The notes: a model not told the origin generated them from the sequence alone. Positions 1-64,000 are shown, counted from the first letter of the stretch. The stretch: DNA of 64,000 nt from Deltaproteobacteria bacterium (GCA_033763315.1 JANRKS010000034.1:192001-256000), one strand, 5' to 3'. Made by a program: numbers and translations.

Positions 1-780
1 TTGAATCACCATGGCCGCTGCGCCTGAGACGCCGAACCCGATCACAACCACGCGGCGGGCGCCGATGGATGTAAGCAAGGGCGCCTTATCTTTAGTTAAG
101 GCAGGCGTCACCCCCGCTTGTGCGATGAGCTCGTCCAGATCCTGCGTGAGTGGTTGGTGGCGTTGCCACCGCGACAACGCGAAAATGGCTGCGGCCAACA
201 AGACATTCACAGACGCGGCGATTTGATTTGTGTGCGCCAAACCAACACGCGGCAACAGCACGAAGCCAGCCATAAATGATCCGGTGAGGGCGCCGAATAG
301 ATTGAGCGCGTAAAGCGTTCCCAATTGACTGCCCACTTTGCGCAGCGCCGCCCCACGCTCCAACACCACCCGCGCCAAGATCGGCAACGTCGCGCCCATC
401 AACGTGGTGGGCAAGAGCAGTAGAGCGGCTGAGGCCGCGAAGCGCATCACAGACAGAAGGCCGTAATGGTCGCCAAACGACGTCCATAGCCACCGGTTCA
501 GGGGATCGTAATGCCCCACCAACCAAGGCACCACCAAAGCCCAAACACCGATGCCCGCTTCAGCCATCGCGTAGGCGCGCACCGGGTGTTTGAGTTTGTC
601 GGCATAACGGCCGGCGAGCCACGATCCCAAGCCCAAGCCGCCCATAAAGGCTGTAAGCACAGTGGAGATGGCGAGCGTCGTCGAGCCGAACACCAACGAC
701 AACATGCGCGTCCACAGCAACTCGAACACCAACCCGGATGCACCGGATAAGAAGAAACAGATGCGGATGGCGTTGCGCAT
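1..780 (-). CDS. Fused MFS-like membrane domain/spermidine synthase family protein, N-terminal part (runs off the window)
   Basis: Not in the ORF track. Read manually from ATG at 780: MRNAIRICFFLSGASGLVFELLWTRMLSLVFGSTTLAISTVLTAFMGGLGLGSWLAGR...LLLLPTTLMGATLP...GTLYALNLFGA. This is the characteristic N-terminus of the family, and the frame is open to position 1. Confidence 0.85.
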   Translation of the reverse strand, partial: MRNAIRICFFLSGASGLVFELLWTRMLSLVFGSTTLAISTVLTAFMGGLGLGSWLAGRYADKLKHPVRAYAMAEAGIGVWALVVPWLVGHYDPLNRWLWTSFGDHYGLLSVMRFAASAALLLLPTTLMGATLPILARVVLERGAALRKVGSQLGTLYALNLFGALTGSFMAGFVLLPRVGLAHTNQIAASVNVLLAAAIFALSRWQRHQPLTQDLDELIAQAGVTPALTKDKAPLLTSIGARRVVVIGFGVSGAAAMVIQ

Positions 781-836
781 GAGGCGCCGCACTTTACACC
801 GCCACGGGCGCTGTGCGCGGCTGGCGAATGGTGTGC

Positions 837-2657
837 TTAAGGCGCGCGCCGCAGACGGACCCGAACGCTGCCTGCGGCTTCAGGCGAGCCTGCGGGTGCC
901 TCAGGATCCGGACCCGCTTCGATCACTTCAAGCATCTCTTGTCGCGGCCGCGAACTGTCATAGATGAACCGGATCGCGAGGCCTTCGGGTTTGCGATCCA
1001 CCCAGACCGACCCAAAGCCCCCTTCACGCACGCGATAATGCCCGACCGGCAGCAATGATTTTGCCTTTGGCAGTTTCACCACCACGCCCGTCGGATCCTT
1101 GAGCGAATATTGAATCATCCCGTCCGTGGAGCCTGTGATGGCCACCGACGCCGTGGCGGTGGCTCCTGAAACGCGCAACGAGGGCCCCACGGGTTCGTCG
1201 GCCACGATGGCGGTTGCTGCTGCGGGCGCGGACGCGGATTCTGCGGTGCCGCTGCCGTGCTTGGCTGGCGTCCCTGGACGCCCCTGCTTCTCGAACGCCG
1301 CGGAGATCTCACGGTGAATGACGCCCTTGAGCCCCAACGTCGCAGCCTGAGTTGCCTCGGCCGCGCCCTTCGCTTGGCGGGCCAAACTGCGGGTCTCATC
1401 CAGATTCTTCCGCGTGTCTTCCAATACGGCGACTTGGCTTGTCAGACGCGCATCGATTCGTTGCGACACCATGACCCGATCGTAAATCAGCGCGGCGACC
1501 AAAATCGCTCCCAGGACCGGCCAGCCCCACGTCCACCACCAGGGGTTGCTGGCTCGACGCACCACCCGAGGCCGCGTGACACTGACGGTGGGCTCCAGAT
1601 CGATGGGATCTTCGATGGAGGCTTGCAGCACCTCGCGTGAATCAGAGGGATCCCCCGTGCGCATGGGCGTGGGCGTTTGAGGCGTCGGCGCGGGACGGCG
1701 CTCGCGAATGCGTGTGGGCTGTTGCCGGCGTCGCGGGGTGCGCGAAGGCGTGTGCAGGGGCAGGGGTGTGTTTGCAGCGGCTACGGCGGTGGCGGGCGCC
1801 GTGGGCATCTCAAGCGGCATCGTGGGTGCCACGCCTTTGTGCAAGATGAGGGTAGGTGCCGAAGGGCTGGGGTTGTACGGCGATTCGGGTTGGCCCACGC
1901 TCGCCGCCATCGCCTCGGGAACAGCGCTGCGGGCGGTGGTTTCCTCGGGACCGAATTCGCCTGTGCGGGGCGTGGAATCCGCCAGAAATTCGTTCGCCAA
2001 AGGGGCGGCCGATTCCGGCAACGCGACGTCCACGGCCAACCGAGGAATGCCGTCGCCTGGTTCAGGTTCAAGGTGCACGCGTTCGAGCGTTCCGTGCGTT
2101 TCGACGCGGCTGTCGCCCGCAATGAAAGAGACGTCCACAGCCGAATCCAACCGCAGAAAAGGCAACGACGTTTGTAGGCGCAGGCCGTCTTTGGTGACCA
2201 CCGCGCGGCTGCGCAGGGCCTCGGGCATGCCCTCGAAACGGACCTTCACCAAGCGTGAATGGTCGGAGCCGTTTTGCACCAAAGTGTGCAGGATGGCTTG
2301 ATCCGCGGCTTCGAGGTTCTCAAAGCAAATGCCGAGGCCTGTGGCCGCCGAAGGCATCGACTGCATGCGCGCCACGCGGCCTTTGAGGTAGCGGCGGCCG
2401 CCCGGCAGAGGGATGTCGCACAGCAGGCGGGTGCCCACGGGGCAGTCGTTGGTCGCGCGGTGTTCGGCTTCGAGAAAAACGCCCGTGGGGCTGAGGTTCA
2501 AGGAGCGGGCACGGATCGGCGTCCGGCCTCCCGGCCTCAAGATATGCACTTCCGCCGCATAATCCACGCGGGGTTGGGCTCTTTGAGACTCTGTCCTCAC
2601 AGCTTCCGTTTCCACTTTCTTGCGCCCGAACCTCCGGGGCGGCCGACAGTACCACAA
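837..2657 (-). CDS. PilZ-domain membrane protein with Pro-rich linker, one TM helix and a C-terminal AMIN-like domain
   Basis: RAQPR (RxxxR) and NLSPTG (D/NxSxxG) PilZ motifs; hydrophobic segment WWWTWGWPVLGAILVAALIY; C-terminal YSLKDPTGVVVKLP resembles AMIN domains. True start is probably somewhat downstream of 2657. Confidence 0.75.
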   Translation of the reverse strand: MWYCRPPRRFGRKKVETEAVRTESQRAQPRVDYAAEVHILRPGGRTPIRARSLNLSPTGVFLEAEHRATNDCPVGTRLLCDIPLPGGRRYLKGRVARMQSMPSAATGLGICFENLEAADQAILHTLVQNGSDHSRLVKVRFEGMPEALRSRAVVTKDGLRLQTSLPFLRLDSAVDVSFIAGDSRVETHGTLERVHLEPEPGDGIPRLAVDVALPESAAPLANEFLADSTPRTGEFGPEETTARSAVPEAMAASVGQPESPYNPSPSAPTLILHKGVAPTMPLEMPTAPATAVAAANTPLPLHTPSRTPRRRQQPTRIRERRPAPTPQTPTPMRTGDPSDSREVLQASIEDPIDLEPTVSVTRPRVVRRASNPWWWTWGWPVLGAILVAALIYDRVMVSQRIDARLTSQVAVLEDTRKNLDETRSLARQAKGAAEATQAATLGLKGVIHREISAAFEKQGRPGTPAKHGSGTAESASAPAAATAIVADEPVGPSLRVSGATATASVAITGSTDGMIQYSLKDPTGVVVKLPKAKSLLPVGHYRVREGGFGSVWVDRKPEGLAIRFIYDSSRPRQEMLEVIEAGPDPEAPAGSPEAAGSVRVRLRRAP

Positions 2658-2768
2658 CTCCCACCTTTGCCTCCATAGCCTTTGCGTAACGTTTCTGGGT
2701 GGTTTTGTTTGTCTTATGTGGCTTGGCCCCCGGCGCTGGGGGAAGCGTCTTGCTAGCTTGCCCGGTGT

Positions 2769-3113
2769 ATGCCGATGCCCACGGAAATCATTGGTCTTTT
2801 GCGCTCAAAGCTGACCTTCAAGTGGCCCGACGGCTGTGAAACGGTGATCGGTGCCCGGGATCTGCGCATGCGTTGCCATTGCGCTCAATGCGTGGATGAG
2901 CATACGGGTGAGCCCCTCCTCGACTCAGGCCGGGTGGGGCAAAACATTCGGGCCAAGAACATCCGGTTGGTGGGCCAATACGGCATCTCGATCGACTGGA
3001 CCGAATCGCCGTGCGCGAACATCTATACGTTTCGCGACCTGCGGGCGCTGTGTGATTGCGATGCGTGCAAGGCCCTTCGCGCGCAAGGCAAAAAGCCGGG
3101 CGGCGCTTCCTAG
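2769..3113 (+). CDS. DUF971 / gamma-butyrobetaine hydroxylase-like N-terminal domain protein
   Basis: WPDG...LRMRCHCAQCVDEHTGE...VGQYGISIDW...IYTFRDLR pattern. Confidence 0.85.
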   Translation: MPMPTEIIGLLRSKLTFKWPDGCETVIGARDLRMRCHCAQCVDEHTGEPLLDSGRVGQNIRAKNIRLVGQYGISIDWTESPCANIYTFRDLRALCDCDACKALRAQGKKPGGAS

Positions 3114-3934
3114 GGCGCTTGCAGTGTCGTTCGCACACGTTCGAGCAATCGCTTCGTTGCCAAGATTCCCTCCTCTTCGGGCAGGCCTTGGCCTTCGTAT
3201 TCGATGCCAACGTAGCCGCGGTAACCTGCGCCGAGGACGATGTTCATCATGCGTGCAAAATCGATTGAGGTCTCATTGCCCTCAGCATCGAAGGCGAAGC
3301 TCTTGGCGCTCACGGCTTTTGCAAACGGGGCCATGTCTGCCACACCTTGATAGCGATCGTAGGTTTCGGTGTCGCTGATGGCAAAGTTGCCGAAGTCAGG
3401 CAAGGTGCCGAGCCGCGGGTGATCGGCGTGCTTCATCAATTGCGCAAGCCAGGCGCCGTTCGACGAGAGGCCACCGTGGTTTTCGACCACGATGTTGATG
3501 CCAAAGTCGTCGGCGAATGTGCAAAGCGCCACCAGGCCGTCGGCCGCATAGGAAAGTTGTTCATCGAAGTTGCCCTCGCTGCGGGCGTTCACGCGGACGG
3601 CGTGGCAACCCAGGAACGCGGCGGCGGCGACCCACTTTTTGTGGTTCTCCACCGCCAGGGCGCGCGCCGCTGCGTTGGGATCGCCGAGCCTTCCTTCGTG
3701 ATCGACCATCATCAGCAGGCTCCAAACGCCTTCGCCCACGGCACGGCGCTTGAGCTCGGCCAGGAAAGCTCGGTCCTGCGCCTTGTCTGCAAAACACTGG
3801 TTCACATACTCGATGGCGTCGAAGCCCAATCGGTTCGCTACGCCAGCGAATGCCAGAACGTCGAGTGCTCCGCTCTTGAACGCGCGGTGGAGCGACCATT
3901 GCGCGAGCGAAATCTTGAACGCCGGTTGTGTCAT
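3110..3934 (-). CDS. Sugar phosphate isomerase/epimerase (xylose isomerase-like TIM barrel, AP_endonuc_2)
   Basis: KISLAQWSLHR, VENHGGLSS, LPDFGNF, SAKS, YVGIEYEG motifs. Confidence 0.9.
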   Translation of the reverse strand: MTQPAFKISLAQWSLHRAFKSGALDVLAFAGVANRLGFDAIEYVNQCFADKAQDRAFLAELKRRAVGEGVWSLLMMVDHEGRLGDPNAAARALAVENHKKWVAAAAFLGCHAVRVNARSEGNFDEQLSYAADGLVALCTFADDFGINIVVENHGGLSSNGAWLAQLMKHADHPRLGTLPDFGNFAISDTETYDRYQGVADMAPFAKAVSAKSFAFDAEGNETSIDFARMMNIVLGAGYRGYVGIEYEGQGLPEEEGILATKRLLERVRTTLQAP

Positions 3935-4047
3935 CGCAGTTCAAACTTTCCGTGTGGGTGGCTGTAGGGGTGCTGGATTGCCGTTGTTTACAGTGCTGGA
4001 TTCGGCCTAAGTGCCACCAGGTGTGCTACCGTTTTCCACTCTTCGTC

Positions 4048-4791
4048 ATGCGGTATGGCATCGTTTCCGACACACACGCGAACATTGAAGCACTTGAGGC
4101 CGTTTTCAAGGCCATGGCTTCAGAGTCGATTGATCGCTACGTCTGCTTAGGCGACACCGTTGGATATGGCGCCAGCCCCAACGAAACCTGCGATCTGATG
4201 CGCCAAAAGGTGGCGTTCTCCATCTTGGGGAACCACGACGCCGCCGTCGCCGGCCGCATGGATTACTCCTACTATTACTTCGCGGCTCGCCACGCGTTGG
4301 ATAAACACGCGCGCGAGCTCAAGCCCGACCACATGGAGTGGCTTAAGTCGTTGCCTTACGAGGTTCGTGAGGGCGACGTTCACTTCTGTCACGGCTCGCC
4401 GCTGAACATAGAAGAGTTCGACTATATCTTTGCGCGAGATCAGGCCGCGCAATGTATGCAAATTTGGGAGACGATGCCGGCGCTTACGGTGATTGGGCAC
4501 TCGCATTTGTGCAAGGCGTTCGCTTTGAACCCGAACCACGACCGCACCACATCGCAAGAGGTTGTGGCGCAGACGTTCGAGCTGCGGCCCGGCTGGAAAT
4601 ACATCATCAGCGTGGGCTCTGTGGGGCAGCCGCGCGATTTCGATCCGCGTGCCTCTTATGTCATCTACGACACCGACAAACGTGTGTTCGAGTTCAAGCG
4701 CGTGGAGTACGACGTGAAGTCCTCTGCCGACAAGATCTTGGCAACGGATCTGGAACCGAACTTCGGAACGCGCCTCTATTTGGGCATCTAG
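4048..4791 (+). CDS. Metallophosphoesterase (YfcE/MJ0936-like)
   Basis: SDTHAN, LGDTVGYG, GNHD, HGSP, GHSH, GSVGQPRD motifs; start taken at ATG 4048 (MRYGIVSD). Confidence 0.9.
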   Translation: MRYGIVSDTHANIEALEAVFKAMASESIDRYVCLGDTVGYGASPNETCDLMRQKVAFSILGNHDAAVAGRMDYSYYYFAARHALDKHARELKPDHMEWLKSLPYEVREGDVHFCHGSPLNIEEFDYIFARDQAAQCMQIWETMPALTVIGHSHLCKAFALNPNHDRTTSQEVVAQTFELRPGWKYIISVGSVGQPRDFDPRASYVIYDTDKRVFEFKRVEYDVKSSADKILATDLEPNFGTRLYLGI

Positions 4792-6206
4792 TTCGTCGTT
4801 ACCTTGGATCCGGTGGCGCGGGTCAAAGCTGACGCCGCCAGATCAAAATCATGCACGGCCTGTAGATAGCGGGCGCGCATGGTAAAGTAGGCCCTCAACG
4901 CGTCAGTGACCTCGCGGGTTTCGGCCAAGCCCAAATCCATCTTCTGAACGATGGCGGTGAGCCATCGACGTGACAGTTTCTCGCCTTTGGCCAGCGTCTC
5001 TATGCGGCTGTTGGCTTCGTTGAGCTCGATGTAAGCTTTGGAGACCTCGAAACCGATGCCACCCAAGGCTTCACGGCGGCGAAAGGCTGCTTCCTCGGCG
5101 TCGGCCAACGCTTTGGCGGCGCGCGCGTTGCGAGGCCCGAAGTCGAGCGGCACGCGCAAAGCGGCTGCCAAGCCGCCCGATAAAGTGTTGTACGGATCGT
5201 TTGCGAATGCGTTCTGCGGGTTGTCCACGGAGCTCGCGTAAGCGAAGGTGGCTGTGCCCACGATGGCGATGTCAGGCAATTGCTTGGCCCATTCGAGATC
5301 GGCTGACTTGCGTTTGCTGCGCACGAAGTAATCAAGAGCGCGCACTTCAGGCCGCGTCAGGCGTGCTTGTTCTTCGTAAAACGAAAGCGGCCGCGTTGGC
5401 ACGGCAAGTTTCTCGAGAGCTTGCGCGTCCACATCGATTTCGCGTGGCCCTTCAGGGCCGATGAGCGCGCGCAAACCAGCGCGTGCGATCTCAAGCCCGC
5501 GACCCACTTCCGACATTTGTGCTTCGACATCGGCGCGGGTACTTTGCAGGCGTAGCTTGTCGGTGATGGTCATGTTGCCGGCGCCTTCATCCAGATCTTT
5601 TTGCACCATGTCTTCGGCTTGCTGCACGTAGCCCAAGCCCTCTTTGAGCGTCGCTTGAAGTTCACGCGCCAACTTGAAGCCGTAGTAGGCGCGACGAACG
5701 TTGTAATCAAGCTCAGCGGCCATCGCTTGTTCACGCCCGCGGGAGGCCTCCACGCCGGCTTCTGCCGCTTCAACGCCTGCGGAGATCTTGCCGAAGGTGT
5801 AAACAGGCTGCGTGAACGTCAGTTGCGTGCGGGTGAAGACGCCGTCGAGTTTAAGCGTGGCGTCCCTGATGTCGGGTGTTGTGATGCAATTGTATGGATC
5901 GGGGCTGCACTTGATTTTGGGTGAAGGTGCGAGCAACGACGTAAGCTCGCCTGAAGGCAACCAATTGCGCTCGGCTTCACCCACTTGCGCACGCACCGAC
6001 GCGGTGGCGCGATCGCCGGCGCCAAGGCCTGGGTTGTAGCGACGTGCAAGTGCCAACAAGTCGTCCAAAGTGTAGACGCCCGTGGATGCTTGATCGGCGG
6101 CGTGGGCGGTGATGCCACCGTTGGCAAGAAGACAAAGCAGCAGCGATAGGCCCAAAAGACCGATCGGGTTTCGCCGGGGGCGTGGCGCGGGTTTGCACAT
6201 GACCAC
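4788..6206 (-). CDS. TolC family outer-membrane efflux protein
   Basis: Signal peptide; repeated OEP helical pattern (QPVYTFGK, VRRAYY, VSKAYIEL, LTRATG). Confidence 0.85.
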   Translation of the reverse strand: MVMCKPAPRPRRNPIGLLGLSLLLCLLANGGITAHAADQASTGVYTLDDLLALARRYNPGLGAGDRATASVRAQVGEAERNWLPSGELTSLLAPSPKIKCSPDPYNCITTPDIRDATLKLDGVFTRTQLTFTQPVYTFGKISAGVEAAEAGVEASRGREQAMAAELDYNVRRAYYGFKLARELQATLKEGLGYVQQAEDMVQKDLDEGAGNMTITDKLRLQSTRADVEAQMSEVGRGLEIARAGLRALIGPEGPREIDVDAQALEKLAVPTRPLSFYEEQARLTRPEVRALDYFVRSKRKSADLEWAKQLPDIAIVGTATFAYASSVDNPQNAFANDPYNTLSGGLAAALRVPLDFGPRNARAAKALADAEEAAFRRREALGGIGFEVSKAYIELNEANSRIETLAKGEKLSRRWLTAIVQKMDLGLAETREVTDALRAYFTMRARYLQAVHDFDLAASALTRATGSKVTTN

Positions 6207-6261
6207 GACACTCTACACGCTAAATCCGCCGTTTGACCGCCCCTTGGGGGCGTGGTAGCCG

Positions 6262-6771
6262 ATGCATGTGACAGATCCAACGGCGCCCGCTTTCACCCCA
6301 CGTGCTTCGCAAGTCGAGGCGGCACACATCGTGTTGCCCGGCGAGACGAACGCGCTTGGCACCATTTTTGGCGGCACCTTGATGCAATGGATAGATGTGG
6401 CGGGCGCGATTGCGGCCGCTCGCCATGCGTTGGGCCCTGTGGTGACGGCATCCATGGATCGATTGCATTTTTTACGTCCGGTGCATCTGGGCGCTGTGGT
6501 GATCGTGCAAGCGCAGGTCAACTTCGCTTCACGCACGTCCTTGGAAGTGGGTGTGCGCGTGCTCGCCGAAGATCAGCGGACACGTGTCCGCGTGCAGGCC
6601 ACGCGTGCCTATTTAACGTTCGTGGCGATCGATGAAGCAGGTGCGCCTCGGCCCATTGAACCTTTGATTTTAGAGACCGAGGAAGACAAACGCCGTTTTG
6701 AAGCGGCCTCGCGGCGACGCGCGGCACGCTTGGCAGAACGCCAAGAGGTATCGGGGAAACTCAATGGATAG
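6262..6771 (+). CDS. Acyl-CoA thioesterase (hotdog fold, YciA-like)
   Basis: NALGTIFGGTLMQWID, VVTASMD, RTSLEVGV, AYLTFVAID motifs. Confidence 0.92.
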   Translation: MHVTDPTAPAFTPRASQVEAAHIVLPGETNALGTIFGGTLMQWIDVAGAIAAARHALGPVVTASMDRLHFLRPVHLGAVVIVQAQVNFASRTSLEVGVRVLAEDQRTRVRVQATRAYLTFVAIDEAGAPRPIEPLILETEEDKRRFEAASRRRAARLAERQEVSGKLNG

Positions 6772-7753
6772 TGCTGCTGCCATCAACGCCGCGCGGACAC
6801 ACGCCGCATTTGTGGACGCTTTGCCCGTCGACCTCATTCAAGGCACGGGCGGCGATCGCATCGCTTTTCTGCACCGGCTGCTTTCGGGCAACGTTACGGG
6901 TGCGTTGGTGGGGGGCGGCTGCCACACGCTGCTTCTCAATCCCAAGGGGCACATCGTCAGCGACATCCAGTTACTGGTGGGTGACAGCTTCGTGCGCATG
7001 ATGGTCCCCGTTGGGCTGGGGCAAAGCACCGCAGACGCTTTGAACCGGTACGCGATCATGGATGATTTCGCGGCCGTGCCCGTGGCCGGTCAGCGCGTGA
7101 TGGGCGTGGTCGGGCCCCAAGCGGCTGCCGTTCTGCAGCGCGCGGGACTTTCCGTGCCGGCCGGGCTCATCGACGGCGCCGTGTGGTCGCACCACCCGGT
7201 CGCGTTTGCCGACCGCGAGGGGTGGGTGGCCCGGGTGCCGCAATGGGGTGGGATGGGTTTGCGGGTGGTGTTGCCCAAGGCTGCGGCCGCCTTGCTTTCG
7301 GACGCGCTGACGAAGGCGGGCGCGGCTCTGTTGGACGTGGCGGCGGCCGAAGCCCTGCGGGTCGCCTCGGGCGAGCTGAAGTTCGGCGTTGAGATCACGC
7401 CCGAGCGGTTCCCGATGGAACTGGGGCTCGACGACGCCATCGATTACGCGAAGGGCTGCTACCTCGGCCAGGAGCCGATTGTGCGCATCCGAGACCGCGG
7501 ACACGTGAATTGGCGGGTGGCTCGGTTGCGGTTCGGTTTGGGCGGGCCCGCTGTGGTTGCAGGCAACAAAATTGAGAGCGCCGTTCGGCCGGCGGCCGGG
7601 CATTTGACCAGCGTTGCCACCCTGCCGGCTGTGGGCGGGGAGCCGGCGGTGGGCGTGGCGCTTGGCCTCGTGCATGCCACGGTGCCTCCTGGGCCCGTGC
7701 GTTTGCTGACCGACGCCGGGGTGGTGGAAGCCGAAGTGCTTGCCCCCCATTGA
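6764..7753 (+). CDS. ygfZ: Folate-binding YgfZ/GcvT family Fe-S cluster maintenance protein
   Basis: Signature KGCYLGQE; start ATG 6764 overlaps the upstream gene end. Confidence 0.85.
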   Translation: MDSAAAINAARTHAAFVDALPVDLIQGTGGDRIAFLHRLLSGNVTGALVGGGCHTLLLNPKGHIVSDIQLLVGDSFVRMMVPVGLGQSTADALNRYAIMDDFAAVPVAGQRVMGVVGPQAAAVLQRAGLSVPAGLIDGAVWSHHPVAFADREGWVARVPQWGGMGLRVVLPKAAAALLSDALTKAGAALLDVAAAEALRVASGELKFGVEITPERFPMELGLDDAIDYAKGCYLGQEPIVRIRDRGHVNWRVARLRFGLGGPAVVAGNKIESAVRPAAGHLTSVATLPAVGGEPAVGVALGLVHATVPPGPVRLLTDAGVVEAEVLAPH

Positions 7754-7778
7754 GGAATTGAGCCTGTACCCGTATAAC
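7750..7778 (+). promoter_or_regulatory. Putative sigma70 promoter for the small basic ORF
   Basis: TTGAGG (7750-7755), 17-nt spacer, TATAAC (7773-7778). Confidence 0.5.
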
Positions 7779-7878
7779 TGCGCGCTCGACAAGCCCCTGC
7801 AACCCTCTGCCCCCTGGGCACGCCCCGGCCAACGATGTTGCCCGGAGCCACTAGCGACCGAAGAAGGAGATCAATTTC

Positions 7879-8016
7879 ATGGGAAAAGGTGACAACCGCG
7901 TTTCTCGCAAAATGCGCCGCAAGAACCGCCAAGCCAAAAAGAAGGCACGCGCGGCTCGCAAGAAGATCGCGAACAAAGTGCCCCCGAAGGGCAAGAGCAA
8001 GTCGAAGTCGGCCTAA
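7879..8016 (+). CDS. Small, highly basic 45-aa protein (possible bTHX/bS31-like ribosomal or nucleoid protein)
   Basis: Not in the ORF track. MGKGDNRVSRKMRRKNRQAKKKARAARKKIANKVPPKGKSKSKSA*; strong RBS AAGGAGA 8 nt upstream; fills the ygfZ-mutS gap. Confidence 0.75.
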   Translation: MGKGDNRVSRKMRRKNRQAKKKARAARKKIANKVPPKGKSKSKSA

Positions 8017-8107
8017 CGGCCTTCGCGCGCACGCGTAACTGTCGTCCTTCCCTGGGTTGCGTGCGGTGACTTCGTGCACCGCCGCTCCTTACGGACAAAC
8101 CGCGCCC

Positions 8108-10786
8108 GTGGCACCAGAATCGAAAGCAGAAGGCGCGCCCACGGCGCTGATGCGCCAGTACCTGGAAGTCAAAGCCCGGTATGCCGATGCCCTGCTATTC
8201 TTCCGCCTGGGCGACTTCTACGAGATGTTCTACGAGGACGCCGTCTATGTGGCGCGCGCGCTCGGGCTCACGCTGACGTCGCGGGACAAGGGCAAAGAAG
8301 ACGCTGTGCCCATGTGTGGTGTGCCTCACCACGCTGCCTCTGGATACATCGCCAAGCTTACCGAACTGGGCCATCGCGTAGCGCTGTGCGAACAGCTCGA
8401 AGATCCTCGATCCGTCAAAGGCATCGTGAAACGCGACGTGGTTCGCGTGATCACGCCCGGGGTGATCATTGACGAGAACACCCTTGATCCACGCACCCCC
8501 AACTTTGTGGCGGCTGTGGCTGGTGAGCCACGTGATGGGTATGCCGTGGCTTTTGCCGATGTCACCACGGGCGATTTTCGCGGCACGTGGGTGCAAAGCC
8601 GCGAAGCCTTGATTGACGAGCTGGCGCGCATCGAGCCCAACGAATTGGTGGTGGATGGCGACGACGAGCTGCCTGCGTTGGTGCGCAAGGCGTATGGCCG
8701 CTTGCCGCAATCGAAGCTTAAAGACGGCTTTACCGATAGCGCCGCTTGCATTGCGTTCTTGCAAACGTGCCTGGGGCCTGGGTGCGATGTCGAAGCGGTG
8801 ACGAAGGCCCCTGCGTTGGCCTTGGCCGCGGCGCGGGTGCTCAAATACGCGCGCGACACGCAGGTGTCGTCGCCTTTGCCGATCAGCGCACTCGAGATCT
8901 ACCGGCGCGATGATCACTTGATCATTGACGAACAGGCGCGTGCGCATCTTGAGCTGACTTGCACGATGACGGGCGGCCACCGCAAAGGATCTTTGCTGGA
9001 CGCGCTTGATGTCACCTGCAGCGCCATGGGCGGACGCTTGTTGCGGCGGTGGCTATTGTTCCCGTTGATCGACGTGGCCGCGATCCGACGCCGCTTGGAC
9101 GCTGTGGAGCGCTTGGTGGCCCACCATGGCGTGCGCGATGAAGTGCGCCGGCATTTGGCTGGGCTTGGGGATCTAGAACGCTTGGCCAGCCGCGCGCGTT
9201 TGGGCGTGGCCACCCCGCGAGATCTCTCTGTGTTGGGGCGATCGTTGCGTGATTTGCCCGCGTTGGCCGAGGCGCTGATGCAAGCGTCGCAAGATCTCGT
9301 TCCCGAAGATCCAGCGGGCGATCTATTGCATTTGGGCGGCGATTTGGAAGACGCGCTTGCCGAAGAGTTGACAGCCACGTTGAAAGAAGGCGCGGGCGCT
9401 CAAACGAAAGACGGCGGCTACGTCAACGATGGCGTCTCTGCAGAATTGGATGAACTGCGTTCGATCGCCAGTGGTGGCCGCGATCGCATCGTGCAAATCG
9501 AGGCGCGCGAGCGCACCCGCACAGGCATTCCTTCTTTGAAGGTGAAGTTCAACAACGTCTTCGGGTACTACATCGAGATCACCAAAACGCACCTCGCTGC
9601 GGTTCCCGCGGATTACACACGCAAACAAACGGTCGCCAACGCCGAACGTTTCGTTACGCCGGAGCTGGCGGAATACGAAGAGAAGATCGTGTCGGCTGAT
9701 GATCGCCGTGTGGCGCTTGAGTTAGCCATCTTCACTGTGCTTCGAGACAAGGTGGCTGCGGCTGCCCCGCGGTTGCTGGCGCTCGCGGCCAAGGTGGCCA
9801 CCGTTGACGTGGTGGCAGCGCTCGCCGAGCAAGCGCACCGCAATGGTTATGTTCGCCCCGAAGTCGATGACAGTGAAACGCTGGACTTCACTGATTCACG
9901 CCACCCCGTGGTGGAACGGCTGGCCGCTGCGGGTGGCTTCGTCCCGAACGATGTGCGTATCGACACCGAAAGCCAGCAGCTGTTGTTGGTGACCGGTCCC
10001 AATATGGCGGGCAAAAGCACACTCATTCGGCAGGTGGCCTTGTGTGTGATCATGGGGCAAATGGGCAGCTTTGTGCCCGCCCGCACCGCGCGCCTCGGCG
10101 TGTGTGACCGGGTCTTCACGCGCGTGGGTGCGGGTGACAACCTGGCGAGGGGCGAATCCACTTTCTTGGTGGAGATGCGGGAAACGGCCCACATCCTGCG
10201 CAACGCCAGCCGCAAGAGTTTGGTGATCTTGGACGAGATCGGCCGCGGCACCTCCACATACGACGGCGTTTCCATCGCGTGGGCGGTGGCCGAACACTTG
10301 CACGACCGGATCGGCGCGCGTGCCTTGTTTGCCACGCATTACCACGAGCTTTGTGCGCTTTGTGAGCTTCACCCTAAAGTGGTGAACGTGGCGGTGGCCG
10401 CCCGCGAATGGAACGGTGAAGTGGTGTTTTTGCGCAAGCTCACCCCCGGTGGCGCCAGCCGTTCTTTTGGCGTGGAGGTCGCGAAATTGGCGGGTTTACC
10501 CGCGGCCGTGGTGGCACGCGCGCAAGACATTTTGCGATCGCTCGAATCCACCCGCGGCACCGCCGCCGGGCCCTTGATGGTTGTTCCCCGTGACGATAAG
10601 GCGCCACAGCTGGGGCTTTTTGATCGCCCGCCGCCGTCAGTGGCGCCGGCGTCTTTGGCGCAGGCGTTTCCTTGGGCCCACGAGGTCATTGAGCGGCTTC
10701 GAAACGCCGAGGCCGATGATTTATCGCCACGGGCGGCGTGGGACCTGGTGGCCGAATTGCAAAAGAAGTTGACCTCCACAGATTGA
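8108..10786 (+). CDS. mutS: DNA mismatch repair protein MutS
   Basis: FFRLGDFYEMF, GPNMAGKST Walker A, ESTFLVEM, LDEIGRGTST, ATHYHEL; start uncertain (GTG 8108 or ATG 8150). Confidence 0.98.
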   Translation: MAPESKAEGAPTALMRQYLEVKARYADALLFFRLGDFYEMFYEDAVYVARALGLTLTSRDKGKEDAVPMCGVPHHAASGYIAKLTELGHRVALCEQLEDPRSVKGIVKRDVVRVITPGVIIDENTLDPRTPNFVAAVAGEPRDGYAVAFADVTTGDFRGTWVQSREALIDELARIEPNELVVDGDDELPALVRKAYGRLPQSKLKDGFTDSAACIAFLQTCLGPGCDVEAVTKAPALALAAARVLKYARDTQVSSPLPISALEIYRRDDHLIIDEQARAHLELTCTMTGGHRKGSLLDALDVTCSAMGGRLLRRWLLFPLIDVAAIRRRLDAVERLVAHHGVRDEVRRHLAGLGDLERLASRARLGVATPRDLSVLGRSLRDLPALAEALMQASQDLVPEDPAGDLLHLGGDLEDALAEELTATLKEGAGAQTKDGGYVNDGVSAELDELRSIASGGRDRIVQIEARERTRTGIPSLKVKFNNVFGYYIEITKTHLAAVPADYTRKQTVANAERFVTPELAEYEEKIVSADDRRVALELAIFTVLRDKVAAAAPRLLALAAKVATVDVVAALAEQAHRNGYVRPEVDDSETLDFTDSRHPVVERLAAAGGFVPNDVRIDTESQQLLLVTGPNMAGKSTLIRQVALCVIMGQMGSFVPARTARLGVCDRVFTRVGAGDNLARGESTFLVEMRETAHILRNASRKSLVILDEIGRGTSTYDGVSIAWAVAEHLHDRIGARALFATHYHELCALCELHPKVVNVAVAAREWNGEVVFLRKLTPGGASRSFGVEVAKLAGLPAAVVARAQDILRSLESTRGTAAGPLMVVPRDDKAPQLGLFDRPPPSVAPASLAQAFPWAHEVIERLRNAEADDLSPRAAWDLVAELQKKLTSTD

Positions 10787-10802
10787 TCCGCACCATAAAC
10801 TT

Positions 10803-11696
10803 GTGGTGCGGCTGCGTTTCCCTCGTGCACTGATGCTGGTGCTTGCCCTGGTTTGGCCGGGAGGCATGGCCTCAGCGGCAACACCGGTGAAACGCACGTC
10901 CGCCCCTGTGGCGCGTGCCCGGCCGTCGACAAAGGCTGCCTCTGCCTCGTCGCAGGGGGGGGTGAGCCACAGCCGCACGCGTTCGGGGCGTTCCACCAAG
11001 GCCAATGCGTCCGCTCGGCGATCGTCGCCGAAGAAGCGTCCCCGCTGGGCACCGGTGGAGATGTTTCACGTCAACACGCGCGAAGTGGTTCAGTTGCGCA
11101 TCGCCGACAGCCGTGGGCGCGCGATCAAGGGCGCCAACAAACGCTACGATAAGTTCTTTCGCTGCCATCACACGAACCACCAGCACAAGATGGATCCGCG
11201 GCTTGTGCGCCTGCTTTACGAGGTGGGGCGGCACTATGACGGCCGCCGCATCGAAGTGATCTCGGGCTACCGCGACCCGGGAGTTGCGAAGAACCCGAAG
11301 AGTCCCCACAAACTGGGCCTGGCCTGTGATTTTCGCGTGGTGGGGATTCGCAACCAAGAGCTGCGCGATTACCTGCGCAAATCGTTCGACCACGTGGGTG
11401 TAGGTTATTACCCGAACTCGTCGTTCGTGCACTTGGACGTGCGCACGGGCGGGTCGGCCTTTTGGATCGACTACTCGTCACCGGGGGGCAACTCGCTTTA
11501 TTCCGAAAACCCCAGTGAAGACCTCAAAACGGGCCGTGCTGACACGTTCAAGCCGACGGCCATCGATCCCGCCTGGGCCAAAGAGGGGGCAAACGACAGC
11601 GAAGAAGGCAACGAATCAGATAACCCCGCTTGCTGTGAAGAAGTGGCGCCTGCCACTGTCGCGGCTCCGCCCGAGGCGCCCAAACCTGCCGAGTAG
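10803..11696 (+). CDS. YcbK/DUF882 family peptidase M15 (peptidoglycan endopeptidase-like)
   Basis: Signal peptide; MDPRL, ISGYR, SPHKLGLACD, GVGYYPNSSFVHLD. Confidence 0.88.
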   Translation: MVRLRFPRALMLVLALVWPGGMASAATPVKRTSAPVARARPSTKAASASSQGGVSHSRTRSGRSTKANASARRSSPKKRPRWAPVEMFHVNTREVVQLRIADSRGRAIKGANKRYDKFFRCHHTNHQHKMDPRLVRLLYEVGRHYDGRRIEVISGYRDPGVAKNPKSPHKLGLACDFRVVGIRNQELRDYLRKSFDHVGVGYYPNSSFVHLDVRTGGSAFWIDYSSPGGNSLYSENPSEDLKTGRADTFKPTAIDPAWAKEGANDSEEGNESDNPACCEEVAPATVAAPPEAPKPAE

Positions 11697-11832
11697 AATA
11701 TTTTGCCCCTCGCCAACGCCCAAGGGCTGGGTGTTTGCTGTCGTGAGGGGGGCCACCCCGATGGTCTTGCTTTTCTGGCGTGGCGGCCAATGCTAAAACC
11801 CTGTTAACTTTCGCGCGTCAGGAGTTCATTTC

Positions 11833-12882
11833 ATGAAGCGTTTTGCCCGTTGGACCGTGGTGTCGACTTTGGTGTTGTCACCGTTATTGGCCTCGTCTCT
11901 GCCCGGATCCCGCGGATCTGAGGCGCACGCTGCCCCGAAAAAAGCTGCCAAGGCGGCCAAACCTGCCAAAGCCGCGGCGGCGCCTCCCAACGCCAACGCC
12001 GAGGAGATCAACAAGCTTAAGGGCGAATTTAAGTGGGGTATGCCCGTTGAAGAAGTGCAAAAGGGCATGGAGCAGCGGGTCCGCGACAGCTACGCCGAAG
12101 AATTGAAAAAGGCGATCAAGGATCCAACGCAGTACGCGCGCAAACGTTCTGAGATCGAAAAGGAGGTCAAAGCCATCAAGGCGAACTACGTAAAGTTCGA
12201 AGGCAAGAAGACCGGCTACGATTCTTCGATCGTCGACCAGGAATTCGCGCACAAGACGGATGAGTCGATGCTGACCTCGCGTGACGACAAGAACACGCGC
12301 TACTACTTCTTCGTGGACGGCAAGCTCTACAAGATCTTCACGGCGTTCAGCAAAGAGGTTTTGCAGGACAAGTCGTTTACCGACTTCGGCGAGCTGATGC
12401 AGGCGCGCTTCGGCAAAGCCAAGCAGGTGATGGTGGAGGAAAAAACGAAGGCTGGCGTGAGCACCAAGCTTGACCACTACGAGTGGTCTTCGGCCTCTGG
12501 TGATGGTTTGCGTTTGGTCGACCGGAGCGAGTTCTACGACGTTTACTGCTTGGTGATCTACGATCGCAAGGTGGCCGATGCGTTGGCGCAAACGCGTGAA
12601 CGGGTGCACCCGCACGCGACCGGCAAAGATTCATTGGTGGAAGCGGCACTGACGGGCGATCGCAGCGGTGACGACGTGAACGCCAACATCATCGATCAGA
12701 TCGCAGGCAAGGATTACGCGAAACCCGGTGCCGCACCAGCGGACATCGTGGTGCCGAGCCCCTCGGGTGTGGCGCCCACCGCGGCGCAGGTCAACGCTGG
12801 CAGCAAGAAGGAAACCGGAGGCGGCAAGAAATCCGGCGCCACCAACAGCAAGAAGAGCGCTAGCGACGAGCTTGAGCTTTAA
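11833..12882 (+). CDS. Secreted hypothetical protein
   Basis: RBS AGGAG, signal peptide, 349-aa ORF with strong GC3 codon bias; followed by a terminator. Confidence 0.85.
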   Translation: MKRFARWTVVSTLVLSPLLASSLPGSRGSEAHAAPKKAAKAAKPAKAAAAPPNANAEEINKLKGEFKWGMPVEEVQKGMEQRVRDSYAEELKKAIKDPTQYARKRSEIEKEVKAIKANYVKFEGKKTGYDSSIVDQEFAHKTDESMLTSRDDKNTRYYFFVDGKLYKIFTAFSKEVLQDKSFTDFGELMQARFGKAKQVMVEEKTKAGVSTKLDHYEWSSASGDGLRLVDRSEFYDVYCLVIYDRKVADALAQTRERVHPHATGKDSLVEAALTGDRSGDDVNANIIDQIAGKDYAKPGAAPADIVVPSPSGVAPTAAQVNAGSKKETGGGKKSGATNSKKSASDELEL

Positions 12883-12900
12883 GCGCGTTTAACGGCCAAA

Positions 12901-12942
12901 AGAAAAATAAACGGGGTGAGCCTTCACCCCGTTTTTGTTTTT
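12901..12942 (+). terminator. Rho-independent terminator (likely bidirectional)
   Basis: AAACGGGGTGA-gcct-TCACCCCGTTT hairpin with an upstream A-tract and a downstream T-tract. Confidence 0.85.
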
Positions 12943-13159
12943 AGGCCACCGAGCCCCCGTAAAAACAGCCTTCGGCAAACGGGGCGCGGCGGGTTTCCTT
13001 GGCGCGCATGCATGGAACTACTTTGCATGACAACATGCTAGTGACCTCGAGCGGTGAGGAGCAGGTGCGTACGGGCTCTACATGCATGGTACAAATGCAC
13101 CACGCTTGCGCGGCACAAACCTCCTTAAGTGAGAAAATTTGCCGATAAGATAAGACGCC

Positions 13160-16135
13160 TTGTCTGCGCGCGTCTCACAGTGTGTTCGTCTTGTCACCCT
13201 TGCTGTGCTGCTGTGGGCTCACATTCGCTGCGGTTTGGTCCACGCCGCAGACACCCTGGTGACGTCCGAAAGCGCACGGCGCTTCCCGCAGATGCGACAG
13301 GTGCATGCCATCACCCAGGACGCGCATGGCTTCCTGTGGTTGGGCACCGAGGCGGGCCTGTGGAATTTTGACGGCACCCATTTCCAATCCGTCTCTGCAC
13401 CTCGGTTTGGCGCGGTTGTGGCGCTGGCCGTGGACGGCGTGGGCAACGTGTGGCTTGCGAAGCGCAAAGACCTCGATGGCGCCGTTTACCGCTTGAGCAA
13501 GGGTGTACTTGCTGAGCAGCCCGACTTCGCCCGCGTGACGGGGGCCGAGATCGAAGATCTACGGGTGGACGGACGCGATCGTGTGTGGGTGCGTTCGAAG
13601 CGCGGGTTGTTCATGAAGGCCGAGGGCGACGCCGTGGTGCAGGTGGGGCCGTCGCAAGGCCTTAAGGGCGACGTGGTCACGGCCTTGATGGTGCACGGAA
13701 AGTCGGTTTGGGCGGCCACGAACGCAGGTGTATTCGCCACGCAGGACACGCAATTTGTGCAGAAGGCGGACGACGTTGACATCACAGCGATGTGTCTCGA
13801 CAACACACAACGCTTGTGGCTCGCGCATGGGGCAAGCCAACCACGCCTGACCTACCTGGAGCGCGGGGCACGGCAGGCATTGCCTGCAAGCCCTGATGTA
13901 GATCTGCCACGGGTGACGTCACTGGCGCCTTTTGACGGCGGGCTCGTGGCCACGAGCGTCTATGGGTTTTGGTGGACTGACGGCAAAGAAGTGAAGCCTT
14001 TTGCGTTTCCTGATGTGGGGCGCGATGTGAACGCTTGGTCGGCGTTTGTGGATCGAGATCAAAACCTGTGGGTGGGAACGGACTTTGATGGGCTTTTGCA
14101 GGTGCGCCGGCAGCCCCTCGTCCGCACCAAGTCGGTGGCATCACTGGGCCACGGCAGCGCTGTTTTTGCGCTTGCGAAAGACAAGACCGGGGCCGTGTGG
14201 GCTTCACTGCCGCAGGGCCCGGCTCGCAGTTCAGCTCAAGGGTGGGAGGTGTTCCCCATTCCTGCTGCCTTGCGAGTGTTCACCCCTCGATCACTGTCCT
14301 TTGGAACCCATGGAGAGCTTTGGATAGGCACGATGAGCGAAGGCGTGGTGCGTTTGGTGAACGGGGAATTTACGCATTTTACCGCGCCCTCAGATTTGCC
14401 CTCAAACGCGATGCCCAACCTCTTCCACACGCGCGAAGGCGCTTTGTATGTCGGGCAAGCGGGTGGTGGCTTGCTCACGTTTTCCGATGGCAAGTTCACT
14501 GAGATCAAGGGCTCGCGGCAGGTGTGCCCCGCCACAGTGGCGTCGTTTGATCAAGCCGCAGACGGCGCGCTTTGGTTTGCCACGGCGGGTGCGGGCCTTT
14601 GCCGTTACGACGGCACTGGCATCGAAGCCTGGACGACGAAGGAGGGGCTGCCCGAAAACGATCTGCGTGCGCTTTACGTGGATAACCACAATGTGATTTG
14701 GATTGGCACCAACCAGCTGGGGTTGGCCGTCAAGCGGTCCGACAAGATCGAGGCGGTACCGTTGGACCTCGACCTCAACCTTGAGGAAGTGGCCTCGATC
14801 ATCGGTGACAACGAAGGCAACATTTGGCTGAGCACGCCGATCGGTTTGTTTCGCATCAATGCCGCCGACGTGTTCGACGTACTGGATGGCAAGCGCGCGT
14901 CCATCCGTTCTTTGAAGATCGGCATGGAGGACGGTTTGCTTAGCGGCACATTCTTGGGGCAATGGACGGCCAGCGCGTTGCGCACCGCAGAGGGCAGCTT
15001 GTGGTTTCCGAACTTCCGTGGATTGGTGCAGGTGCCTTCACCGAAGATTGCCACCACGCAGAATCTGCCCAAGCCCCACGTTGACCTATTTTTGATCAAT
15101 GGCAAGCCATTGGATCCAAGCCAAACGCTGGAGGTGCCGGTGGGCGGCGGCAACGTGGAGGTGGCGTTCTCGGCCGCCGAGTTCATGTACCCGCACCGCC
15201 TGCAGTTCTCGCACAAACTGATCGGACAAGAATACAAAGTTGACGAGCGGTGGCGTGCCACGGGTGAAAAGCGGTCGATCTTTTACGCCAACCTCGCTCC
15301 GGGGCACTACGAAATGCACATCGTGGTTGGCACAACCGATCGCGACGACAAGCAGTCAGCGGTTGTGCGTTTTCGATTGGTTCCCCCGCTATACCGAACC
15401 ACGCCGTTCTATCTGGGCTGCGTAACCATGTTTGCCCTGCTGCTTTATGCTTTTTATCGACTGCGCATGTGGCAGGTGCGTGATCGGTTCAATGCCGTGA
15501 TGAGTGATCGCGGGCGCATCGCACGCGACATGCATGACACCCTCGAACAAGGGCTGATCGCCATGAAGTTGCAAACGGAGTCGTTGCTTAAGAACGCACA
15601 CAACCACGATGAGGTCACATCGCGTGCAGCGCGCATCCAATCGCTTATTGGTGAGAGCTTGCGTGATGCCAAGAGTTCTGTGTGGGCCTTGCGTGCCGAA
15701 GCGTCAGGCAACACAGATTTGGCCACGGCGTTGTCGGTGTCTGTGGGGTGGCTGCTGCGGGGCACGGAGGTGAAGTTTGAGTCGGAACTGAAGGGGAAAG
15801 CGTGCAGGCTTGAACCCGAGGCACAACAGCAGATTGTGCGAATCATTCAAGAGGCCCTCAACAACGCTGTCAAACACGGGCAGTGCCGCAGTGTGAAACT
15901 TGTTCTGGATTTCTCACAAGCGGACGTTCGCGTGGCGTTGAGCGATGATGGGCGTGGTTTCGACAACGCAGCCGGACCCGCCGAAGGTCATTTTGGCTTG
16001 TTGGGTATGCGCGAACGCGCCGACCAGGTGGGTGTGAAACTGGCCATCGACAGCGAAAGTGGCGTGGGTACAAAGATTTTGATCGTGGTTCCCAAACGTT
16101 TGCGGCGCGCCACTTTGGCGCAGGATTCGGAGTAA
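13160..16135 (+). CDS. Sensor histidine kinase with periplasmic beta-propeller (Reg_prop) and Y_Y_Y domains, HisKA_3 and HATPase_c
   Basis: Repeated DxxGxLWxGT units; YANLAPGHY; TM helix; RIARDMHDTLEQGL; EALNNAVKH; DDGRGF; GLLGMRERA. Confidence 0.93.
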   Translation: MSARVSQCVRLVTLAVLLWAHIRCGLVHAADTLVTSESARRFPQMRQVHAITQDAHGFLWLGTEAGLWNFDGTHFQSVSAPRFGAVVALAVDGVGNVWLAKRKDLDGAVYRLSKGVLAEQPDFARVTGAEIEDLRVDGRDRVWVRSKRGLFMKAEGDAVVQVGPSQGLKGDVVTALMVHGKSVWAATNAGVFATQDTQFVQKADDVDITAMCLDNTQRLWLAHGASQPRLTYLERGARQALPASPDVDLPRVTSLAPFDGGLVATSVYGFWWTDGKEVKPFAFPDVGRDVNAWSAFVDRDQNLWVGTDFDGLLQVRRQPLVRTKSVASLGHGSAVFALAKDKTGAVWASLPQGPARSSAQGWEVFPIPAALRVFTPRSLSFGTHGELWIGTMSEGVVRLVNGEFTHFTAPSDLPSNAMPNLFHTREGALYVGQAGGGLLTFSDGKFTEIKGSRQVCPATVASFDQAADGALWFATAGAGLCRYDGTGIEAWTTKEGLPENDLRALYVDNHNVIWIGTNQLGLAVKRSDKIEAVPLDLDLNLEEVASIIGDNEGNIWLSTPIGLFRINAADVFDVLDGKRASIRSLKIGMEDGLLSGTFLGQWTASALRTAEGSLWFPNFRGLVQVPSPKIATTQNLPKPHVDLFLINGKPLDPSQTLEVPVGGGNVEVAFSAAEFMYPHRLQFSHKLIGQEYKVDERWRATGEKRSIFYANLAPGHYEMHIVVGTTDRDDKQSAVVRFRLVPPLYRTTPFYLGCVTMFALLLYAFYRLRMWQVRDRFNAVMSDRGRIARDMHDTLEQGLIAMKLQTESLLKNAHNHDEVTSRAARIQSLIGESLRDAKSSVWALRAEASGNTDLATALSVSVGWLLRGTEVKFESELKGKACRLEPEAQQQIVRIIQEALNNAVKHGQCRSVKLVLDFSQADVRVALSDDGRGFDNAAGPAEGHFGLLGMRERADQVGVKLAIDSESGVGTKILIVVPKRLRRATLAQDSE

Positions 16136-16139
16136 CGTC

Positions 16140-16778
16140 ATGTCAGTGCAAGAGCAGCGGCGCATTCGTGTGGCCATCGTTGAGGATCACGCCATCGTTC
16201 GCGATGGCCTCACGTCCGTGATTGGGTCTGAACCCGACCTCGAAGTTGTGGCCGCATACGCCAGCGGTGAAGAAGCCATCAACGGCATCGAAAAGGATCA
16301 ACCGGATATTGTGATTCTTGATATGCGCTTGCCTGGCCTTGATGGACTGGCCACGCTGTCGCTTCTGCAACTGCGCCGGCCTGGGCAGCGGGTGCTGATC
16401 GTTTCGAGCCAAGAGGGCGACGAAGCGGTTTACCGGGCGCTTAAGTCGGGGGCTGTGGGTTATGTGTTGAAGAAGCAGCCCAGCGAAGATCTGCTGGCAG
16501 CGATTCGGGCGGGGGTCACGGGCTCTGCGCAGCTGTCATCCGAGGTGGCGGCGTTGCTGTCGCGGCGTCTCGGCTCCAGCGATCTCACGGCGCGGGAGCT
16601 TGAGATTCTACGGCGTGTGGCCAATGGGCACAGCAACAAAGAAATCGCGGCGGCGCTCGGGATCTCCCACAACACGGTCAAAAACCACATCGTCGGCGTC
16701 ATGACCAAGCTTTCCGCCTCAGATCGCACCCACGCGGTCACGATTGCCTTGCAGCGCGGCCTTATCAATATAGGCTGA
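16140..16778 (+). CDS. NarL/LuxR family response regulator
   Basis: REC domain (EDH, LDMRLPGLDG, GYVLK) plus HTH LTARELEIL...SNKEIA. Confidence 0.95.
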   Translation: MSVQEQRRIRVAIVEDHAIVRDGLTSVIGSEPDLEVVAAYASGEEAINGIEKDQPDIVILDMRLPGLDGLATLSLLQLRRPGQRVLIVSSQEGDEAVYRALKSGAVGYVLKKQPSEDLLAAIRAGVTGSAQLSSEVAALLSRRLGSSDLTARELEILRRVANGHSNKEIAAALGISHNTVKNHIVGVMTKLSASDRTHAVTIALQRGLINIG

Positions 16779-16848
16779 GCGTTCGCCGGCCTTAAGCCGC
16801 ATCGTGTCGAGGATGCGTTGGCGGCTGCACTTGGGGGGTGACTTGCCC

Positions 16849-16877
16849 TTGACAAGGGCGGCCCACTTCACCAAAAT
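16849..16877 (+). promoter_or_regulatory. sigma70 promoter of rpsT
   Basis: TTGACA (16849-16854), 17-nt spacer, CAAAAT (16872-16877). Confidence 0.7.
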
Positions 16878-16909
16878 CCCCGACTCTTCAAACCGACCCG
16901 AGGGTTCCA

Positions 16910-17176
16910 TTGGCCAATAAGAAGTCAGCTGAAAAGCAAAATCGTAGCCGTATCAAGCGCACCGCGGCTAATAACTCACGCCGTTCCGAGATGCGGACCG
17001 CCATCAAAAAAGTCCGGGCCGCTGTGGCCGCCAAGAAGGGCGACGAAGCCCAGGCTCTGTTGAAAGAAGCTGTGAGCTTGATCGACCGCGCTGGTGGTCG
17101 TCAACTCATCAGCAAGAACACGTCGGCTCGGTTGGTTTCGCGGCTTACCACGGCTGCAAACCAAGCGCGCGCTTAA
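16910..17176 (+). CDS. rpsT: 30S ribosomal protein S20
   Basis: MANKKSAEKQNR...RSEMRTAIKK...IDRA...KNTSARLVSRL; TTG start. Confidence 0.96.
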   Translation: MANKKSAEKQNRSRIKRTAANNSRRSEMRTAIKKVRAAVAAKKGDEAQALLKEAVSLIDRAGGRQLISKNTSARLVSRLTTAANQARA

Positions 17177-17198
17177 GCAGACAACACACGCAATCCAG

Positions 17199-17232
17199 GC
17201 GCCCCGCTCGTCAGAGTGAGGGCGCTATTGTT
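17199..17232 (+). terminator. Probable terminator hairpin between convergent rpsT and holA
   Basis: GCGCCC-CGCTC-gtca-GAGTG-A-GGGCGC followed by T-rich sequence. Confidence 0.5.
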
Positions 17233-17246
17233 GTTTGTGGGCCCGC

Positions 17247-18323
17247 TCAACGCCGGTTGAGTTCATCGGCCAAATCACGCACCAATTTGGTGACCAACAG
17301 TTCGGGTTCAACGCGTGAGGATTTGAGCAGCCGGTCGGCGCGGTAAAGGTGATCGAAGCTTCGCTTAAGCGCCGGCACGGACACGCGCCGGGCTGGGCCC
17401 AAGATTTCGTCGAGGGCAAAAGGCGGCACACCGATCGCGCCTGGCAGATCGGCACGCGGCGTGTTCGCCGTGAGCAATTCCTTGGCCCGCCAGATTTGCC
17501 GCAGCTGTCGCAGCAAGGCGCCTTGAATCAACAGCGGCGGCTCGCGATCGCGCAGCAGTTGCCCCACAAGTGCCAACGCCTTGCCAGGTTGACCATCGGC
17601 CAACGCGCGCGTGAGTTCGAACACCTGCCGCTCACGGCTCTCTGGAATCAAGGCTTCCACGTGTGGCCGCTGGATCTCTTCGGGATCGCCGCTTTCGGTG
17701 CGCGCAAACAGGGTCAATTGCCCCAGCGCTTGCGACAAACGGCCTAGGTCGGGCCCTGCCGCCTCGGCGAGGGCGCGTGCGCCATCGGGTGAGATGGCAA
17801 TGCTTTGGCGTTTCGCCTCCTGCTGCAACCAGCGCGCGAGTTCGGAATCGCGCAGGCGCGCAAACTCATGCAAAACGCCGAGCTTCTTGAGGGTTGCAAA
17901 GGCTTTGAGGCGACCGTCAACTTTGTCGGGCTTGTCTGCCACGAGCACGAGCACGGTGGTGGGGTTCGGATCTTGGGCGTAGGTGACCAACGGCTCTAAA
18001 GCATCGGCTTTGGCTTGGTCGAGCCCACGCGCCACCACGAGCATGCGCTTGGCAAACATCGGCAGCGTGCGGCAAGCGTTGATGACCGCGGGCACACCCG
18101 CTTCTTTGAGATCAAAAATCTCCTCGTTGAGCGCTTGGCCTTTCGTGTTGCCCACAACGTGGCTGCGAAGCGCATCCAAGCACTGCTGGATGAGGTGGCG
18201 TTCGGCACCGTGAAACGCATACACGGCGTCTAGGTCGCCCGCCATGATGTTTGATAGGACGTCGCCACCTTTGGCGGCGGTTTTGCCTTTGGGGCCCGCC
18301 GGCCCACCTTTGCTTGCAGCCAC
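17247..18323 (-). CDS. holA: DNA polymerase III delta subunit
   Basis: VYAFHGAE, TLPMFAKRMLVV, VFELTRAL, ADRLLKSS; conserved position next to rpsT. Confidence 0.92.
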   Translation of the reverse strand: MAASKGGPAGPKGKTAAKGGDVLSNIMAGDLDAVYAFHGAERHLIQQCLDALRSHVVGNTKGQALNEEIFDLKEAGVPAVINACRTLPMFAKRMLVVARGLDQAKADALEPLVTYAQDPNPTTVLVLVADKPDKVDGRLKAFATLKKLGVLHEFARLRDSELARWLQQEAKRQSIAISPDGARALAEAAGPDLGRLSQALGQLTLFARTESGDPEEIQRPHVEALIPESRERQVFELTRALADGQPGKALALVGQLLRDREPPLLIQGALLRQLRQIWRAKELLTANTPRADLPGAIGVPPFALDEILGPARRVSVPALKRSFDHLYRADRLLKSSRVEPELLVTKLVRDLADELNRR

Positions 18324-18381
18324 GGTGAGGTTCTACACCAGCCCCTTGAACCCAGCCGCGAAAAACGCCAGGGTCACACAC

Positions 18382-19455
18382 ATGGCGGCAACGCGCGCGG
18401 GCTTTGCGAAATCCCTTTTGTCTTGGTACGACCGCGAACGCCGCGACCTACCTTGGCGGGGGCAATCGGATCCCTACCGCGTGTGGATCTCGGAGGCCAT
18501 GTTGCAGCAAACGGTGGTGGCGACCGTGATCCCTTATTACCAGCGCTTCTTGCGGGCGTTCCCCACGGTGCAAGCGCTGGCCCGTGCTCCTGAAGGAGAT
18601 GTGCTGCACGCGTGGGCGGGCCTTGGTTATTACAGCCGCGCTCGCAGCTTGAAACGGGCCGCTCAGATGGTGGTGGAAGAATTTGGAGGCCGCATGCCTG
18701 CCACCGAGGCACAGCTGCTGCGCCTGCCTGGCGTGGGGCCTTACACAGCGGCGGCGGTGGCCGCGATTGCGTATGGCCACCACACGTTTCCTTTGGACGG
18801 CAATGCCATTCGTGTGATGGCGCGGCTGGCAAACGATGACAGCTTCATCGACGACGACGCGACGAAACAGGCTTTGCGTAACGTGGGCCAAGCGCTTGTG
18901 CCACGTGGCCGTGCGGGGGATTTTGCACAGGCGGTGATGGATTTGGGGGCCCGTGTCTGTTTGCCCCGCACCCCCAAGTGCGATGTGTGCCCCGTGGCTC
19001 GGTTTTGCGAAGCGCGCGTGCAGGGCACGGCGAAAGAGCTGCCTCGACGTAGGCCACGTCGCCCGAAAAAGCCAGTGCGCCTCATGTGCATCGCGATGTT
19101 GTGCGATGACGACGTGTTGCTGTTGCAACAGCCGTCCAAAGGTCTATTGGGCGGCACATGGACACTGCCGTCAGTGACGATGGCTGACGATGAACCGGTG
19201 CCCGCGGCGGCGTTACGCATCGCCGCTTCGTATGGCCTGCGTGCGCAAATCCAGGTGTCGCCAAGCCTTGTTCATCACGTCTTTACCCACTTAGATGTCA
19301 AAGCCCATGTGGCTTTGGTCACGCTGAAAGCGGCCACAAAAGCCAAGGTTTCTAAAGCCTTCCCGCAAGCACGATGGATCCCTTGCGCTGATGCGTCTAG
19401 CTTGCCGCTGGCGTCGTTCACCAAGAAGCTTTTGGCTTGTGTTGGCGCGCGCTAG
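18382..19455 (+). CDS. mutY: A/G-specific adenine glycosylase
   Basis: RDLPWR, WISEAMLQQT, WAGLGYYSRA, LPGVGPYTA, CLPRTPKCDVCPVARFC 4Fe-4S motif. Confidence 0.95.
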   Translation: MAATRAGFAKSLLSWYDRERRDLPWRGQSDPYRVWISEAMLQQTVVATVIPYYQRFLRAFPTVQALARAPEGDVLHAWAGLGYYSRARSLKRAAQMVVEEFGGRMPATEAQLLRLPGVGPYTAAAVAAIAYGHHTFPLDGNAIRVMARLANDDSFIDDDATKQALRNVGQALVPRGRAGDFAQAVMDLGARVCLPRTPKCDVCPVARFCEARVQGTAKELPRRRPRRPKKPVRLMCIAMLCDDDVLLLQQPSKGLLGGTWTLPSVTMADDEPVPAAALRIAASYGLRAQIQVSPSLVHHVFTHLDVKAHVALVTLKAATKAKVSKAFPQARWIPCADASSLPLASFTKKLLACVGAR

Positions 19456-19486
19456 CCGCTTTGATACCCGTCACAAGGAGTTTCGT

Positions 19487-20314
19487 TTGCAACTGATTCA
19501 GAAAACGTTGTTCGCCACAGCTGCTCTATCGCTTCTCACGTCGGGGTTCGCGCTCGCTGCAGACGCGCCTGAGAAAGCAAAGCCCGGATACACAGACACG
19601 CCGTTGCAGCCAAACGGTAAGTGGCACGTCCACGACTCGAACCGTGCACGGCCGCCCGTGATCACGCCCGGTGAATTCAGCACAGAGGCGAAGGTTGGCA
19701 AACCGCCATCGGATGCCGTGGTGCTTGTGGGCTCCGGCAGTGATCTGTCAGCGTGGCAACATGAAGGCGGCGCCGCGCCGACGTGGAAGATGAAGGGTGG
19801 CGTTCTGCAAACCGGAAAGGGTTACCTGGAAACGAAGCAGTCGTTTCAAGATTTCCAATTGCACATCGAATGGGCCAGTCCGAAAAAGGTCGAGGGCGAC
19901 GGGCAGGGGCGCGGCAACAGCGGCGTGTTTTTGTTGGGCAAATTTGAGGTGCAGGTGCTTGATAGCTTCAACAACGAAACGTACGCTGACGGCCAAGCCT
20001 CGGCGATGTACGGGCAATACCCGCCGCTTGTAAATGCATGTCGGGCGCCCGGCAAGTGGCAGGTTTACGACATCGTCTTTAAGGCCCCGCGCTTCAAAGG
20101 CCCCAAGGTGGAAAGCCCCGCCACGGTCACTGTGCTTCACAACGGTGTGGTCACGCATGCGGGCACAGCCTACTTCGGGCCCACTTCGCACAAGGCAAAT
20201 CCACCTTATACGCCTGCCGATGCCAGTGGGCCGCTGCGGCTGCAAGATCACGGAAACCCCGTGAGTTACCGCAACGTCTGGATTCGGCCGCTTAAGAATT
20301 ACGACGAACCATAG
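19487..20314 (+). CDS. DUF1080 (3-keto-disaccharide hydrolase/hydratase family) secreted protein
   Basis: RBS AAGGAG plus TTG; signal peptide; DFQLHIEW, GNSGVF, EVQVLDS, WQVYDIVF, LRLQDHGNPVSYRNVW. Confidence 0.9.
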   Translation: MQLIQKTLFATAALSLLTSGFALAADAPEKAKPGYTDTPLQPNGKWHVHDSNRARPPVITPGEFSTEAKVGKPPSDAVVLVGSGSDLSAWQHEGGAAPTWKMKGGVLQTGKGYLETKQSFQDFQLHIEWASPKKVEGDGQGRGNSGVFLLGKFEVQVLDSFNNETYADGQASAMYGQYPPLVNACRAPGKWQVYDIVFKAPRFKGPKVESPATVTVLHNGVVTHAGTAYFGPTSHKANPPYTPADASGPLRLQDHGNPVSYRNVWIRPLKNYDEP

Positions 20315-20321
20315 GCCGCCG

Positions 20322-20358
20322 CGATGGTGGCCCCCGCTGGAGGAAGCGGGGCGCCATC
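20322..20358 (+). terminator. GC-rich hairpin after the DUF1080 gene
   Basis: GATGG...CCCCGCT-ggagga-AGCGGGG..CCATC inverted repeat; no U-tract. Confidence 0.35.
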
Positions 20359-20410
20359 AAGCGATGCTTTCGGCCTGCCGATGGGTAGGGCTTGAGGCAG
20401 AATTAAGACT

Positions 20411-21211
20411 GTGGACGTAAGGCGGGACATTGAGCGGGGACTCGCTTGTTATGGCCGGGGCGCTGTTCTTGAAGCGCTTGAGGCTTGGCGCAGAGCTTTG
20501 CACGACGCCCCTCGCAATGAAGAAGCGCAGCGATTGGTTGAGCTTGTGGAGCGACGCTTGGCAAGCCCTGCGCCTGCCGAGCCCACACTGCAGCGTCGGC
20601 GCCCTACGTCGCCTGGCGCGGCACCGCAGCGTATGGTCGAAAATGATCTAACGCCTGTATCGCCGCTTTCGGCGTGGTTGGCACCCAGCACCCACCCCAC
20701 CGAGCTTGAGCTTATGGTGGCCAACGAAGACGGCGCGCCCGTGAAGACGACGCATGAGGTGTCTACGCGGCCCGTGATGACGGAAGCGCCGCCCTTGGTG
20801 CGTCGTCCGCAATCGTCGGCGGCGGATCGCGCTCAGTTTCAGATAGACCAGTGCCAGCGTTTCTTGGTGCAGGACGATCCGAAATCAGCGGCCGCAGCGG
20901 CGGAGCTCGCGCTGCAAGCGGCGGAGGCCGCGGATGATGCACAAGCGTGGGCGTTGCTTGGGCCGCGTCTGTCCTTGATTGAGCGAGCGTTTGCCATGTC
21001 GCTTGGACCCAAGACGGGAATCCCATACCTTGTGCGTGGGTTAAGCGCGATCGATAGCAAGACGGTTGATCACCGCGTGGGCTACTTGGCTTCGTGCATC
21101 GATGGGCACACCGATTTGGCGTCGTTGCTGGACATCTGCGGCATGCCTCGGCTTGAGGCGCTGCGTGCGTTGGCGCAGCTGTATTTCCACGGTTTCTTGC
21201 GGCTTCGCTGA
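20411..21211 (+). CDS. Hypothetical protein (N-terminal TPR-like helix pair, C-terminal winged-helix-like domain seen in myxobacterial proteins)
   Basis: 266-aa ORF; C-terminal DHRVGYLASCIDGHTDLASLLDICGMPRLEALRALAQL. Confidence 0.7.
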   Translation: MDVRRDIERGLACYGRGAVLEALEAWRRALHDAPRNEEAQRLVELVERRLASPAPAEPTLQRRRPTSPGAAPQRMVENDLTPVSPLSAWLAPSTHPTELELMVANEDGAPVKTTHEVSTRPVMTEAPPLVRRPQSSAADRAQFQIDQCQRFLVQDDPKSAAAAAELALQAAEAADDAQAWALLGPRLSLIERAFAMSLGPKTGIPYLVRGLSAIDSKTVDHRVGYLASCIDGHTDLASLLDICGMPRLEALRALAQLYFHGFLRLR

Positions 21212-21224
21212 ACGTGATTGGGTG

Positions 21225-22547
21225 CTAGCCCTGAGCGGCGCGCGGCAGGTCATCAATCCAATCGTTGCTGCGCAACTCTTCGGTGACGGTGCAAAGCTGT
21301 GTCACGAGTTCACCGCCGGGGTAGAGCGCCAGGGCCGCTTGGGTCAAGTTCACCTTGGCCTCCATCTGGGCGGGCAACAGCGCCAAAAGCTTGCGTAGCT
21401 TGGTCGCTGTTTTATCGATCAAGAATGTGACTTCGGAAGCCAGCTTCTGCGCTTGCGCCACCGGGAACAAATCGAAGGCCTCATCACCAGGCAGAGCTGG
21501 CACAGCCGCCAATTCTGTTGAAGACACGAACGAAGGCATGTACATGCGCAGCGTTTCTTCTTCCGTGACCATGGCAGATGGGGCTGCCGGCTCGGGCGCC
21601 ACAATGTCTATCTCGATTGACACCTCTGTAGGAGTTAGCGAGCGCTCCTCAAGTTGCTCAAGTTGCTTTTGCAGCTCTTCATCTTGCGGCCGAAGATCGA
21701 GTGCGCGGTGAACCGTGTCAAGCGCCAGGGCACGTCGACCTTGATCACGGTGAACTTGCACAAGCGCCTTAAGCAACGTCACGCACTTGTCGGTGTTGCC
21801 AAGCAGAGCGAAGGCTTGTGCCAGCAGATCCAGCAGTTCGGCGTCTTTCGGTGTTTCGTCGTAACACATGCGCAAGCGCGCCAACGCGAAGCGGCCGTTG
21901 TTGCGCACGATGTAGCCCTTGGCGATGTCGCGCGCCAGCACCGTGTTGCGGGGCTCTTCCTTCAAGATCTGCTCGGCCACGCGCAGGTATTCATCGATGC
22001 GGCCCGCGGCTTTAAGTGCAATCGCGGCCGAACGCAGTGTCTCAATGGCCTCCGTGCGAAAGCCCAACGATAAGGCCGTCTCGGCAAAGTGCAGCTGTAT
22101 GCGCACGTCGTGAGGGTTGAGCTGCAAAATGCAGCGTAGGGCGCTCAACGCTTCGGTGGAGCGATCTTGCAGTTGGCAGGCCTTGAGCAGCGCCTCGTAT
22201 TGCAGCGTGGCGTCCGAAAGCAACCCGAGGTGCCCCGACAGCTCCGCGACGTTTTTAAGCGCGTCCAAATCATCGGGAACAAGCGCCAGAACGTTCTTGT
22301 AAAGCGCAAGCGCATGGCGCTGAAAGCCTTTGCGGGCGTGAATCGCGGCTGCGTTGCGGTAGGCTTCCACAGCGTTGCGCCCGTCGCCTGTGCGGGCATA
22401 AAGCTCCGCCACGCGCAGCCATGTGCGTGCATCGTCTGGATCCCGTTGTACAACGGCCAGGAATTCATCAAGGGCTTTGTGAAGGCTGCCACGTTCAAGT
22501 TGGTGGCTGCCTCGGACGACGTGCTGTTCGATGGTGTTCCTGCGCAT
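21225..22547 (-). CDS. Tetratricopeptide repeat protein (SgmX N-terminal region-like)
   Basis: About 8 TPR units over residues 1-295, followed by an acidic/Pro linker. Confidence 0.8.
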   Translation of the reverse strand: MRRNTIEQHVVRGSHQLERGSLHKALDEFLAVVQRDPDDARTWLRVAELYARTGDGRNAVEAYRNAAAIHARKGFQRHALALYKNVLALVPDDLDALKNVAELSGHLGLLSDATLQYEALLKACQLQDRSTEALSALRCILQLNPHDVRIQLHFAETALSLGFRTEAIETLRSAAIALKAAGRIDEYLRVAEQILKEEPRNTVLARDIAKGYIVRNNGRFALARLRMCYDETPKDAELLDLLAQAFALLGNTDKCVTLLKALVQVHRDQGRRALALDTVHRALDLRPQDEELQKQLEQLEERSLTPTEVSIEIDIVAPEPAAPSAMVTEEETLRMYMPSFVSSTELAAVPALPGDEAFDLFPVAQAQKLASEVTFLIDKTATKLRKLLALLPAQMEAKVNLTQAALALYPGGELVTQLCTVTEELRSNDWIDDLPRAAQG

Positions 22548-22622
22548 GGGCGTTGGCCGCCAGTAACATCGGTTTGTGTGGGCGCGCAGTTGAGCCCATC
22601 GGACGACGTTTGGCGCCTCCCA

Positions 22623-24110
22623 TCACGGGTAGAGCGCACTTTGATACTGAAGGGGCACCGACACACCAAAAACGCCAAGGCACATCTCGTTTAGGGTTCC
22701 TTCACCAAGTTCTACGTCGACAGGAGCCGTTTTGCCTTGGTCTTCTAAGATATGGGCCAGGGCAGGGTTGTCCAACGAGTTGTCGTAAGTGCAGCGAAAG
22801 TGCAGTTCATCGCCTGGGTAAACGCTGGGCACGTCTGCCAACGGCGCGTCGTAGGTGTAGCCGCGTTGCCAGTCAAAGTCCCACTTCGGCGTTTGCACCA
22901 AACACTCTTGGGAGGGCAGCCCTTGCGTGGGAACGGGACGCACGAGATCAATCTTCATGTCGCGCCCGAGGTAATGCATGTGTGTGCCCACGGTCCACAG
23001 ACGCACGGCGACGCCGTTTTGACGAGCCATGGGGCTGCCGGGGATCTTGAATCGCATCGACTCCACGTGGCTCTTGGCGCCGGCGGGGATGTGGAATCTC
23101 ACCTGACCTCCGTCGTCGTTCGGTCCCGGAAGCAACCCAAATCCATCTCCCCCCGCCGCTGCGATGTTGGGCCTGCCGAAGTTGCCGATGAGTGCCAAGC
23201 GTCCCGCGTTCTTGGGCGGCGTCGTGGACCACCGCAACTGCATCGCCGTGTCGCTGTCTGTTTGTACCGAACCCGTAGGATGGTAGTGAACGTTCATGAT
23301 GATGCGCGAGCCGGCCTTCAACAAGATGGCCACATCGGGCGGCGTGGTGGAGGGCAGGGCGCCTGGAGCCCACGCCCCAATGAGTTCCGCGGCCCCTGAG
23401 ATGCCGGGACCACCGAAGCATGGGTAATACCCCGTCGCTCCCGCTTTGGCCGCTGATTCGCCTTTGGGGTCCACGTAAAGCAACACATGGTGAACGATCG
23501 CTGGGTTGCCAGCCGTGATCTGCGAGCCATCCACCCACACATCTTGAGTCACCTGCGGATCCAAGCTGAAGCACAGGAACTGATCTTCTTTGCCATCAAT
23601 GTTTACGGAGGTGGGAAGCTTGAGGCGCACGTTTGCGTTCTTGAGCTCCAGATCCGGCGCTTGTGGAAGCGCTGCGGCCTGGGATGCGTCGCCGGCGGGC
23701 TTTCCGTCTGCGAGCCATCCCTGCAAGATGGCTCGATCGGCTGCAGACACACGCAAGTCGTCTTTCCAGCCAAAGCGCGGCCGGCATTCAGCCGTTTCCT
23801 GTGCGCTCCATGGCGGCATCTCGCCGGCTTCGACCGCCTCGACTGCCGCTTGTGCCCAACGTTTGGCGCCATCATAGTTTGTGAGATCGAACGGAGCGAT
23901 GCCGTTGGGCTTGTGGCAGCCTGCGCAGCTTCTTTGCAGGATGGGCGCAACGTTTTGGTAGTACGTCATGCCACTGGGTAAAATTAGGCCGTCAACGGCA
24001 GCGTCCGCGACGTTGTTAGAAGGTCTTGTTTCAGAACACCCAGCAACGCACAGCCCAATCAACACGCAATGCCGCATCACTTCGCGCTGATAACGATGAA
24101 CAAGCCGCAT
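22623..24110 (-). CDS. Lipoprotein: c-type heme domain fused to a copper type II (PHM/DBH-like) monooxygenase
   Basis: Lipobox VAGC; CAGCH heme motif and MPPW; HHVLLY, VHYH, THMH and EMC copper-ligand motifs. Confidence 0.82.
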   Translation of the reverse strand: MRLVHRYQREVMRHCVLIGLCVAGCSETRPSNNVADAAVDGLILPSGMTYYQNVAPILQRSCAGCHKPNGIAPFDLTNYDGAKRWAQAAVEAVEAGEMPPWSAQETAECRPRFGWKDDLRVSAADRAILQGWLADGKPAGDASQAAALPQAPDLELKNANVRLKLPTSVNIDGKEDQFLCFSLDPQVTQDVWVDGSQITAGNPAIVHHVLLYVDPKGESAAKAGATGYYPCFGGPGISGAAELIGAWAPGALPSTTPPDVAILLKAGSRIIMNVHYHPTGSVQTDSDTAMQLRWSTTPPKNAGRLALIGNFGRPNIAAAGGDGFGLLPGPNDDGGQVRFHIPAGAKSHVESMRFKIPGSPMARQNGVAVRLWTVGTHMHYLGRDMKIDLVRPVPTQGLPSQECLVQTPKWDFDWQRGYTYDAPLADVPSVYPGDELHFRCTYDNSLDNPALAHILEDQGKTAPVDVELGEGTLNEMCLGVFGVSVPLQYQSALYP

Positions 24111-24131
24111 GACGCGCCTACCGTAACACGT

Positions 24132-24323
24132 TTAGTAGTGCGGCGGTGGTTCGTTTGCAGGGCCGGACGGCAATGCCGCGTCAATCACGGATGTGCGTAA
24201 TCTGATGAGCTCGCGTTCCAAAACCTCCACGCGCGCGGCAAAGGCCCGAACCACTTCATCGAGATCTGCAATGAGCCTGTCCTGATAGGCGATCCGTTCT
24301 TCAAGCTCGATAATGTTTGCCAC
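24132..24323 (-). CDS. slyX: SlyX family protein
   Basis: IIELEERIAYQDRLIADLDEVV...NEPPPHY. Confidence 0.9.
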   Translation of the reverse strand: MANIIELEERIAYQDRLIADLDEVVRAFAARVEVLERELIRLRTSVIDAALPSGPANEPPPHY

Positions 24324-24418
24324 GGGCGCAGACTAGCCGAGGGTGGCCCACGGCGCACGCGCCCGCCCAGGTTGAACCACGACACGCCGCTGAGTTCGCG
24401 TTCTTGACGCAGGCCTCG

Positions 24419-24853
24419 CTAGGCGTTGAGGAGCCACGCTTGCATCTGACGTTCACCCACCAAGCCCGCTTGCTGCGAAACCAGGCGGCCTTGCTTGAGC
24501 ACAGCAAAATTGGGAATGCCCTGCACATTGAAACGCGCGGCCAAGGACGGATGCTTCTCGGTATCAACCTTGAGGACGATCGCTTTGCCCGCCATGTTTG
24601 CTGCCACGTTTTTCACGGCCGGAGCGGCCATGCGACAAGGCTGGCACCACGCCGCCCAAAAATCCACGAGCACTGGCACCGTGGCTTCGCCGACCACGTG
24701 ATCAAAGGTTTCGGGATCGACATCTAACGGTTCGGCCAACGCGGAGAGGGCGGCTTTGCAGTGACCACAGCGACCGTCGTCGGCAAGGTGTTTAGCAGGC
24801 ACGCGGTTCTTACTGCCACAGCTCGAACAAGTCCTGATGATTCCGTTCGTCAT
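24419..24853 (-). CDS. trxC: Thioredoxin 2 with N-terminal zinc finger
   Basis: CSSC..NRVP...CGHC zinc site; DFWAAWCQPC active site; RBS GGAG. Confidence 0.9.
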   Translation of the reverse strand: MTNGIIRTCSSCGSKNRVPAKHLADDGRCGHCKAALSALAEPLDVDPETFDHVVGEATVPVLVDFWAAWCQPCRMAAPAVKNVAANMAGKAIVLKVDTEKHPSLAARFNVQGIPNFAVLKQGRLVSQQAGLVGERQMQAWLLNA

Positions 24854-24922
24854 TCCGCTCGTCTCCTCCCATTAGAAGCCGCCTCGTGACCAAAGGATTC
24901 GCGGGAACGGCCGGACCGTGTG

Positions 24923-24937
24923 ATAGCCTACCGCTAT
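24923..24937. promoter_or_regulatory. OxyR-type binding half-site
   Basis: ATAG-cctaccg-CTAT (ATAG-N7-CTAT) between divergent trxC and the oxyR-like gene. Confidence 0.65.
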
Positions 24938-24939
24938 CG

Positions 24940-25848
24940 ATGAATTTTGCTCCTCATCCCTTTACGCTTCGACAGCTGCAATACGCTGTGGCGGTGGCCG
25001 AAGAGCTGTCTTTTCGCCGCGCCGCTGAACGTTGCCGTGTGGCGCAGCCTTCGTTAAGCGCGCAGGTGGCCCAGCTTGAGGACGCGTTAGGCGTTCAAGT
25101 GTTCGAACGGACGCAGCGCAAAGTGATCGTGACGGCGGCGGGGCACCACGTGCTTGAACGCGCCAAGCGGCTGCTGCTCGCGTCGGACGATCTGGGGCAA
25201 GCCGCAAAGCTGGCGGGCAACCCGCTTGAGGGCACGCTGCGTTTGGGCATCATCCCCACCATTTCGCCTTATCTATTGCCCAACGTTACACGCAAGGTGC
25301 GGGCGCGCTTTACAAAACTGACCTTGGCATGGGCCGAAGAAAAAACCGAAGTCGTGGCGGCGCGCTTAAGCGCAGGTGAGCTTGATGGCGCGGTGGTGGC
25401 GCTCGAGGCTGACATTGCTGATGTTGATCGCGAGATCTTGGCGCGCGATCCTTTCGTGCTGGTGACGGCCCCCGAACACCCCTTGGCCGCGAAGACGACG
25501 CCCGTGACGGCGCAAGAACTCAATGGCGAAGAGATGCTGCTGCTTGACGACGGCCATTGCTTTCGGACGCAGGCCCTTGAGGTGTGCTCGACGCTCCGGG
25601 CGCGTGAAGGCGAATTTCGCGCGACCAGTTTGTCAACGTTGGTGCAGATGGTGGCGGGCGGCGCTGGCATCACGTTGTTGCCCGCACTGGCGGTGCCCAC
25701 GGAAACCAAGCGGGCGCGCTTGCACGTGAGGCCGCTGGCCGGGCGCGCTGCTTTCAGAACGATCGCCATGGTGTGGCGAAAACAATCGCCCCTGGCCGCG
25801 CCGTTGCAGCAACTGGCGGCCGTCATCAAAGACGCTTATCCCACGTGA
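24940..25848 (+). CDS. oxyR: Hydrogen peroxide-inducible LysR regulator
   Basis: TLRQLQY..SFRRAAERC.VAQPSLS HTH; GIIPTISPYLLP; LLDDGHCFRTQALEVC with both redox Cys; ATSLSTL. Confidence 0.88.
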   Translation: MNFAPHPFTLRQLQYAVAVAEELSFRRAAERCRVAQPSLSAQVAQLEDALGVQVFERTQRKVIVTAAGHHVLERAKRLLLASDDLGQAAKLAGNPLEGTLRLGIIPTISPYLLPNVTRKVRARFTKLTLAWAEEKTEVVAARLSAGELDGAVVALEADIADVDREILARDPFVLVTAPEHPLAAKTTPVTAQELNGEEMLLLDDGHCFRTQALEVCSTLRAREGEFRATSLSTLVQMVAGGAGITLLPALAVPTETKRARLHVRPLAGRAAFRTIAMVWRKQSPLAAPLQQLAAVIKDAYPT

Positions 25849-25894
25849 AGCGCTTTTGCTGGCCGAACGAAGCGCCAGCGTTCAGACTGGCCGC

Positions 25895-26137
25895 GTGGCA
25901 AACGCGAAGGACCCGTTACACGGCGTCACCTTAGAAATGATCGTCACCGCATTGGTTCACCACTTCGGCTGGGAAGAGCTGGGCCAGCAGGTGAACGTGC
26001 GCTGTTTTACGCACGACCCAAGCGTCGCCTCCAGCTTGAAGTTCCTGCGGCGCACGCCGTGGGCGCGCCAAAAGGTTGAGAGCCTTTACCTATTCATGCT
26101 GCGCGAGCAGGCACGCCGCGCGCGCGGCGAACAATAA
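25895..26137 (+). CDS. VF530/DUF2132 family protein
   Basis: DPLHGVTLEMI...CFTHDPSVASSLKFLRRTPWARQKVESLY. Confidence 0.9.
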   Translation: MANAKDPLHGVTLEMIVTALVHHFGWEELGQQVNVRCFTHDPSVASSLKFLRRTPWARQKVESLYLFMLREQARRARGEQ

Positions 26138-26174
26138 CCGCGCAAGCCCGCGCCGAAGGGCTAAACTGCGACGC

Positions 26175-26681
26175 ATGATCTACCAAACAGTACAGCAGAT
26201 GAAGAAGCAGTTGCTTCAACTGAACCAGTGGTTCGACGCCGCTGTGGCTCACGCGGACGCTAAGAAGTTTGATCCGAACCTTTATTTGGGCTTCCGCCTG
26301 GCGCCCGATCAATTTGGCCTTGTGAAGCAGGTTCAAGTGGCGTGCGATACATCGAAACTGATGGCGGCGCGTTTGACCGGCAAAGAGGCGCCCAAACATG
26401 CGGACGATGAAAAAACGTTGGAAGAGTTGCGTGCACGCGTGGCGGATGTGGCCACGTACCTTGGCACGTTCACTGAACAGGATTTTGCCGGCGCGGCTGA
26501 GCGTGTGATCACGCAGCCCCGATGGGAAGGCAAAGTTATGTCTGGGGCTGACTACTTCCTGGAGCACGCTGTTCCGAACTTCTTCTTTCACCTCGCCCAC
26601 GCTTACGCCATCCTGCGCCACAACGGCGTGCCGCTTGGCAAACGTGATTACCTGGGGGCATTGACGCAGCGCCTGCCGTAA
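26175..26681 (+). CDS. DUF1993 (DinB-like helical) family protein
   Basis: RLAPDQF, QVQVACD, PNFFFHLAHAYAILRHNGVPLGKRDYLG. Confidence 0.92.
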   Translation: MIYQTVQQMKKQLLQLNQWFDAAVAHADAKKFDPNLYLGFRLAPDQFGLVKQVQVACDTSKLMAARLTGKEAPKHADDEKTLEELRARVADVATYLGTFTEQDFAGAAERVITQPRWEGKVMSGADYFLEHAVPNFFFHLAHAYAILRHNGVPLGKRDYLGALTQRLP

Positions 26682-26782
26682 CGACGTTCACCGGTCGGGC
26701 CGCATTTTGGGGTGGCAAGGGCTCTTCAGGACGACTACAGTCCAGGTCAACGCCTGGCTTAGCCACGCGCGGTGGTCACCTG

Positions 26783-28321
26783 ATGAGCCTGCCTTCCCCT
26801 CTGCTTGCGACGTTCGACCTGCACAAGGCGTATGCCCAACCCGTCCTTAGGGGGGTGAACTGGGCCGTGCGCGCGGGCGAGGTGCACGCGCTGGTGGGTG
26901 AGAACGGGGCGGGAAAAAGCACTTTGGCGCGCGTGGTGTGCGGCATGACCTCGCCAAACGCAGGGCACATGCAACTGGCAGGACGGCCTTGGTCGCCTTC
27001 GTCACGCCGCGACGCCGACGCCCAAGGGGTGCGCATGGTCTTGCAAGAGCTTGGCGCGATCGGCACCTTGACAGTGGCCGAAAATATCTTTCGCGGCCGG
27101 CTGCCCACCAAAGGCGGCGGCCGCTGGGGCGTGATCGATCGCAAGCGGCTTCACGAGGAGGCGCGCGTGTGGATGGCGGCCGTGGGGTTGCAGGATGTGG
27201 CGCCTGACGCGCTGGTAAGTTCGTTGGGCGTGGGTCAAAAGCAACTGGTCGAGATTGCCGGGGCGCTGACGAGCGATGTGAAGCTGCTGATTCTTGATGA
27301 GCCCACAGCGGCGCTGACGGGACCCGAGACACAGAAATTGTTTGAACAGATCCGCCGCCTTTGTGCCGGGGGAACCGCGGTGGTTTACATTTCGCATCGG
27401 CTCGAAGAGTTGCAGGAAATTGCAACGCGTTTGACGGTGTTGCGCGATGGCGTGATGGTGGGAACGCACAACACGGCCGATCTGAGCATCGACAAAATCA
27501 TCAAGTTGATGGCCGGGCGCGCTCTTTCTGCGGATGAGTTTGCGACCGCACAGCATGGCGAAGATGTGGGAATTGAGGTGCGAAATCTACGCGTCAACGG
27601 TGTGGTTCGCGATGTCTCATTTTCGGCCCATAAAGGCGAGATCTTGGGCTTTGCGGGTTTGATGGGCGCTGGTCGCACCGAAACGATGCGCGCGTTGTTC
27701 GGTGCCGACGTGCGCGACGCAGGAGAGGTGTTCATTGATGGCGAGCCCGTCACCATCCGTCACCCGCGCGACGCTGTACGAGCGGGCGTGGCATTGTTGA
27801 CCGAAGATCGTAAGGAGCAGGGCTTGTTGCTTCCGCTTGGGATCACAACCAACGTGAGCGTTGTCAATTTGCCTGCCCTCGCCAAGCACGGCGTGATTGA
27901 CGAAAGCAACGAAGCTTCGGTGGCCGAACGATTCAGGCAAACGCTTGCTGTCAAAGCGCACAATCTATCGCAGCCCGTGGGTGAACTTTCTGGCGGCAAC
28001 CAGCAGAAGGTCCTGATCGCGCGGTGGCTGTTTCGTGATTGCCGCGTGTTGATCTTCGACGAGCCCACGCGTGGCATCGACGTGGGGGCGCGTTTCGAGA
28101 TCTACAAATTGATGCGCGACTTGGCCCACGCCGGCAAAACAATTTTGGTTGTGTCGTCGGATTTGACTGAACTCATGCAGATTTGCCACCGCATCGCCGT
28201 GTTGTCGCGCGGCGAGCTGGTGCAAACGTTTAGGAGAGATACATGGACGCAGGCGTCGATCATGGCAGCGGCATTCTCGGGCTATCTGGGAAAGGCAGCC
28301 ACCGACCAAGCCGAAGCTTAA
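26783..28321 (+). CDS. Monosaccharide ABC transporter ATP-binding protein (RbsA-like, tandem ABC domains)
   Basis: GENGAGKSTL, LDEPTAAL, YISHRLEE, LSGGNQQKV, DEPTRGIDVG. Confidence 0.95.
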   Translation: MSLPSPLLATFDLHKAYAQPVLRGVNWAVRAGEVHALVGENGAGKSTLARVVCGMTSPNAGHMQLAGRPWSPSSRRDADAQGVRMVLQELGAIGTLTVAENIFRGRLPTKGGGRWGVIDRKRLHEEARVWMAAVGLQDVAPDALVSSLGVGQKQLVEIAGALTSDVKLLILDEPTAALTGPETQKLFEQIRRLCAGGTAVVYISHRLEELQEIATRLTVLRDGVMVGTHNTADLSIDKIIKLMAGRALSADEFATAQHGEDVGIEVRNLRVNGVVRDVSFSAHKGEILGFAGLMGAGRTETMRALFGADVRDAGEVFIDGEPVTIRHPRDAVRAGVALLTEDRKEQGLLLPLGITTNVSVVNLPALAKHGVIDESNEASVAERFRQTLAVKAHNLSQPVGELSGGNQQKVLIARWLFRDCRVLIFDEPTRGIDVGARFEIYKLMRDLAHAGKTILVVSSDLTELMQICHRIAVLSRGELVQTFRRDTWTQASIMAAAFSGYLGKAATDQAEA

Positions 28322-28329
28322 GGCCGCGC

Positions 28330-29265
28330 GTGCCCAAGCGTGTGGCGGAGTCACTGCGTCTTGTGGTGGCCTTGGGTTTGTTGTTGTTGGTCTTCTCGGT
28401 GATGGCCGATCACTTCTTCACGAGCCGCACATTCAGCTCGGTGGCGAACCAAATCCCCTCCTTGCTGGTGGTGGCGGTTGGCATGACCTACGTCATCGTT
28501 CTGGGCGGAATCGATCTTTCGGTGGGCTCATTACTGGCGTTGTGCGGGGGCGTGATGGGCGTGGCCACCGCAGGGCTGCACTTGCCGTTGCCGCTGGCTG
28601 TGCTCATGTGTTTGGCGGTGGGCGCGGGCGTGGGCGCGGTGAACGGAATGGTGATGGTGCGCTGGAGGCTGCCCGCTTTCATCGTGACTTTGGGCATGCT
28701 GGAGATCGCTCGCGGTGGTGCCTATTTGGTCACGCATTCGCAAACGCAGTACATCGGGGCGTCCATTGAAAGCATCTCGGAGGTTGCGGTCTTGGGGCTT
28801 TCGTTGCCGTTCTTTTTGGCGCTGGCGTTGGTGTTTGCTGCGCAATGGACTTTGGATCGCACCGTGTTCGGACGTTATGTGGTGGCCACGGGAACGAATG
28901 AAGAGGCGGTGCGGCTCTCGGGCGTCGATACAAGCAAGATTCGCGTGGCCGTCTATACTTTGTGTGGTTTTCTGGCCGGTTTGGGCGCGATCATTCACAC
29001 CGCGCGGTTGGGAGCCGCCGATCCGAATGCGGGCGGAGGGCTTGAGCTGCAAGCGATCGCGGCGGTGGTTGTGGGCGGCACAAGTTTGATGGGCGGGCGA
29101 GGCTCAGTGGTGGGGACGCTGTTTGGTGTTCTGATCATCGCGGTCTTGGACACGGGGCTGGCGCAGGTGGGGGCACAGGAGCCAGCCAAGCGAGTGATCA
29201 CGGGGCTAGTTATTGTGGGAGCCGTCATCTTAGACAACTACCGTCATGGGCGTCGCCATGGTTAA
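28330..29265 (+). CDS. Monosaccharide ABC transporter permease (RbsC-like)
   Basis: GGIDLSVGS, PAFIVTLG, NEEAVRLSG, ELQAIAAVVVGGTSL; start approximate. Confidence 0.93.
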   Translation: MPKRVAESLRLVVALGLLLLVFSVMADHFFTSRTFSSVANQIPSLLVVAVGMTYVIVLGGIDLSVGSLLALCGGVMGVATAGLHLPLPLAVLMCLAVGAGVGAVNGMVMVRWRLPAFIVTLGMLEIARGGAYLVTHSQTQYIGASIESISEVAVLGLSLPFFLALALVFAAQWTLDRTVFGRYVVATGTNEEAVRLSGVDTSKIRVAVYTLCGFLAGLGAIIHTARLGAADPNAGGGLELQAIAAVVVGGTSLMGGRGSVVGTLFGVLIIAVLDTGLAQVGAQEPAKRVITGLVIVGAVILDNYRHGRRHG

Positions 29266-31060
29266 GCACAGAAGCAGGGTCAAACGGCGCACGCTGCTGT
29301 CAGCTGCCGTTGCGGCGATGACAGTCAAAGCGCGAGGCGCGCGGGCGGATTTTCCCGATGACCCCAGCAAAGATCCTGTGCGGCGCTGGGGCGCGGGTGC
29401 CACGCCGCTGTTGGCGGTGAGCCACGTCGGGTTCGTCCCGGGCGTGGGTCAAAAGAGTTTGGTTGTGCGCGCCAACGGGGCCACAGGGCCAACGCGCGTG
29501 GCGTTGTTCGATGCCCACCACAACACACAAAAACCGGGCGAGGAGCCCCTGCGCTGGTTGCCGCTTGCACCGGTGACGTGTGACTTCGGGCCGGCGCAAG
29601 TGGCTGAGCTTGGCAACGTGCCCGAGGGCCGGTACCACCTTTATCTGCCTGGCGCCAATGATGGTGAGTGGTCGCCCACCTTCTTCGTGGGGCCACGCGT
29701 GTGGCGCCGGTTGCTGCATTTGGCGGTCAACTATTACACCGCTCAAAAGTGCGGGGTGGCGGTGCCTGGGGTTCACCCGGCCTGCCATTTGGACGACGCG
29801 ATTGTTGAAGCCACCGGCAAACACGTGGATGCGGTTGGTGGATGGCACGACGCCGGTGATCACGTCAAACAGGCCGTGACGATCCTGAATGCGGTGGCGT
29901 TGGGCACCATGCTGCGCGATCTGCCGGCGTATAGCGGCGATGATCCCGATCGACGTTCCACCCTGGCTTTGCTTCGCCACGGCAACCGCGGGATCTTGGC
30001 GCAACAAGATCCAAGCGACGGTAAGGTGTGGGATCAAATCTTTCAAACGCGTTGGACCGACAACAAGATCGGCACCGCGGACGACCGTCGGCTTGAGACG
30101 CAAAAGACGATCTTCGGCAGCTGCATGTTCGCGGCCGCCCAAGGGTTGGTGTCACAAGCGTTTGCGCAAACGGATCGGGCGTATGCACAACGCTGCCTCA
30201 AAGTGGGCGAGAAAGCTTTGGCCGCGTATGCCGAGCCAAGCGCGCGCACAACGGGCCTTGCGTGGCAGGTGATGGCCGCCGTTGAACTGACACGCGCGGG
30301 CAGCCGCGCCGGCGTAGAGCGCGCGGTGGCCTTGGGGCGCGTCTTGGCCGCGCGCCAATCACATGCGGCCGGCACGAAGGGGTGTTTCCTCGACGCCGAC
30401 AAGACGTCTCCCATTCTCGGCGATCCCGGCGAGTGCGAAGTGACAGGAACGGCGATGCCAGCTTTGGCATTGCTCGCTCTCATTGAGCGCTGGCCCCGGC
30501 ACAGGGACGCGGGCGTGTGGCAAGACGCTGTGGCGGCCTATCTTGAGCACGTTGTGTTTGCGTTGTCGGCGCGCAATGCGTTTGCGGTCTTGCCGCTTTC
30601 CGTTTACACGCAGCCAGCGACCAAGGAAACCTATCGTCGCACCGAAGGGGGCGTGCTTTACCGATACTTCTTCCCGTCGCGCTTGAAGAAATGGTGGCAG
30701 GGCACCAATAGCCATTACGCCGCGCACGCGACGCTGTTGGCCCGTGCCGCGAAGCATCTGCCCGGTGTGGATGGCGGCCGCTGCATCAACCTGGCTTATC
30801 GACAACTTGAATGGATCGTGGGGCGCAATCCCTTTGGCGCTTCTATGATGTCGGGCGTGGGCGCGCGCAATCCATATCCCTATTCTGGGCAGGTGGGCAT
30901 GATCAACGGTGGCGTGATCAACGGCATCGCCGGCAACGATGCTGACGAACCCATCTTAGACACACGCTTCGCGATGGATTGGCGCACGACGGAATACTGG
31001 GGGCCGGGTGTTTCGTATTTGGTGAAAGCCATCACAGCGCTCGAAGGCGTGGCCGTTTAG
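29258..31060 (+). CDS. Tat-exported glycoside hydrolase family 9-like protein
   Basis: KRRTLL twin-arginine signal; CHLDD, GGWHDAGD, WIVGRNPF, C-terminal WRTTEYW. Confidence 0.78.
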   Translation: MVKHRSRVKRRTLLSAAVAAMTVKARGARADFPDDPSKDPVRRWGAGATPLLAVSHVGFVPGVGQKSLVVRANGATGPTRVALFDAHHNTQKPGEEPLRWLPLAPVTCDFGPAQVAELGNVPEGRYHLYLPGANDGEWSPTFFVGPRVWRRLLHLAVNYYTAQKCGVAVPGVHPACHLDDAIVEATGKHVDAVGGWHDAGDHVKQAVTILNAVALGTMLRDLPAYSGDDPDRRSTLALLRHGNRGILAQQDPSDGKVWDQIFQTRWTDNKIGTADDRRLETQKTIFGSCMFAAAQGLVSQAFAQTDRAYAQRCLKVGEKALAAYAEPSARTTGLAWQVMAAVELTRAGSRAGVERAVALGRVLAARQSHAAGTKGCFLDADKTSPILGDPGECEVTGTAMPALALLALIERWPRHRDAGVWQDAVAAYLEHVVFALSARNAFAVLPLSVYTQPATKETYRRTEGGVLYRYFFPSRLKKWWQGTNSHYAAHATLLARAAKHLPGVDGGRCINLAYRQLEWIVGRNPFGASMMSGVGARNPYPYSGQVGMINGGVINGIAGNDADEPILDTRFAMDWRTTEYWGPGVSYLVKAITALEGVAV

Positions 31061-31074
31061 GCGAGTGGCCGGCG

Positions 31075-32016
31075 CTACGTGCGTAGAACTTTTGCGTCGA
31101 TCAAATCGATCGGCGTCTCACGGTCGTCTGGCGTCGAATGCCCTTGCAACAATTCGAGCGCGTATTCGATGCCATACACAGCCAACGCGTCGGCGTGTTG
31201 ATCTGCGGTTGCCAAGACTTCGCCTGCCTTGATCAAACCTTGAACAGCGGCGATGTTGTCGAAGCCCACCACTTTGATGTCCCGCGCCTTTGAGGCGGCT
31301 TTCACCGCCGCGGCCACGCCCAACGCCATGTTGTCGTTGGCCACCATGAAACCCTTGATCTGTGGGTGTTGCGTCATGATCGCGTTTGCGATGTCATGGG
31401 CGCGCCCCATGTCCCAATTCGCGGCTTGCGAGACGAGCAACGTGAGCCCTGCGGCCTTGATGGCGTCCTCAAATCCGAGCCGCCGCGAGATGGCACTGAA
31501 GGCGGTGGGCATTCCTTCGATGATGGCCACGGGCGCGGACGGCGGCAGCTGCTGCGCCAACGCGCGCCCCACCAAGGCGGCGCCCTTGCGGTTGTCGGGC
31601 CCAACGTAGGGAATCTTCAGACGCCGTGCGGATAACACGTTGGCGTCGAGACGATCCACGATGTTTACCACCACCACGCCCGCACGCATGGCGCGCCGGC
31701 ATGAGGCGATGAGAGCGCGCGCGTCCGCGGGCACAATCACGAGCGCGTCCGCGCCCATGGCCACCGTTTGATCAACGAGATCACTTTGGCGGGCGACATC
31801 CTGTTCGTCCTTAATGCCGTTGATGATGAGCTCGTATTGCCGCGCGTGCTGTGCTTGATGCTTGCGCGCGCCTTCGGCCATCGTTGTGTAAAACTCGTTG
31901 GCGAGCGACTTCATGACTAAGCCAATGCGACGAGGCGCGCCTGCCTTCGGTTGCCGGGTGTGGCAGCCCAAAAGAGCAAGCGCCGGGGCGCTGTACAAAA
32001 GCGTTCGTCGCAACAT
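31075..32016 (-). CDS. Sugar ABC transporter substrate-binding lipoprotein (RbsB-like)
   Basis: MLRRTLL...LLGC signal; LVMKSLANEFY, VGPDNRKG, ANDNMALG, VVGFDN. Confidence 0.92.
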   Translation of the reverse strand: MLRRTLLYSAPALALLGCHTRQPKAGAPRRIGLVMKSLANEFYTTMAEGARKHQAQHARQYELIINGIKDEQDVARQSDLVDQTVAMGADALVIVPADARALIASCRRAMRAGVVVVNIVDRLDANVLSARRLKIPYVGPDNRKGAALVGRALAQQLPPSAPVAIIEGMPTAFSAISRRLGFEDAIKAAGLTLLVSQAANWDMGRAHDIANAIMTQHPQIKGFMVANDNMALGVAAAVKAASKARDIKVVGFDNIAAVQGLIKAGEVLATADQHADALAVYGIEYALELLQGHSTPDDRETPIDLIDAKVLRT

Positions 32017-32020
32017 TGGC

Positions 32021-33010
32021 TTATACGGAATTGTCCTGCAGGCCGCGCCGCACGGCCAACGCGACGCCGCCCAACGTCCCCGCTTGGTCGCCGAGCAGCG
32101 ACGGTTCAACGCGGATGTCGTCGGTGGGAAACATGCCAACGCGTTCTTTGATCACTTGCCGCACCGTCGCGAACAGGGGCTCGCCCAAACCTGCCACGCC
32201 GCCGCCGATGACGATCATTTCGGGATGGATTGTGGTGATCGTGTTGGCGATGCCGATGCCCAAACACTGCGCGGCGCGCACGAGCGACGCTTGCACGCGA
32301 TCATCGCCCGCGGCCGCGGCCTCGCCCAACAGTTTCACGCTGATTTTGCCAAAGTCGCCGCCCACCATGTCGTAAAGGCGGGGGGCTTGGCCGGAAAGCA
32401 AGAGCCTCACACCTTCGGCTGTGAGGGCGGGGCCCGAGATGTAGAGTTCAAGGCAGCCGCGGTTGCCGCAGCCGCATCGCAAGCCGTTGGGATCAACCGT
32501 TTGGTGGCCAAGCTCGCCCACCGATCCCGAACGGCCGAGCACAAGCTTACCGTCCATCACGATGCCGCCCCCAACCCCGGTGCCAAGCGCGTAAAAGGCA
32601 AAGTTGCGCACGTGTTTGCCATGGCCATAAGCCAATTCCCCCAACGCGGCCATTCGGACGTCGTTGAGCAGATAAACGTCGCAGCCAAGCCGTGGGGCCA
32701 GCCACTGGCGGACAGGCACGTTGCGCCACTGTGTGGTGAGGTTTGGCAAGAACAGCGTTTCGCCGGTCTGCAGGTTCGCCATACCGGGCACACCGATGCC
32801 CAACGCCGCAGGACGCTGCCCCACCTTTTGAGCCAACGATTCGATCAAATCGCCGATGCGCGCCACCACGGCTTCGGGGCCTTCATATGAAAGCGTGGGC
32901 ATGGTGCCCCGCGCGGCGATGCGGCCCTCTTCGTCCGCCAACACCGCAGCGATGTTTGTGCCGCCGAGATCGGCGCTGGCGAACAGCGGGCGTGATGCAG
33001 CAAGCGTCAT
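32021..33010 (-). CDS. ROK family sugar kinase
   Basis: DLGGTN, NDVRMAALGE, LGTGVGGG, GELGHQ, CGCGNRGCLE; no N-terminal HTH. Confidence 0.93.
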   Translation of the reverse strand: MTLAASRPLFASADLGGTNIAAVLADEEGRIAARGTMPTLSYEGPEAVVARIGDLIESLAQKVGQRPAALGIGVPGMANLQTGETLFLPNLTTQWRNVPVRQWLAPRLGCDVYLLNDVRMAALGELAYGHGKHVRNFAFYALGTGVGGGIVMDGKLVLGRSGSVGELGHQTVDPNGLRCGCGNRGCLELYISGPALTAEGVRLLLSGQAPRLYDMVGGDFGKISVKLLGEAAAAGDDRVQASLVRAAQCLGIGIANTITTIHPEMIVIGGGVAGLGEPLFATVRQVIKERVGMFPTDDIRVEPSLLGDQAGTLGGVALAVRRGLQDNSV

Positions 33011-33012
33011 GG

Positions 33013-33864
33013 TCACACACCCATCGGGTGCCACACGGTTTTCGTTTCAAGAAAGTCCGCGATCGACCACAGCGAAAGTTCCAAGGCCGCGGCCTCATCT
33101 TTGATAATCACGCGCTTGACGTTTTGACTGGCCGCTTGGGCCAACGCCACCCGCGCTTCGTCGTCAACGCCCGTGATGTCGATGGCATTGACGTCCATGT
33201 GCGCCGCCAAGCCCGGTGTGATCTCGGATTTGATGCCGCTGATGATGTTCACCACACCCGCGGGCACATCTGACGTCGCTAAGATTTCGCCCAAGGTGAT
33301 CGCAGCCAAAGGCCGCGTTTCCGATGGAATCACGACCACCGTGTTGCCGCACACAATCGCCGGCAAAACGCGCGCAAGCAACCCCTGCAACGCTGGTGTT
33401 TCAGGTGCCACCACACCGACCACCCCTGTGGCTTCGGGGAAGCTGAAGTTGAAGAATGGCCCTGCCACTGGATTCACGGTGCCGAGCACCATATGCACTT
33501 TATCGGCCCAGCCAGCGTAATACACGCACGTGTCAACGCAGGCTTCCACCTCGGCGCGCGCTTGTTTATCGGTAAGGCCCATCGCCATCAACTCTTCCGC
33601 AAGCTCGGCGCTGCGCGATTCGAGGCCCTCGGCAAGCCGGTACAGGATCTGCCCTCGGTTAAGCGTGGTGCGAGACGACCAATCGGCAAACGCTTTGCGC
33701 GCAGCTACCACGGCGTTGCGGATGTCTTTGCGCGAGCCTTTGCATGCGTTGGCCAGCAACTTGTCTCCCTTGGGTGAGCGAATGGCGTAATGACGGGCGG
33801 ATTCAGTGCGTGGGAACTGCCCACCGATGAACAACTTATAGGTCTTGCGAACTTGAAGGCGCAT
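33013..33864 (-). CDS. Short aldehyde dehydrogenase-like subunit lacking the catalytic domain
   Basis: KTYKLFIGGQFPRTES, YYAGWADK, ending ETKTVWHPMGV; no ELGGKS or catalytic Cys region. Confidence 0.88.
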   Translation of the reverse strand: MRLQVRKTYKLFIGGQFPRTESARHYAIRSPKGDKLLANACKGSRKDIRNAVVAARKAFADWSSRTTLNRGQILYRLAEGLESRSAELAEELMAMGLTDKQARAEVEACVDTCVYYAGWADKVHMVLGTVNPVAGPFFNFSFPEATGVVGVVAPETPALQGLLARVLPAIVCGNTVVVIPSETRPLAAITLGEILATSDVPAGVVNIISGIKSEITPGLAAHMDVNAIDITGVDDEARVALAQAASQNVKRVIIKDEAAALELSLWSIADFLETKTVWHPMGV

Positions 33865-33879
33865 GGGTGTTTCCTGCCG

Positions 33880-35406
33880 TTATGAAAGTCGTACGTAAGG
33901 GTGTAGGCCCGCCATGCCGCCTTCGCGACCGAAGCCCGATTCCTTGTAGCCGCCAAACGGCGACGTTGGATCAAACTTGTTGTACGTGTTGGCCCAAATG
34001 ACGCCAGCGCGCAGTTTGGAAGCGATCTCGAGGATGCGTGAGCCCTTGTCCGTCCACACGCCTGCCGCCAAACCGTAGGGGCTATTGTTGGCGCGCGTGA
34101 GCGCTTCTTCGGGTGTGCGGAAGGTGAGCACCGAAAGCACCGGCCCAAAGATCTCCTCTTGAGCGATGCGGCTAGCTTGGGCCACACCTGTGAGCAACGA
34201 CGGGCGGTAGAAGAAGCCCTTGTCAGGCAGGGGGCACGAAGGCTGGTAAAGGTCGGCGCCTTCATCCACGCCCACTTGCACCAAGCTGCTGATCTTATCT
34301 AACTGAGCACGCGAGTTGATCGCGCCGATGTCGGTGTTTTTGTCCAGCGGATCACCCACGCGCAGCGTGGTCATGCGCGCTTTGAGTTTGGCAAGAAATG
34401 CATCGGCGATGCCTTCCTGCAAGAACAAGCGTGAGCCCGCACAACATACGTGGCCTTGGTTGAAGTAGATGCCGTTGATCACGCCTTCCACAGCCTGATC
34501 CAGTGGTGCATCGTCAAAGACGATGTTGGCGCTTTTGCCGCCCAATTCCAAGGTCAATCGCTTGCCCGTACCAGCGATCGCCTTTTGAATCAATTTGCCA
34601 ACTTCAGTTGAACCCGTGAAGGCCACCTTATTGATGTCGCCATGCTGAACGAGCGCCGCGCCTGTGGCAGGGCCGCCGGTCAGAATGTTCACAACGCCTG
34701 GAGGTAGATCGGCCTCTTGAATGACCTCTGCCAATAGGAGAGCCGTCAAAGGCGTGGTCTCCGCGGGCTTGAGCACCACCGTGTTGCCCGTGGCCAAGGC
34801 GGGCGCCAACTTCCACGCGGCCATCAACAACGGAAAGTTCCATGGGATCACTTGGCCTGCCACACCCAGGGGGCTCACAGTGCGTGCAGGGAACGCGTAA
34901 GGCAACTTGTCGGCCCAGCCGGCGTAGTGAAAGAAGTGGGCGTTTGCCAGCGGAATGTCGACGTCGCGCGATTCCTTGATGGGCTTGCCGCCGTTCATCG
35001 TTTCAACCAACATGAAGCGCTTGGCTTTTTCTTGGATGATGCGTGCGATGCGGAAAATGTATTTGCCGCGTTCAGCGCCGGGCATCTTCGACCAGTGTTT
35101 GTCGAACGCTTTGCGTGCCGACGCCACGGCCGTGGCCACGTCGGCGTCGCTGGCTTGCGCCACTTCGGCCAGCGGCTTTTCGGTGGCGGGGTTGATCGTG
35201 GTGAAGTAGGCGCCCGACTGTGGCGCGACGAACTTACCGTCGATGAATAAGTCGTAGCGCGGCGCGATCTGCGCGTCCGCGGTTGACTCAAGAGACGGGG
35301 CGTAGCTCCACATCTCACCTGCTGCACCGGGTGCCACACGTGCCAGGGTGGCCGCGTCGAGTGCAGTCTTGCCGTTGCTGCCGTTGTGCGTTTGTTTATC
35401 AAGCAT
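33880..35406 (-). CDS. NAD-dependent aldehyde dehydrogenase (probable acetaldehyde dehydrogenase)
   Basis: IPWNFPL, KPAETTP, FTGSTEVG, LELGGKS, FNQGHVCCAGS, EEIFGPV, PFGGYKESG. Confidence 0.95.
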   Translation of the reverse strand: MLDKQTHNGSNGKTALDAATLARVAPGAAGEMWSYAPSLESTADAQIAPRYDLFIDGKFVAPQSGAYFTTINPATEKPLAEVAQASDADVATAVASARKAFDKHWSKMPGAERGKYIFRIARIIQEKAKRFMLVETMNGGKPIKESRDVDIPLANAHFFHYAGWADKLPYAFPARTVSPLGVAGQVIPWNFPLLMAAWKLAPALATGNTVVLKPAETTPLTALLLAEVIQEADLPPGVVNILTGGPATGAALVQHGDINKVAFTGSTEVGKLIQKAIAGTGKRLTLELGGKSANIVFDDAPLDQAVEGVINGIYFNQGHVCCAGSRLFLQEGIADAFLAKLKARMTTLRVGDPLDKNTDIGAINSRAQLDKISSLVQVGVDEGADLYQPSCPLPDKGFFYRPSLLTGVAQASRIAQEEIFGPVLSVLTFRTPEEALTRANNSPYGLAAGVWTDKGSRILEIASKLRAGVIWANTYNKFDPTSPFGGYKESGFGREGGMAGLHPYVRLS

Positions 35407-35433
35407 GAAGAAGCTCCGGGGGTGAAGTGATAG

Positions 35434-36405
35434 CTAGTCTTTGGAAAAGTAGTCGGGCGATTGGTACGCGCCTGTGGCCTGCGTGTGAATCTGCATCAGC
35501 AGATCGTTGACCAACGTGCTGGCGCCAAAGCGAAACAGATCCGGCGTCATCCAGGGGGCGCCCAGGGTTTCATAAACCAGCACCAAGTAGGCGAGGGCCG
35601 TCTTTGTGTCAGCGATGTTGCCGGCGGGCTTCATACCAATCATGCGGCCTGTGTAGCCGTAGAAGTCGCGGACGGCTTCCAACATCAACAAGGTGATCGG
35701 CGCCGTGGATTTGCCGTCGATCTTGCCTGTTGATGTTTTGATGAAATCGCCGCCCGCGCACATCGCGATGAAAGACGCTTGGCGAATGTTGTCGAACGTG
35801 CCGAGCTCGCCTGTCTCAAGGATGACCTTGAGGTGCGCGTCGCCGCAGGCTTCCTTCACCGCGGCGATCTCGTCGTAGACCGCTTGGTATTGGCCCGAGT
35901 GAAAGGCGCCACGGCTGATCACCATGTCGATTTCTTGGGCACCTGCGTCCACCGCTTGCCGCGTTTCCTCAAGCTTGATCGCCAGCGACGTTTGCCCGCT
36001 GGGAAAGCCCGTGGCCACCGAAGCCGTTTTCACTGTGCTGCCGGTGAGGAACTTGCGGACCAGCGGCACCATGGCCGGATACACGCAAACGGCAGCGCAG
36101 GATGGCATCGACCGGTCGAGCGGGTCGGGAGCGATCGCTTTGCGACACAACGACTCCACCTTACCGCGTGAGTCTTGGCCTTCGAGCGTGGTGATGTCCA
36201 CCATGCTGATGGCCAGCTTCATGCCCCAGATCTTGGATTGCTTCTTGATCGAGCGCTTCGACAGCGAAGCGGCACGTTCCTTCACAGCCACAGCGTCCAC
36301 GGGGGTGGACCAATTGAGCGCTTGCGTTAAGCCGATGTTCGGCAAAGGTGGCGTTTGGCTGTGGGGAATCACGGCTTTTCCGGCTGTGGTTTGAAGCTCA
36401 ATCAT
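35434..36405 (-). CDS. deoC: Deoxyribose-phosphate aldolase
   Basis: DITTLEG, AVCVYP, EIDMVI, LKVILETGEL, DFIKTSTGK, KPAG, RFGAS. Confidence 0.93.
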   Translation of the reverse strand: MIELQTTAGKAVIPHSQTPPLPNIGLTQALNWSTPVDAVAVKERAASLSKRSIKKQSKIWGMKLAISMVDITTLEGQDSRGKVESLCRKAIAPDPLDRSMPSCAAVCVYPAMVPLVRKFLTGSTVKTASVATGFPSGQTSLAIKLEETRQAVDAGAQEIDMVISRGAFHSGQYQAVYDEIAAVKEACGDAHLKVILETGELGTFDNIRQASFIAMCAGGDFIKTSTGKIDGKSTAPITLLMLEAVRDFYGYTGRMIGMKPAGNIADTKTALAYLVLVYETLGAPWMTPDLFRFGASTLVNDLLMQIHTQATGAYQSPDYFSKD

Positions 36406-36518
36406 GAAAAGGCCCTTCGCAGCGGGGTTAGGTACGACGATGTGGCTAAGCCACGTGTCCTGTTATGCGGTAGCGGACGTCACCAGTCAACGACGAGGTA
36501 ACGACGGTTCTCAAAAAG

Positions 36519-36534
36519 TGGCACCTGCGGTGCA
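36519..36534 (+). promoter_or_regulatory. Putative sigma54 (-24/-12) promoter
   Basis: TGGCAC-ctgcg-GTGCA with exact GG-N10-GC spacing, about 50 nt upstream of ATG 36587. Confidence 0.55.
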
Positions 36535-36586
36535 CGTGCGCGCTGAGCAAGCACGATGGCTTGGGCTTTGCAGCCTTGGATTCGCT

Positions 36587-37174
36587 ATGAAAAACGCCAG
36601 CTTTGGGTTTGCAATCTTCGCCTTGGCCGCTCTGGTTGCCTGTGGCAGTGACGACGGCGAAGGCGATTCTCCCTCGTCGCCGAGCGATCCGGGGCCGGTG
36701 CAGGGGCCAGTGGCCGCGACGGGCGCGTCGATTGAGCGTGGCCGTCCCGAGACGACCGTGGCCGGAACGAACCCAGGTGCAGGTGGGTCGGGTGAACCTG
36801 CACCCTCGGCCAACGGAGGCAACGGTGCCTCTGGCACAGGCCCCGCGTCGGACGCTGCGGCCAACAATCCCCCGCCGGCTGGCACCCCCCCGCCTGCCAC
36901 CAATCCGCCCCCCGCCAACAATCCACAGCCCGTGAGCGATCCGCCGCCGGGCACCAACGAATCGGACCCCGCGTGCGCGGGTAAAGCGGAAGGGGACGTG
37001 TGCGGCACTCCGTCTTGTCAAAGCGAGACGCACACAGTGCAAGGGCGCTGCGATAAGGAGCTCACCTGCGTTTACGTCAAGATCAAGTGTGACAAGTCGT
37101 GTGAGGGCGGGGTGTGCGTTGATGAGAAGCCCGGCAATGGCAAGGACGCGAGCGGCGGAAAGTCCAAGCCGTAA
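36587..37174 (+). CDS. Lipoprotein with Pro/Gly-rich linker and 8-Cys C-terminal domain
   Basis: MKNASFGFAIFALAALVAC lipobox; PPPA repeats; Cys-rich tail. Confidence 0.8.
   Translation: MKNASFGFAIFALAALVACGSDDGEGDSPSSPSDPGPVQGPVAATGASIERGRPETTVAGTNPGAGGSGEPAPSANGGNGASGTGPASDAAANNPPPAGTPPPATNPPPANNPQPVSDPPPGTNESDPACAGKAEGDVCGTPSCQSETHTVQGRCDKELTCVYVKIKCDKSCEGGVCVDEKPGNGKDASGGKSKP
36860..36931 (+). repeat. Four imperfect 18-bp tandem repeats encoding AxxPPP-like units
   Basis: gccaacaatcccccgccg / gctggcacccccccgcct / gccaccaatccgcccccc / gccaacaatccacagccc. Confidence 0.75.
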
Positions 37175-37460
37175 TGGCGCGGAAACGAAACGTGCGGCTT
37201 GGTTGTATGTCCGTGAAGTGGAACGCAAAGGTCGATCCCCAGCCTGCCAACCACTGAACGTGGTATGGGTGCGGGTTGCCGCACTTTCTCGAACCGCAAT
37301 GTCAGCAAGTTGAAGTCTGCGCTCCTGTGCAGATTGTCTGCAAGCCCAGTCCCTCTATCTGCAGAGAGCGGCTGGCCGGTGAACGCAAAAGCGAAGCGGC
37401 CAGGCTTTGAGAGCCACTCGCTTGGGTGTTGGGGCGCTTCTTGCACGTGCTGGGGGCGTT

Positions 37461-40400
37461 TTGGTACCCAAAGATTCCCAATCTGGCCTTCAAGCCGCTG
37501 TAGCACGCGCTCCACTGGAAGCGCCCTTTCGTTCAGAACTTTTCAGCGTTAGCCAACTCGAACACCACGCTCGAAGCTTGGCCGCCACTCATGAGGTGGG
37601 GCGCGTGGGCCGCGAGGCGGAGGATCTTTTGGGTCGCCTCGGCACAAACGCGCGCGTGCTCGCGCAGGCGTATTCGCAGGTTAGCGAGGCCATCACTCAG
37701 GGCAAGCGCATCACGCCCGCCGCTGAGTGGCTGCTGGATAACTATCACCTCATTGAAGAACAGGTGAGAACGGCGCGCCGGCACTTGCCGCGTGGTTACG
37801 TTCGTGAGCTGCCGTGTTTAACGAATTCAACATCGCCGGGGCGTCCGCGCGTCTACGACATCGCCATTGAACTTATCTCGCACGCCGATGGGCGCGTGGA
37901 TATGGAAGGGGTGCAAGCGTTCATCACGGCCTATCAAACCGTGACGCCGCTTGGATTAGGGGAGTTGTGGGCCATCCCCATCATGCTGCGTCTGGCGCTC
38001 ATCGAGAACCTTCGCCGCGTCTCTGTCGATGTGACGGCGGGGCAAAATGAACGCGCGCGCGCGTGCCTGTGGGCTGATCAGATGATCGCGATGGCCGCAA
38101 AAGAGCCGGGCAAGGTGGTGCTCGTGTTGGCGGACATGGTGCGTGACGTGACGTCACCCAGCAACGCCTTTGCCGCGGAGCTTGCGAGCCGCGTGCAGGC
38201 GCGCGGCCCCAGCCTGGCCATCGCGATGTCATGGCTTGAACAGCGCTTGGCCGAGCACGGGCAAACCGTGGAGCAGGTGTTTCAACTGACCAGTCAAACG
38301 CAAGCGTCAGCGCAAGTGTCTTTTGGCAACAGCATAGGCAGTTTGCGCTTTCTCGGTGCCACCGATTGGCGAGAGTTCGTTGAGGCCACCAGCGTGGTTG
38401 AGCACGCCTTGCGCACCGATCCCGCCGGTGTTTACCCGCAGATGGATTTCGCAACCCGCGATCGCTATCGGCACGTGGTGGAGCAAATCGCGAAGGCGAG
38501 CGATGTCACGCAAGCACAAGTGGCCTCTTGTGTTCTAGAGGCAGCGCGTGAACGCGATGCCGCTGGCGACAAGCGTGGTGCACACGTTGGCCATTTCTTG
38601 ATAGGCGAAGGGCACCTGCTTGTAGAGCGAGCCGTGTCTGCTCACTGGCCGTGGCTTCGCCGCGTAGGAAGCGTGTGCGAGCGGTTGCCCTTGCTGGTGT
38701 ACCTTGGTGCCATCGCGGCCACCACGGCCATTGCCACAAGCCCGTTGGTTTGGTGGGCCAAAGAACGCGGCTTCGATCGCGTGAGCTTGATCGCATGGTC
38801 CTTGTTGATCGCGTTGTGTGCCAGCCAAACCGCGTTGGCGTTGGTGCACTGGGCGGCCACAATTCTCGTCAAACCGCGGGTCTTGCCACGGTTGGATTTC
38901 TCCGAAGGCATTCCCCCGCAACACCGCACGGTGGTGGCGGTCCCCGCGCTGTTGACCGATCTGCGCGAAGTGGACGAGCTGCTCGAAGGTTTGGAAGTGC
39001 GCATGTTGGCCAACCGGGACAACAATGTTGTGTTCGCGTTGCTCACAGATCTTCGCGACGCCGCGGCTGAATCGGTGCAGGGTGATGCCGACGTCGTTGA
39101 GCGCGCGCGCGCGGGCATAACGACGCTCAATGAACGTTACGCAGGCCAAGCGGTGTTCTTCCTTTACCATCGCGATCGTCGCTTTAACCCGCGTGAAGGC
39201 GTGTGGATGGGATGGGAACGCAAGCGGGGAAAGCTTGAACAGTTTAACGAGGCCCTGCGCGGCGATGACAGTGGTTTCGCCCTCATCGTGGGGCCCAAAG
39301 CACAGATGGCCAACATAAAGTACGTGGTGGCGCTCGACGCCGACACACAGTTGCCGCGCGACGCTGCACGCTTGTTGGTGGGCACCCTGGCACACCCCTT
39401 GAACCGTCCTGTGTTTGATGACGCCGGGCGCGTGGTTTCGGGTTACAGTATTTTGCAACCGGGCCTTGGCATCACCATGCCCAGCGCGCGGCGATCGCTG
39501 TTTTCACGTTTGTTTGCCGGCGAATCAGGCATCGATCCGTATACGCGGGCGGTCTCCGACATTTACCAAGATCTGTTTGACGAAGGATCGTTTGTTGGCA
39601 AGGGAATCTATGATGTGGATGCGCTTCGCAAGGCGCTACGCAACCGTTTTCCAGAGAACCGCATCCTGAGCCACGACCTGCTTGAGGGCGCTCATGCACG
39701 CGCCGGCCTGGTGAGTGATGTGGTGCTGTTCGAGGACTATCCTTATGCCCACGCCGCGGACGTCAGCCGTCGCTCACGTTGGATCCGCGGCGATTGGCAA
39801 ATTACGCCTTGGTTGTGGCCGCGCGTGCCGTCCGCAGCATCTGGGCAACGTCTGCGCAATCCGTTGTCGGGCCTTTCACGTTGGAAGCTGTTAGACAACC
39901 TTCGCCGCAGCCTCTTGCCTGTGGCGTTGTTGGCGGCGCTGGTGATTGGCTGGCTGCTTCCGGGCGCGGCGCTGCTGCACACGCTCATAGTCGTTTCCAT
40001 CTTTGCGTTGCCGGGCTTGCTTACGGCGGCCACCGATCTGGCCAGACGCCCCAGCGACCTTCCGTTCAACTACCACGCGCTGAGCATCGCGCGCGCCCTC
40101 GCTCGGCAACTTCTGCGCGAGCTGTTCAACTTGGCGATGTTGCCTTACGACGCCTTTATAAGCATCGACGCCATCACGCGTACGGGCTTTCGTGTGTTGG
40201 TGAGCCACAAGCGCCTTTTGCAATGGCGCACGGCTAGCGACGCGCAACGCTCAGCCCACGCGGACGTCGCGGGTACCTACGTGTCCATGTGGAGTTTGCC
40301 GATCACCGCCATGGTTTTGGCCTTTGTGATCTTGCAACGCAACCCCGAGGCTTTGCCGGTGGCCGGATGTTTGTTGGCCCTGTGGATGTTCGCGCCTGCA

Positions 40401-43400
40401 GCCTCTTGGTGGGTGAGCCAACCGCTGCGGCCGGCGCAACCAGCGATGTCGAAAACCGATGTCGCGTTCTTGCGGATGGTGGCGCGGCGCACGTGGCGCT
40501 TCTTCGAGACATTCGTTGGTCCTGACGACAACGACTTGCCGCCCGACAACGTCCAGGAAGATCCGCCGCAGGGCATTGCTCACCGAACGTCCCCAACGAA
40601 CATTGGCATGTCGCTGTTGGCAAACCTGGCCGCGTTCGACTTTGGCTACATCGCTGGCAAAGAGGTGGTGGCCCGCACACAGCGAACGCTGGCGACCATG
40701 GATCGTTTGCAGCGGCACCGGGGCCACTTTTACAACTGGTATGATACCAAGACGCTTGAGCCCCTGCGCCCGCTTTACGTGTCAACGGTTGACAGCGGCA
40801 ATTTGGCAGGTCATTTGCTCACGTTGGCCGCGGGCCTCCGAGAGATGGAGACGGCGCCGGCTTTCTCGCCCGCCCGCGTCTTTGAAGGCCTGAGCACGAC
40901 GCTTGAAGTGATCATCGAAGTGGCTGGCACGCTTCCGACAGCGTCGGCTGAAGCTCTATCAGCGCTGCAGTCACAGGTACAGACGCAACCGGGCACGTTG
41001 CTGCAAGCCCACAACCAACTTCACACAATGGTGTCGCGGGCCGCCGAGCTGGCACAATCGGCTTTGGACGTGGTGGGCGACGAGACTCATTGGTGGATCG
41101 ACGCGTTTGAGTCGCAATGTCGTGGTTGGCTGGCTGAACTTGAAGCCTTGGCACCCTGGCTTTTGCTGTCGCCTCCGGAGATTCTGCTTGAACTGCCGGG
41201 TTTGACGCCGTTGGCGCTCGCGCGGCTTGAAGTTGGCAACGAAGCCATGCCCGCGCTGCGGGATGCCGTGGCTGCCAGTGCCGAGCGCGCCGCTTCACGC
41301 TTAACAGAGCTGCGTGCTCTGGGGGCGCGCTGCACTGAGCTTGCCGACCTCGAGTATGGCTTTCTCTACGACGACGCCCGCAGGTTGTTGTCGATAGGCT
41401 ACAACGTGGCCGACCACCGGCTCGACGCGAGCTTCTATGATCTGCTTGCTTCAGAAGCCCGCTTGGCCAGTTATGTGGCGATCGCACAGGGCAAACTTCC
41501 CCAAGAACATTGGTTTAGCCTGGGACGTTTGTTGACCACCTCCGCGGGCAAGCAGGCGCTGCTGTCGTGGAGCGGATCGATGTTTGAGTATTTGATGCCG
41601 TTGTTGGTGATGCCCACCTACGAGCAAACGCTGCTCGATGAAACCTATCGAGCGGTGGTTGAACGGCAAGTGGAGTATGGGCGCGAGCGAGGTGTGCCGT
41701 GGGGCGTATCTGAATCGGGATACAACAAAACCGACGCGCACCTCAACTATCAATACCGCGCGTTTGGTGTGCCAGGACTGGGCTTCAAGCGCGGCCTGGC
41801 CGATGATCTGGTTGTGGCGCCATACGCCAGTGCCATGGGCTTGATGATCAACCCGACCGCCTCATCCGCGAACCTACGCACGTTGGCGAAACAGGGCATC
41901 TTCGCGAGCTACGGCTTTTATGAAGCCATCGATTACACAACGCCGCGTTTGCCTCCCGGGCAGGACAGCGTGGTCGTCAAGTCGTTCATGGCTCACCACC
42001 AAGGCATGGCCCTTTTGTCACTCGTCTATCTGTTGTGTGAGCGGCCGATGCAACGGCGCTTCGCCTCGGACCCAGCGTTTTTAGCCACCGATCTTTTGCT
42101 GCAAGAGCGGGTGCCGAAGGCGACGGCGGTGTTCCCGCATTTGGCGGAGGTTGCCGCCTCGCGTGGACCGGCGGCCGAAAACAAGCCGAATCTGCGGTTT
42201 TTCAACACCTGGAACACGGAAGCACCCGAAGTTCACCTGCTTTCGAATGGGCAGTATCACGTGATGGTCACGAATGCGGGTGGTGGTTCAAGCCGCTGGC
42301 GCGATCTGTCTGTCACTCGTTGGCGCGAAGATCCCACGCGCGATCACTGGGGTACGTTCTGCTACGTCCGCGATCTGCAAACGGGAACGTTCTGGTCGGC
42401 CGCGCACCATCCGACACGGAAAGCGCCGTCAGGCTATGAGGTCATCTTTTCGGAAGGCCGCGCCGAATACCGCCGCCGCGATGGCGACATCGAAACGTTT
42501 ATGGAGATCAGCGTCTCCCCCGAAGACGACCTTGAATTGCGGCGCATCAGCATCACCAACCGTGGTGCCACGCCACGCCGGGTGGAGCTCACCAGCTACG
42601 CGGAAGTTGTGTTGGCGATGGCGGCTGCCGATGTGGCACATCCCGCCTTCAGCAATTTGTTTGTGCAAACCGAGCTACTGACGGACCGCCAGGCGATCTT
42701 GTGCACGCGCCGGCCGCGGTCCGGTGGCGAGCGGCCGCCGTGGATGATGCACTCGATGACCGTTCACGGCACAGCCTCGGGTGGCACATCCTTCGAAACG
42801 AGCCGCACGAACTTCATCGGCCGCGGCCGCACTGTGGCCGATCCCGTCGCTTTGCACGAACCTACGCTTGGCAACAGTGAGGGATCGGTGCTCGATCCCA
42901 TCGTGTCCATCCGCAACACGCTGGTTGTGCAACCTGATGAGACGTCTCACGTTCACATCGTCACGGGCATGGCCGAAACGCGTGAAGGCGCTTTGGCCCT
43001 GGTTGAAAAGTATCAAGATCGGCATCTGGCTGATCGTGTGTTCGAGCTGTCGTGGACGCAAAGCCAGGTGGTTCTGCGTCGCCTTGACGTGACAGAGGCT
43101 GACACACAATTGTTCGGTCGCTTGGCCAGCAACATCCTTTACGCCAATGCTGCGATGCGGGCGCCTGCCAGCGTGATTATGCGCAACCGCAGTGGCCAAT
43201 CGGGTCTGTGGGGGTATGGCATTTCGGGGGATCTACCGATTGTGTTGCTGCGCGTGGCGGATCTTTCGGCGCTGCCCCTGGTCAAGCAGCTTGTGCAAGC
43301 GCACGTGTATTGGCGCCTAAAGGGCCTGGCCACGGATCTTGTGATCTGGAACGACGATCAATCTGGTTACCGGCAAGAGCTGCACGATGGCATCATAAAC

Positions 43401-46061
43401 ACGATCGGCTCGTCGGCGGACGCCAACCTGTTGGATAAGCGTGGTGGCATCTTCGTGCGCCGCACGGATCAGATGTCCGACGATGATAAGTTGGTGATGC
43501 AAACCGTGGCACGCGTGATCGTAGCGGATACGGGTGGCACCTTGGCCAACCAAATGGATCGCCGCGCCCGCGGTGACGTGCGTGTGCCGCCTTTGGCAGC
43601 CACGCGCAAGCGTCGCGCGGAACCCTCGGAAGCGGCGAGTCCGGCGACGCCATCGACGCCGCAGTTATACGCGTGGAATGGCCTGGGTGGCTTTTCACCC
43701 GACGGGCGCGAGTACGTCATTACCACCGGGCCGGGCTTGGCCACACCCGCGCCGTGGGTCAACGTGATCGCCAACCCATGGTTTGGCACGGTGGTCAGTG
43801 AAACAGGGGCCGCCTATACGTGGTGTGAGAACGCGCATTCTTATCGTCTGTCGCCGTGGCACAACGATCCCGTCAGTGATCCGAGCGGTGAATGCTTTTA
43901 TGTGCGCGACGAAGAGGACGGCCGCGTGTGGTCGCCAACGCCGCAACCAGCCCCCGCTGCTGCGCCCTACACAACCCGCCATGGTTTTGGATACAGCACC
44001 TTTGCGTGTGAGGAGGGCGGCATCGCGACGACGCTCACGACTTTTGTGGCGACGGACGCACCGGTCAAGTTTGTGGTGTTAAAGGTGAGCAACCGTTCGG
44101 GCCGTCAACGGCGTGTGTCGTTGATGGGCTTTGTGGAATTGGTTATGGGGGCCGAGCGCGCCATCAATCTGCCGCACATCGTGACCGAGGTGGATCCGAA
44201 ATCAGGGGCGCTATTTGCCCGCAACGCCTACAGCAGTGACTTTGCGGCGCGCGTGGCGTTCATGGCCGGCAGTGAGCCGGCGCGGTCCGTATCGGGCGAT
44301 CGCCTAGAATTCCTTGGTCGCGCGGGCGCTTACGGCGCCCCGGCATGCATGACGCGTTCGCATCTGTCAGGCCGCGTGGGGGCGGGCTTCGATCCGTGCT
44401 TCGCGATGCAGCTGACACTTGATTTGGGTGACGGCCAAGAGCGCGAAATTGCGTTTATGTTTGGTTCGGGCCGCGACGTCACAGACGCACGGACGTTGGT
44501 GACACGCTTTCGTGGCACAGGGCCAGCCCACGCTGCGCTTGCGTTGGTCAACACGTATTGGCAGGCGACGCTGGGAGCCGTGAGCGTGCAAACGCCCGAT
44601 GTGGCGGTGAACGTGTTGGCGAATGGCTGGTTGTTGTACCAAGTCCTCGCTGCTCGTTTGTGGGCACGTAGCGGCTTTTATCAATCCGGCGGCGCGTTTG
44701 GATTCCGAGATCAGCTGCAAGATTCATTGGCCTTGGTGCACGCGCAGCCGCAACTGCTGCGCAGCCAAATCTTGCGCTGTGCTGAACACCAATTTCGCGA
44801 AGGTGACGTGCAACACTGGTGGCATCCGCCCTTGAGCCGGGGCGTGCGCACGCACATTTCTGACGATTATCTTTGGCTTCCCTTTGCGGTGTGCCGTTAC
44901 ATCGGGGCCGTGGGTGATACGGGCGTTCTAGAAGAACGCGCGGCTTTTCTTGAAGGCCGTGTGGTCAAGCGCGACGAGGATAGCTACTACGATCTGCCTG
45001 GGCGCTCCGATGAGCTTGGCACCGTTTACGAGCATTGCGTGCGCGCCATTAAACACGGGCTCCGCATGGGCGCCCATGGCTTGCCGTTGATGGGCAGCGG
45101 CGACTGGAACGACGGCATGAACCTTGTGGGCGAGCATGGCAAAGGCGAAAGCGTGTGGCTCGCCTTCTTCTTGTTCGACGTTCTGCAAAACTTTTCCCGG
45201 GTGGCGCAACAACGTGGTGACGAAGTGTTCGCGCAAATTTGCGTTGCCGAGGCAGCCAAGCTCAAAACCAACATCGAGGAACACGCCTGGGATGGCGCGT
45301 GGTACTTACGTGCGTTTTTCGACGATGGTCAAGCGATGGGGTCTGCCAGCAGCGTTGAATGTCAAATCGATTCGTTGCCGCAAAGCTGGTCCATCCTGTC
45401 GGGGGCAGGGCAGCCGCAACGCGTTCAACAAGCGCTGGCCGCCTTGGATGAGCGGTTGGTGAACCGGCCGCTGGGCTTGATCAAATTGTTTGATCCCGCG
45501 TTTGATACATCGCCGCAAAATCCGGGCTATGTGAAGGGTTACGTGCCCGGCGTGCGCGAGAACGGTGGGCAATACACGCACGCCGCGGTGTGGGCGGTGA
45601 TGGCATTTGCCGCGGCGGGCGACGCTGAGCGTGCGTGGGAACTGTTCGGCCTCATCAACCCGGTGAACCACGGCAACAGCGCCAAGACCATCTCGGTTTA
45701 TAAAGTGGAACCCTACGTGGTGGCGGCCGACGTCTACACCAACCCGCAGCACGCGGGGCGGGGCGGATGGACGTGGTACACAGGCTCGGCCGGTTGGATG
45801 TACCAGCTGATCATCGAATCGCTGCTAGGCTTGCACCTGGAAGTGGATCACTTGCGTTTGGCCCCGTTGCTCCCGAAGGCCTGGCCTTCTGTTGATGTGC
45901 GCTATCGTTTCCGCAACACCACGTACCACATCACCATGAGGCGACGCAGTGGCAGCAACTCGCTCACGCGCGTGGTGTGCGATGGCGCTGAGCAGCCGGA
46001 TAAGACGGTGCCGCTGGTCGACGATGGCGGCAACCACGAAGTGCAGGTGGACTTGGGCTGA
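37461..46061 (+). CDS. ndvB: Cyclic beta-1,2-glucan synthase (NdvB/Cgs type: GT84 + GH144-like + GH94 phosphorylase)
   Basis: PAAEWLLDN, ERKRGK, DADT, SHDLLEG, RWIRGDWQ, SWSGSMFEYLMP, YQSGGAFGFRDQLQD, GDWNDG, ENGGQYTH; start uncertain (37407-37461). Confidence 0.93.
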   Translation: MVPKDSQSGLQAAVARAPLEAPFRSELFSVSQLEHHARSLAATHEVGRVGREAEDLLGRLGTNARVLAQAYSQVSEAITQGKRITPAAEWLLDNYHLIEEQVRTARRHLPRGYVRELPCLTNSTSPGRPRVYDIAIELISHADGRVDMEGVQAFITAYQTVTPLGLGELWAIPIMLRLALIENLRRVSVDVTAGQNERARACLWADQMIAMAAKEPGKVVLVLADMVRDVTSPSNAFAAELASRVQARGPSLAIAMSWLEQRLAEHGQTVEQVFQLTSQTQASAQVSFGNSIGSLRFLGATDWREFVEATSVVEHALRTDPAGVYPQMDFATRDRYRHVVEQIAKASDVTQAQVASCVLEAARERDAAGDKRGAHVGHFLIGEGHLLVERAVSAHWPWLRRVGSVCERLPLLVYLGAIAATTAIATSPLVWWAKERGFDRVSLIAWSLLIALCASQTALALVHWAATILVKPRVLPRLDFSEGIPPQHRTVVAVPALLTDLREVDELLEGLEVRMLANRDNNVVFALLTDLRDAAAESVQGDADVVERARAGITTLNERYAGQAVFFLYHRDRRFNPREGVWMGWERKRGKLEQFNEALRGDDSGFALIVGPKAQMANIKYVVALDADTQLPRDAARLLVGTLAHPLNRPVFDDAGRVVSGYSILQPGLGITMPSARRSLFSRLFAGESGIDPYTRAVSDIYQDLFDEGSFVGKGIYDVDALRKALRNRFPENRILSHDLLEGAHARAGLVSDVVLFEDYPYAHAADVSRRSRWIRGDWQITPWLWPRVPSAASGQRLRNPLSGLSRWKLLDNLRRSLLPVALLAALVIGWLLPGAALLHTLIVVSIFALPGLLTAATDLARRPSDLPFNYHALSIARALARQLLRELFNLAMLPYDAFISIDAITRTGFRVLVSHKRLLQWRTASDAQRSAHADVAGTYVSMWSLPITAMVLAFVILQRNPEALPVAGCLLALWMFAPAASWWVSQPLRPAQPAMSKTDVAFLRMVARRTWRFFETFVGPDDNDLPPDNVQEDPPQGIAHRTSPTNIGMSLLANLAAFDFGYIAGKEVVARTQRTLATMDRLQRHRGHFYNWYDTKTLEPLRPLYVSTVDSGNLAGHLLTLAAGLREMETAPAFSPARVFEGLSTTLEVIIEVAGTLPTASAEALSALQSQVQTQPGTLLQAHNQLHTMVSRAAELAQSALDVVGDETHWWIDAFESQCRGWLAELEALAPWLLLSPPEILLELPGLTPLALARLEVGNEAMPALRDAVAASAERAASRLTELRALGARCTELADLEYGFLYDDARRLLSIGYNVADHRLDASFYDLLASEARLASYVAIAQGKLPQEHWFSLGRLLTTSAGKQALLSWSGSMFEYLMPLLVMPTYEQTLLDETYRAVVERQVEYGRERGVPWGVSESGYNKTDAHLNYQYRAFGVPGLGFKRGLADDLVVAPYASAMGLMINPTASSANLRTLAKQGIFASYGFYEAIDYTTPRLPPGQDSVVVKSFMAHHQGMALLSLVYLLCERPMQRRFASDPAFLATDLLLQERVPKATAVFPHLAEVAASRGPAAENKPNLRFFNTWNTEAPEVHLLSNGQYHVMVTNAGGGSSRWRDLSVTRWREDPTRDHWGTFCYVRDLQTGTFWSAAHHPTRKAPSGYEVIFSEGRAEYRRRDGDIETFMEISVSPEDDLELRRISITNRGATPRRVELTSYAEVVLAMAAADVAHPAFSNLFVQTELLTDRQAILCTRRPRSGGERPPWMMHSMTVHGTASGGTSFETSRTNFIGRGRTVADPVALHEPTLGNSEGSVLDPIVSIRNTLVVQPDETSHVHIVTGMAETREGALALVEKYQDRHLADRVFELSWTQSQVVLRRLDVTEADTQLFGRLASNILYANAAMRAPASVIMRNRSGQSGLWGYGISGDLPIVLLRVADLSALPLVKQLVQAHVYWRLKGLATDLVIWNDDQSGYRQELHDGIINTIGSSADANLLDKRGGIFVRRTDQMSDDDKLVMQTVARVIVADTGGTLANQMDRRARGDVRVPPLAATRKRRAEPSEAASPATPSTPQLYAWNGLGGFSPDGREYVITTGPGLATPAPWVNVIANPWFGTVVSETGAAYTWCENAHSYRLSPWHNDPVSDPSGECFYVRDEEDGRVWSPTPQPAPAAAPYTTRHGFGYSTFACEEGGIATTLTTFVATDAPVKFVVLKVSNRSGRQRRVSLMGFVELVMGAERAINLPHIVTEVDPKSGALFARNAYSSDFAARVAFMAGSEPARSVSGDRLEFLGRAGAYGAPACMTRSHLSGRVGAGFDPCFAMQLTLDLGDGQEREIAFMFGSGRDVTDARTLVTRFRGTGPAHAALALVNTYWQATLGAVSVQTPDVAVNVLANGWLLYQVLAARLWARSGFYQSGGAFGFRDQLQDSLALVHAQPQLLRSQILRCAEHQFREGDVQHWWHPPLSRGVRTHISDDYLWLPFAVCRYIGAVGDTGVLEERAAFLEGRVVKRDEDSYYDLPGRSDELGTVYEHCVRAIKHGLRMGAHGLPLMGSGDWNDGMNLVGEHGKGESVWLAFFLFDVLQNFSRVAQQRGDEVFAQICVAEAAKLKTNIEEHAWDGAWYLRAFFDDGQAMGSASSVECQIDSLPQSWSILSGAGQPQRVQQALAALDERLVNRPLGLIKLFDPAFDTSPQNPGYVKGYVPGVRENGGQYTHAAVWAVMAFAAAGDAERAWELFGLINPVNHGNSAKTISVYKVEPYVVAADVYTNPQHAGRGGWTWYTGSAGWMYQLIIESLLGLHLEVDHLRLAPLLPKAWPSVDVRYRFRNTTYHITMRRRSGSNSLTRVVCDGAEQPDKTVPLVDDGGNHEVQVDLG

Positions 46062-46123
46062 GCCGCTCACAAAAGCGTTCACCGCCGGTGACACAAAATC
46101 GGCGGCGCGGTGTTTGTGCCGGT

Positions 46124-46663
46124 ATGAAGCACTCACTTACCGTTGCTTTCGTGGCGCTGTTGGCGGCTTGGGCGCAGCCCGAATATGCCCACGCGGCCGA
46201 TGAATCACTGGCCGTTTACGTCCAAGGTATGGGCGGCTCACAATCCAATAACAGTGGGGTCTCTTTGGGAGGCTTCGGCGTTCAGGCCGGCCTGCAGGTG
46301 CTGTTTCTGGAAGCCTACGTCAGCCAAACGTCCTTTGGTGCAGACACAAGCGTCACTCGCGCGGTGGCAGGCACCGTGTTCGACGTGAACTTTGGCCCGT
46401 GGGAGTTGTCATTGCACCTGGGGGTGGGGGCCATCGCCGGTTCGGGTGACGCCTTGCTGGGCCCAGGAACATCTGGCGATCAGAGCGGGGCCGTTGCGCG
46501 CGTCGGCCTCGGTCTAGAGCGCGACTTGGGTGCTTTCTTCGCGGCCGGCGCGAGCTTGGAAAGCGAGACTTATTCAGTCAAATCCGCATCGGGTGACGAC
46601 CGTTGGTCGGGAGGCTCGAGCGTCTTCCTGTCGGGACACCTCAAGTTTGAGCTCGGCATTTAG
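46124..46663 (+). CDS. Small outer-membrane beta-barrel protein
   Basis: Signal peptide (YAHA), alternating amphipathic beta-strands, C-terminal LSGHLKFELGI. Confidence 0.65.
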   Translation: MKHSLTVAFVALLAAWAQPEYAHAADESLAVYVQGMGGSQSNNSGVSLGGFGVQAGLQVLFLEAYVSQTSFGADTSVTRAVAGTVFDVNFGPWELSLHLGVGAIAGSGDALLGPGTSGDQSGAVARVGLGLERDLGAFFAAGASLESETYSVKSASGDDRWSGGSSVFLSGHLKFELGI

Positions 46664-46727
46664 CCGCACCATCACGCCGCGCTTCGTCACGCCTGCCACG
46701 CGGCCGCAAAACCAGTACACTGCGGTT

Positions 46728-47585
46728 ATGAGCCCGCCCGACGAACACGCCGTTCCCTTTCCCGCGCCCTTGCCCGGGGCGATGAAGCTTTCGACGCAGC
46801 GACGTTTTGATCGCACGGCGCGGCTCATCGGCGATGCTGGGTTGGCCAAGTTGGCCGCCTCCACGGTGACGATTTTTGGCGTGGGCGGCGTGGGATCGTT
46901 TGCGGCCGAAGGCCTGGCACGCGCAGGCGTGGGGCGCTTGATCTTGGTTGATTTTGATCGCGTGTGCGTGACCAACGTCAACCGTCAGATCCACGCCATG
47001 AAAGGCACATTGGGCAAATCCAAGGTGGCCGTCATGGCGGAACGGTTGCTGCAAATCAATCCGGACATGCAGGTGCAAACGCGCAGTGAGTTCTATAGCG
47101 AGCGCACATCATCCCGGCTGCTCACGCCTGAGCCCGACGTCATCATCGACGCCATCGATAACGTGACGGCCAAGATTCATCTGTTGGCCACGGCCGTTCG
47201 CGAACGTTTGCGCATCGTCACCGCGATGGGCGCCGCCGCGCGCATGGATCCCACGCGCGTGAAAACCGCTGATCTGATGCTCACAAGTGGCTGTGGCTTG
47301 GCACGCGAAGTGCGCTCGTTGTTGCGAAAGAACTACGGCCTTGGCGAGCCCAACAAGGCGATGGGTGTCACCGCCGTTTACTCAGATGAGCCGGCCATCG
47401 CGCCCGTCCCGCTTGGTTATGACAACGGCGGCTTCGAGTGTGTGTGCCCGTCAGGCGACAATGGCTTGCACGATTGTGACTCGCGCATCGTTATCAACGG
47501 CAGCTCGCCGTTTGTGCCCTCGGTGTTCGGCATGACAGCCGCGTCTGTGGCCGTTCGCATGATCACCGGCACATACGTGCCCTAG
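46728..47585 (+). CDS. tcdA: tRNA threonylcarbamoyladenosine dehydratase (ThiF family)
   Basis: RFDRTARLIG, GVGGVGS, DFDRVCVTNVNRQ, DAIDN, MGAAARMDP, VYSDE. Confidence 0.88.
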   Translation: MSPPDEHAVPFPAPLPGAMKLSTQRRFDRTARLIGDAGLAKLAASTVTIFGVGGVGSFAAEGLARAGVGRLILVDFDRVCVTNVNRQIHAMKGTLGKSKVAVMAERLLQINPDMQVQTRSEFYSERTSSRLLTPEPDVIIDAIDNVTAKIHLLATAVRERLRIVTAMGAAARMDPTRVKTADLMLTSGCGLAREVRSLLRKNYGLGEPNKAMGVTAVYSDEPAIAPVPLGYDNGGFECVCPSGDNGLHDCDSRIVINGSSPFVPSVFGMTAASVAVRMITGTYVP

Positions 47586-48121
47586 TCTTTGCTGGGCTTC
47601 GCCGCTGGATCGAACCGCGCGATTTGCAATGAAGCTGGATCCACTTCATCGACCCAACCGGCCTTCGACGTGGGAAACGCGTCTGCGTAGGGGATATAGG
47701 GTTTTACGTCGAGGATCGGCGTGCCATCCAACAAATCGATGCCCTTGACGTGCAAGTGGCAGCCATCGACGCGCATCAATCTCACGACCGACAATCCAAT
47801 CGGGTTGGGACGATCGGGGGAACGCGTGGCGAACAGGCTGCGCCGCACGCGTTCGCCTCGCGGCGGGGTGACTTGGGGTGACCATGTGCCACCCCGGTGC
47901 AGCCAACTCACCACCCATACCCGCTCCATGCCTTGCAGGTCGGCGAGGGACTCGGGCGGGATCAGATTGGGGTCGAGCTCGAGCACCGCGGCCTGATCGG
48001 AATCGACGGCCGTGGCCTGCTGAGGCGTGCCAAAGCGACGTTCGTAGGGTGAGCGTACCCAACCGATGGGCGATGCCACGAAGGGACCTGCAGGTCGAGA
48101 AGGTGAATCCGGCGCCGTCAT
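47582..48121 (-). CDS. trmO: tRNA (N6-threonylcarbamoyladenosine(37)-N6)-methyltransferase TrmO/TsaA
   Basis: PIGWVRSPY, FATRSPDRPNPIGLS, DLLDGTPILDVKPY. Confidence 0.9.
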   Translation of the reverse strand: MTAPDSPSRPAGPFVASPIGWVRSPYERRFGTPQQATAVDSDQAAVLELDPNLIPPESLADLQGMERVWVVSWLHRGGTWSPQVTPPRGERVRRSLFATRSPDRPNPIGLSVVRLMRVDGCHLHVKGIDLLDGTPILDVKPYIPYADAFPTSKAGWVDEVDPASLQIARFDPAAKPSKD

Positions 48122-48214
48122 ACGTTTGACTTATGCGATGTGAACGCAATCTTCAAACGCCAGATGACGACAAGCGCTCTGCGTGGGAAAGTTTCGTACT
48201 CCTTTACCCAATCC

Positions 48215-49234
48215 GTGGCCGCCTCCGACGCAAAGCCTATAAGCTCCGAAACCCTTCGTGCGGCCGCACGTGAGGCGAGGTTTACGTTGGTGGGTTTCGC
48301 CGAACCATTGCCCATCGACGGGGCGCCGTTGCGCGCGTGGTTGGCGAACGGGCACGCGGCCGATATGGATTGGATGCACAAAAATGTAGAGGAGCGGCTA
48401 GATCCTTCGCTGGTTGTGCCCAACGTGCGCACGGTGATGGCGCTGGGCATTGGCTACCGCCGCCCGGCCAATGAACGTTCGCGCGTCGCCAGCTACGCGC
48501 GTGGCCGCGACTACCATTACGCTCACCGCGATCGCATGCGCAAAATGCGTAAAGCGCTGATGGATTTGGATCCCACGATGCGCATCTACGCGTGCGTCGA
48601 TACGGGTATGGCCATGGAGAAGGTGTGGGCTGAACGTGCGGGCTTGGGTTGGATCGGTAAGAACGGTTTGCTTATCAACCGCGAGCTCGGCTCGTGGGTC
48701 ACCTTGTCGGTGATGTACTTTGATCGCGCGGTCGACGTTTACGATAAGCCGCACGAATTTCTGTGTGGCGATTGTGTGCGTTGCCTCAACGGCTGCCCCA
48801 CGGGCGCCTTCCCCTCACCTGGCGTGGTGGACGCGCGGTTGTGCCTTTCTTATCAATCGATCGAGAACCGCGGCGAGGTGCCGGAGCGTTTGCGCCGGGG
48901 CTTCGTGGGCCGCATCTTTGGGTGCGACATTTGCCAAGACGTGTGCCCGTGGAACCGGGATGACATTCCTGTTGGAGATCGTCGTTTCGAGCCACGGCCG
49001 CTGTCGTCGCTTTCCCCGGCACAGATCGCGGCGCTCGGGGAGGAAGAATTCAAGGCGTTGTCTGCGGGCATGGCGGTGGCGCGCGCGCAATATCACGGCC
49101 TGCGCCGCAACGCTTTGCTCACGTTAGGCGCGCAGCGAGATCAGAAAAGCCGCCCGGTGATCGAGCGGCTTTGCGATGACGAAAGCCCGATAGTTGCGGA
49201 AGCGGCACGCTGGGCGTTGCAACGTTTGGGTTGA
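48215..49234 (+). CDS. queG: Epoxyqueuosine reductase
   Basis: YARGRDYH, VDTG..MEK..AERAGLGWIGKN, CGDCVRCLNGCPT, GCDICQDVCPWN; start uncertain (48140-48215). Confidence 0.94.
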   Translation: MAASDAKPISSETLRAAAREARFTLVGFAEPLPIDGAPLRAWLANGHAADMDWMHKNVEERLDPSLVVPNVRTVMALGIGYRRPANERSRVASYARGRDYHYAHRDRMRKMRKALMDLDPTMRIYACVDTGMAMEKVWAERAGLGWIGKNGLLINRELGSWVTLSVMYFDRAVDVYDKPHEFLCGDCVRCLNGCPTGAFPSPGVVDARLCLSYQSIENRGEVPERLRRGFVGRIFGCDICQDVCPWNRDDIPVGDRRFEPRPLSSLSPAQIAALGEEEFKALSAGMAVARAQYHGLRRNALLTLGAQRDQKSRPVIERLCDDESPIVAEAARWALQRLG

Positions 49235-49254
49235 GTCAGCGATCGGCCAGGCGG

Positions 49255-49674
49255 CTAAAGCGCTCCCGCCGCGCGGCCCCGCGTAACCCAGGTGCCCCGC
49301 TTCCATGCGACCACAAGCAGCAGGGCGGCAAAAACCGCGGGCATCACAGCCATGGGTGCAGCGCCCATCCGAACCGTGGTCACGACGGCCCCCACCATGA
49401 TGATGAATAAACCTACCGCTGCCACGGGCGTCAGCGCCGGTTTGATGCGCAAGAGCAGAGGCAGGATCAGGCCCAACGCGCCCAGGATTTCTGCGGCGCC
49501 GATGAAATGAATGAAACCGCCGGAAAAACCTGTTCCTTTCGTCATTTCCTCAACCGGCATGAGGAATTTGGACACGCCCGAGAACAGGAACATCGCCGCA
49601 AGCACCCCTTGAATGATCCACAAGGTGATGTTGGCTGCGCGTGAAGGCGAGGGCGATTTTGATACGTCGTTCAT
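49255..49674 (-). CDS. DoxX family membrane protein
   Basis: LWIIQGVLAAMFLFSGVSK, IGAAEILGALGLILP; four TM helices. Confidence 0.88.
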   Translation of the reverse strand: MNDVSKSPSPSRAANITLWIIQGVLAAMFLFSGVSKFLMPVEEMTKGTGFSGGFIHFIGAAEILGALGLILPLLLRIKPALTPVAAVGLFIIMVGAVVTTVRMGAAPMAVMPAVFAALLLVVAWKRGTWVTRGRAAGAL

Positions 49675-49748
49675 GATGGGATCCTTTGTTGGTTGCCCTT
49701 ATACGACGAACGGCTCGCGCTTGCCTCGACACGCCCTGATGGCGATTA

Positions 49749-50297
49749 TCATTTCTTGCCCCAATGCTCCGGGTGCGTGCAACCATCGAAATGATCTCGC
49801 GCCACGTTACCGACGTAACCAAGCTCTTGGTGAATGCCAATGTCGGTTGTGTAGTAGGCCTCGATGGTGGCCGCCTTAAGCTCGACGAAAAACAGCTCGC
49901 CCTCGGATGCGGGAGCGGCTTCAGCTTTGGCCAAGCTCGCCAAAACGGCGTCTTGAGCTTGCGGGTTCAGGCTTGTAAATGCCTTGCCCGTTTGGCGACG
50001 CGACTCCTTGTCGAACGCCTGCAACCCGGCGCGCCATCGTTGCTTCGTCTTGTCAATGCGCGCTGCCAATAGATGATCAAGAAAGGGGGCCACCAACGCG
50101 GCGCGGGCGCCGCCTGAGTGCTCATCCGCAGGGATGATTCGTTCAGTGGCGGCGTCTAAAATCGCATTCTCAGCTGTAGTGAGAACGTGGCCACCCGCCA
50201 TTGCCAGCCGCTGTCGAAAGGCCAACGCGCTCGGCGCCAAGGCGCCGCTCGCTCCGATGATCTGCAACGCACGTCGTCGTGAGGTTGGTTCCATCAC
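49749..50297 (-). CDS. Gluconate 2-dehydrogenase subunit 3 family protein (Tat-signal partner of the GMC enzyme)
   Basis: SRRRALQ twin-Arg; ERIIPAD..GGA, TIEAYYTTDIG...LGY. Confidence 0.88.
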   Translation of the reverse strand: MMEPTSRRRALQIIGASGALAPSALAFRQRLAMAGGHVLTTAENAILDAATERIIPADEHSGGARAALVAPFLDHLLAARIDKTKQRWRAGLQAFDKESRRQTGKAFTSLNPQAQDAVLASLAKAEAAPASEGELFFVELKAATIEAYYTTDIGIHQELGYVGNVARDHFDGCTHPEHWGKK

Positions 50298-51889
50298 AGC
50301 GCCCTCCGGCGGCTTTGGGCAAGAAGATGGCGGGCCGCGCGCACGGACAGCGCCATCAACGTTAACGTTGGGTTCTTCTCAGGGAATGTGGGAAACGTGC
50401 TGCCGTCAGCCACAACGAGGTTGGGCACGTTATGCACTTGGCCCCACCGGTTTACCACGGATGTCTTTGGGTCATCGCCCATGCGGCAAGTGCCCGTCTC
50501 GTGGCTCGCGAAGCCACCAATGCGATTGCCACCAAACATCAGCTTCGCGCCGGCCATCTCGTGAATCTCGCGTGTCACGGCCATCATATCGGCGAACAGC
50601 GCGCGATCTTCGTCGCAGAACGAAAACTGCACGGTCGGCAAAGGAATGCCGAAGGGATCCGTTCGGTCTTTGTCAACGCTCACGAAGTTTTCGAATCTGG
50701 CCATCACCTTGCCGAAGGAGCCCATCTGCAACATCGCCGGTGCCAAAGAACGCACCTTCGCCTTCCATTGCGCGCCAAAACCAGGAACAGCGGGCGCGTG
50801 GTGAGGAAAATCGTAACGCGCAAACTGCGTTTGAATTTGAAAGCCGCCCTTATAGCCTTTGGTTTGGCGCGCGAAGCGCGGAATAATCGAGTGATCCAAC
50901 GCGCCATCGTTGTTTGTCATGGGCGCATCGCTCAAGGCCTCAAGATAGCCGAAGAAGTCAGCTTTTGAGTGGCCGCACAGCCAGCGACCAACCAGGCCAT
51001 TGTCGTTGCCCACGCCGTTGGGAGATTGGGGGCTGACCGAGTTCAAAAGCAAGCGGGGCGTCTCGATGCCTCCACAGGCCAGAACCACAGCTTTAGCGTG
51101 TAGCTCCTCTTCTTTGCCGGTCACGCGATCAATGATGGAGACTCCGGCGGCACGGCCTTTTTCGTTCAAGATCACAGCCCGTGCAAGCGCATTGGTGCGC
51201 AACCTCAGCCTTCCTGACGATTCAGCCGCGGGAAACAGCGCATTGGTGGTGTTGAAGATGGATTGGGAATGGCAACCCGACATGCAGTGGCCACAGTAGT
51301 GGCAGGCGCCACGCGTGCCGCGGACTTTGGTTGATATCGCCTTGCGCGTGGGAATCATGCGAATCTTGAGTTTCTCGCAAGCACGCGCCGCCAGAACCTC
51401 AGCGCAACGGAAGGCGGGTGGTTTTCCCCAATAGACGCTGTCTGGCACCACCTCCAAGTTCTCTCGCGTGCCCACGATTCCTACGGTGCGTTCGACGTAT
51501 TCATAGAACGGCACAAGTTCATTGTAGGAAAGTGGCCAGTCCACCTCGATGTCGTTGACCGTGTTTTCACGAAAATCATCCTTCGAGAACCGCAAACACA
51601 CTGCGTTCCAGTGCATGCTGCGCCCGCCAAGCGTGCGAATGCGATCCACAGCGACGTTATCCGTAGTCTTGTAGACCACGTCGCCAATGCTCTTGTCATA
51701 AAACGGTGAGGGGCGGCGGCGATCAGGCAGCTCGTAAGGATAAGCATGCGTGTCTAGCTGCGACAGATCCACTTTGGTTCCCGCTTCCAGGAGCAACACA
51801 TTTACCCCGGCACGCGCGAGTTCATACGCGGCGAACCCACCCGTGGGCCCCGAGCCAACCACAATCACATCGAAATCTGACTCTTTCAT
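50294..51889 (-). CDS. GMC family oxidoreductase (glycoside 3-dehydrogenase-like flavoprotein)
   Basis: VVGSGPTGG FAD motif, LGGRSMHW, WPLSYNEL, CHYCGHCMSGC Fe-S motif, HETGTCRMG, NPTLTLMAL; ATGA overlap with the upstream gene. Confidence 0.93.
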   Translation of the reverse strand: MKESDFDVIVVGSGPTGGFAAYELARAGVNVLLLEAGTKVDLSQLDTHAYPYELPDRRRPSPFYDKSIGDVVYKTTDNVAVDRIRTLGGRSMHWNAVCLRFSKDDFRENTVNDIEVDWPLSYNELVPFYEYVERTVGIVGTRENLEVVPDSVYWGKPPAFRCAEVLAARACEKLKIRMIPTRKAISTKVRGTRGACHYCGHCMSGCHSQSIFNTTNALFPAAESSGRLRLRTNALARAVILNEKGRAAGVSIIDRVTGKEEELHAKAVVLACGGIETPRLLLNSVSPQSPNGVGNDNGLVGRWLCGHSKADFFGYLEALSDAPMTNNDGALDHSIIPRFARQTKGYKGGFQIQTQFARYDFPHHAPAVPGFGAQWKAKVRSLAPAMLQMGSFGKVMARFENFVSVDKDRTDPFGIPLPTVQFSFCDEDRALFADMMAVTREIHEMAGAKLMFGGNRIGGFASHETGTCRMGDDPKTSVVNRWGQVHNVPNLVVADGSTFPTFPEKNPTLTLMALSVRAARHLLAQSRRRAL

Positions 51890-53127
51890 CGCTGACCCCC
51901 ATGGGCGTTTGTAACTGGATTCTCGAGCCAGTAAAGCCCCGACTTTCCCGGACACACAAGATCCAGATCACCGTCCTTGTCCAAATCCACCGGAACCAGA
52001 TCCAAGCCGGTGCCGATGCTGCCGGGCGGAAAATCCCTCTGGGCGTCGCGCCGTTCTGGATCGGAGGGCGCTCGACTGGCTGGCTGCCCCTCGTAGATCA
52101 ATTCGCGGTGAAACGCACCGACGCTGCGATCAAATGTGTAGGCCACAATCACGGGAGCTTCTGTGGCGCCGGCCTCAGCTTCGTGCGCGTAAATCCGCTT
52201 GCCGGTGACCACCGATGGGCCGTGGCCCAGATCCGCAATCATCAAAGCATGTGCTTGCGTGAACGACGTATCGATCACCTGCGTTTGCCATTTGGTTTGC
52301 AAGCCGCCCTTTGCAGGCATTTGCCTTGCCCAGCTCACCCCTCGGTCGTGTGCGTGGCCCCAGAGCAGATCCGAAAGGCCATCGCCGTCAAAGTCGGCCA
52401 CGAGAATGGGAACGCTGGCGGTGCCCAGGCTTGGGATCGCGTGGGGCACCCAGGCTTGCTGGGCAGAGCCCGCGTACCAGCGCTGAGGCACCACCACGTC
52501 GGCGTAGCCGTCGCCATCGACATCGCCCAGGCCCACCCCGTGGCCGCCTTCGCCCACCACATGTTTGACGAAAAACGGCGCGTGCGGACCGATGTACTCG
52601 AAATAAACGGCCGTATTAACTGTGTTCGGCAACAAATCCACGTCGCCATCGCCATCAATATCGGTGAGGCGGCACGTTTCGCTCGGGCCCGGCGTATCGA
52701 TGACGTGCTCACGCCACAGACCGGCGACGACGCCACCAGGATTTTCGACCCACGCCACGGACTTGCTGAAGTAGGCGCAGGTCACAACATCAATGTGCCC
52801 GTCGCCGTTGACGTCCAAAGGCAGGTCGCCAAAGTCCTCACTGTAGTGGCGGTTTGGCGAAGCAGGGATCTGCCGCACTTTGCGAGGCCGCCAACCTGGC
52901 CCAACGTAAAGCGTGTCGCCGCTGATAATGTCCAATTGCCCGTCGCCGTCGAAATCGGCCACCCCGGCGGCCTCGTAAACGGAAGTGGCAGCCACTGTGT
53001 GCGGAATCCAGGCCGCGGGCGGCGTGGCCTTTGGCGTGCCCGCAGCCACCGCACAGCCCCCTGTGCAAAGCGCATAAAGCAGGGGGGCTCTGGCGGCGGC
53101 TCGGTGCAAAGAAGCAATTTTCAACAC
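51886..53127 (-). CDS. FG-GAP/VCBS repeat beta-propeller lipoprotein
   Basis: Repeated D(F/V/I)DGDGxxD motifs; possible lipobox TGGC. Confidence 0.88.
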   Translation of the reverse strand: MLKIASLHRAAARAPLLYALCTGGCAVAAGTPKATPPAAWIPHTVAATSVYEAAGVADFDGDGQLDIISGDTLYVGPGWRPRKVRQIPASPNRHYSEDFGDLPLDVNGDGHIDVVTCAYFSKSVAWVENPGGVVAGLWREHVIDTPGPSETCRLTDIDGDGDVDLLPNTVNTAVYFEYIGPHAPFFVKHVVGEGGHGVGLGDVDGDGYADVVVPQRWYAGSAQQAWVPHAIPSLGTASVPILVADFDGDGLSDLLWGHAHDRGVSWARQMPAKGGLQTKWQTQVIDTSFTQAHALMIADLGHGPSVVTGKRIYAHEAEAGATEAPVIVAYTFDRSVGAFHRELIYEGQPASRAPSDPERRDAQRDFPPGSIGTGLDLVPVDLDKDGDLDLVCPGKSGLYWLENPVTNAHGGQR

Positions 53128-53202
53128 GCCCCCACGTTATGACTCAAGTGGCTTTGTGGCTTGCGCAGATTCGGCGTCGTTTTGTATAAAATCAGCATCC
53201 CT

Positions 53203-53982
53203 ATGCCGCAGGCGCCATCAACCTCACAGAAACGGCGTGGCTCCGCGTCATCCGTTGGCCAAACTCCGCACGCGGCAAACAGTTGGTTAGAAAATCTGTT
53301 CGACTATCTGCCCGACGTTGTGTCGTGGGCCAAGGATTTGGAAGGCCGCTTCATCACGGGAAACGCAGCGTTGCTGCGACTGCTCGGCGCCCCGCGGCTC
53401 GGCGACGTGGTGGGCCGAAGGGACAGCGATTTTTTCCCCGCCCATCTTTGCGAAGCCTACGCCAGGGATGATGCCGAAGTCGCAAAGACTGGCCGCGCCA
53501 TTGTCGATCGCATCGAGCCGGTGCGAGACGCTGGCGGGCGGTTGGTGTGGCAAAACACAACGAAGATTCCCATACATAACGCCGATGGCGTCGTGGTGGG
53601 CGTGGCAGGCATCACGCGCAGCCTCAAGCGTGTGGCGCCGTCGGCGGCCCGGTTCGCGGTGTTGGGGCCGGCGGTGGAGGCCATGATGAACCGCTATGAT
53701 GAGCCGTTGACGATGACCTCCTTGGCGCGGGCGGTGCACCTTTCCATTAGTCAATTTGAACGCCGGTTCGTGAAGCATTTTGGCACCACGCCGCTGCGGT
53801 ATTTGTCGCGTGTCCGTGTGGCAGCGGCTGGCCAACTGCTCGTGGGCACCAAGCTGCCGTTGTCCGAGATTGCCTTGCGCACGGGCTTTTGCGATCAAAG
53901 CCATTTTTCTCACCAGTTCCTGAGGCACACGGGGCTATCGCCCGGCCGTTACCGGGCGCGTTTTGACCAGACCGAGCCCTAG
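53203..53982 (+). CDS. PAS-domain AraC family transcriptional regulator
   Basis: PAS_4 (KDLEGRF...TTKIPI...VGVAG) plus AraC HTH (IALRTGFCDQSHFS). Confidence 0.92.
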   Translation: MPQAPSTSQKRRGSASSVGQTPHAANSWLENLFDYLPDVVSWAKDLEGRFITGNAALLRLLGAPRLGDVVGRRDSDFFPAHLCEAYARDDAEVAKTGRAIVDRIEPVRDAGGRLVWQNTTKIPIHNADGVVVGVAGITRSLKRVAPSAARFAVLGPAVEAMMNRYDEPLTMTSLARAVHLSISQFERRFVKHFGTTPLRYLSRVRVAAAGQLLVGTKLPLSEIALRTGFCDQSHFSHQFLRHTGLSPGRYRARFDQTEP

Positions 53983-54092
53983 GGCTTGCGCCAACGTCTG
54001 TGCGCCTGCACCGGCGGATCCTTGGGGATTAGACGCTGCCGCGTGGCGCCGCCCGTTAAGGCCGGGCGCGAAACCTCCGATGTGGCCGTCGA

Positions 54093-55799
54093 ATGCTGAC
54101 GTTTTCACCCGATGCCATGACCGCCGAAACGCAGATGAGGGCGGTGCTCTTCTACCTCACAACCTTCGGCTACATTGACGGTGATTTTGACCTTTCCGAG
54201 AAGGCGTTCGTCAGCGCCTACATCGGCCGCCTGATCCGCCACCGCATCGATACGTCAGCTGCGCCGCCACAAGGTGAACTGCGCGAGGAGCTGATCGCCA
54301 AATATACGAAGCACTTTGCAGAAGTGTTTCAAAGCATCGACGCGCAGGTGAAGGATCTGTTTACGGAGTCGGTGGCCGAAGGGGAGGATCAAGACCAATT
54401 TGTCCACGCAAAGCTGAAGCTGCGTTGCTTCGAGTTCTTCAAAAGCTTCGACAAAGCCAACCAGGAACAGTTGATGGAGACCATCGACGAACTGGTGGCG
54501 GCGGACGGCCAGGTGCATCCAGCCGAAGAAAAATTTCGTGGCGAGCTCGCTGAATTGTTGCAGGCAGATCTCGGGATCGAGTTGCTTGACGAAAGCACCG
54601 ACCTGCCCCCCGCCGTGGAGGTGCGCACCGCGGCTGTGCTGCCTCCCGCAACTGAGAATCATCCCTTCTTCGAGCAGTTTGAGCATCACTACACCGCCGC
54701 CCCCGATCGGTTGCAGGCGCAAGTGGCTGCGGATCGAAAACTCATTGATGACGTGATACAGGCGCTTGCACACCAACGGGCGGCAGGGCAGGGCAAGCTG
54801 GCGGGCAAGGACAGCGTGCTCGACTTTCTGAATCAAACGCCGCCCGTGCAGCCGTTTCTCGATGGCCATGTGCACGTGATCCCACCGCAGCCTGGTGTCA
54901 GATATGAGCTTACGGTGCTAGGCGATCTGCACGGTTGCTACAGCTGCCTCAAAGCGGCACTGATGCAGTCAGACTTCTTCGGTAAGGTGAACCGTTATCG
55001 CGCCGACCCAAGCAAGCACCCCTTTCCCAAACTCATCCTGCTTGGCGATTACATCGACCGGGGCCTGTTCAGTTACCACGGCATTTTACGCGCGGCCATG
55101 CAGCTTTACTTGCGCGCGCCTGAGCACGTGGTTCTACTGCGGGGAAACCACGAGTATTACATTGAGCATCAAGGCCGCGTCTATGGCGCCGTGCGACCAA
55201 GCGAGGCAATGGATACCTTGAAGTCGCACTTTTCTGTTGAAGTGTTCCGCCACTACATGCAGCTGTTCGACGCCTTGCCGAATATGGTGTTCTTCGATCG
55301 CTTCTTCTTCGTTCACGGCGGCATTCCACGCGATCGCACAATGAAAGAGAAGTACAAGGATCTGTCGAGTTTGAACAACTGGGACATACGGTTCGAGATG
55401 ATGTGGAGCGATCCAAGTCTTGCAGACGTCATTCCTGCGGCCCTGCAGGAACAGACCGCCCGATTCCCTTTTGGCCGTTTGCAAAGCTTGGCGTTCATGC
55501 AACGCATCGGGTGCCACACGCTGATCCGGGGCCACGAAAAAATCGATGAGGGTTTCCGACGCGTGTACGAAGAAGATGGCCAGTTGCTGATCTCGTTGTT
55601 TTCGTCCGGTGGCGCTGACAACGAGGATTTGCCTGAGGACAGCAGCTACCGCACGGTCACGCCGATGGCGCTCACCTTGACGTGGCACGAAGGACAGGCG
55701 CAGATCGTGCCTTGGCCCATCGATTACCGCCCCTACAACGATCCCTCGCGCAATGGCTTTTATCTAACCGACCCAGAGATCGAGCATCGGTCCACGTAG
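54093..55799 (+). CDS. TerB-like domain fused to a PPP-family Ser/Thr protein phosphatase
   Basis: N-terminal YIDGDFDLSE and AADGQVHPAE; C-terminal GDLHG, GDYIDRG, LRGNHE, VHGG, WSDP, RGHE. Confidence 0.85.
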   Translation: MLTFSPDAMTAETQMRAVLFYLTTFGYIDGDFDLSEKAFVSAYIGRLIRHRIDTSAAPPQGELREELIAKYTKHFAEVFQSIDAQVKDLFTESVAEGEDQDQFVHAKLKLRCFEFFKSFDKANQEQLMETIDELVAADGQVHPAEEKFRGELAELLQADLGIELLDESTDLPPAVEVRTAAVLPPATENHPFFEQFEHHYTAAPDRLQAQVAADRKLIDDVIQALAHQRAAGQGKLAGKDSVLDFLNQTPPVQPFLDGHVHVIPPQPGVRYELTVLGDLHGCYSCLKAALMQSDFFGKVNRYRADPSKHPFPKLILLGDYIDRGLFSYHGILRAAMQLYLRAPEHVVLLRGNHEYYIEHQGRVYGAVRPSEAMDTLKSHFSVEVFRHYMQLFDALPNMVFFDRFFFVHGGIPRDRTMKEKYKDLSSLNNWDIRFEMMWSDPSLADVIPAALQEQTARFPFGRLQSLAFMQRIGCHTLIRGHEKIDEGFRRVYEEDGQLLISLFSSGGADNEDLPEDSSYRTVTPMALTLTWHEGQAQIVPWPIDYRPYNDPSRNGFYLTDPEIEHRST

Positions 55800-55801
55800 T
55801 G

Positions 55802-57157
55802 TCACGCAGTCGCCTGCTGCACGCGCGGACCGTTGTGGGGCGCAATGAAGAATCCGCGCTTGCCCGTGCGCACGGGCGGCGTCGTTAGGCTTAAGTTCGT
55901 TCGTGAAAAGATGGTTGCCAGCACCACCTTCATTTCGGTTAGGGCGAAGGCCATGCCCAAGCAACGGCGCCCGCCGCCGCCAAACGGCATCCACGTATAC
56001 GGCGGCACCTTGGCGTTTAAAAATCGCTCCGGTTCAAAAGCCAGTGGGTTTGGGTAGAGGTCGGGGCGTCGATGCAGCACGACCTCTGAGTTCGCCACAA
56101 ACACACCCGCTGCAAGCGTGTAACTGCGAAGTTGTAGATCGCGGCGCAACAGCCGCGCGCCCGCCGTTGGCATAATCGGCCGCAGGCGCATCGATTCCTT
56201 GATCACGGCGTCGAGGTAAGGCAAGCGTTCCAATGCTGCGCCATCAAGTGGTGTATTGTTGATGTTGGTGTTCAACTCGATCCGCAGATGTGCCAAGGAT
56301 TCTGGCGACTCCAGTAAGCAGCTGCACGCCCAGGCCAAGGCGCTTGCTGTGGTTTCGTGACCCGCCAGCAACTGGACGATCAATTCATCGCGCAAAGCTT
56401 CATCTGAAAGTGGTCGGCCTTCTTCGTCCTTCGCCCGCAGCAACATCGCCAAGATGTCGGTGCCTTCGCCGCTTCGTGAACGACGCCGGGCAATTTCTTG
56501 ATCGAGGGCAGCGCGCGTTTGCTTAAGCAGGCGAACGATCTTCCCCCACGGGCTAAATCGGCCAAGATTGATCTGCAACGGCTTCAACAGCAACAGCGGT
56601 GACGCTGCCGCTTCGGTCGCGGCGCGCGCCAAAAGGTGCCGCAACCGCGCGATCTGATCATCGCCTTCATCTTCAAGGCCAAAAACTGCCCGCAAAATCA
56701 CTTCAAGCGCAATCTTCTGCAGCTCTTCGTGCAAGGAAAATGAATCACGCGTGGGCCAAGTGGCGACGGCCTTCTTCGCCACGTCTTCCATCAGTGATAT
56801 GTAGCCCGCCATCCGGTCGCCTTGGTATGCGGGCGTCACTGCTCGGCGGCGTTTGATGTGGGCTTGGCCATCCAACGTAAGGGACGTGTTGCGTCCCGTG
56901 ATGGCGCCGAACAGTCGGTGGTTGGGCTCCCCCGCGTGCGCGTCATCTGGCGCTTGATTGAACATTGTGCGCAGATCCTCAGGGTTGCTGAGGTGAACAA
57001 GTGGCCCGTATCCCAAAATGCGCAAGGTGAAAGCATCGCCCCACCGATCATGGCACTTCTCGACAAGCCCGATCGGATCGCGCACCAGGTGCATCGTTTG
57101 CAAAAAGGCCGGAGCCGCAGGACCGGGGGGAAGCTTCGTAGTTACGGCCAATTTCAC
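55802..57157 (-). CDS. Cytochrome P450
   Basis: AGHETT, ESMR (ExxR), PERF, FGGGGRRCLG heme ligand. Confidence 0.96.
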   Translation of the reverse strand: MKLAVTTKLPPGPAAPAFLQTMHLVRDPIGLVEKCHDRWGDAFTLRILGYGPLVHLSNPEDLRTMFNQAPDDAHAGEPNHRLFGAITGRNTSLTLDGQAHIKRRRAVTPAYQGDRMAGYISLMEDVAKKAVATWPTRDSFSLHEELQKIALEVILRAVFGLEDEGDDQIARLRHLLARAATEAAASPLLLLKPLQINLGRFSPWGKIVRLLKQTRAALDQEIARRRSRSGEGTDILAMLLRAKDEEGRPLSDEALRDELIVQLLAGHETTASALAWACSCLLESPESLAHLRIELNTNINNTPLDGAALERLPYLDAVIKESMRLRPIMPTAGARLLRRDLQLRSYTLAAGVFVANSEVVLHRRPDLYPNPLAFEPERFLNAKVPPYTWMPFGGGGRRCLGMAFALTEMKVVLATIFSRTNLSLTTPPVRTGKRGFFIAPHNGPRVQQATA

Positions 57158-57309
57158 TGTTACCGCAGTTTATCCGACTTGTTACCTAAAGGGGCATACA
57201 GGGTGCTGACCCGCAAGAACGTTTCGATTTGACCACAAAAGGACCTCTCATAGCGCCCACGCCTTCGACTTGCTAAACGCGAGAACGGTGAAACGAAGGG
57301 CACCAGCAC

Positions 57310-59727
57310 GTGGCGTCTGTGGAAACGAATCTTGAGTTTCTCGTTGGCGGCGGCGCTATGGGCGAGCGCATTCGGTCACATGACTGGGCAAGCACAGCTT
57401 TGCGTGAACCTCGATTGTGGTCACAAGGCCTTCGCACAGCCGTCCGCGTTCTGTTAACGACCCAGCATCCAATGTTCATCTTTTGGGGGCAGGACCATAT
57501 TTGCCTCTACAACGACGCGTATTCGCGCTCGCTTGGTCCCGAGAAGCACCCGTCGATGCTGGGCGCGCCGGGGCGTCCCGCGTGGCAAGAAATTTGGCCG
57601 ATCATTGGTCCGCAAATCGAATACGTCATGCGAGGCTTCGGATCCACCTGGCATGAGAATCAATTGGTTCCGATCATCCGCCACGGTGCGCTTCAGGATG
57701 TGTATTGGACCTACGGATTTAGTCCGATCGATGAACCCGAAGCGCCAAACGGCGTGGGCGGTGTGTTGGTTATCTGCACGGAAACCACGGAACAGGTGCT
57801 TGCCAAGCAGCGGCTTGCAGAAGAGCGCGAACGTTTCGTTCAGCTGTTCGATCAAGCACCGACCTTCTTGGCCCTGCTCAAGGGGCCAGAACACGTAATT
57901 GAGTTTGCCAATCCCGGCTACCTGGAACTCGTAGGCCACCGGCCTGTCGTAGGGCGCAAGGTGGCAGATGCGCTTCCAGAGGCAGTGGCGCAAGGCTATC
58001 TCAAGCTCTTAGATAGCGTTTACCAGGGTGGAAAATCATTCTCAGCGCACGGTGCAAAGTTTGTGGGGCAGACGTTACCTGGCGGCCGGAGCGACGAGCG
58101 GTACATCGATTTTGTCTATCAACCCATCACTGACAGCGATGGCCGCGTAAACGGCATTCTCGTGCAAGGCGTTGACGTCACCGCGCGGGCCGCGGCCGAT
58201 CGTGCACTGGAATTGAGCCGCTCCAGATTGGACTACGCCACGCGCCTCTCTGGTGTTGGCTTCTGGTACTGCGATCTTCCTTTTGACGAATTGGTTTGGG
58301 ACGATCGGGTCAAAGAGCACTTCTTCTTCCCGCCGGCTGCGCGAATTACGATCGATGACTTTTACGAAAGGATTCACGAAGAGGATCGCGCGGCAACGCG
58401 CGCCGCAATCGACGCATCGATTCAAGGCCGAACTCCGTACGACATCGTTTACCGTACGGTGGATCCGGAGACGGGCGCCGTTAAATGGATTAGAGCGCTG
58501 GGCGGGGCTGATTATGCAAATGACGGCACGCCATTGCGCTTTGATGGCGTAACGGTGGACGTTTCGGCGCAAAAGCTTGATCAGGAGCGCCTGTCGAAGT
58601 TGAACCACCAACTGCGCGAGCAAGATCGACGAAAAGACGAGTTCATCGCGACGTTGTCGCACGAGCTGCGCAATCCATTGTCACCGATTCGTGCGGCCGC
58701 TGCCGTCATCGCTGCCCCGCAAGTGGCGCCCGCGCAGTTGCAGCGCGCACAAGCGATCATCGAACGACAAGTGGGTCACATGGCCATGCTGCTCGACGAT
58801 CTGCTCGACGTTGCACGGATCACGCAAGGAAAACTGCAGCTCAAGAAGAAGGTTGTGGCGCTGTTTGATGTGGTCGATGCGGCCGTTGAAGCGATACGTC
58901 CCACGTTGAGCAAGAAGGATCATCGACTGTCGTTGCGCTTGCCGACCGAACCCGTGTTGCTTGAGGCCGATCCGGTGCGGCTGTCGCAGGTCCTATCGAA
59001 CCTGTTGATGAACGCCGCCAAGTACAGCGACCCCGGCAGTCAGATTGCGTTGGCTGGTGCGATCGAGGGGAACACCTTAGTCTTATCCGTAAAAGACAAT
59101 GGCATTGGCATTTCGGCGAAAGCCATCGACGGAATCTTCGAGATGTTCTCGCAGATCGAGGGAGTGATGGGCAGGTCAGACGGCGGGTTGGGCATCGGCC
59201 TGGCGCTGGTCAAGGGGCTAACTCAATTGCACGGCGGGACGGTTGAAGCACACAGCGGTGGCATCGGTCATGGCAGCGAATTCATCGTGCGCCTTCCGCT
59301 CTCTTCGCCGACGCTTGTGTCAACAACAACGATGGCCGATCCGACAGCAACCTCGCGCACGCGTCGTCGGATACTCGTTGCTGACGACAATCAAGACGTG
59401 GCGGAAACACTTGCGATGATGCTGGAGCTTGCGGGGCACGAAGTGCGCACCGCACATCTGGGCCGAACGGCGATCGCCGTGGCTGAATCGTTCTGCCCTG
59501 ACACTGTGCTGCTCGACATCGGTATGCCTGACATGTCCGGCTATGAAGTGGCTCGCCACTTACGGCGTGAGCCTTTGGGTGCCAAGCTTCATCTAATTGC
59601 TCTTACTGGTTGGGGGCAGGAAGAAGATAGGCGGCGTGCCTTCGAAGCGGGGTTTGATCACCATTTGACAAAACCGGTTGATCCTGCGCAGCTGGAAACC
59701 TTGATCGCTAGGGCTGGCTCGCCTTAA
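57310..59727 (+). CDS. Cytoplasmic hybrid histidine kinase (PAS x3, HisKA, HATPase_c, REC)
   Basis: SHELRNPL, NLLMNAAKY, DNGIG, GLGIGL, LLDIGMP; no TM segment. Confidence 0.94.
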   Translation: MASVETNLEFLVGGGAMGERIRSHDWASTALREPRLWSQGLRTAVRVLLTTQHPMFIFWGQDHICLYNDAYSRSLGPEKHPSMLGAPGRPAWQEIWPIIGPQIEYVMRGFGSTWHENQLVPIIRHGALQDVYWTYGFSPIDEPEAPNGVGGVLVICTETTEQVLAKQRLAEERERFVQLFDQAPTFLALLKGPEHVIEFANPGYLELVGHRPVVGRKVADALPEAVAQGYLKLLDSVYQGGKSFSAHGAKFVGQTLPGGRSDERYIDFVYQPITDSDGRVNGILVQGVDVTARAAADRALELSRSRLDYATRLSGVGFWYCDLPFDELVWDDRVKEHFFFPPAARITIDDFYERIHEEDRAATRAAIDASIQGRTPYDIVYRTVDPETGAVKWIRALGGADYANDGTPLRFDGVTVDVSAQKLDQERLSKLNHQLREQDRRKDEFIATLSHELRNPLSPIRAAAAVIAAPQVAPAQLQRAQAIIERQVGHMAMLLDDLLDVARITQGKLQLKKKVVALFDVVDAAVEAIRPTLSKKDHRLSLRLPTEPVLLEADPVRLSQVLSNLLMNAAKYSDPGSQIALAGAIEGNTLVLSVKDNGIGISAKAIDGIFEMFSQIEGVMGRSDGGLGIGLALVKGLTQLHGGTVEAHSGGIGHGSEFIVRLPLSSPTLVSTTTMADPTATSRTRRRILVADDNQDVAETLAMMLELAGHEVRTAHLGRTAIAVAESFCPDTVLLDIGMPDMSGYEVARHLRREPLGAKLHLIALTGWGQEEDRRRAFEAGFDHHLTKPVDPAQLETLIARAGSP

Positions 59728-60241
59728 AATAGGCTGGATTCGTGAAGGGAATGACTTGCTTCACTTTCCAGCCGTCTTCTGTGGTGAGTTGCAGATTCGC
59801 CAACACTGAGTCGCGTCTGGCTCGGCTACAACAATCGAAACTTGTCTCTACCACCTCGAATAACACTGTGGCATCGCTTTGTGAAAGCGCGCGCAACTCC
59901 ATCCGCACATAAAGAAAGTCACCGTTCCAGCTGGCGATTTGCGAAACTTGTTCGGGCGTCAGCACGAGAAAATTTAGCTTGTCTAAGGTCGGCAAGATGG
60001 CCGCTGTGATGTAGTCACTGTCAGCCATCACCACCACATATGGTTGCTTGCGTAGACGCGAAAGTCGAAGCCCCTTGGCCACCACGAGCTCGCGCAAGGT
60101 CGCTTGCAATACAGGGTCTAACGCTTCGCTTGCGGGCTCGGCCTTTGTGGGCTTAAAGCGTCTTAGCGCTGCGCTGCCAGAGAGTGCACATCCACACAGG
60201 GAAACGATCAACACGATCGCGAGCGTACGTCCCATTTGCAT
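59708..60241 (-). CDS. Hypothetical lipoprotein
   Basis: MGRTLAIVLIVSLCGC lipobox-like signal; no recognisable domain. Confidence 0.55.
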   Translation of the reverse strand: MQMGRTLAIVLIVSLCGCALSGSAALRRFKPTKAEPASEALDPVLQATLRELVVAKGLRLSRLRKQPYVVVMADSDYITAAILPTLDKLNFLVLTPEQVSQIASWNGDFLYVRMELRALSQSDATVLFEVVETSFDCCSRARRDSVLANLQLTTEDGWKVKQVIPFTNPAYFKASQP

Positions 60242-60412
60242 ACGCTTTTTGACCGCGTGCCCGGTGGCTATGGTCAACAAATGTTGTTTCAGAAAAGATT
60301 GACCCGCGGGATGTACGCGAAGGTCTAAAGCATCCCGGCATTGTGCGGTCCTGGCACACGCTTTGGTTAAGCGTGTTTCCGTGCCGGCCGATGTGCCTCG
60401 CGCTCTGAGTCG

Positions 60413-61804
60413 TCAGCGCACGTTCTGCCTCACGATAGGATCGTGTTTTTTGTTGCCGGGTTTGCCGCTGAGCGCGGCTGTTTTTAGATTCACGATGTTC
60501 TTGAACACATAGGCGCTGCCCCACTTTGGCTCGGGCGTTTGCGTGTCCCACTGCAGGTCTACGCTCTGCAGCTGTAGCCCATCAATAGATTCGAACACAA
60601 AGCCGTGCGTGGCGCGCTTGTCTGGCTTGTTTTCAGGCAGCATGCGCACGTAGACGTTGCTTATCTTGATGTCGCTAAGAGGTCGATCTGCGTGTCCTGC
60701 CACCACTGAGGTTCCCCGGGCCGAGCCTTGGGCGCCATCAATTGTGATGTGCTCAATCTTGCCGAGGGGGGATGTTGGTTCGCGACGCTTCAGCACAAAC
60801 TTCATGAGTTCGGCGCTGCCCCACCAGTTCCAGTGCCGTCGGTTCGTCTCGAAAGTGATGTTGCTGAACCGCACATCGCTGACGGTGCCACCGTCTTGCA
60901 CGTTGATGCCAATCACCTTGTTCGAGTCGCGAACAACGATGTTTGAGAACACCACGTGCGAAATGTTGGCGTGCGTTTCAGTGCCTATCATCATGGGCGT
61001 GGATGATGAACCCAAGATGCTGTTGGTCACCAAGATATTGTTGACTGGGTTCGCGGGCGCAGATTCATCCTCGAACGCAACCGACTTGATGCAGATCGCA
61101 TCGTCCGCCGTTATCACCGTTGAATCCGAGATGACAACGTTTGAAGACGAAACAATGTCAATGCCATCAGAATTGATGCCTTTTTCCAGGTCGGAAAGCA
61201 CCGTGACGGCGTGAATCTTCACGTCGCTGCAATCTTGCAAACGTACATTCCAGTAGGGGGCGTTCTTGACGGTCACTTGCTCAAAGCGAATGTTGTGGCT
61301 GTCTTGGAGTAAGAAAAGGTACTTCTGTACCTCTCCCGTTCGATAATATCGCTTCATCTCGACGCCTGCCGATTCGGCAAGCTTCTGTTCTTCCGCGATC
61401 TCCACGTCGGGGCGGCGCACGGGTTCGTAAGCCCACGTGGCGGCGCCATCGAATGTTCCTCCTCCCGTTACGGCCACGTTCTCCACGCCCTTGGCGTTAA
61501 CGAGCGCCGGAACATCTTTTGGCCAGTCCGCAGGCGCACGGCTCATCTGGACGATGGCACCATAGTCTAGATGGAGCTCAACGTTGTCTTTGAGCCAGAT
61601 GGGGCCGCTGATGGTGAGACCCGGCGGCACAACGGCCACCCCGCCACCCCGCTTCGCACACGTGTCGATCGCCGCTTGAATGCCGGCGGCGTTGCGCTTC
61701 TCCACACGGCACACACTCTGGGCACGGGCGGACGCAATCCCAGCGCAAGTGATTGCCGCATACAAAACGGCACTACGGGAAACCTGAGTGAACAGTCTCG
61801 GCAT
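60413..61804 (-). CDS. Glycoside hydrolase family 28 (polygalacturonase-like beta-helix), secreted
   Basis: IQAAID, NSDGID, ADDAICIKS, IGTET; signal peptide ending ARA. Confidence 0.88.
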   Translation of the reverse strand: MPRLFTQVSRSAVLYAAITCAGIASARAQSVCRVEKRNAAGIQAAIDTCAKRGGGVAVVPPGLTISGPIWLKDNVELHLDYGAIVQMSRAPADWPKDVPALVNAKGVENVAVTGGGTFDGAATWAYEPVRRPDVEIAEEQKLAESAGVEMKRYYRTGEVQKYLFLLQDSHNIRFEQVTVKNAPYWNVRLQDCSDVKIHAVTVLSDLEKGINSDGIDIVSSSNVVISDSTVITADDAICIKSVAFEDESAPANPVNNILVTNSILGSSSTPMMIGTETHANISHVVFSNIVVRDSNKVIGINVQDGGTVSDVRFSNITFETNRRHWNWWGSAELMKFVLKRREPTSPLGKIEHITIDGAQGSARGTSVVAGHADRPLSDIKISNVYVRMLPENKPDKRATHGFVFESIDGLQLQSVDLQWDTQTPEPKWGSAYVFKNIVNLKTAALSGKPGNKKHDPIVRQNVR

Positions 61805-61881
61805 GGTTGGCAGCCATTGTGCCAGATGGTCTTCCGAGAATCAGGGCAAAAGGGGCATCACTTTTAAGAGACGCGACGACT

Positions 61882-61895
61882 AGGACTAAAGACCC
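61882..61895. promoter_or_regulatory. NarL/DosR-type palindromic box upstream of the GH28 gene
   Basis: AGGACTAAAGACCC, 12/14 match to GGGACTAAAGTCCC. Confidence 0.45.
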
Positions 61896-61913
61896 TCCCT
61901 TTGGTCGGTTGAA

Positions 61914-62291
61914 CTAGTGGTGGGGCCGAGCTTCGAGCACTTGCTGAAGTTTTTGTGAAAGCGCGCTGTTCAACCGCTCAAGTTCGGCAAGTCGGCTCTC
62001 AAGCGCCTCGATCCGCGCTTCAGGTTCGATTAAGTGAATCGCCGGGTCGTGTAAAGAAATTCTAAGCTCTTTTTTCCATCGAAAGAGGAGCGTAACGGGA
62101 ATGTCGTAACGCCGGCCTATCTCTGAGATGCTCTTGTACTGCGCGAAGCCTTGAACGAGGATGTGTCTCTTTTGATCGTTCGTAAGACGCCGTCGTCGAC
62201 CAGGGATAAGCGGAGGGATGTTCACTTCGTCATTAGACAACGTCGAAAATCTCATAAGTTCTTCCTTACACGACGCAGGCCACTCTTTCAT
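61914..62291 (-). CDS. Orphan IS-transposase-like HTH protein (IS3/IS66 OrfA type) with C-terminal coiled coil
   Basis: RRRRLTNDQK..I.....SISEIGRRYDIPVTLLFRWKK plus heptad RIEALESRLAELERL; no catalytic DDE ORF adjacent. Confidence 0.7.
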   Translation of the reverse strand: MKEWPASCKEELMRFSTLSNDEVNIPPLIPGRRRRLTNDQKRHILVQGFAQYKSISEIGRRYDIPVTLLFRWKKELRISLHDPAIHLIEPEARIEALESRLAELERLNSALSQKLQQVLEARPHH

Positions 62292-62319
62292 GCTCTACGA
62301 CGTGCCTTGCATGAAAGCT

Positions 62320-62333
62320 GGGACCTTAGTCCC
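62320..62333. promoter_or_regulatory. NarL/DosR-type palindromic box upstream of the HTH gene
   Basis: GGGAC-CTTA-GTCCC with perfect 5-bp arms. Confidence 0.45.
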
Positions 62334-62394
62334 GCGTCGTCGAGGCCAATCAGCCATCTCGAGGTCCTTTAAAGGTGTGAGTTCGCGATGAGAT

Positions 62395-64000
62395 TCATGC
62401 ATGAAGCGGGATCCGTACGGTCAGGCGAGTGCCGCCTGCGGGCCCCGGCTGCAAGTCGAACGTGCCCCCCACAAGTTCGGCGCGCGCGCGCATGCCACCG
62501 ACACCTAACCCTCGCGGCGATCCCTCGCGGCTTGGACGGTTTCTGGGCAACCCAATGCCGTCATCTTGCACAATGAGCGTCACAACCGCGTCAAACTCAA
62601 GCGTGACCTCAACATGTGTTGCCTTTGCGTGCTTGATGACATTGGTCACGGCCTCTCGACATAAGTAGAAGATTTGCGTCGCAACGATGGCGGGTAAGAT
62701 GGCCGTTTGCCCTGATGTTGCAAAGCTGAGCTGAACGTCGCCTGCCTGCGTGATCCTTTGCAAGCGCTGTTGAATGTCTGATGAAAGGTCAGCCGCGTTT
62801 ACAGTGCCGGCGCGCAAACCCCAAATGGCGCTGCGCATGTCCGCCATGCCATCGATCACCAGATCTGCGGCCCGCGCTAGGTGTTCCCGTGCCTGGCCTG
62901 CATTCTTGTCCAACCATAAGCCGGCCGCATCGACGTGCATCTTCACGCCGGTAAGATCTTGTTCAATGCTGTCGTGAATGTCGTGCGCGATCCGCGTGCG
63001 GTCCCTCTGCAGAGCTCGTTGCAACCGCAGTTCGCGACGACGACGCGTAAGTATGCCGACGGCTCCCATTGCCACAAACGTCAGCGCCGCGGCAAGCACG
63101 AACCACTTGCGCAGGTATACAGGCGGCAGCAAGACGATGCTCGTTGCCGCCTGCACCTGCAGGTCAGGACGATCGACGTTATAGGCTGCAACCTCGAAGG
63201 TGTAGCTTCCCGCCCTCAGGCGGGAATACGCGGCGTCTGTGCGAAGGCCCTGCTCAAGCCATGTTTCGTTCCACCCCTTGAGTCGAGTCCGGTAGCGAAG
63301 GCGGGAGGCGTTCCACAACGTCGGTGCTCGGTACGACACAGATAAGGCGCCGTCACCGACAGCCATGGGGCGTTGAGTGTCGTTCTGCGCGACTCCATTG
63401 AGCGTCAATGTATCAATGTGCACAGATAAAGGGGGAGGGGCTTGCACCAGTGATGGCGGCCTTACGCCCGCGAGTCCGGAAAGCATCGAAAACCACAAGC
63501 GGCCTTGGGGGTCCTTGCTCGCGGGGGGAGAGAATTGGCGAGTCGCTTGAGAATTTCGCAGACCGTCGGTGGTCTGGTAGCTGATCGAAGTGACCGTGGC
63601 CGCCCATCCATCCAGAACCGATTCAGCCTGCGCCCGCGAGATGCGAAAGATGCCGTGCATGCTGCTGAACCACAGCCAGCCATCGCCATCCTCCAAAACC
63701 GCGTGCAGATGATCATCCCACAAACCTTGCTTTGTGGTGATGCGTTCCATGCGGCCTTGCTTGATGCGTATCAGTCCGGCCCCGTCCGATGCAGCCCAAA
63801 TGGTACCGGAGGCGTCTTCGTGCAGACTCAACGGGTGGGCTTGAGAAGGCAGCGTGAACGTCGAGACGCCGCCGCCCAGCAGCCTAATGATGGTTCCGTC
63901 GCTGCGGGCGGCCCACACGGCCCGATCGCGAGCCTGCAAAACGTCGAATACGAGATTCTTGGTGTTCTTGGTGCCTTGGTAGATCATGTCGAAGCGGTGG
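62395..64000 (-). CDS. Second beta-propeller/Y_Y_Y sensor histidine kinase (HisKA_3), 5' end outside the window
   Basis: DxxGxxW repeats, YSRLRAGSYTF, TM helix, RIAHDIHDSIEQ, EAVTNVIKH, DDGIG, GVGGMRARA; frame open to the window end. Confidence 0.92.
   Translation of the reverse strand, partial: HRFDMIYQGTKNTKNLVFDVLQARDRAVWAARSDGTIIRLLGGGVSTFTLPSQAHPLSLHEDASGTIWAASDGAGLIRIKQGRMERITTKQGLWDDHLHAVLEDGDGWLWFSSMHGIFRISRAQAESVLDGWAATVTSISYQTTDGLRNSQATRQFSPPASKDPQGRLWFSMLSGLAGVRPPSLVQAPPPLSVHIDTLTLNGVAQNDTQRPMAVGDGALSVSYRAPTLWNASRLRYRTRLKGWNETWLEQGLRTDAAYSRLRAGSYTFEVAAYNVDRPDLQVQAATSIVLLPPVYLRKWFVLAAALTFVAMGAVGILTRRRRELRLQRALQRDRTRIAHDIHDSIEQDLTGVKMHVDAAGLWLDKNAGQAREHLARAADLVIDGMADMRSAIWGLRAGTVNAADLSSDIQQRLQRITQAGDVQLSFATSGQTAILPAIVATQIFYLCREAVTNVIKHAKATHVEVTLEFDAVVTLIVQDDGIGLPRNRPSREGSPRGLGVGGMRARAELVGGTFDLQPGPAGGTRLTVRIPLHA

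Follow-up and report, generated by a model that had tools for sequence, protein, structure and literature searches.

The window, as we call the whole 64,000-nucleotide stretch of DNA that was analysed, carries a cluster of eight genes in two tightly packed convergent operons whose ends lie 14 nt apart (Table 1). The minus-strand operon encodes, in order, DeoC, an aldehyde dehydrogenase (ALDH), a second ALDH-related protein (ALDH′), a ROK kinase and a solute-binding protein; the plus-strand operon encodes an ABC ATPase, a permease and a GH9 enzyme. Gene content, order, strands and convergent packing, as recovered by ORF, Pfam and NCBIfam searches, agree with a preliminary description of the locus. 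The minus-strand coordinates leave 27 nt between deoC and the ALDH gene and 15 nt between the ALDH and ALDH′ genes; the ALDH′ stop overlaps the ROK ATG at 33013 (about −1 nt; an alternative GTG at 33034 would give a 22-nt overlap), and 4 nt separate the ROK stop from the ATG of the binding-protein gene. Given this spacing, the kinase and binding protein should be made together with DeoC and ALDH16. On the plus strand, the permease and GH9 genes overlap by 8–20 nt. We conclude that the cluster is one physical unit, as had been proposed.

Table 1. Genes of the cluster, in window coordinates, with the match on which each assignment is based
Feature	Coordinates	Strand	Basis
ABC importer ATPase, two ABC domains (CUT2 / RbsA-AlsA-XylG type)	26783..28321	+	PF00005 in two stretches
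ABC importer permease, RbsC type	28243..29265, start somewhere in 28243-28400	+	PF02653, 157 bits
Tat-exported GH9-family glycoside hydrolase, N-terminal Ig-like (CelD_N-type) region	29246..31060	+	PF00759, 98.3 bits (cut-off 27.7)
Lipoprotein solute-binding protein, RbsB/AlsB class	31075..32016, ORF to 32139	-	PF13407 (Peripla_BP_4), 162 bits
ROK-family sugar kinase, DeoC-associated clade	32021..33034	-	PF00480, 222 bits
Free-standing ALDH16 C-terminal domain, Rossmann-like, no catalytic domain, 283 aa (ALDH′)	33013..33864	-	6MVR/6MVU 501-766
ALDH16 catalytic subunit, NAD(P)-dependent aldehyde dehydrogenase, 508 aa	33880..35406	-	6MVR residues 10-476, 568 bits
Long-form deoxyribose-phosphate aldolase (DeoC/DERA)	35434..36405	-	TIGR00126, 174.9 bits (cut-off 117.3)

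Whole-genome searches confirmed that the window holds no PfkB, deoB, deoA-type or PNP-type gene; a profile search with PF00294 gave seven matches in the genome and none inside the window. The nearest PfkB gene is found some 2.5 kb ahead of the window start. The cluster contains no DeoR/RbsR-type regulator and, by Pfam search, no AlsE- or RpiB-type gene.

The DeoC had been called atypical. It scores above the curated equivalog cut-off (175.7 bits when the same model was run on the whole genome) and aligns to E. coli DERA 1JCL with an E-value of 4e-45. In this alignment the lysines of FIKTSTGK and KPAG and the aspartate of EIDMV (E. coli EVDVV) are in register; we take the Schiff-base lysine, second lysine and aspartate of class I DERA to be K167, K201 and D102 in E. 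coli numbering. One phosphate-loop glycine is replaced by Asn (KPAGN). The protein is a bona fide DeoC, unusual only in being a long form with about 60 extra N-terminal residues.

The two ALDH genes had been read as a single enzyme cut in two. Instead, the first encodes a full-length catalytic ALDH whose closest solved relative is 6MVR, the next ALDH family scoring 430 bits, and the second a separate protein of the ALDH16 C-terminal type. The Asn (PWNFP), Glu (LELGGK) and Cys (VCCAGSR) motifs of the catalytic protein align with 6MVR and match the triad named for bacterial ALDH16 in PMC12041015. Residues 7–282 of ALDH′ align end to end with the 6MVR C-terminal domain (domain E 1.6e-41), and its Pfam ALDH match covers only profile positions 6–234 of 461. 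ALDH′ belongs to a conserved family of about 283–290 aa, and in one relative (G034) ALDH and ALDH′ are fused in frame into 810 aa. The pair is thus a two-gene ALDH16 (cd07111), a split form of a family defined by one polypeptide. Passages of two ALDH16 reviews (PMC12041015, PMC8160307) assign the family no physiological role and mention no activity beyond the hexanal type; its consistent proximity to DeoC suggests that acetaldehyde is a substrate.

DeoC, ALDH and ALDH′ keep their gene order in 39 of 42 loci, and ROK, ABC or GH9 genes occur at none of the 42. We conclude that they form an autonomous, widespread trio. Among 23 annotated loci of relatives, the trio adjoins a thymidine/pyrimidine-nucleoside phosphorylase in four and a NupC-type transporter in two, neighbours that place it in deoxyribose metabolism.

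The ABC importer combines a two-domain ATPase, a BPD_transp_2 permease and a Peripla_BP_4 binding protein, the composition of the CUT2 class. Its division between the operons, claimed earlier, holds, as no other binding-protein gene flanks the ATPase and permease genes. The best NCBIfam matches of the ATPase (AlsA 480, XylG 476, RbsA 444 bits) are all under their cut-offs, and the RbsABC equivalog thresholds are not reached by any component (RbsA 444 against 745, RbsC 230 against 398, RbsB 121 against 337 bits). The nearest in-genome paralogues of ATPase, permease and binding protein (50, 63 and 56% identity) lie in one operon, rbsBACK on contig C2, whose PfkB kinase is the only one of the seven to pass the ribokinase equivalog. 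Judged by these identities, the importer is a duplicated ribose-type CUT2 importer, paralogous to that operon. The binding protein carries a lipoprotein-type signal (LLGC), and its closest solved relative is 4YLE (267 bits), followed by 5DTE, 2IOY, AlsB and RbsB; no other homologue at E≤1e-50 was found in 400 genomes of the phylum. Aligned to solved relatives and the C2 paralogue, it retains every position that we take to contact ribose in E. coli RbsB (N13, F15, F16, D89, R90, R141, F164, N190, D215 and Q235), two of them with substitutions (F16 to Y, F164 to W). Since all hydrogen-bonding residues are retained, ribose or allose should fit no worse than a 2-deoxy sugar.

The assignment of the kinase to the ROK rather than the PfkB family was confirmed: PF00480 matches above gathering, the translation contains GELGH (ExGH) and CGCGNRGCLE (the CxCGxxGCxE zinc motif), no canonical hexokinase-type ROK motif is disrupted, and the window holds no PfkB-type DeoK or RbsK. 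A metagenome scan seeded with ROK peptides only returned 25 loci. A DeoC gene lies beside or near the ROK gene in 12 of them, and two further loci stop less than 180 bp past it. These ROK–DeoC loci span at least three other lineages: a Terriglobia-like type (FKBP-ROK-DeoC-Rpe-BamD), a Chloroflexota type, whose arrangement is also annotated in plasmid CP069395.1, and a third type (GntR-ROK/DeoC). Three ROK-adjacent DeoCs, one per clade, scored 191–221 bits, above the curated cut-off; the DeoCs beside ROK in other lineages are short forms, and that of the window is the long form. The largest DeoC-adjacent group (57–62% identity), which is labelled Terriglobia, has a housekeeping-looking context and amounts to a single lineage.

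In a quick maximum-likelihood tree, the window ROK and the scan ROKs formed one clade (SH-aLRT 99), separate from a clade of 20 myxobacterial ROKs; its 19 rows comprise 12 near DeoC, two cut by contig ends and five without DeoC. No DeoC lay within 1.5 kb of any of 29 control myxobacterial ROK homologues (30–38% identity; 401-genome sample of the phylum) or neighboured any of eight paralogous ROKs in five acidobacterial genomes, where one of two orthologues had one. The clade signature NDVR/GHQT, which adjoins the sugar-binding motifs, is complete in the window ROK; in the solved structures of two ROK glucokinases and of human ManNAc kinase, the corresponding residues are ND(A/G)N and GH followed by a hydrophobic one. 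We conclude that this ROK clade travels recurrently with DeoC.

The preliminary description had named a plain glucokinase as a challenge to its own model. The closest solved relatives of the kinase are glucokinases (2QM1, 3VGK), and JGI labels its orthologues glucokinase. Among five acidobacterial genomes searched, the ROK orthologue occurs without a Glk in G436 and G438, a Glk occurs without the orthologue in G440 (intact) and G439 (broken), and G437 has neither; such complementarity, seen in four of the five, is what a plain glucokinase would show. The window ROK scores 185.4 bits against the ROK glucokinase subfamily TIGR00744, below the cut-off of 260.35, and the genome offers other glucokinase candidates, a Glk-type enzyme and four further ROK genes.

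The GH9 protein matches Pfam above gathering and carries the DAGD catalytic-base motif; homologues carry PF02927. Its N-terminal twin-arginine (RR) motif, Cys/His cluster, GGWHDAGD and C-terminal Glu E583, a candidate catalytic acid in a TxEYW motif, are invariant in 21 aligned sequences, and the Pfam match ends at profile position 382 of 444. The best solved relatives (3X17, 3H7L, 5DGQ) are weak matches (E 1e-13 to 1e-10). The closest relatives, at 38–42% identity, are in Acidobacteriota, beside GH3, GH39-like, GH79C-like and BNR/sortilin-type glycan genes; none of five orthologous loci there has DeoC or ROK alongside, and at one (L049, a Ca. Solibacter MAG) the orthologue stands after a GH3 gene and opposite a CUT2 ABC importer. 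The protein belongs to a well-conserved subfamily of its own centred on Acidobacteriota, in which we found no characterised member. All GH9 activities known to us act on beta-1,4-gluco-type bonds. The proposal that this glycosidase releases a deoxy sugar therefore lacks support, as the genes of its relatives lie among those of beta-glycan hydrolases and never with DeoC; no link to a deoxy-sugar route could be demonstrated, and the most likely target of the enzyme is a periplasmic beta-linked glycan, which it would trim.

Linkage of the modules is kept only in very close relatives. The closest homologues elsewhere of ROK, GH9 and ALDH′ (80, 73 and 89% identity) all lie, to judge by its length, on one contig of 24,087 bp, and ROK and ALDH′ homologues at 84 and 93% identity lie together on another of 7,550 bp. 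The long DeoC and a GH9-like gene are absent from two same-genus genomes, and 40 relatives' genomes gave only weak paralogue matches to GH9. Unlinked operons in relatives, another challenge foreseen earlier, are thus found among all more distant relatives (the 42 trio loci) and not among very close ones.

The host is a myxobacterium. The best explanation of these observations is that the locus is a lineage-specific mosaic around the conserved core trio, to which ROK, importer and GH9 genes have been added. With a probability of roughly 0.45, the cluster imports free 2-deoxyribose or a close ribo-sugar, which is then phosphorylated by the ROK enzyme and cleaved. In the core, DeoC would split 2-deoxyribose 5-phosphate into glyceraldehyde 3-phosphate and acetaldehyde, and ALDH16 would detoxify the acetaldehyde by oxidising it to acetate. 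The ROK and binding-protein genes would have joined the 3′ end of the trio operon with translational coupling. A ribo-configured sugar, the best candidate being free 2-deoxy-D-ribose from degraded DNA, would be bound in the periplasm and imported with the ATPase and permease of the convergent operon, from which GH9 would be co-transcribed; the kinase would phosphorylate the terminal hydroxymethyl group of the sugar, and DeoC would cleave the product. We know of no ROK kinase that phosphorylates a pentose. Against the deoxyribose reading stand the trio's occurrence in 39 of 42 loci without kinase or importer, the glucokinase-like traits of the kinase, the single lineage behind the largest DeoC-adjacent group, the deoB-deoA-PNP genes elsewhere in the genome, the good fit of the binding protein to ribose or allose, the unexplained GH9 gene and the lack of a DeoR/RbsR regulator.

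The main rival, possible but rather doubtful, is that two unrelated modules merely share gene order: a glycan/hexokinase unit (GH9, importer, binding protein, ROK), in which periplasmic beta-glycan trimming would lead to monosaccharide uptake and a gluco- or hexokinase, and a DeoC-ALDH16 deoxynucleoside module fed by deoB-deoA-PNP. The autonomy of the trio and its nucleoside phosphorylase neighbours favour it, together with the beta-glycanase family of GH9, the L049 arrangement, and the glucokinase relatives, label and Glk complementarity of the kinase. A canonical deoB-deoA-PNP cluster at C17:57495-60789 can supply deoxyribose 5-phosphate; with a second DeoC elsewhere in the genome, it partly bears out the earlier caveat that canonical deo genes might account for DeoC function. 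However, the binding protein is RbsB/AlsB-like with its ribose-contact positions retained, not of the glucose/galactose type, and the importer needs this protein, whose gene lies downstream of deoC-ALDH16 with a stop/start overlap that ties its expression to the aldolase operon. The adjacency of ROK and DeoC, absent from control ROKs, recurs in the other lineages, where the DeoC types differ, and Glk and further ROKs are already encoded in the genome.

An improbable third reading is an allose-type system, or one for another ribo-configured hexose, in which importer and ROK would handle D-allose or a 2-deoxy-ribo-hexose as in the E. coli als operon; in a bolder version DeoC would cleave a 2-deoxy-hexose 6-phosphate into acetaldehyde and erythrose 4-phosphate. 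ROK kinases normally act on hexoses, and to our knowledge alsBAC-alsK is the one published case in which an RbsB-like ABC importer goes with a ROK kinase. Top or notable NCBIfam matches include the AlsA, AlsB and AlsK models (480, 135 and 127 bits), but these scores are far under the cut-offs (772, 335 and 253), the match to D-allose kinase 3HTV is weak (E 2e-15), and the cluster's lack of AlsE- or RpiB-type genes likewise counts against this reading. DERA takes aldehydes besides glyceraldehyde 3-phosphate in synthesis, according to published abstracts; this DeoC, however, passes the deoxyribose-phosphate aldolase equivalog, and we know of no natural source of 2-deoxy-ribo-hexose polymers. The full model of the preliminary description, in which periplasmic GH9 itself frees the 2-deoxy or unusual sugar for import, phosphorylation and cleavage, draws on the overlap with the permease gene, the Tat signal and the 73%-identical homologue on a 24,087-bp contig, as for ROK and ALDH′, but is very improbable given the glycan-gene neighbourhoods without DeoC or ROK, the known GH9 activities and the 40 relatives' genomes.

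Of the undescribed deoxy-sugar pathway first suggested, the single unit, the split importer and the ROK kinase with DeoC stand; the glycosidase step and the split-ALDH reading do not. If the deoxyribose reading is true, the cluster may be a new uptake route for free deoxyribose.

The nearest known counterpart is the deoK-deoC kinase/aldolase route for free deoxyribose (Salmonella deoQKPX with deoC; Paraburkholderia bryophila and Burkholderia phytofirmans), as described in PMC6365646. Its logic is the one proposed here: 2-deoxyribose import, ATP-dependent phosphorylation, DeoC cleavage and acetaldehyde removal. The present cluster differs in having a ROK instead of a PfkB kinase, a predicted binding-protein-dependent CUT2 ABC importer instead of the DeoP permease, a two-gene ALDH16, an accompanying GH9 gene and no DeoQ/DeoR-type regulator, and its function is one that we infer. 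With E. coli rbsDACBK and alsBACEK it has in common a CUT2 importer with a two-domain ATPase, one permease, an RbsB/AlsB-class binding protein and a kinase in the locus, and AlsK is likewise a ROK kinase; yet no equivalog cut-off is reached, the gene order is interrupted by the division into two convergent operons, RbsD, AlsE and RpiB are missing, and glucokinases are closer relatives of the kinase than AlsK is. Compared with ALDH16 of Loktanella sp. (6MVR/6MVS/6MVT/6MVU) and human ALDH16A1, the parts are separate genes here and fused in some relatives, such as G034. The GH9 protein has the Ig-like region, barrel, DAGD and Cys/His cluster in common with CelD of C. thermocellum (1CLC), Cel9A of Alicyclobacillus (3EZ8) and the Vibrio/Photobacterium exo-glucosaminidase-type enzymes (3H7L/5DGQ), but is very distant from them (best E 1e-13) and Tat-exported. 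Finally, the kinase resembles the ROK glucokinases of E. faecalis (2QM1) and S. griseus (3VGK) in fold family, ExGH, zinc motif and N-D catalytic pair, and is set apart from them by its score under the TIGR00744 cut-off, its clade-specific NDVR/GHQT and its association with DeoC.

The eight genes between 26783 and 36405 form two closely packed convergent operons, and gene calls together with Pfam and NCBIfam matches bore out the gene content, order and convergence given in the preliminary description. Intergenic gaps on the minus strand are 27, 15 and 4 nt, a ROK start codon is overlapped by the stop of the ALDH-like gene, the 3' end of the permease gene overlaps the GH9 gene, and the ends of the two operons lie 14 nt apart. 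A promoter scan returned no promoter-like sites, and terminator-like sites (16) were close in number to those expected (15.1). Because the GH9 protein has an N-terminal twin-arginine motif, invariant in 21 aligned homologues, and the binding protein a lipoprotein-type signal, both should act outside the cytoplasm.

Genes of the two convergent operons
Product	Position	Strand	Remark
Two-domain ABC ATPase	26783-28321	+	
BPD_transp_2 permease	28243-29265	+	
GH9-family protein	29246-31060	+	
Peripla_BP_4 binding protein	31075-32016	-	last transcribed
ROK kinase	32021-33034	-	
ALDH-like protein, 283 aa (ALDH')	33013-33864	-	
Aldehyde dehydrogenase (ALDH), full length, 508 aa	33880-35406	-	
DeoC	35434-36405	-	first transcribed of minus-strand set

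Three neighbouring genes were recorded alongside. A divergently transcribed ORF (36404-37174, +, probable start near 36590) matches nothing in Pfam or NCBIfam; downstream of an internal Met come a lipoprotein-type signal and a Pro-rich stretch, and its C-terminus is rich in Cys. At a distance of about 1 kb from deoC lies the gene for a 2884-aa protein (37407-46061, +) with two GH94 supersandwich domains, one GH94 catalytic and one glucoamylase-like domain, which looks like a giant enzyme of the cyclic beta-1,2-glucan synthase type; a genome of the same genus (G002) has DNA that is 74% identical to part of this gene. At 22623-24110 (-), a 495-aa protein gives sub-threshold matches to both domains of the copper type II ascorbate-dependent monooxygenases (E 2e-4 and 6e-4), a family uncommon among bacteria.

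We favour, with a probability of about 0.45, the following route: a duplicated ABC system of the ribose type would take up a ribo-configured sugar, the ROK kinase would phosphorylate it and DeoC cleave it, and a two-gene ALDH16 would oxidise the resulting acetaldehyde; the best candidate for the sugar is free 2-deoxyribose. The new deoxy-sugar pathway first proposed for this locus is thus partly supported: the import, kinase, aldolase and dehydrogenase steps are retained, but the GH9 step is not. The main alternative, which we regard as somewhat less likely, is an ordinary deoxyribose-phosphate operon behind which a hexose-uptake-and-kinase unit, glycanase included, simply happens to stand.

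DeoC had been called atypical, which holds for its length only: it is a long form with about 60 additional N-terminal residues, but its 174.9 bits exceed the 117.3-bit cut-off of the curated deoxyribose-phosphate aldolase equivalog, and the two lysines and the aspartate of E. coli DERA are in register. Nor is the "split ALDH" one enzyme in two pieces; a complete ALDH is followed by a protein corresponding to the C-terminal domain of ALDH16. For the 508-aa ALDH the best match is residues 10-476 of 6MVR (568 bits vs 430 for the next ALDH); residues 501-766 align with the 283-aa protein from one end to the other. 6MVR is the ALDH16 of Loktanella sp., whose additional C-terminal domain resembles an NAD-binding domain, has no nucleotide bound and forms the dimer; hexanal-type activity is the only one reported, and no physiological role is named (PMC12041015, PMC8160307). 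Since the two proteins align to successive parts of 6MVR, they are a two-gene ALDH16 with no broken gene. A pseudogene reading of the shorter gene is excluded by its membership in a conserved family whose proteins are about 283-290 aa long, its match to the ALDH16 C-terminal domain and the fusion found in relatives, both parts lying within one 810-aa frame in G034. Some 18 strong C-domain matches in the phylum sample (among them G201, G346, G390, G076, G143, G391, G276, G034, G416 and G306) fall in open frames of 719-1278 aa, which would be long enough for a fused ALDH16, two perhaps with further fusions; the one examined, in G034, is a fusion. Our literature search returned nothing linking ALDH16 to deoxyribose, deoC or DERA, and the locus offers another natural context for this family, a human member of which is associated with gout.

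Of 401 sampled phylum genomes, 104 encode a homologue of the 283-aa protein (E<=1e-30); the weak end of this list contains ordinary ALDHs. We surveyed about 20 kb around 40 homologues, together with two loci found earlier. The order DeoC-ALDH-ALDH' is present in 39 of these 42 loci; two are truncated by contig ends and one is without a DeoC match. None of the 42 contains a homologue of the ROK kinase, binding protein, ATPase, permease or GH9 protein (E<=1e-8). Pfam annotation of the flanks (23 loci, 135 ORFs, leaving out nine ORFs >900 aa and two small ones) showed that the trio adjoins a pyrimidine-nucleoside phosphorylase in four loci, and turned up a NupC-type nucleoside transporter in two and an acetyl-CoA synthetase in one; sugar kinases and ABC importers were absent from all 23. 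We conclude that the trio is an autonomous, widespread module, and, because of these flanks, that it belongs to deoxynucleoside/deoxyribose-phosphate catabolism, which is consistent with the alternative.

Whole-genome searches confirmed that the window has no deoA, deoB, deoD or PfkB-type gene. Elsewhere in the genome, a contiguous row of deoB, thymidine phosphorylase and purine-nucleoside phosphorylase genes lies on another contig (C17:57495-60789), and a second, short DeoC (203 bits) is on contig C29. A canonical supply of deoxyribose 5-phosphate therefore exists, a finding of the kind that the preliminary description had said would count against its reading. The genome also holds a Glk-type glucokinase, four further ROK genes and, on contig C2, an rbsB-A-C-K operon whose kinase lies above the ribokinase equivalog (301.9 vs 299.65 bits).

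The ATPase, permease and binding protein of the window are 50, 63 and 56% identical to their counterparts in the C2 operon; they belong together as a cognate set and descend from an importer of the ribose type. The best solved relative of the binding protein is 4YLE (267 bits), on which we found no literature, followed by 5DTE, a Thermoanaerobacter ribose-binding protein, AlsB and RbsB. In alignments, the protein keeps all ten positions that we take to be the ribose contacts of E. coli RbsB (N13, F15, F16, D89, R90, R141, F164, N190, D215 and Q235), with Tyr for F16 and Trp for F164; the D89 position is Asn in the C2 paralogue and in 4YLE. These residues argue for a ribo-configured pentose or hexose as ligand and against glucose, and single out no deoxy sugar. 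At E<=1e-50 the binding-protein family has its two copies within C2:381869-386181 and window 26783-32016 and no homologue in the other 400 sampled phylum genomes. That both copies are limited to this one genome of 401 suggests that the family entered from another phylum and was then duplicated. In a plasmid collection the best match to the binding protein (46%) was encoded on a Ralstonia megaplasmid, in a row of binding-protein, ATPase and permease genes; our own ORF calls in that neighbourhood of the unannotated record gave no Pfam matches.

Evidence for a special role of the kinase, and against the alternative, comes from its relatives. The ROK protein has both motifs typical of kinase-type ROKs, ExGH and zinc, falls below the ROK-glucokinase cut-off (185 vs 260) and has a best match of only 39% identity in the 401-genome sample. 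Scanning metagenomes with ROK peptides as seeds, we obtained 25 loci; a DeoC gene lies beside or near the ROK gene in 12, and two more loci end <180 bp after it. Three of these DeoCs, one per clade, were tested and exceed the DeoC equivalog (191-221 bits). In a quick IQ-TREE analysis the window ROK and the metagenome ROKs form one clade of 19 (SH-aLRT 99; 12 near DeoC, two contig-cut, five without DeoC), 20 myxobacterial ROKs forming another. As controls, DeoC was found within 1.5 kb of none of 29 ROK homologues in the phylum sample, and in five acidobacterial genomes it lies near one of the two ROK orthologues and none of the eight paralogues. At the positions where three solved ROK kinases (two glucokinases and the human ManNAc kinase) show ND(A/G)N and GH with a hydrophobic residue, members of the clade show NDVR and GHQT.

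Three DeoC-linked groups can be told apart. The first (60-62% identity, within a 57-62% cluster that is Terriglobia wherever named) has the order FKBP isomerase, ROK, short DeoC, ribulose-phosphate 3-epimerase family (Rpe) and BamD/YfiO. This order is conserved on Terriglobia-like contigs; it recurs in metagenome loci L237, L239, L240, L241 and L244 and in L271 (G436:C12), with ROK-DeoC gaps of about 40-160 nt. The second (43-44%) combines Gfo/Idh/MocA, a xylose-isomerase-like TIM barrel, DeoC and DeoR, and is also annotated in a Chloroflexota plasmid. In the third (33%), GntR-ROK and DeoC are arranged tail to tail, in one case accompanied by a CUT2 importer. Modules that combine DeoC with a Gfo/Idh/MocA oxidoreductase, a xylose-isomerase-like TIM-barrel protein, a GntR/DeoR regulator and a ROK kinase recur at L250:1150-12206, L254:157-12256 and L263 (plasmid CP069395.1 119031-131709), twice on one Chloroflexota plasmid; they make up a sugar pathway, so far uncharacterised, whose last step is DERA.

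What speaks against a special function is that the Terriglobia group resembles a housekeeping locus and amounts to a single lineage. The distribution in the five acidobacterial genomes also speaks against it (G436-G440, reached via L048, L050, L051, L058 and L080): G436 and G438 have the ROK orthologue and no Glk, G440 (intact Glk) and G439 (broken Glk) are without the orthologue, and G437 is without both. In this small sample, ROK orthologue and Glk (PF02685) are thus mutually exclusive in four of five genomes. That the DeoC-associated clade is a non-orthologous, ROK-fold kinase of 2-deoxyribose or another 2-deoxy sugar is a tentative proposal.

The GH9 protein is a genuine family member, has the DAGD motif and an invariant C-terminal Glu, and is very distant from solved GH9 enzymes; its subfamily is large, centred on Acidobacteriota at about 40% identity. 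An alignment-based scan gave 79 loci, of which the five closest were taken as orthologues. Their neighbours are GH79C-like, GH39-like and BNR/sortilin-type genes and, at L049, GH3 with a divergent CUT2 importer, and none has DeoC or ROK beside GH9, so the suggestion that this enzyme releases a deoxy sugar finds no support. Forty relatives' genomes gave weak paralogue matches only, and a single-sequence scan of the genome contig collection no match.

Two genomes of the same genus are without the GH9-like gene and the long DeoC, and DNA matches to them are limited to flanking genes and an rbs-like operon. Homologues of GH9 (73%), ALDH' (89%) and ROK (80%) each have a sole contig of 24,087 bp, and the longest contig of further ALDH' (93%) and ROK (84%) homologues is 7,550 bp. 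From these equal sizes we infer shared contigs, and hence linkage of the two operons in very close relatives only; it does not extend to the 42 trio loci. Nearest homologues are from Acidobacteriota for ROK, GH9 and ALDH' and from Burkholderiales-type organisms for the importer, so the cluster looks assembled from pieces.

Should the alternative be true, the locus would be no more than an ordinary accessory sugar cluster placed after a known operon. Should the DeoC-associated clade be a ROK-fold 2-deoxyribose kinase, the locus would encode the first ABC route for free deoxyribose that depends on a binding protein, feeding an animal-type DERA and a two-gene ALDH16, and a predatory myxobacterium could eat the sugar of its prey's DNA. 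The kinase-aldolase pair would form the core of uncharacterised Gfo/Idh/MocA, TIM-barrel, kinase and DERA loci in Chloroflexota and other anaerobes, and pathway prediction would improve for soil bacteria living on the DNA of dead cells. We found no description of a deoxyribose ABC importer or of a ROK-fold deoxyribokinase in literature whose coverage left out most subscription journals. For free deoxyribose, a single kinase/aldolase route is described, with a PfkB kinase (PMC6365646); compared with that system, a ROK-fold kinase joined to an ABC importer would be a case of non-orthologous displacement.
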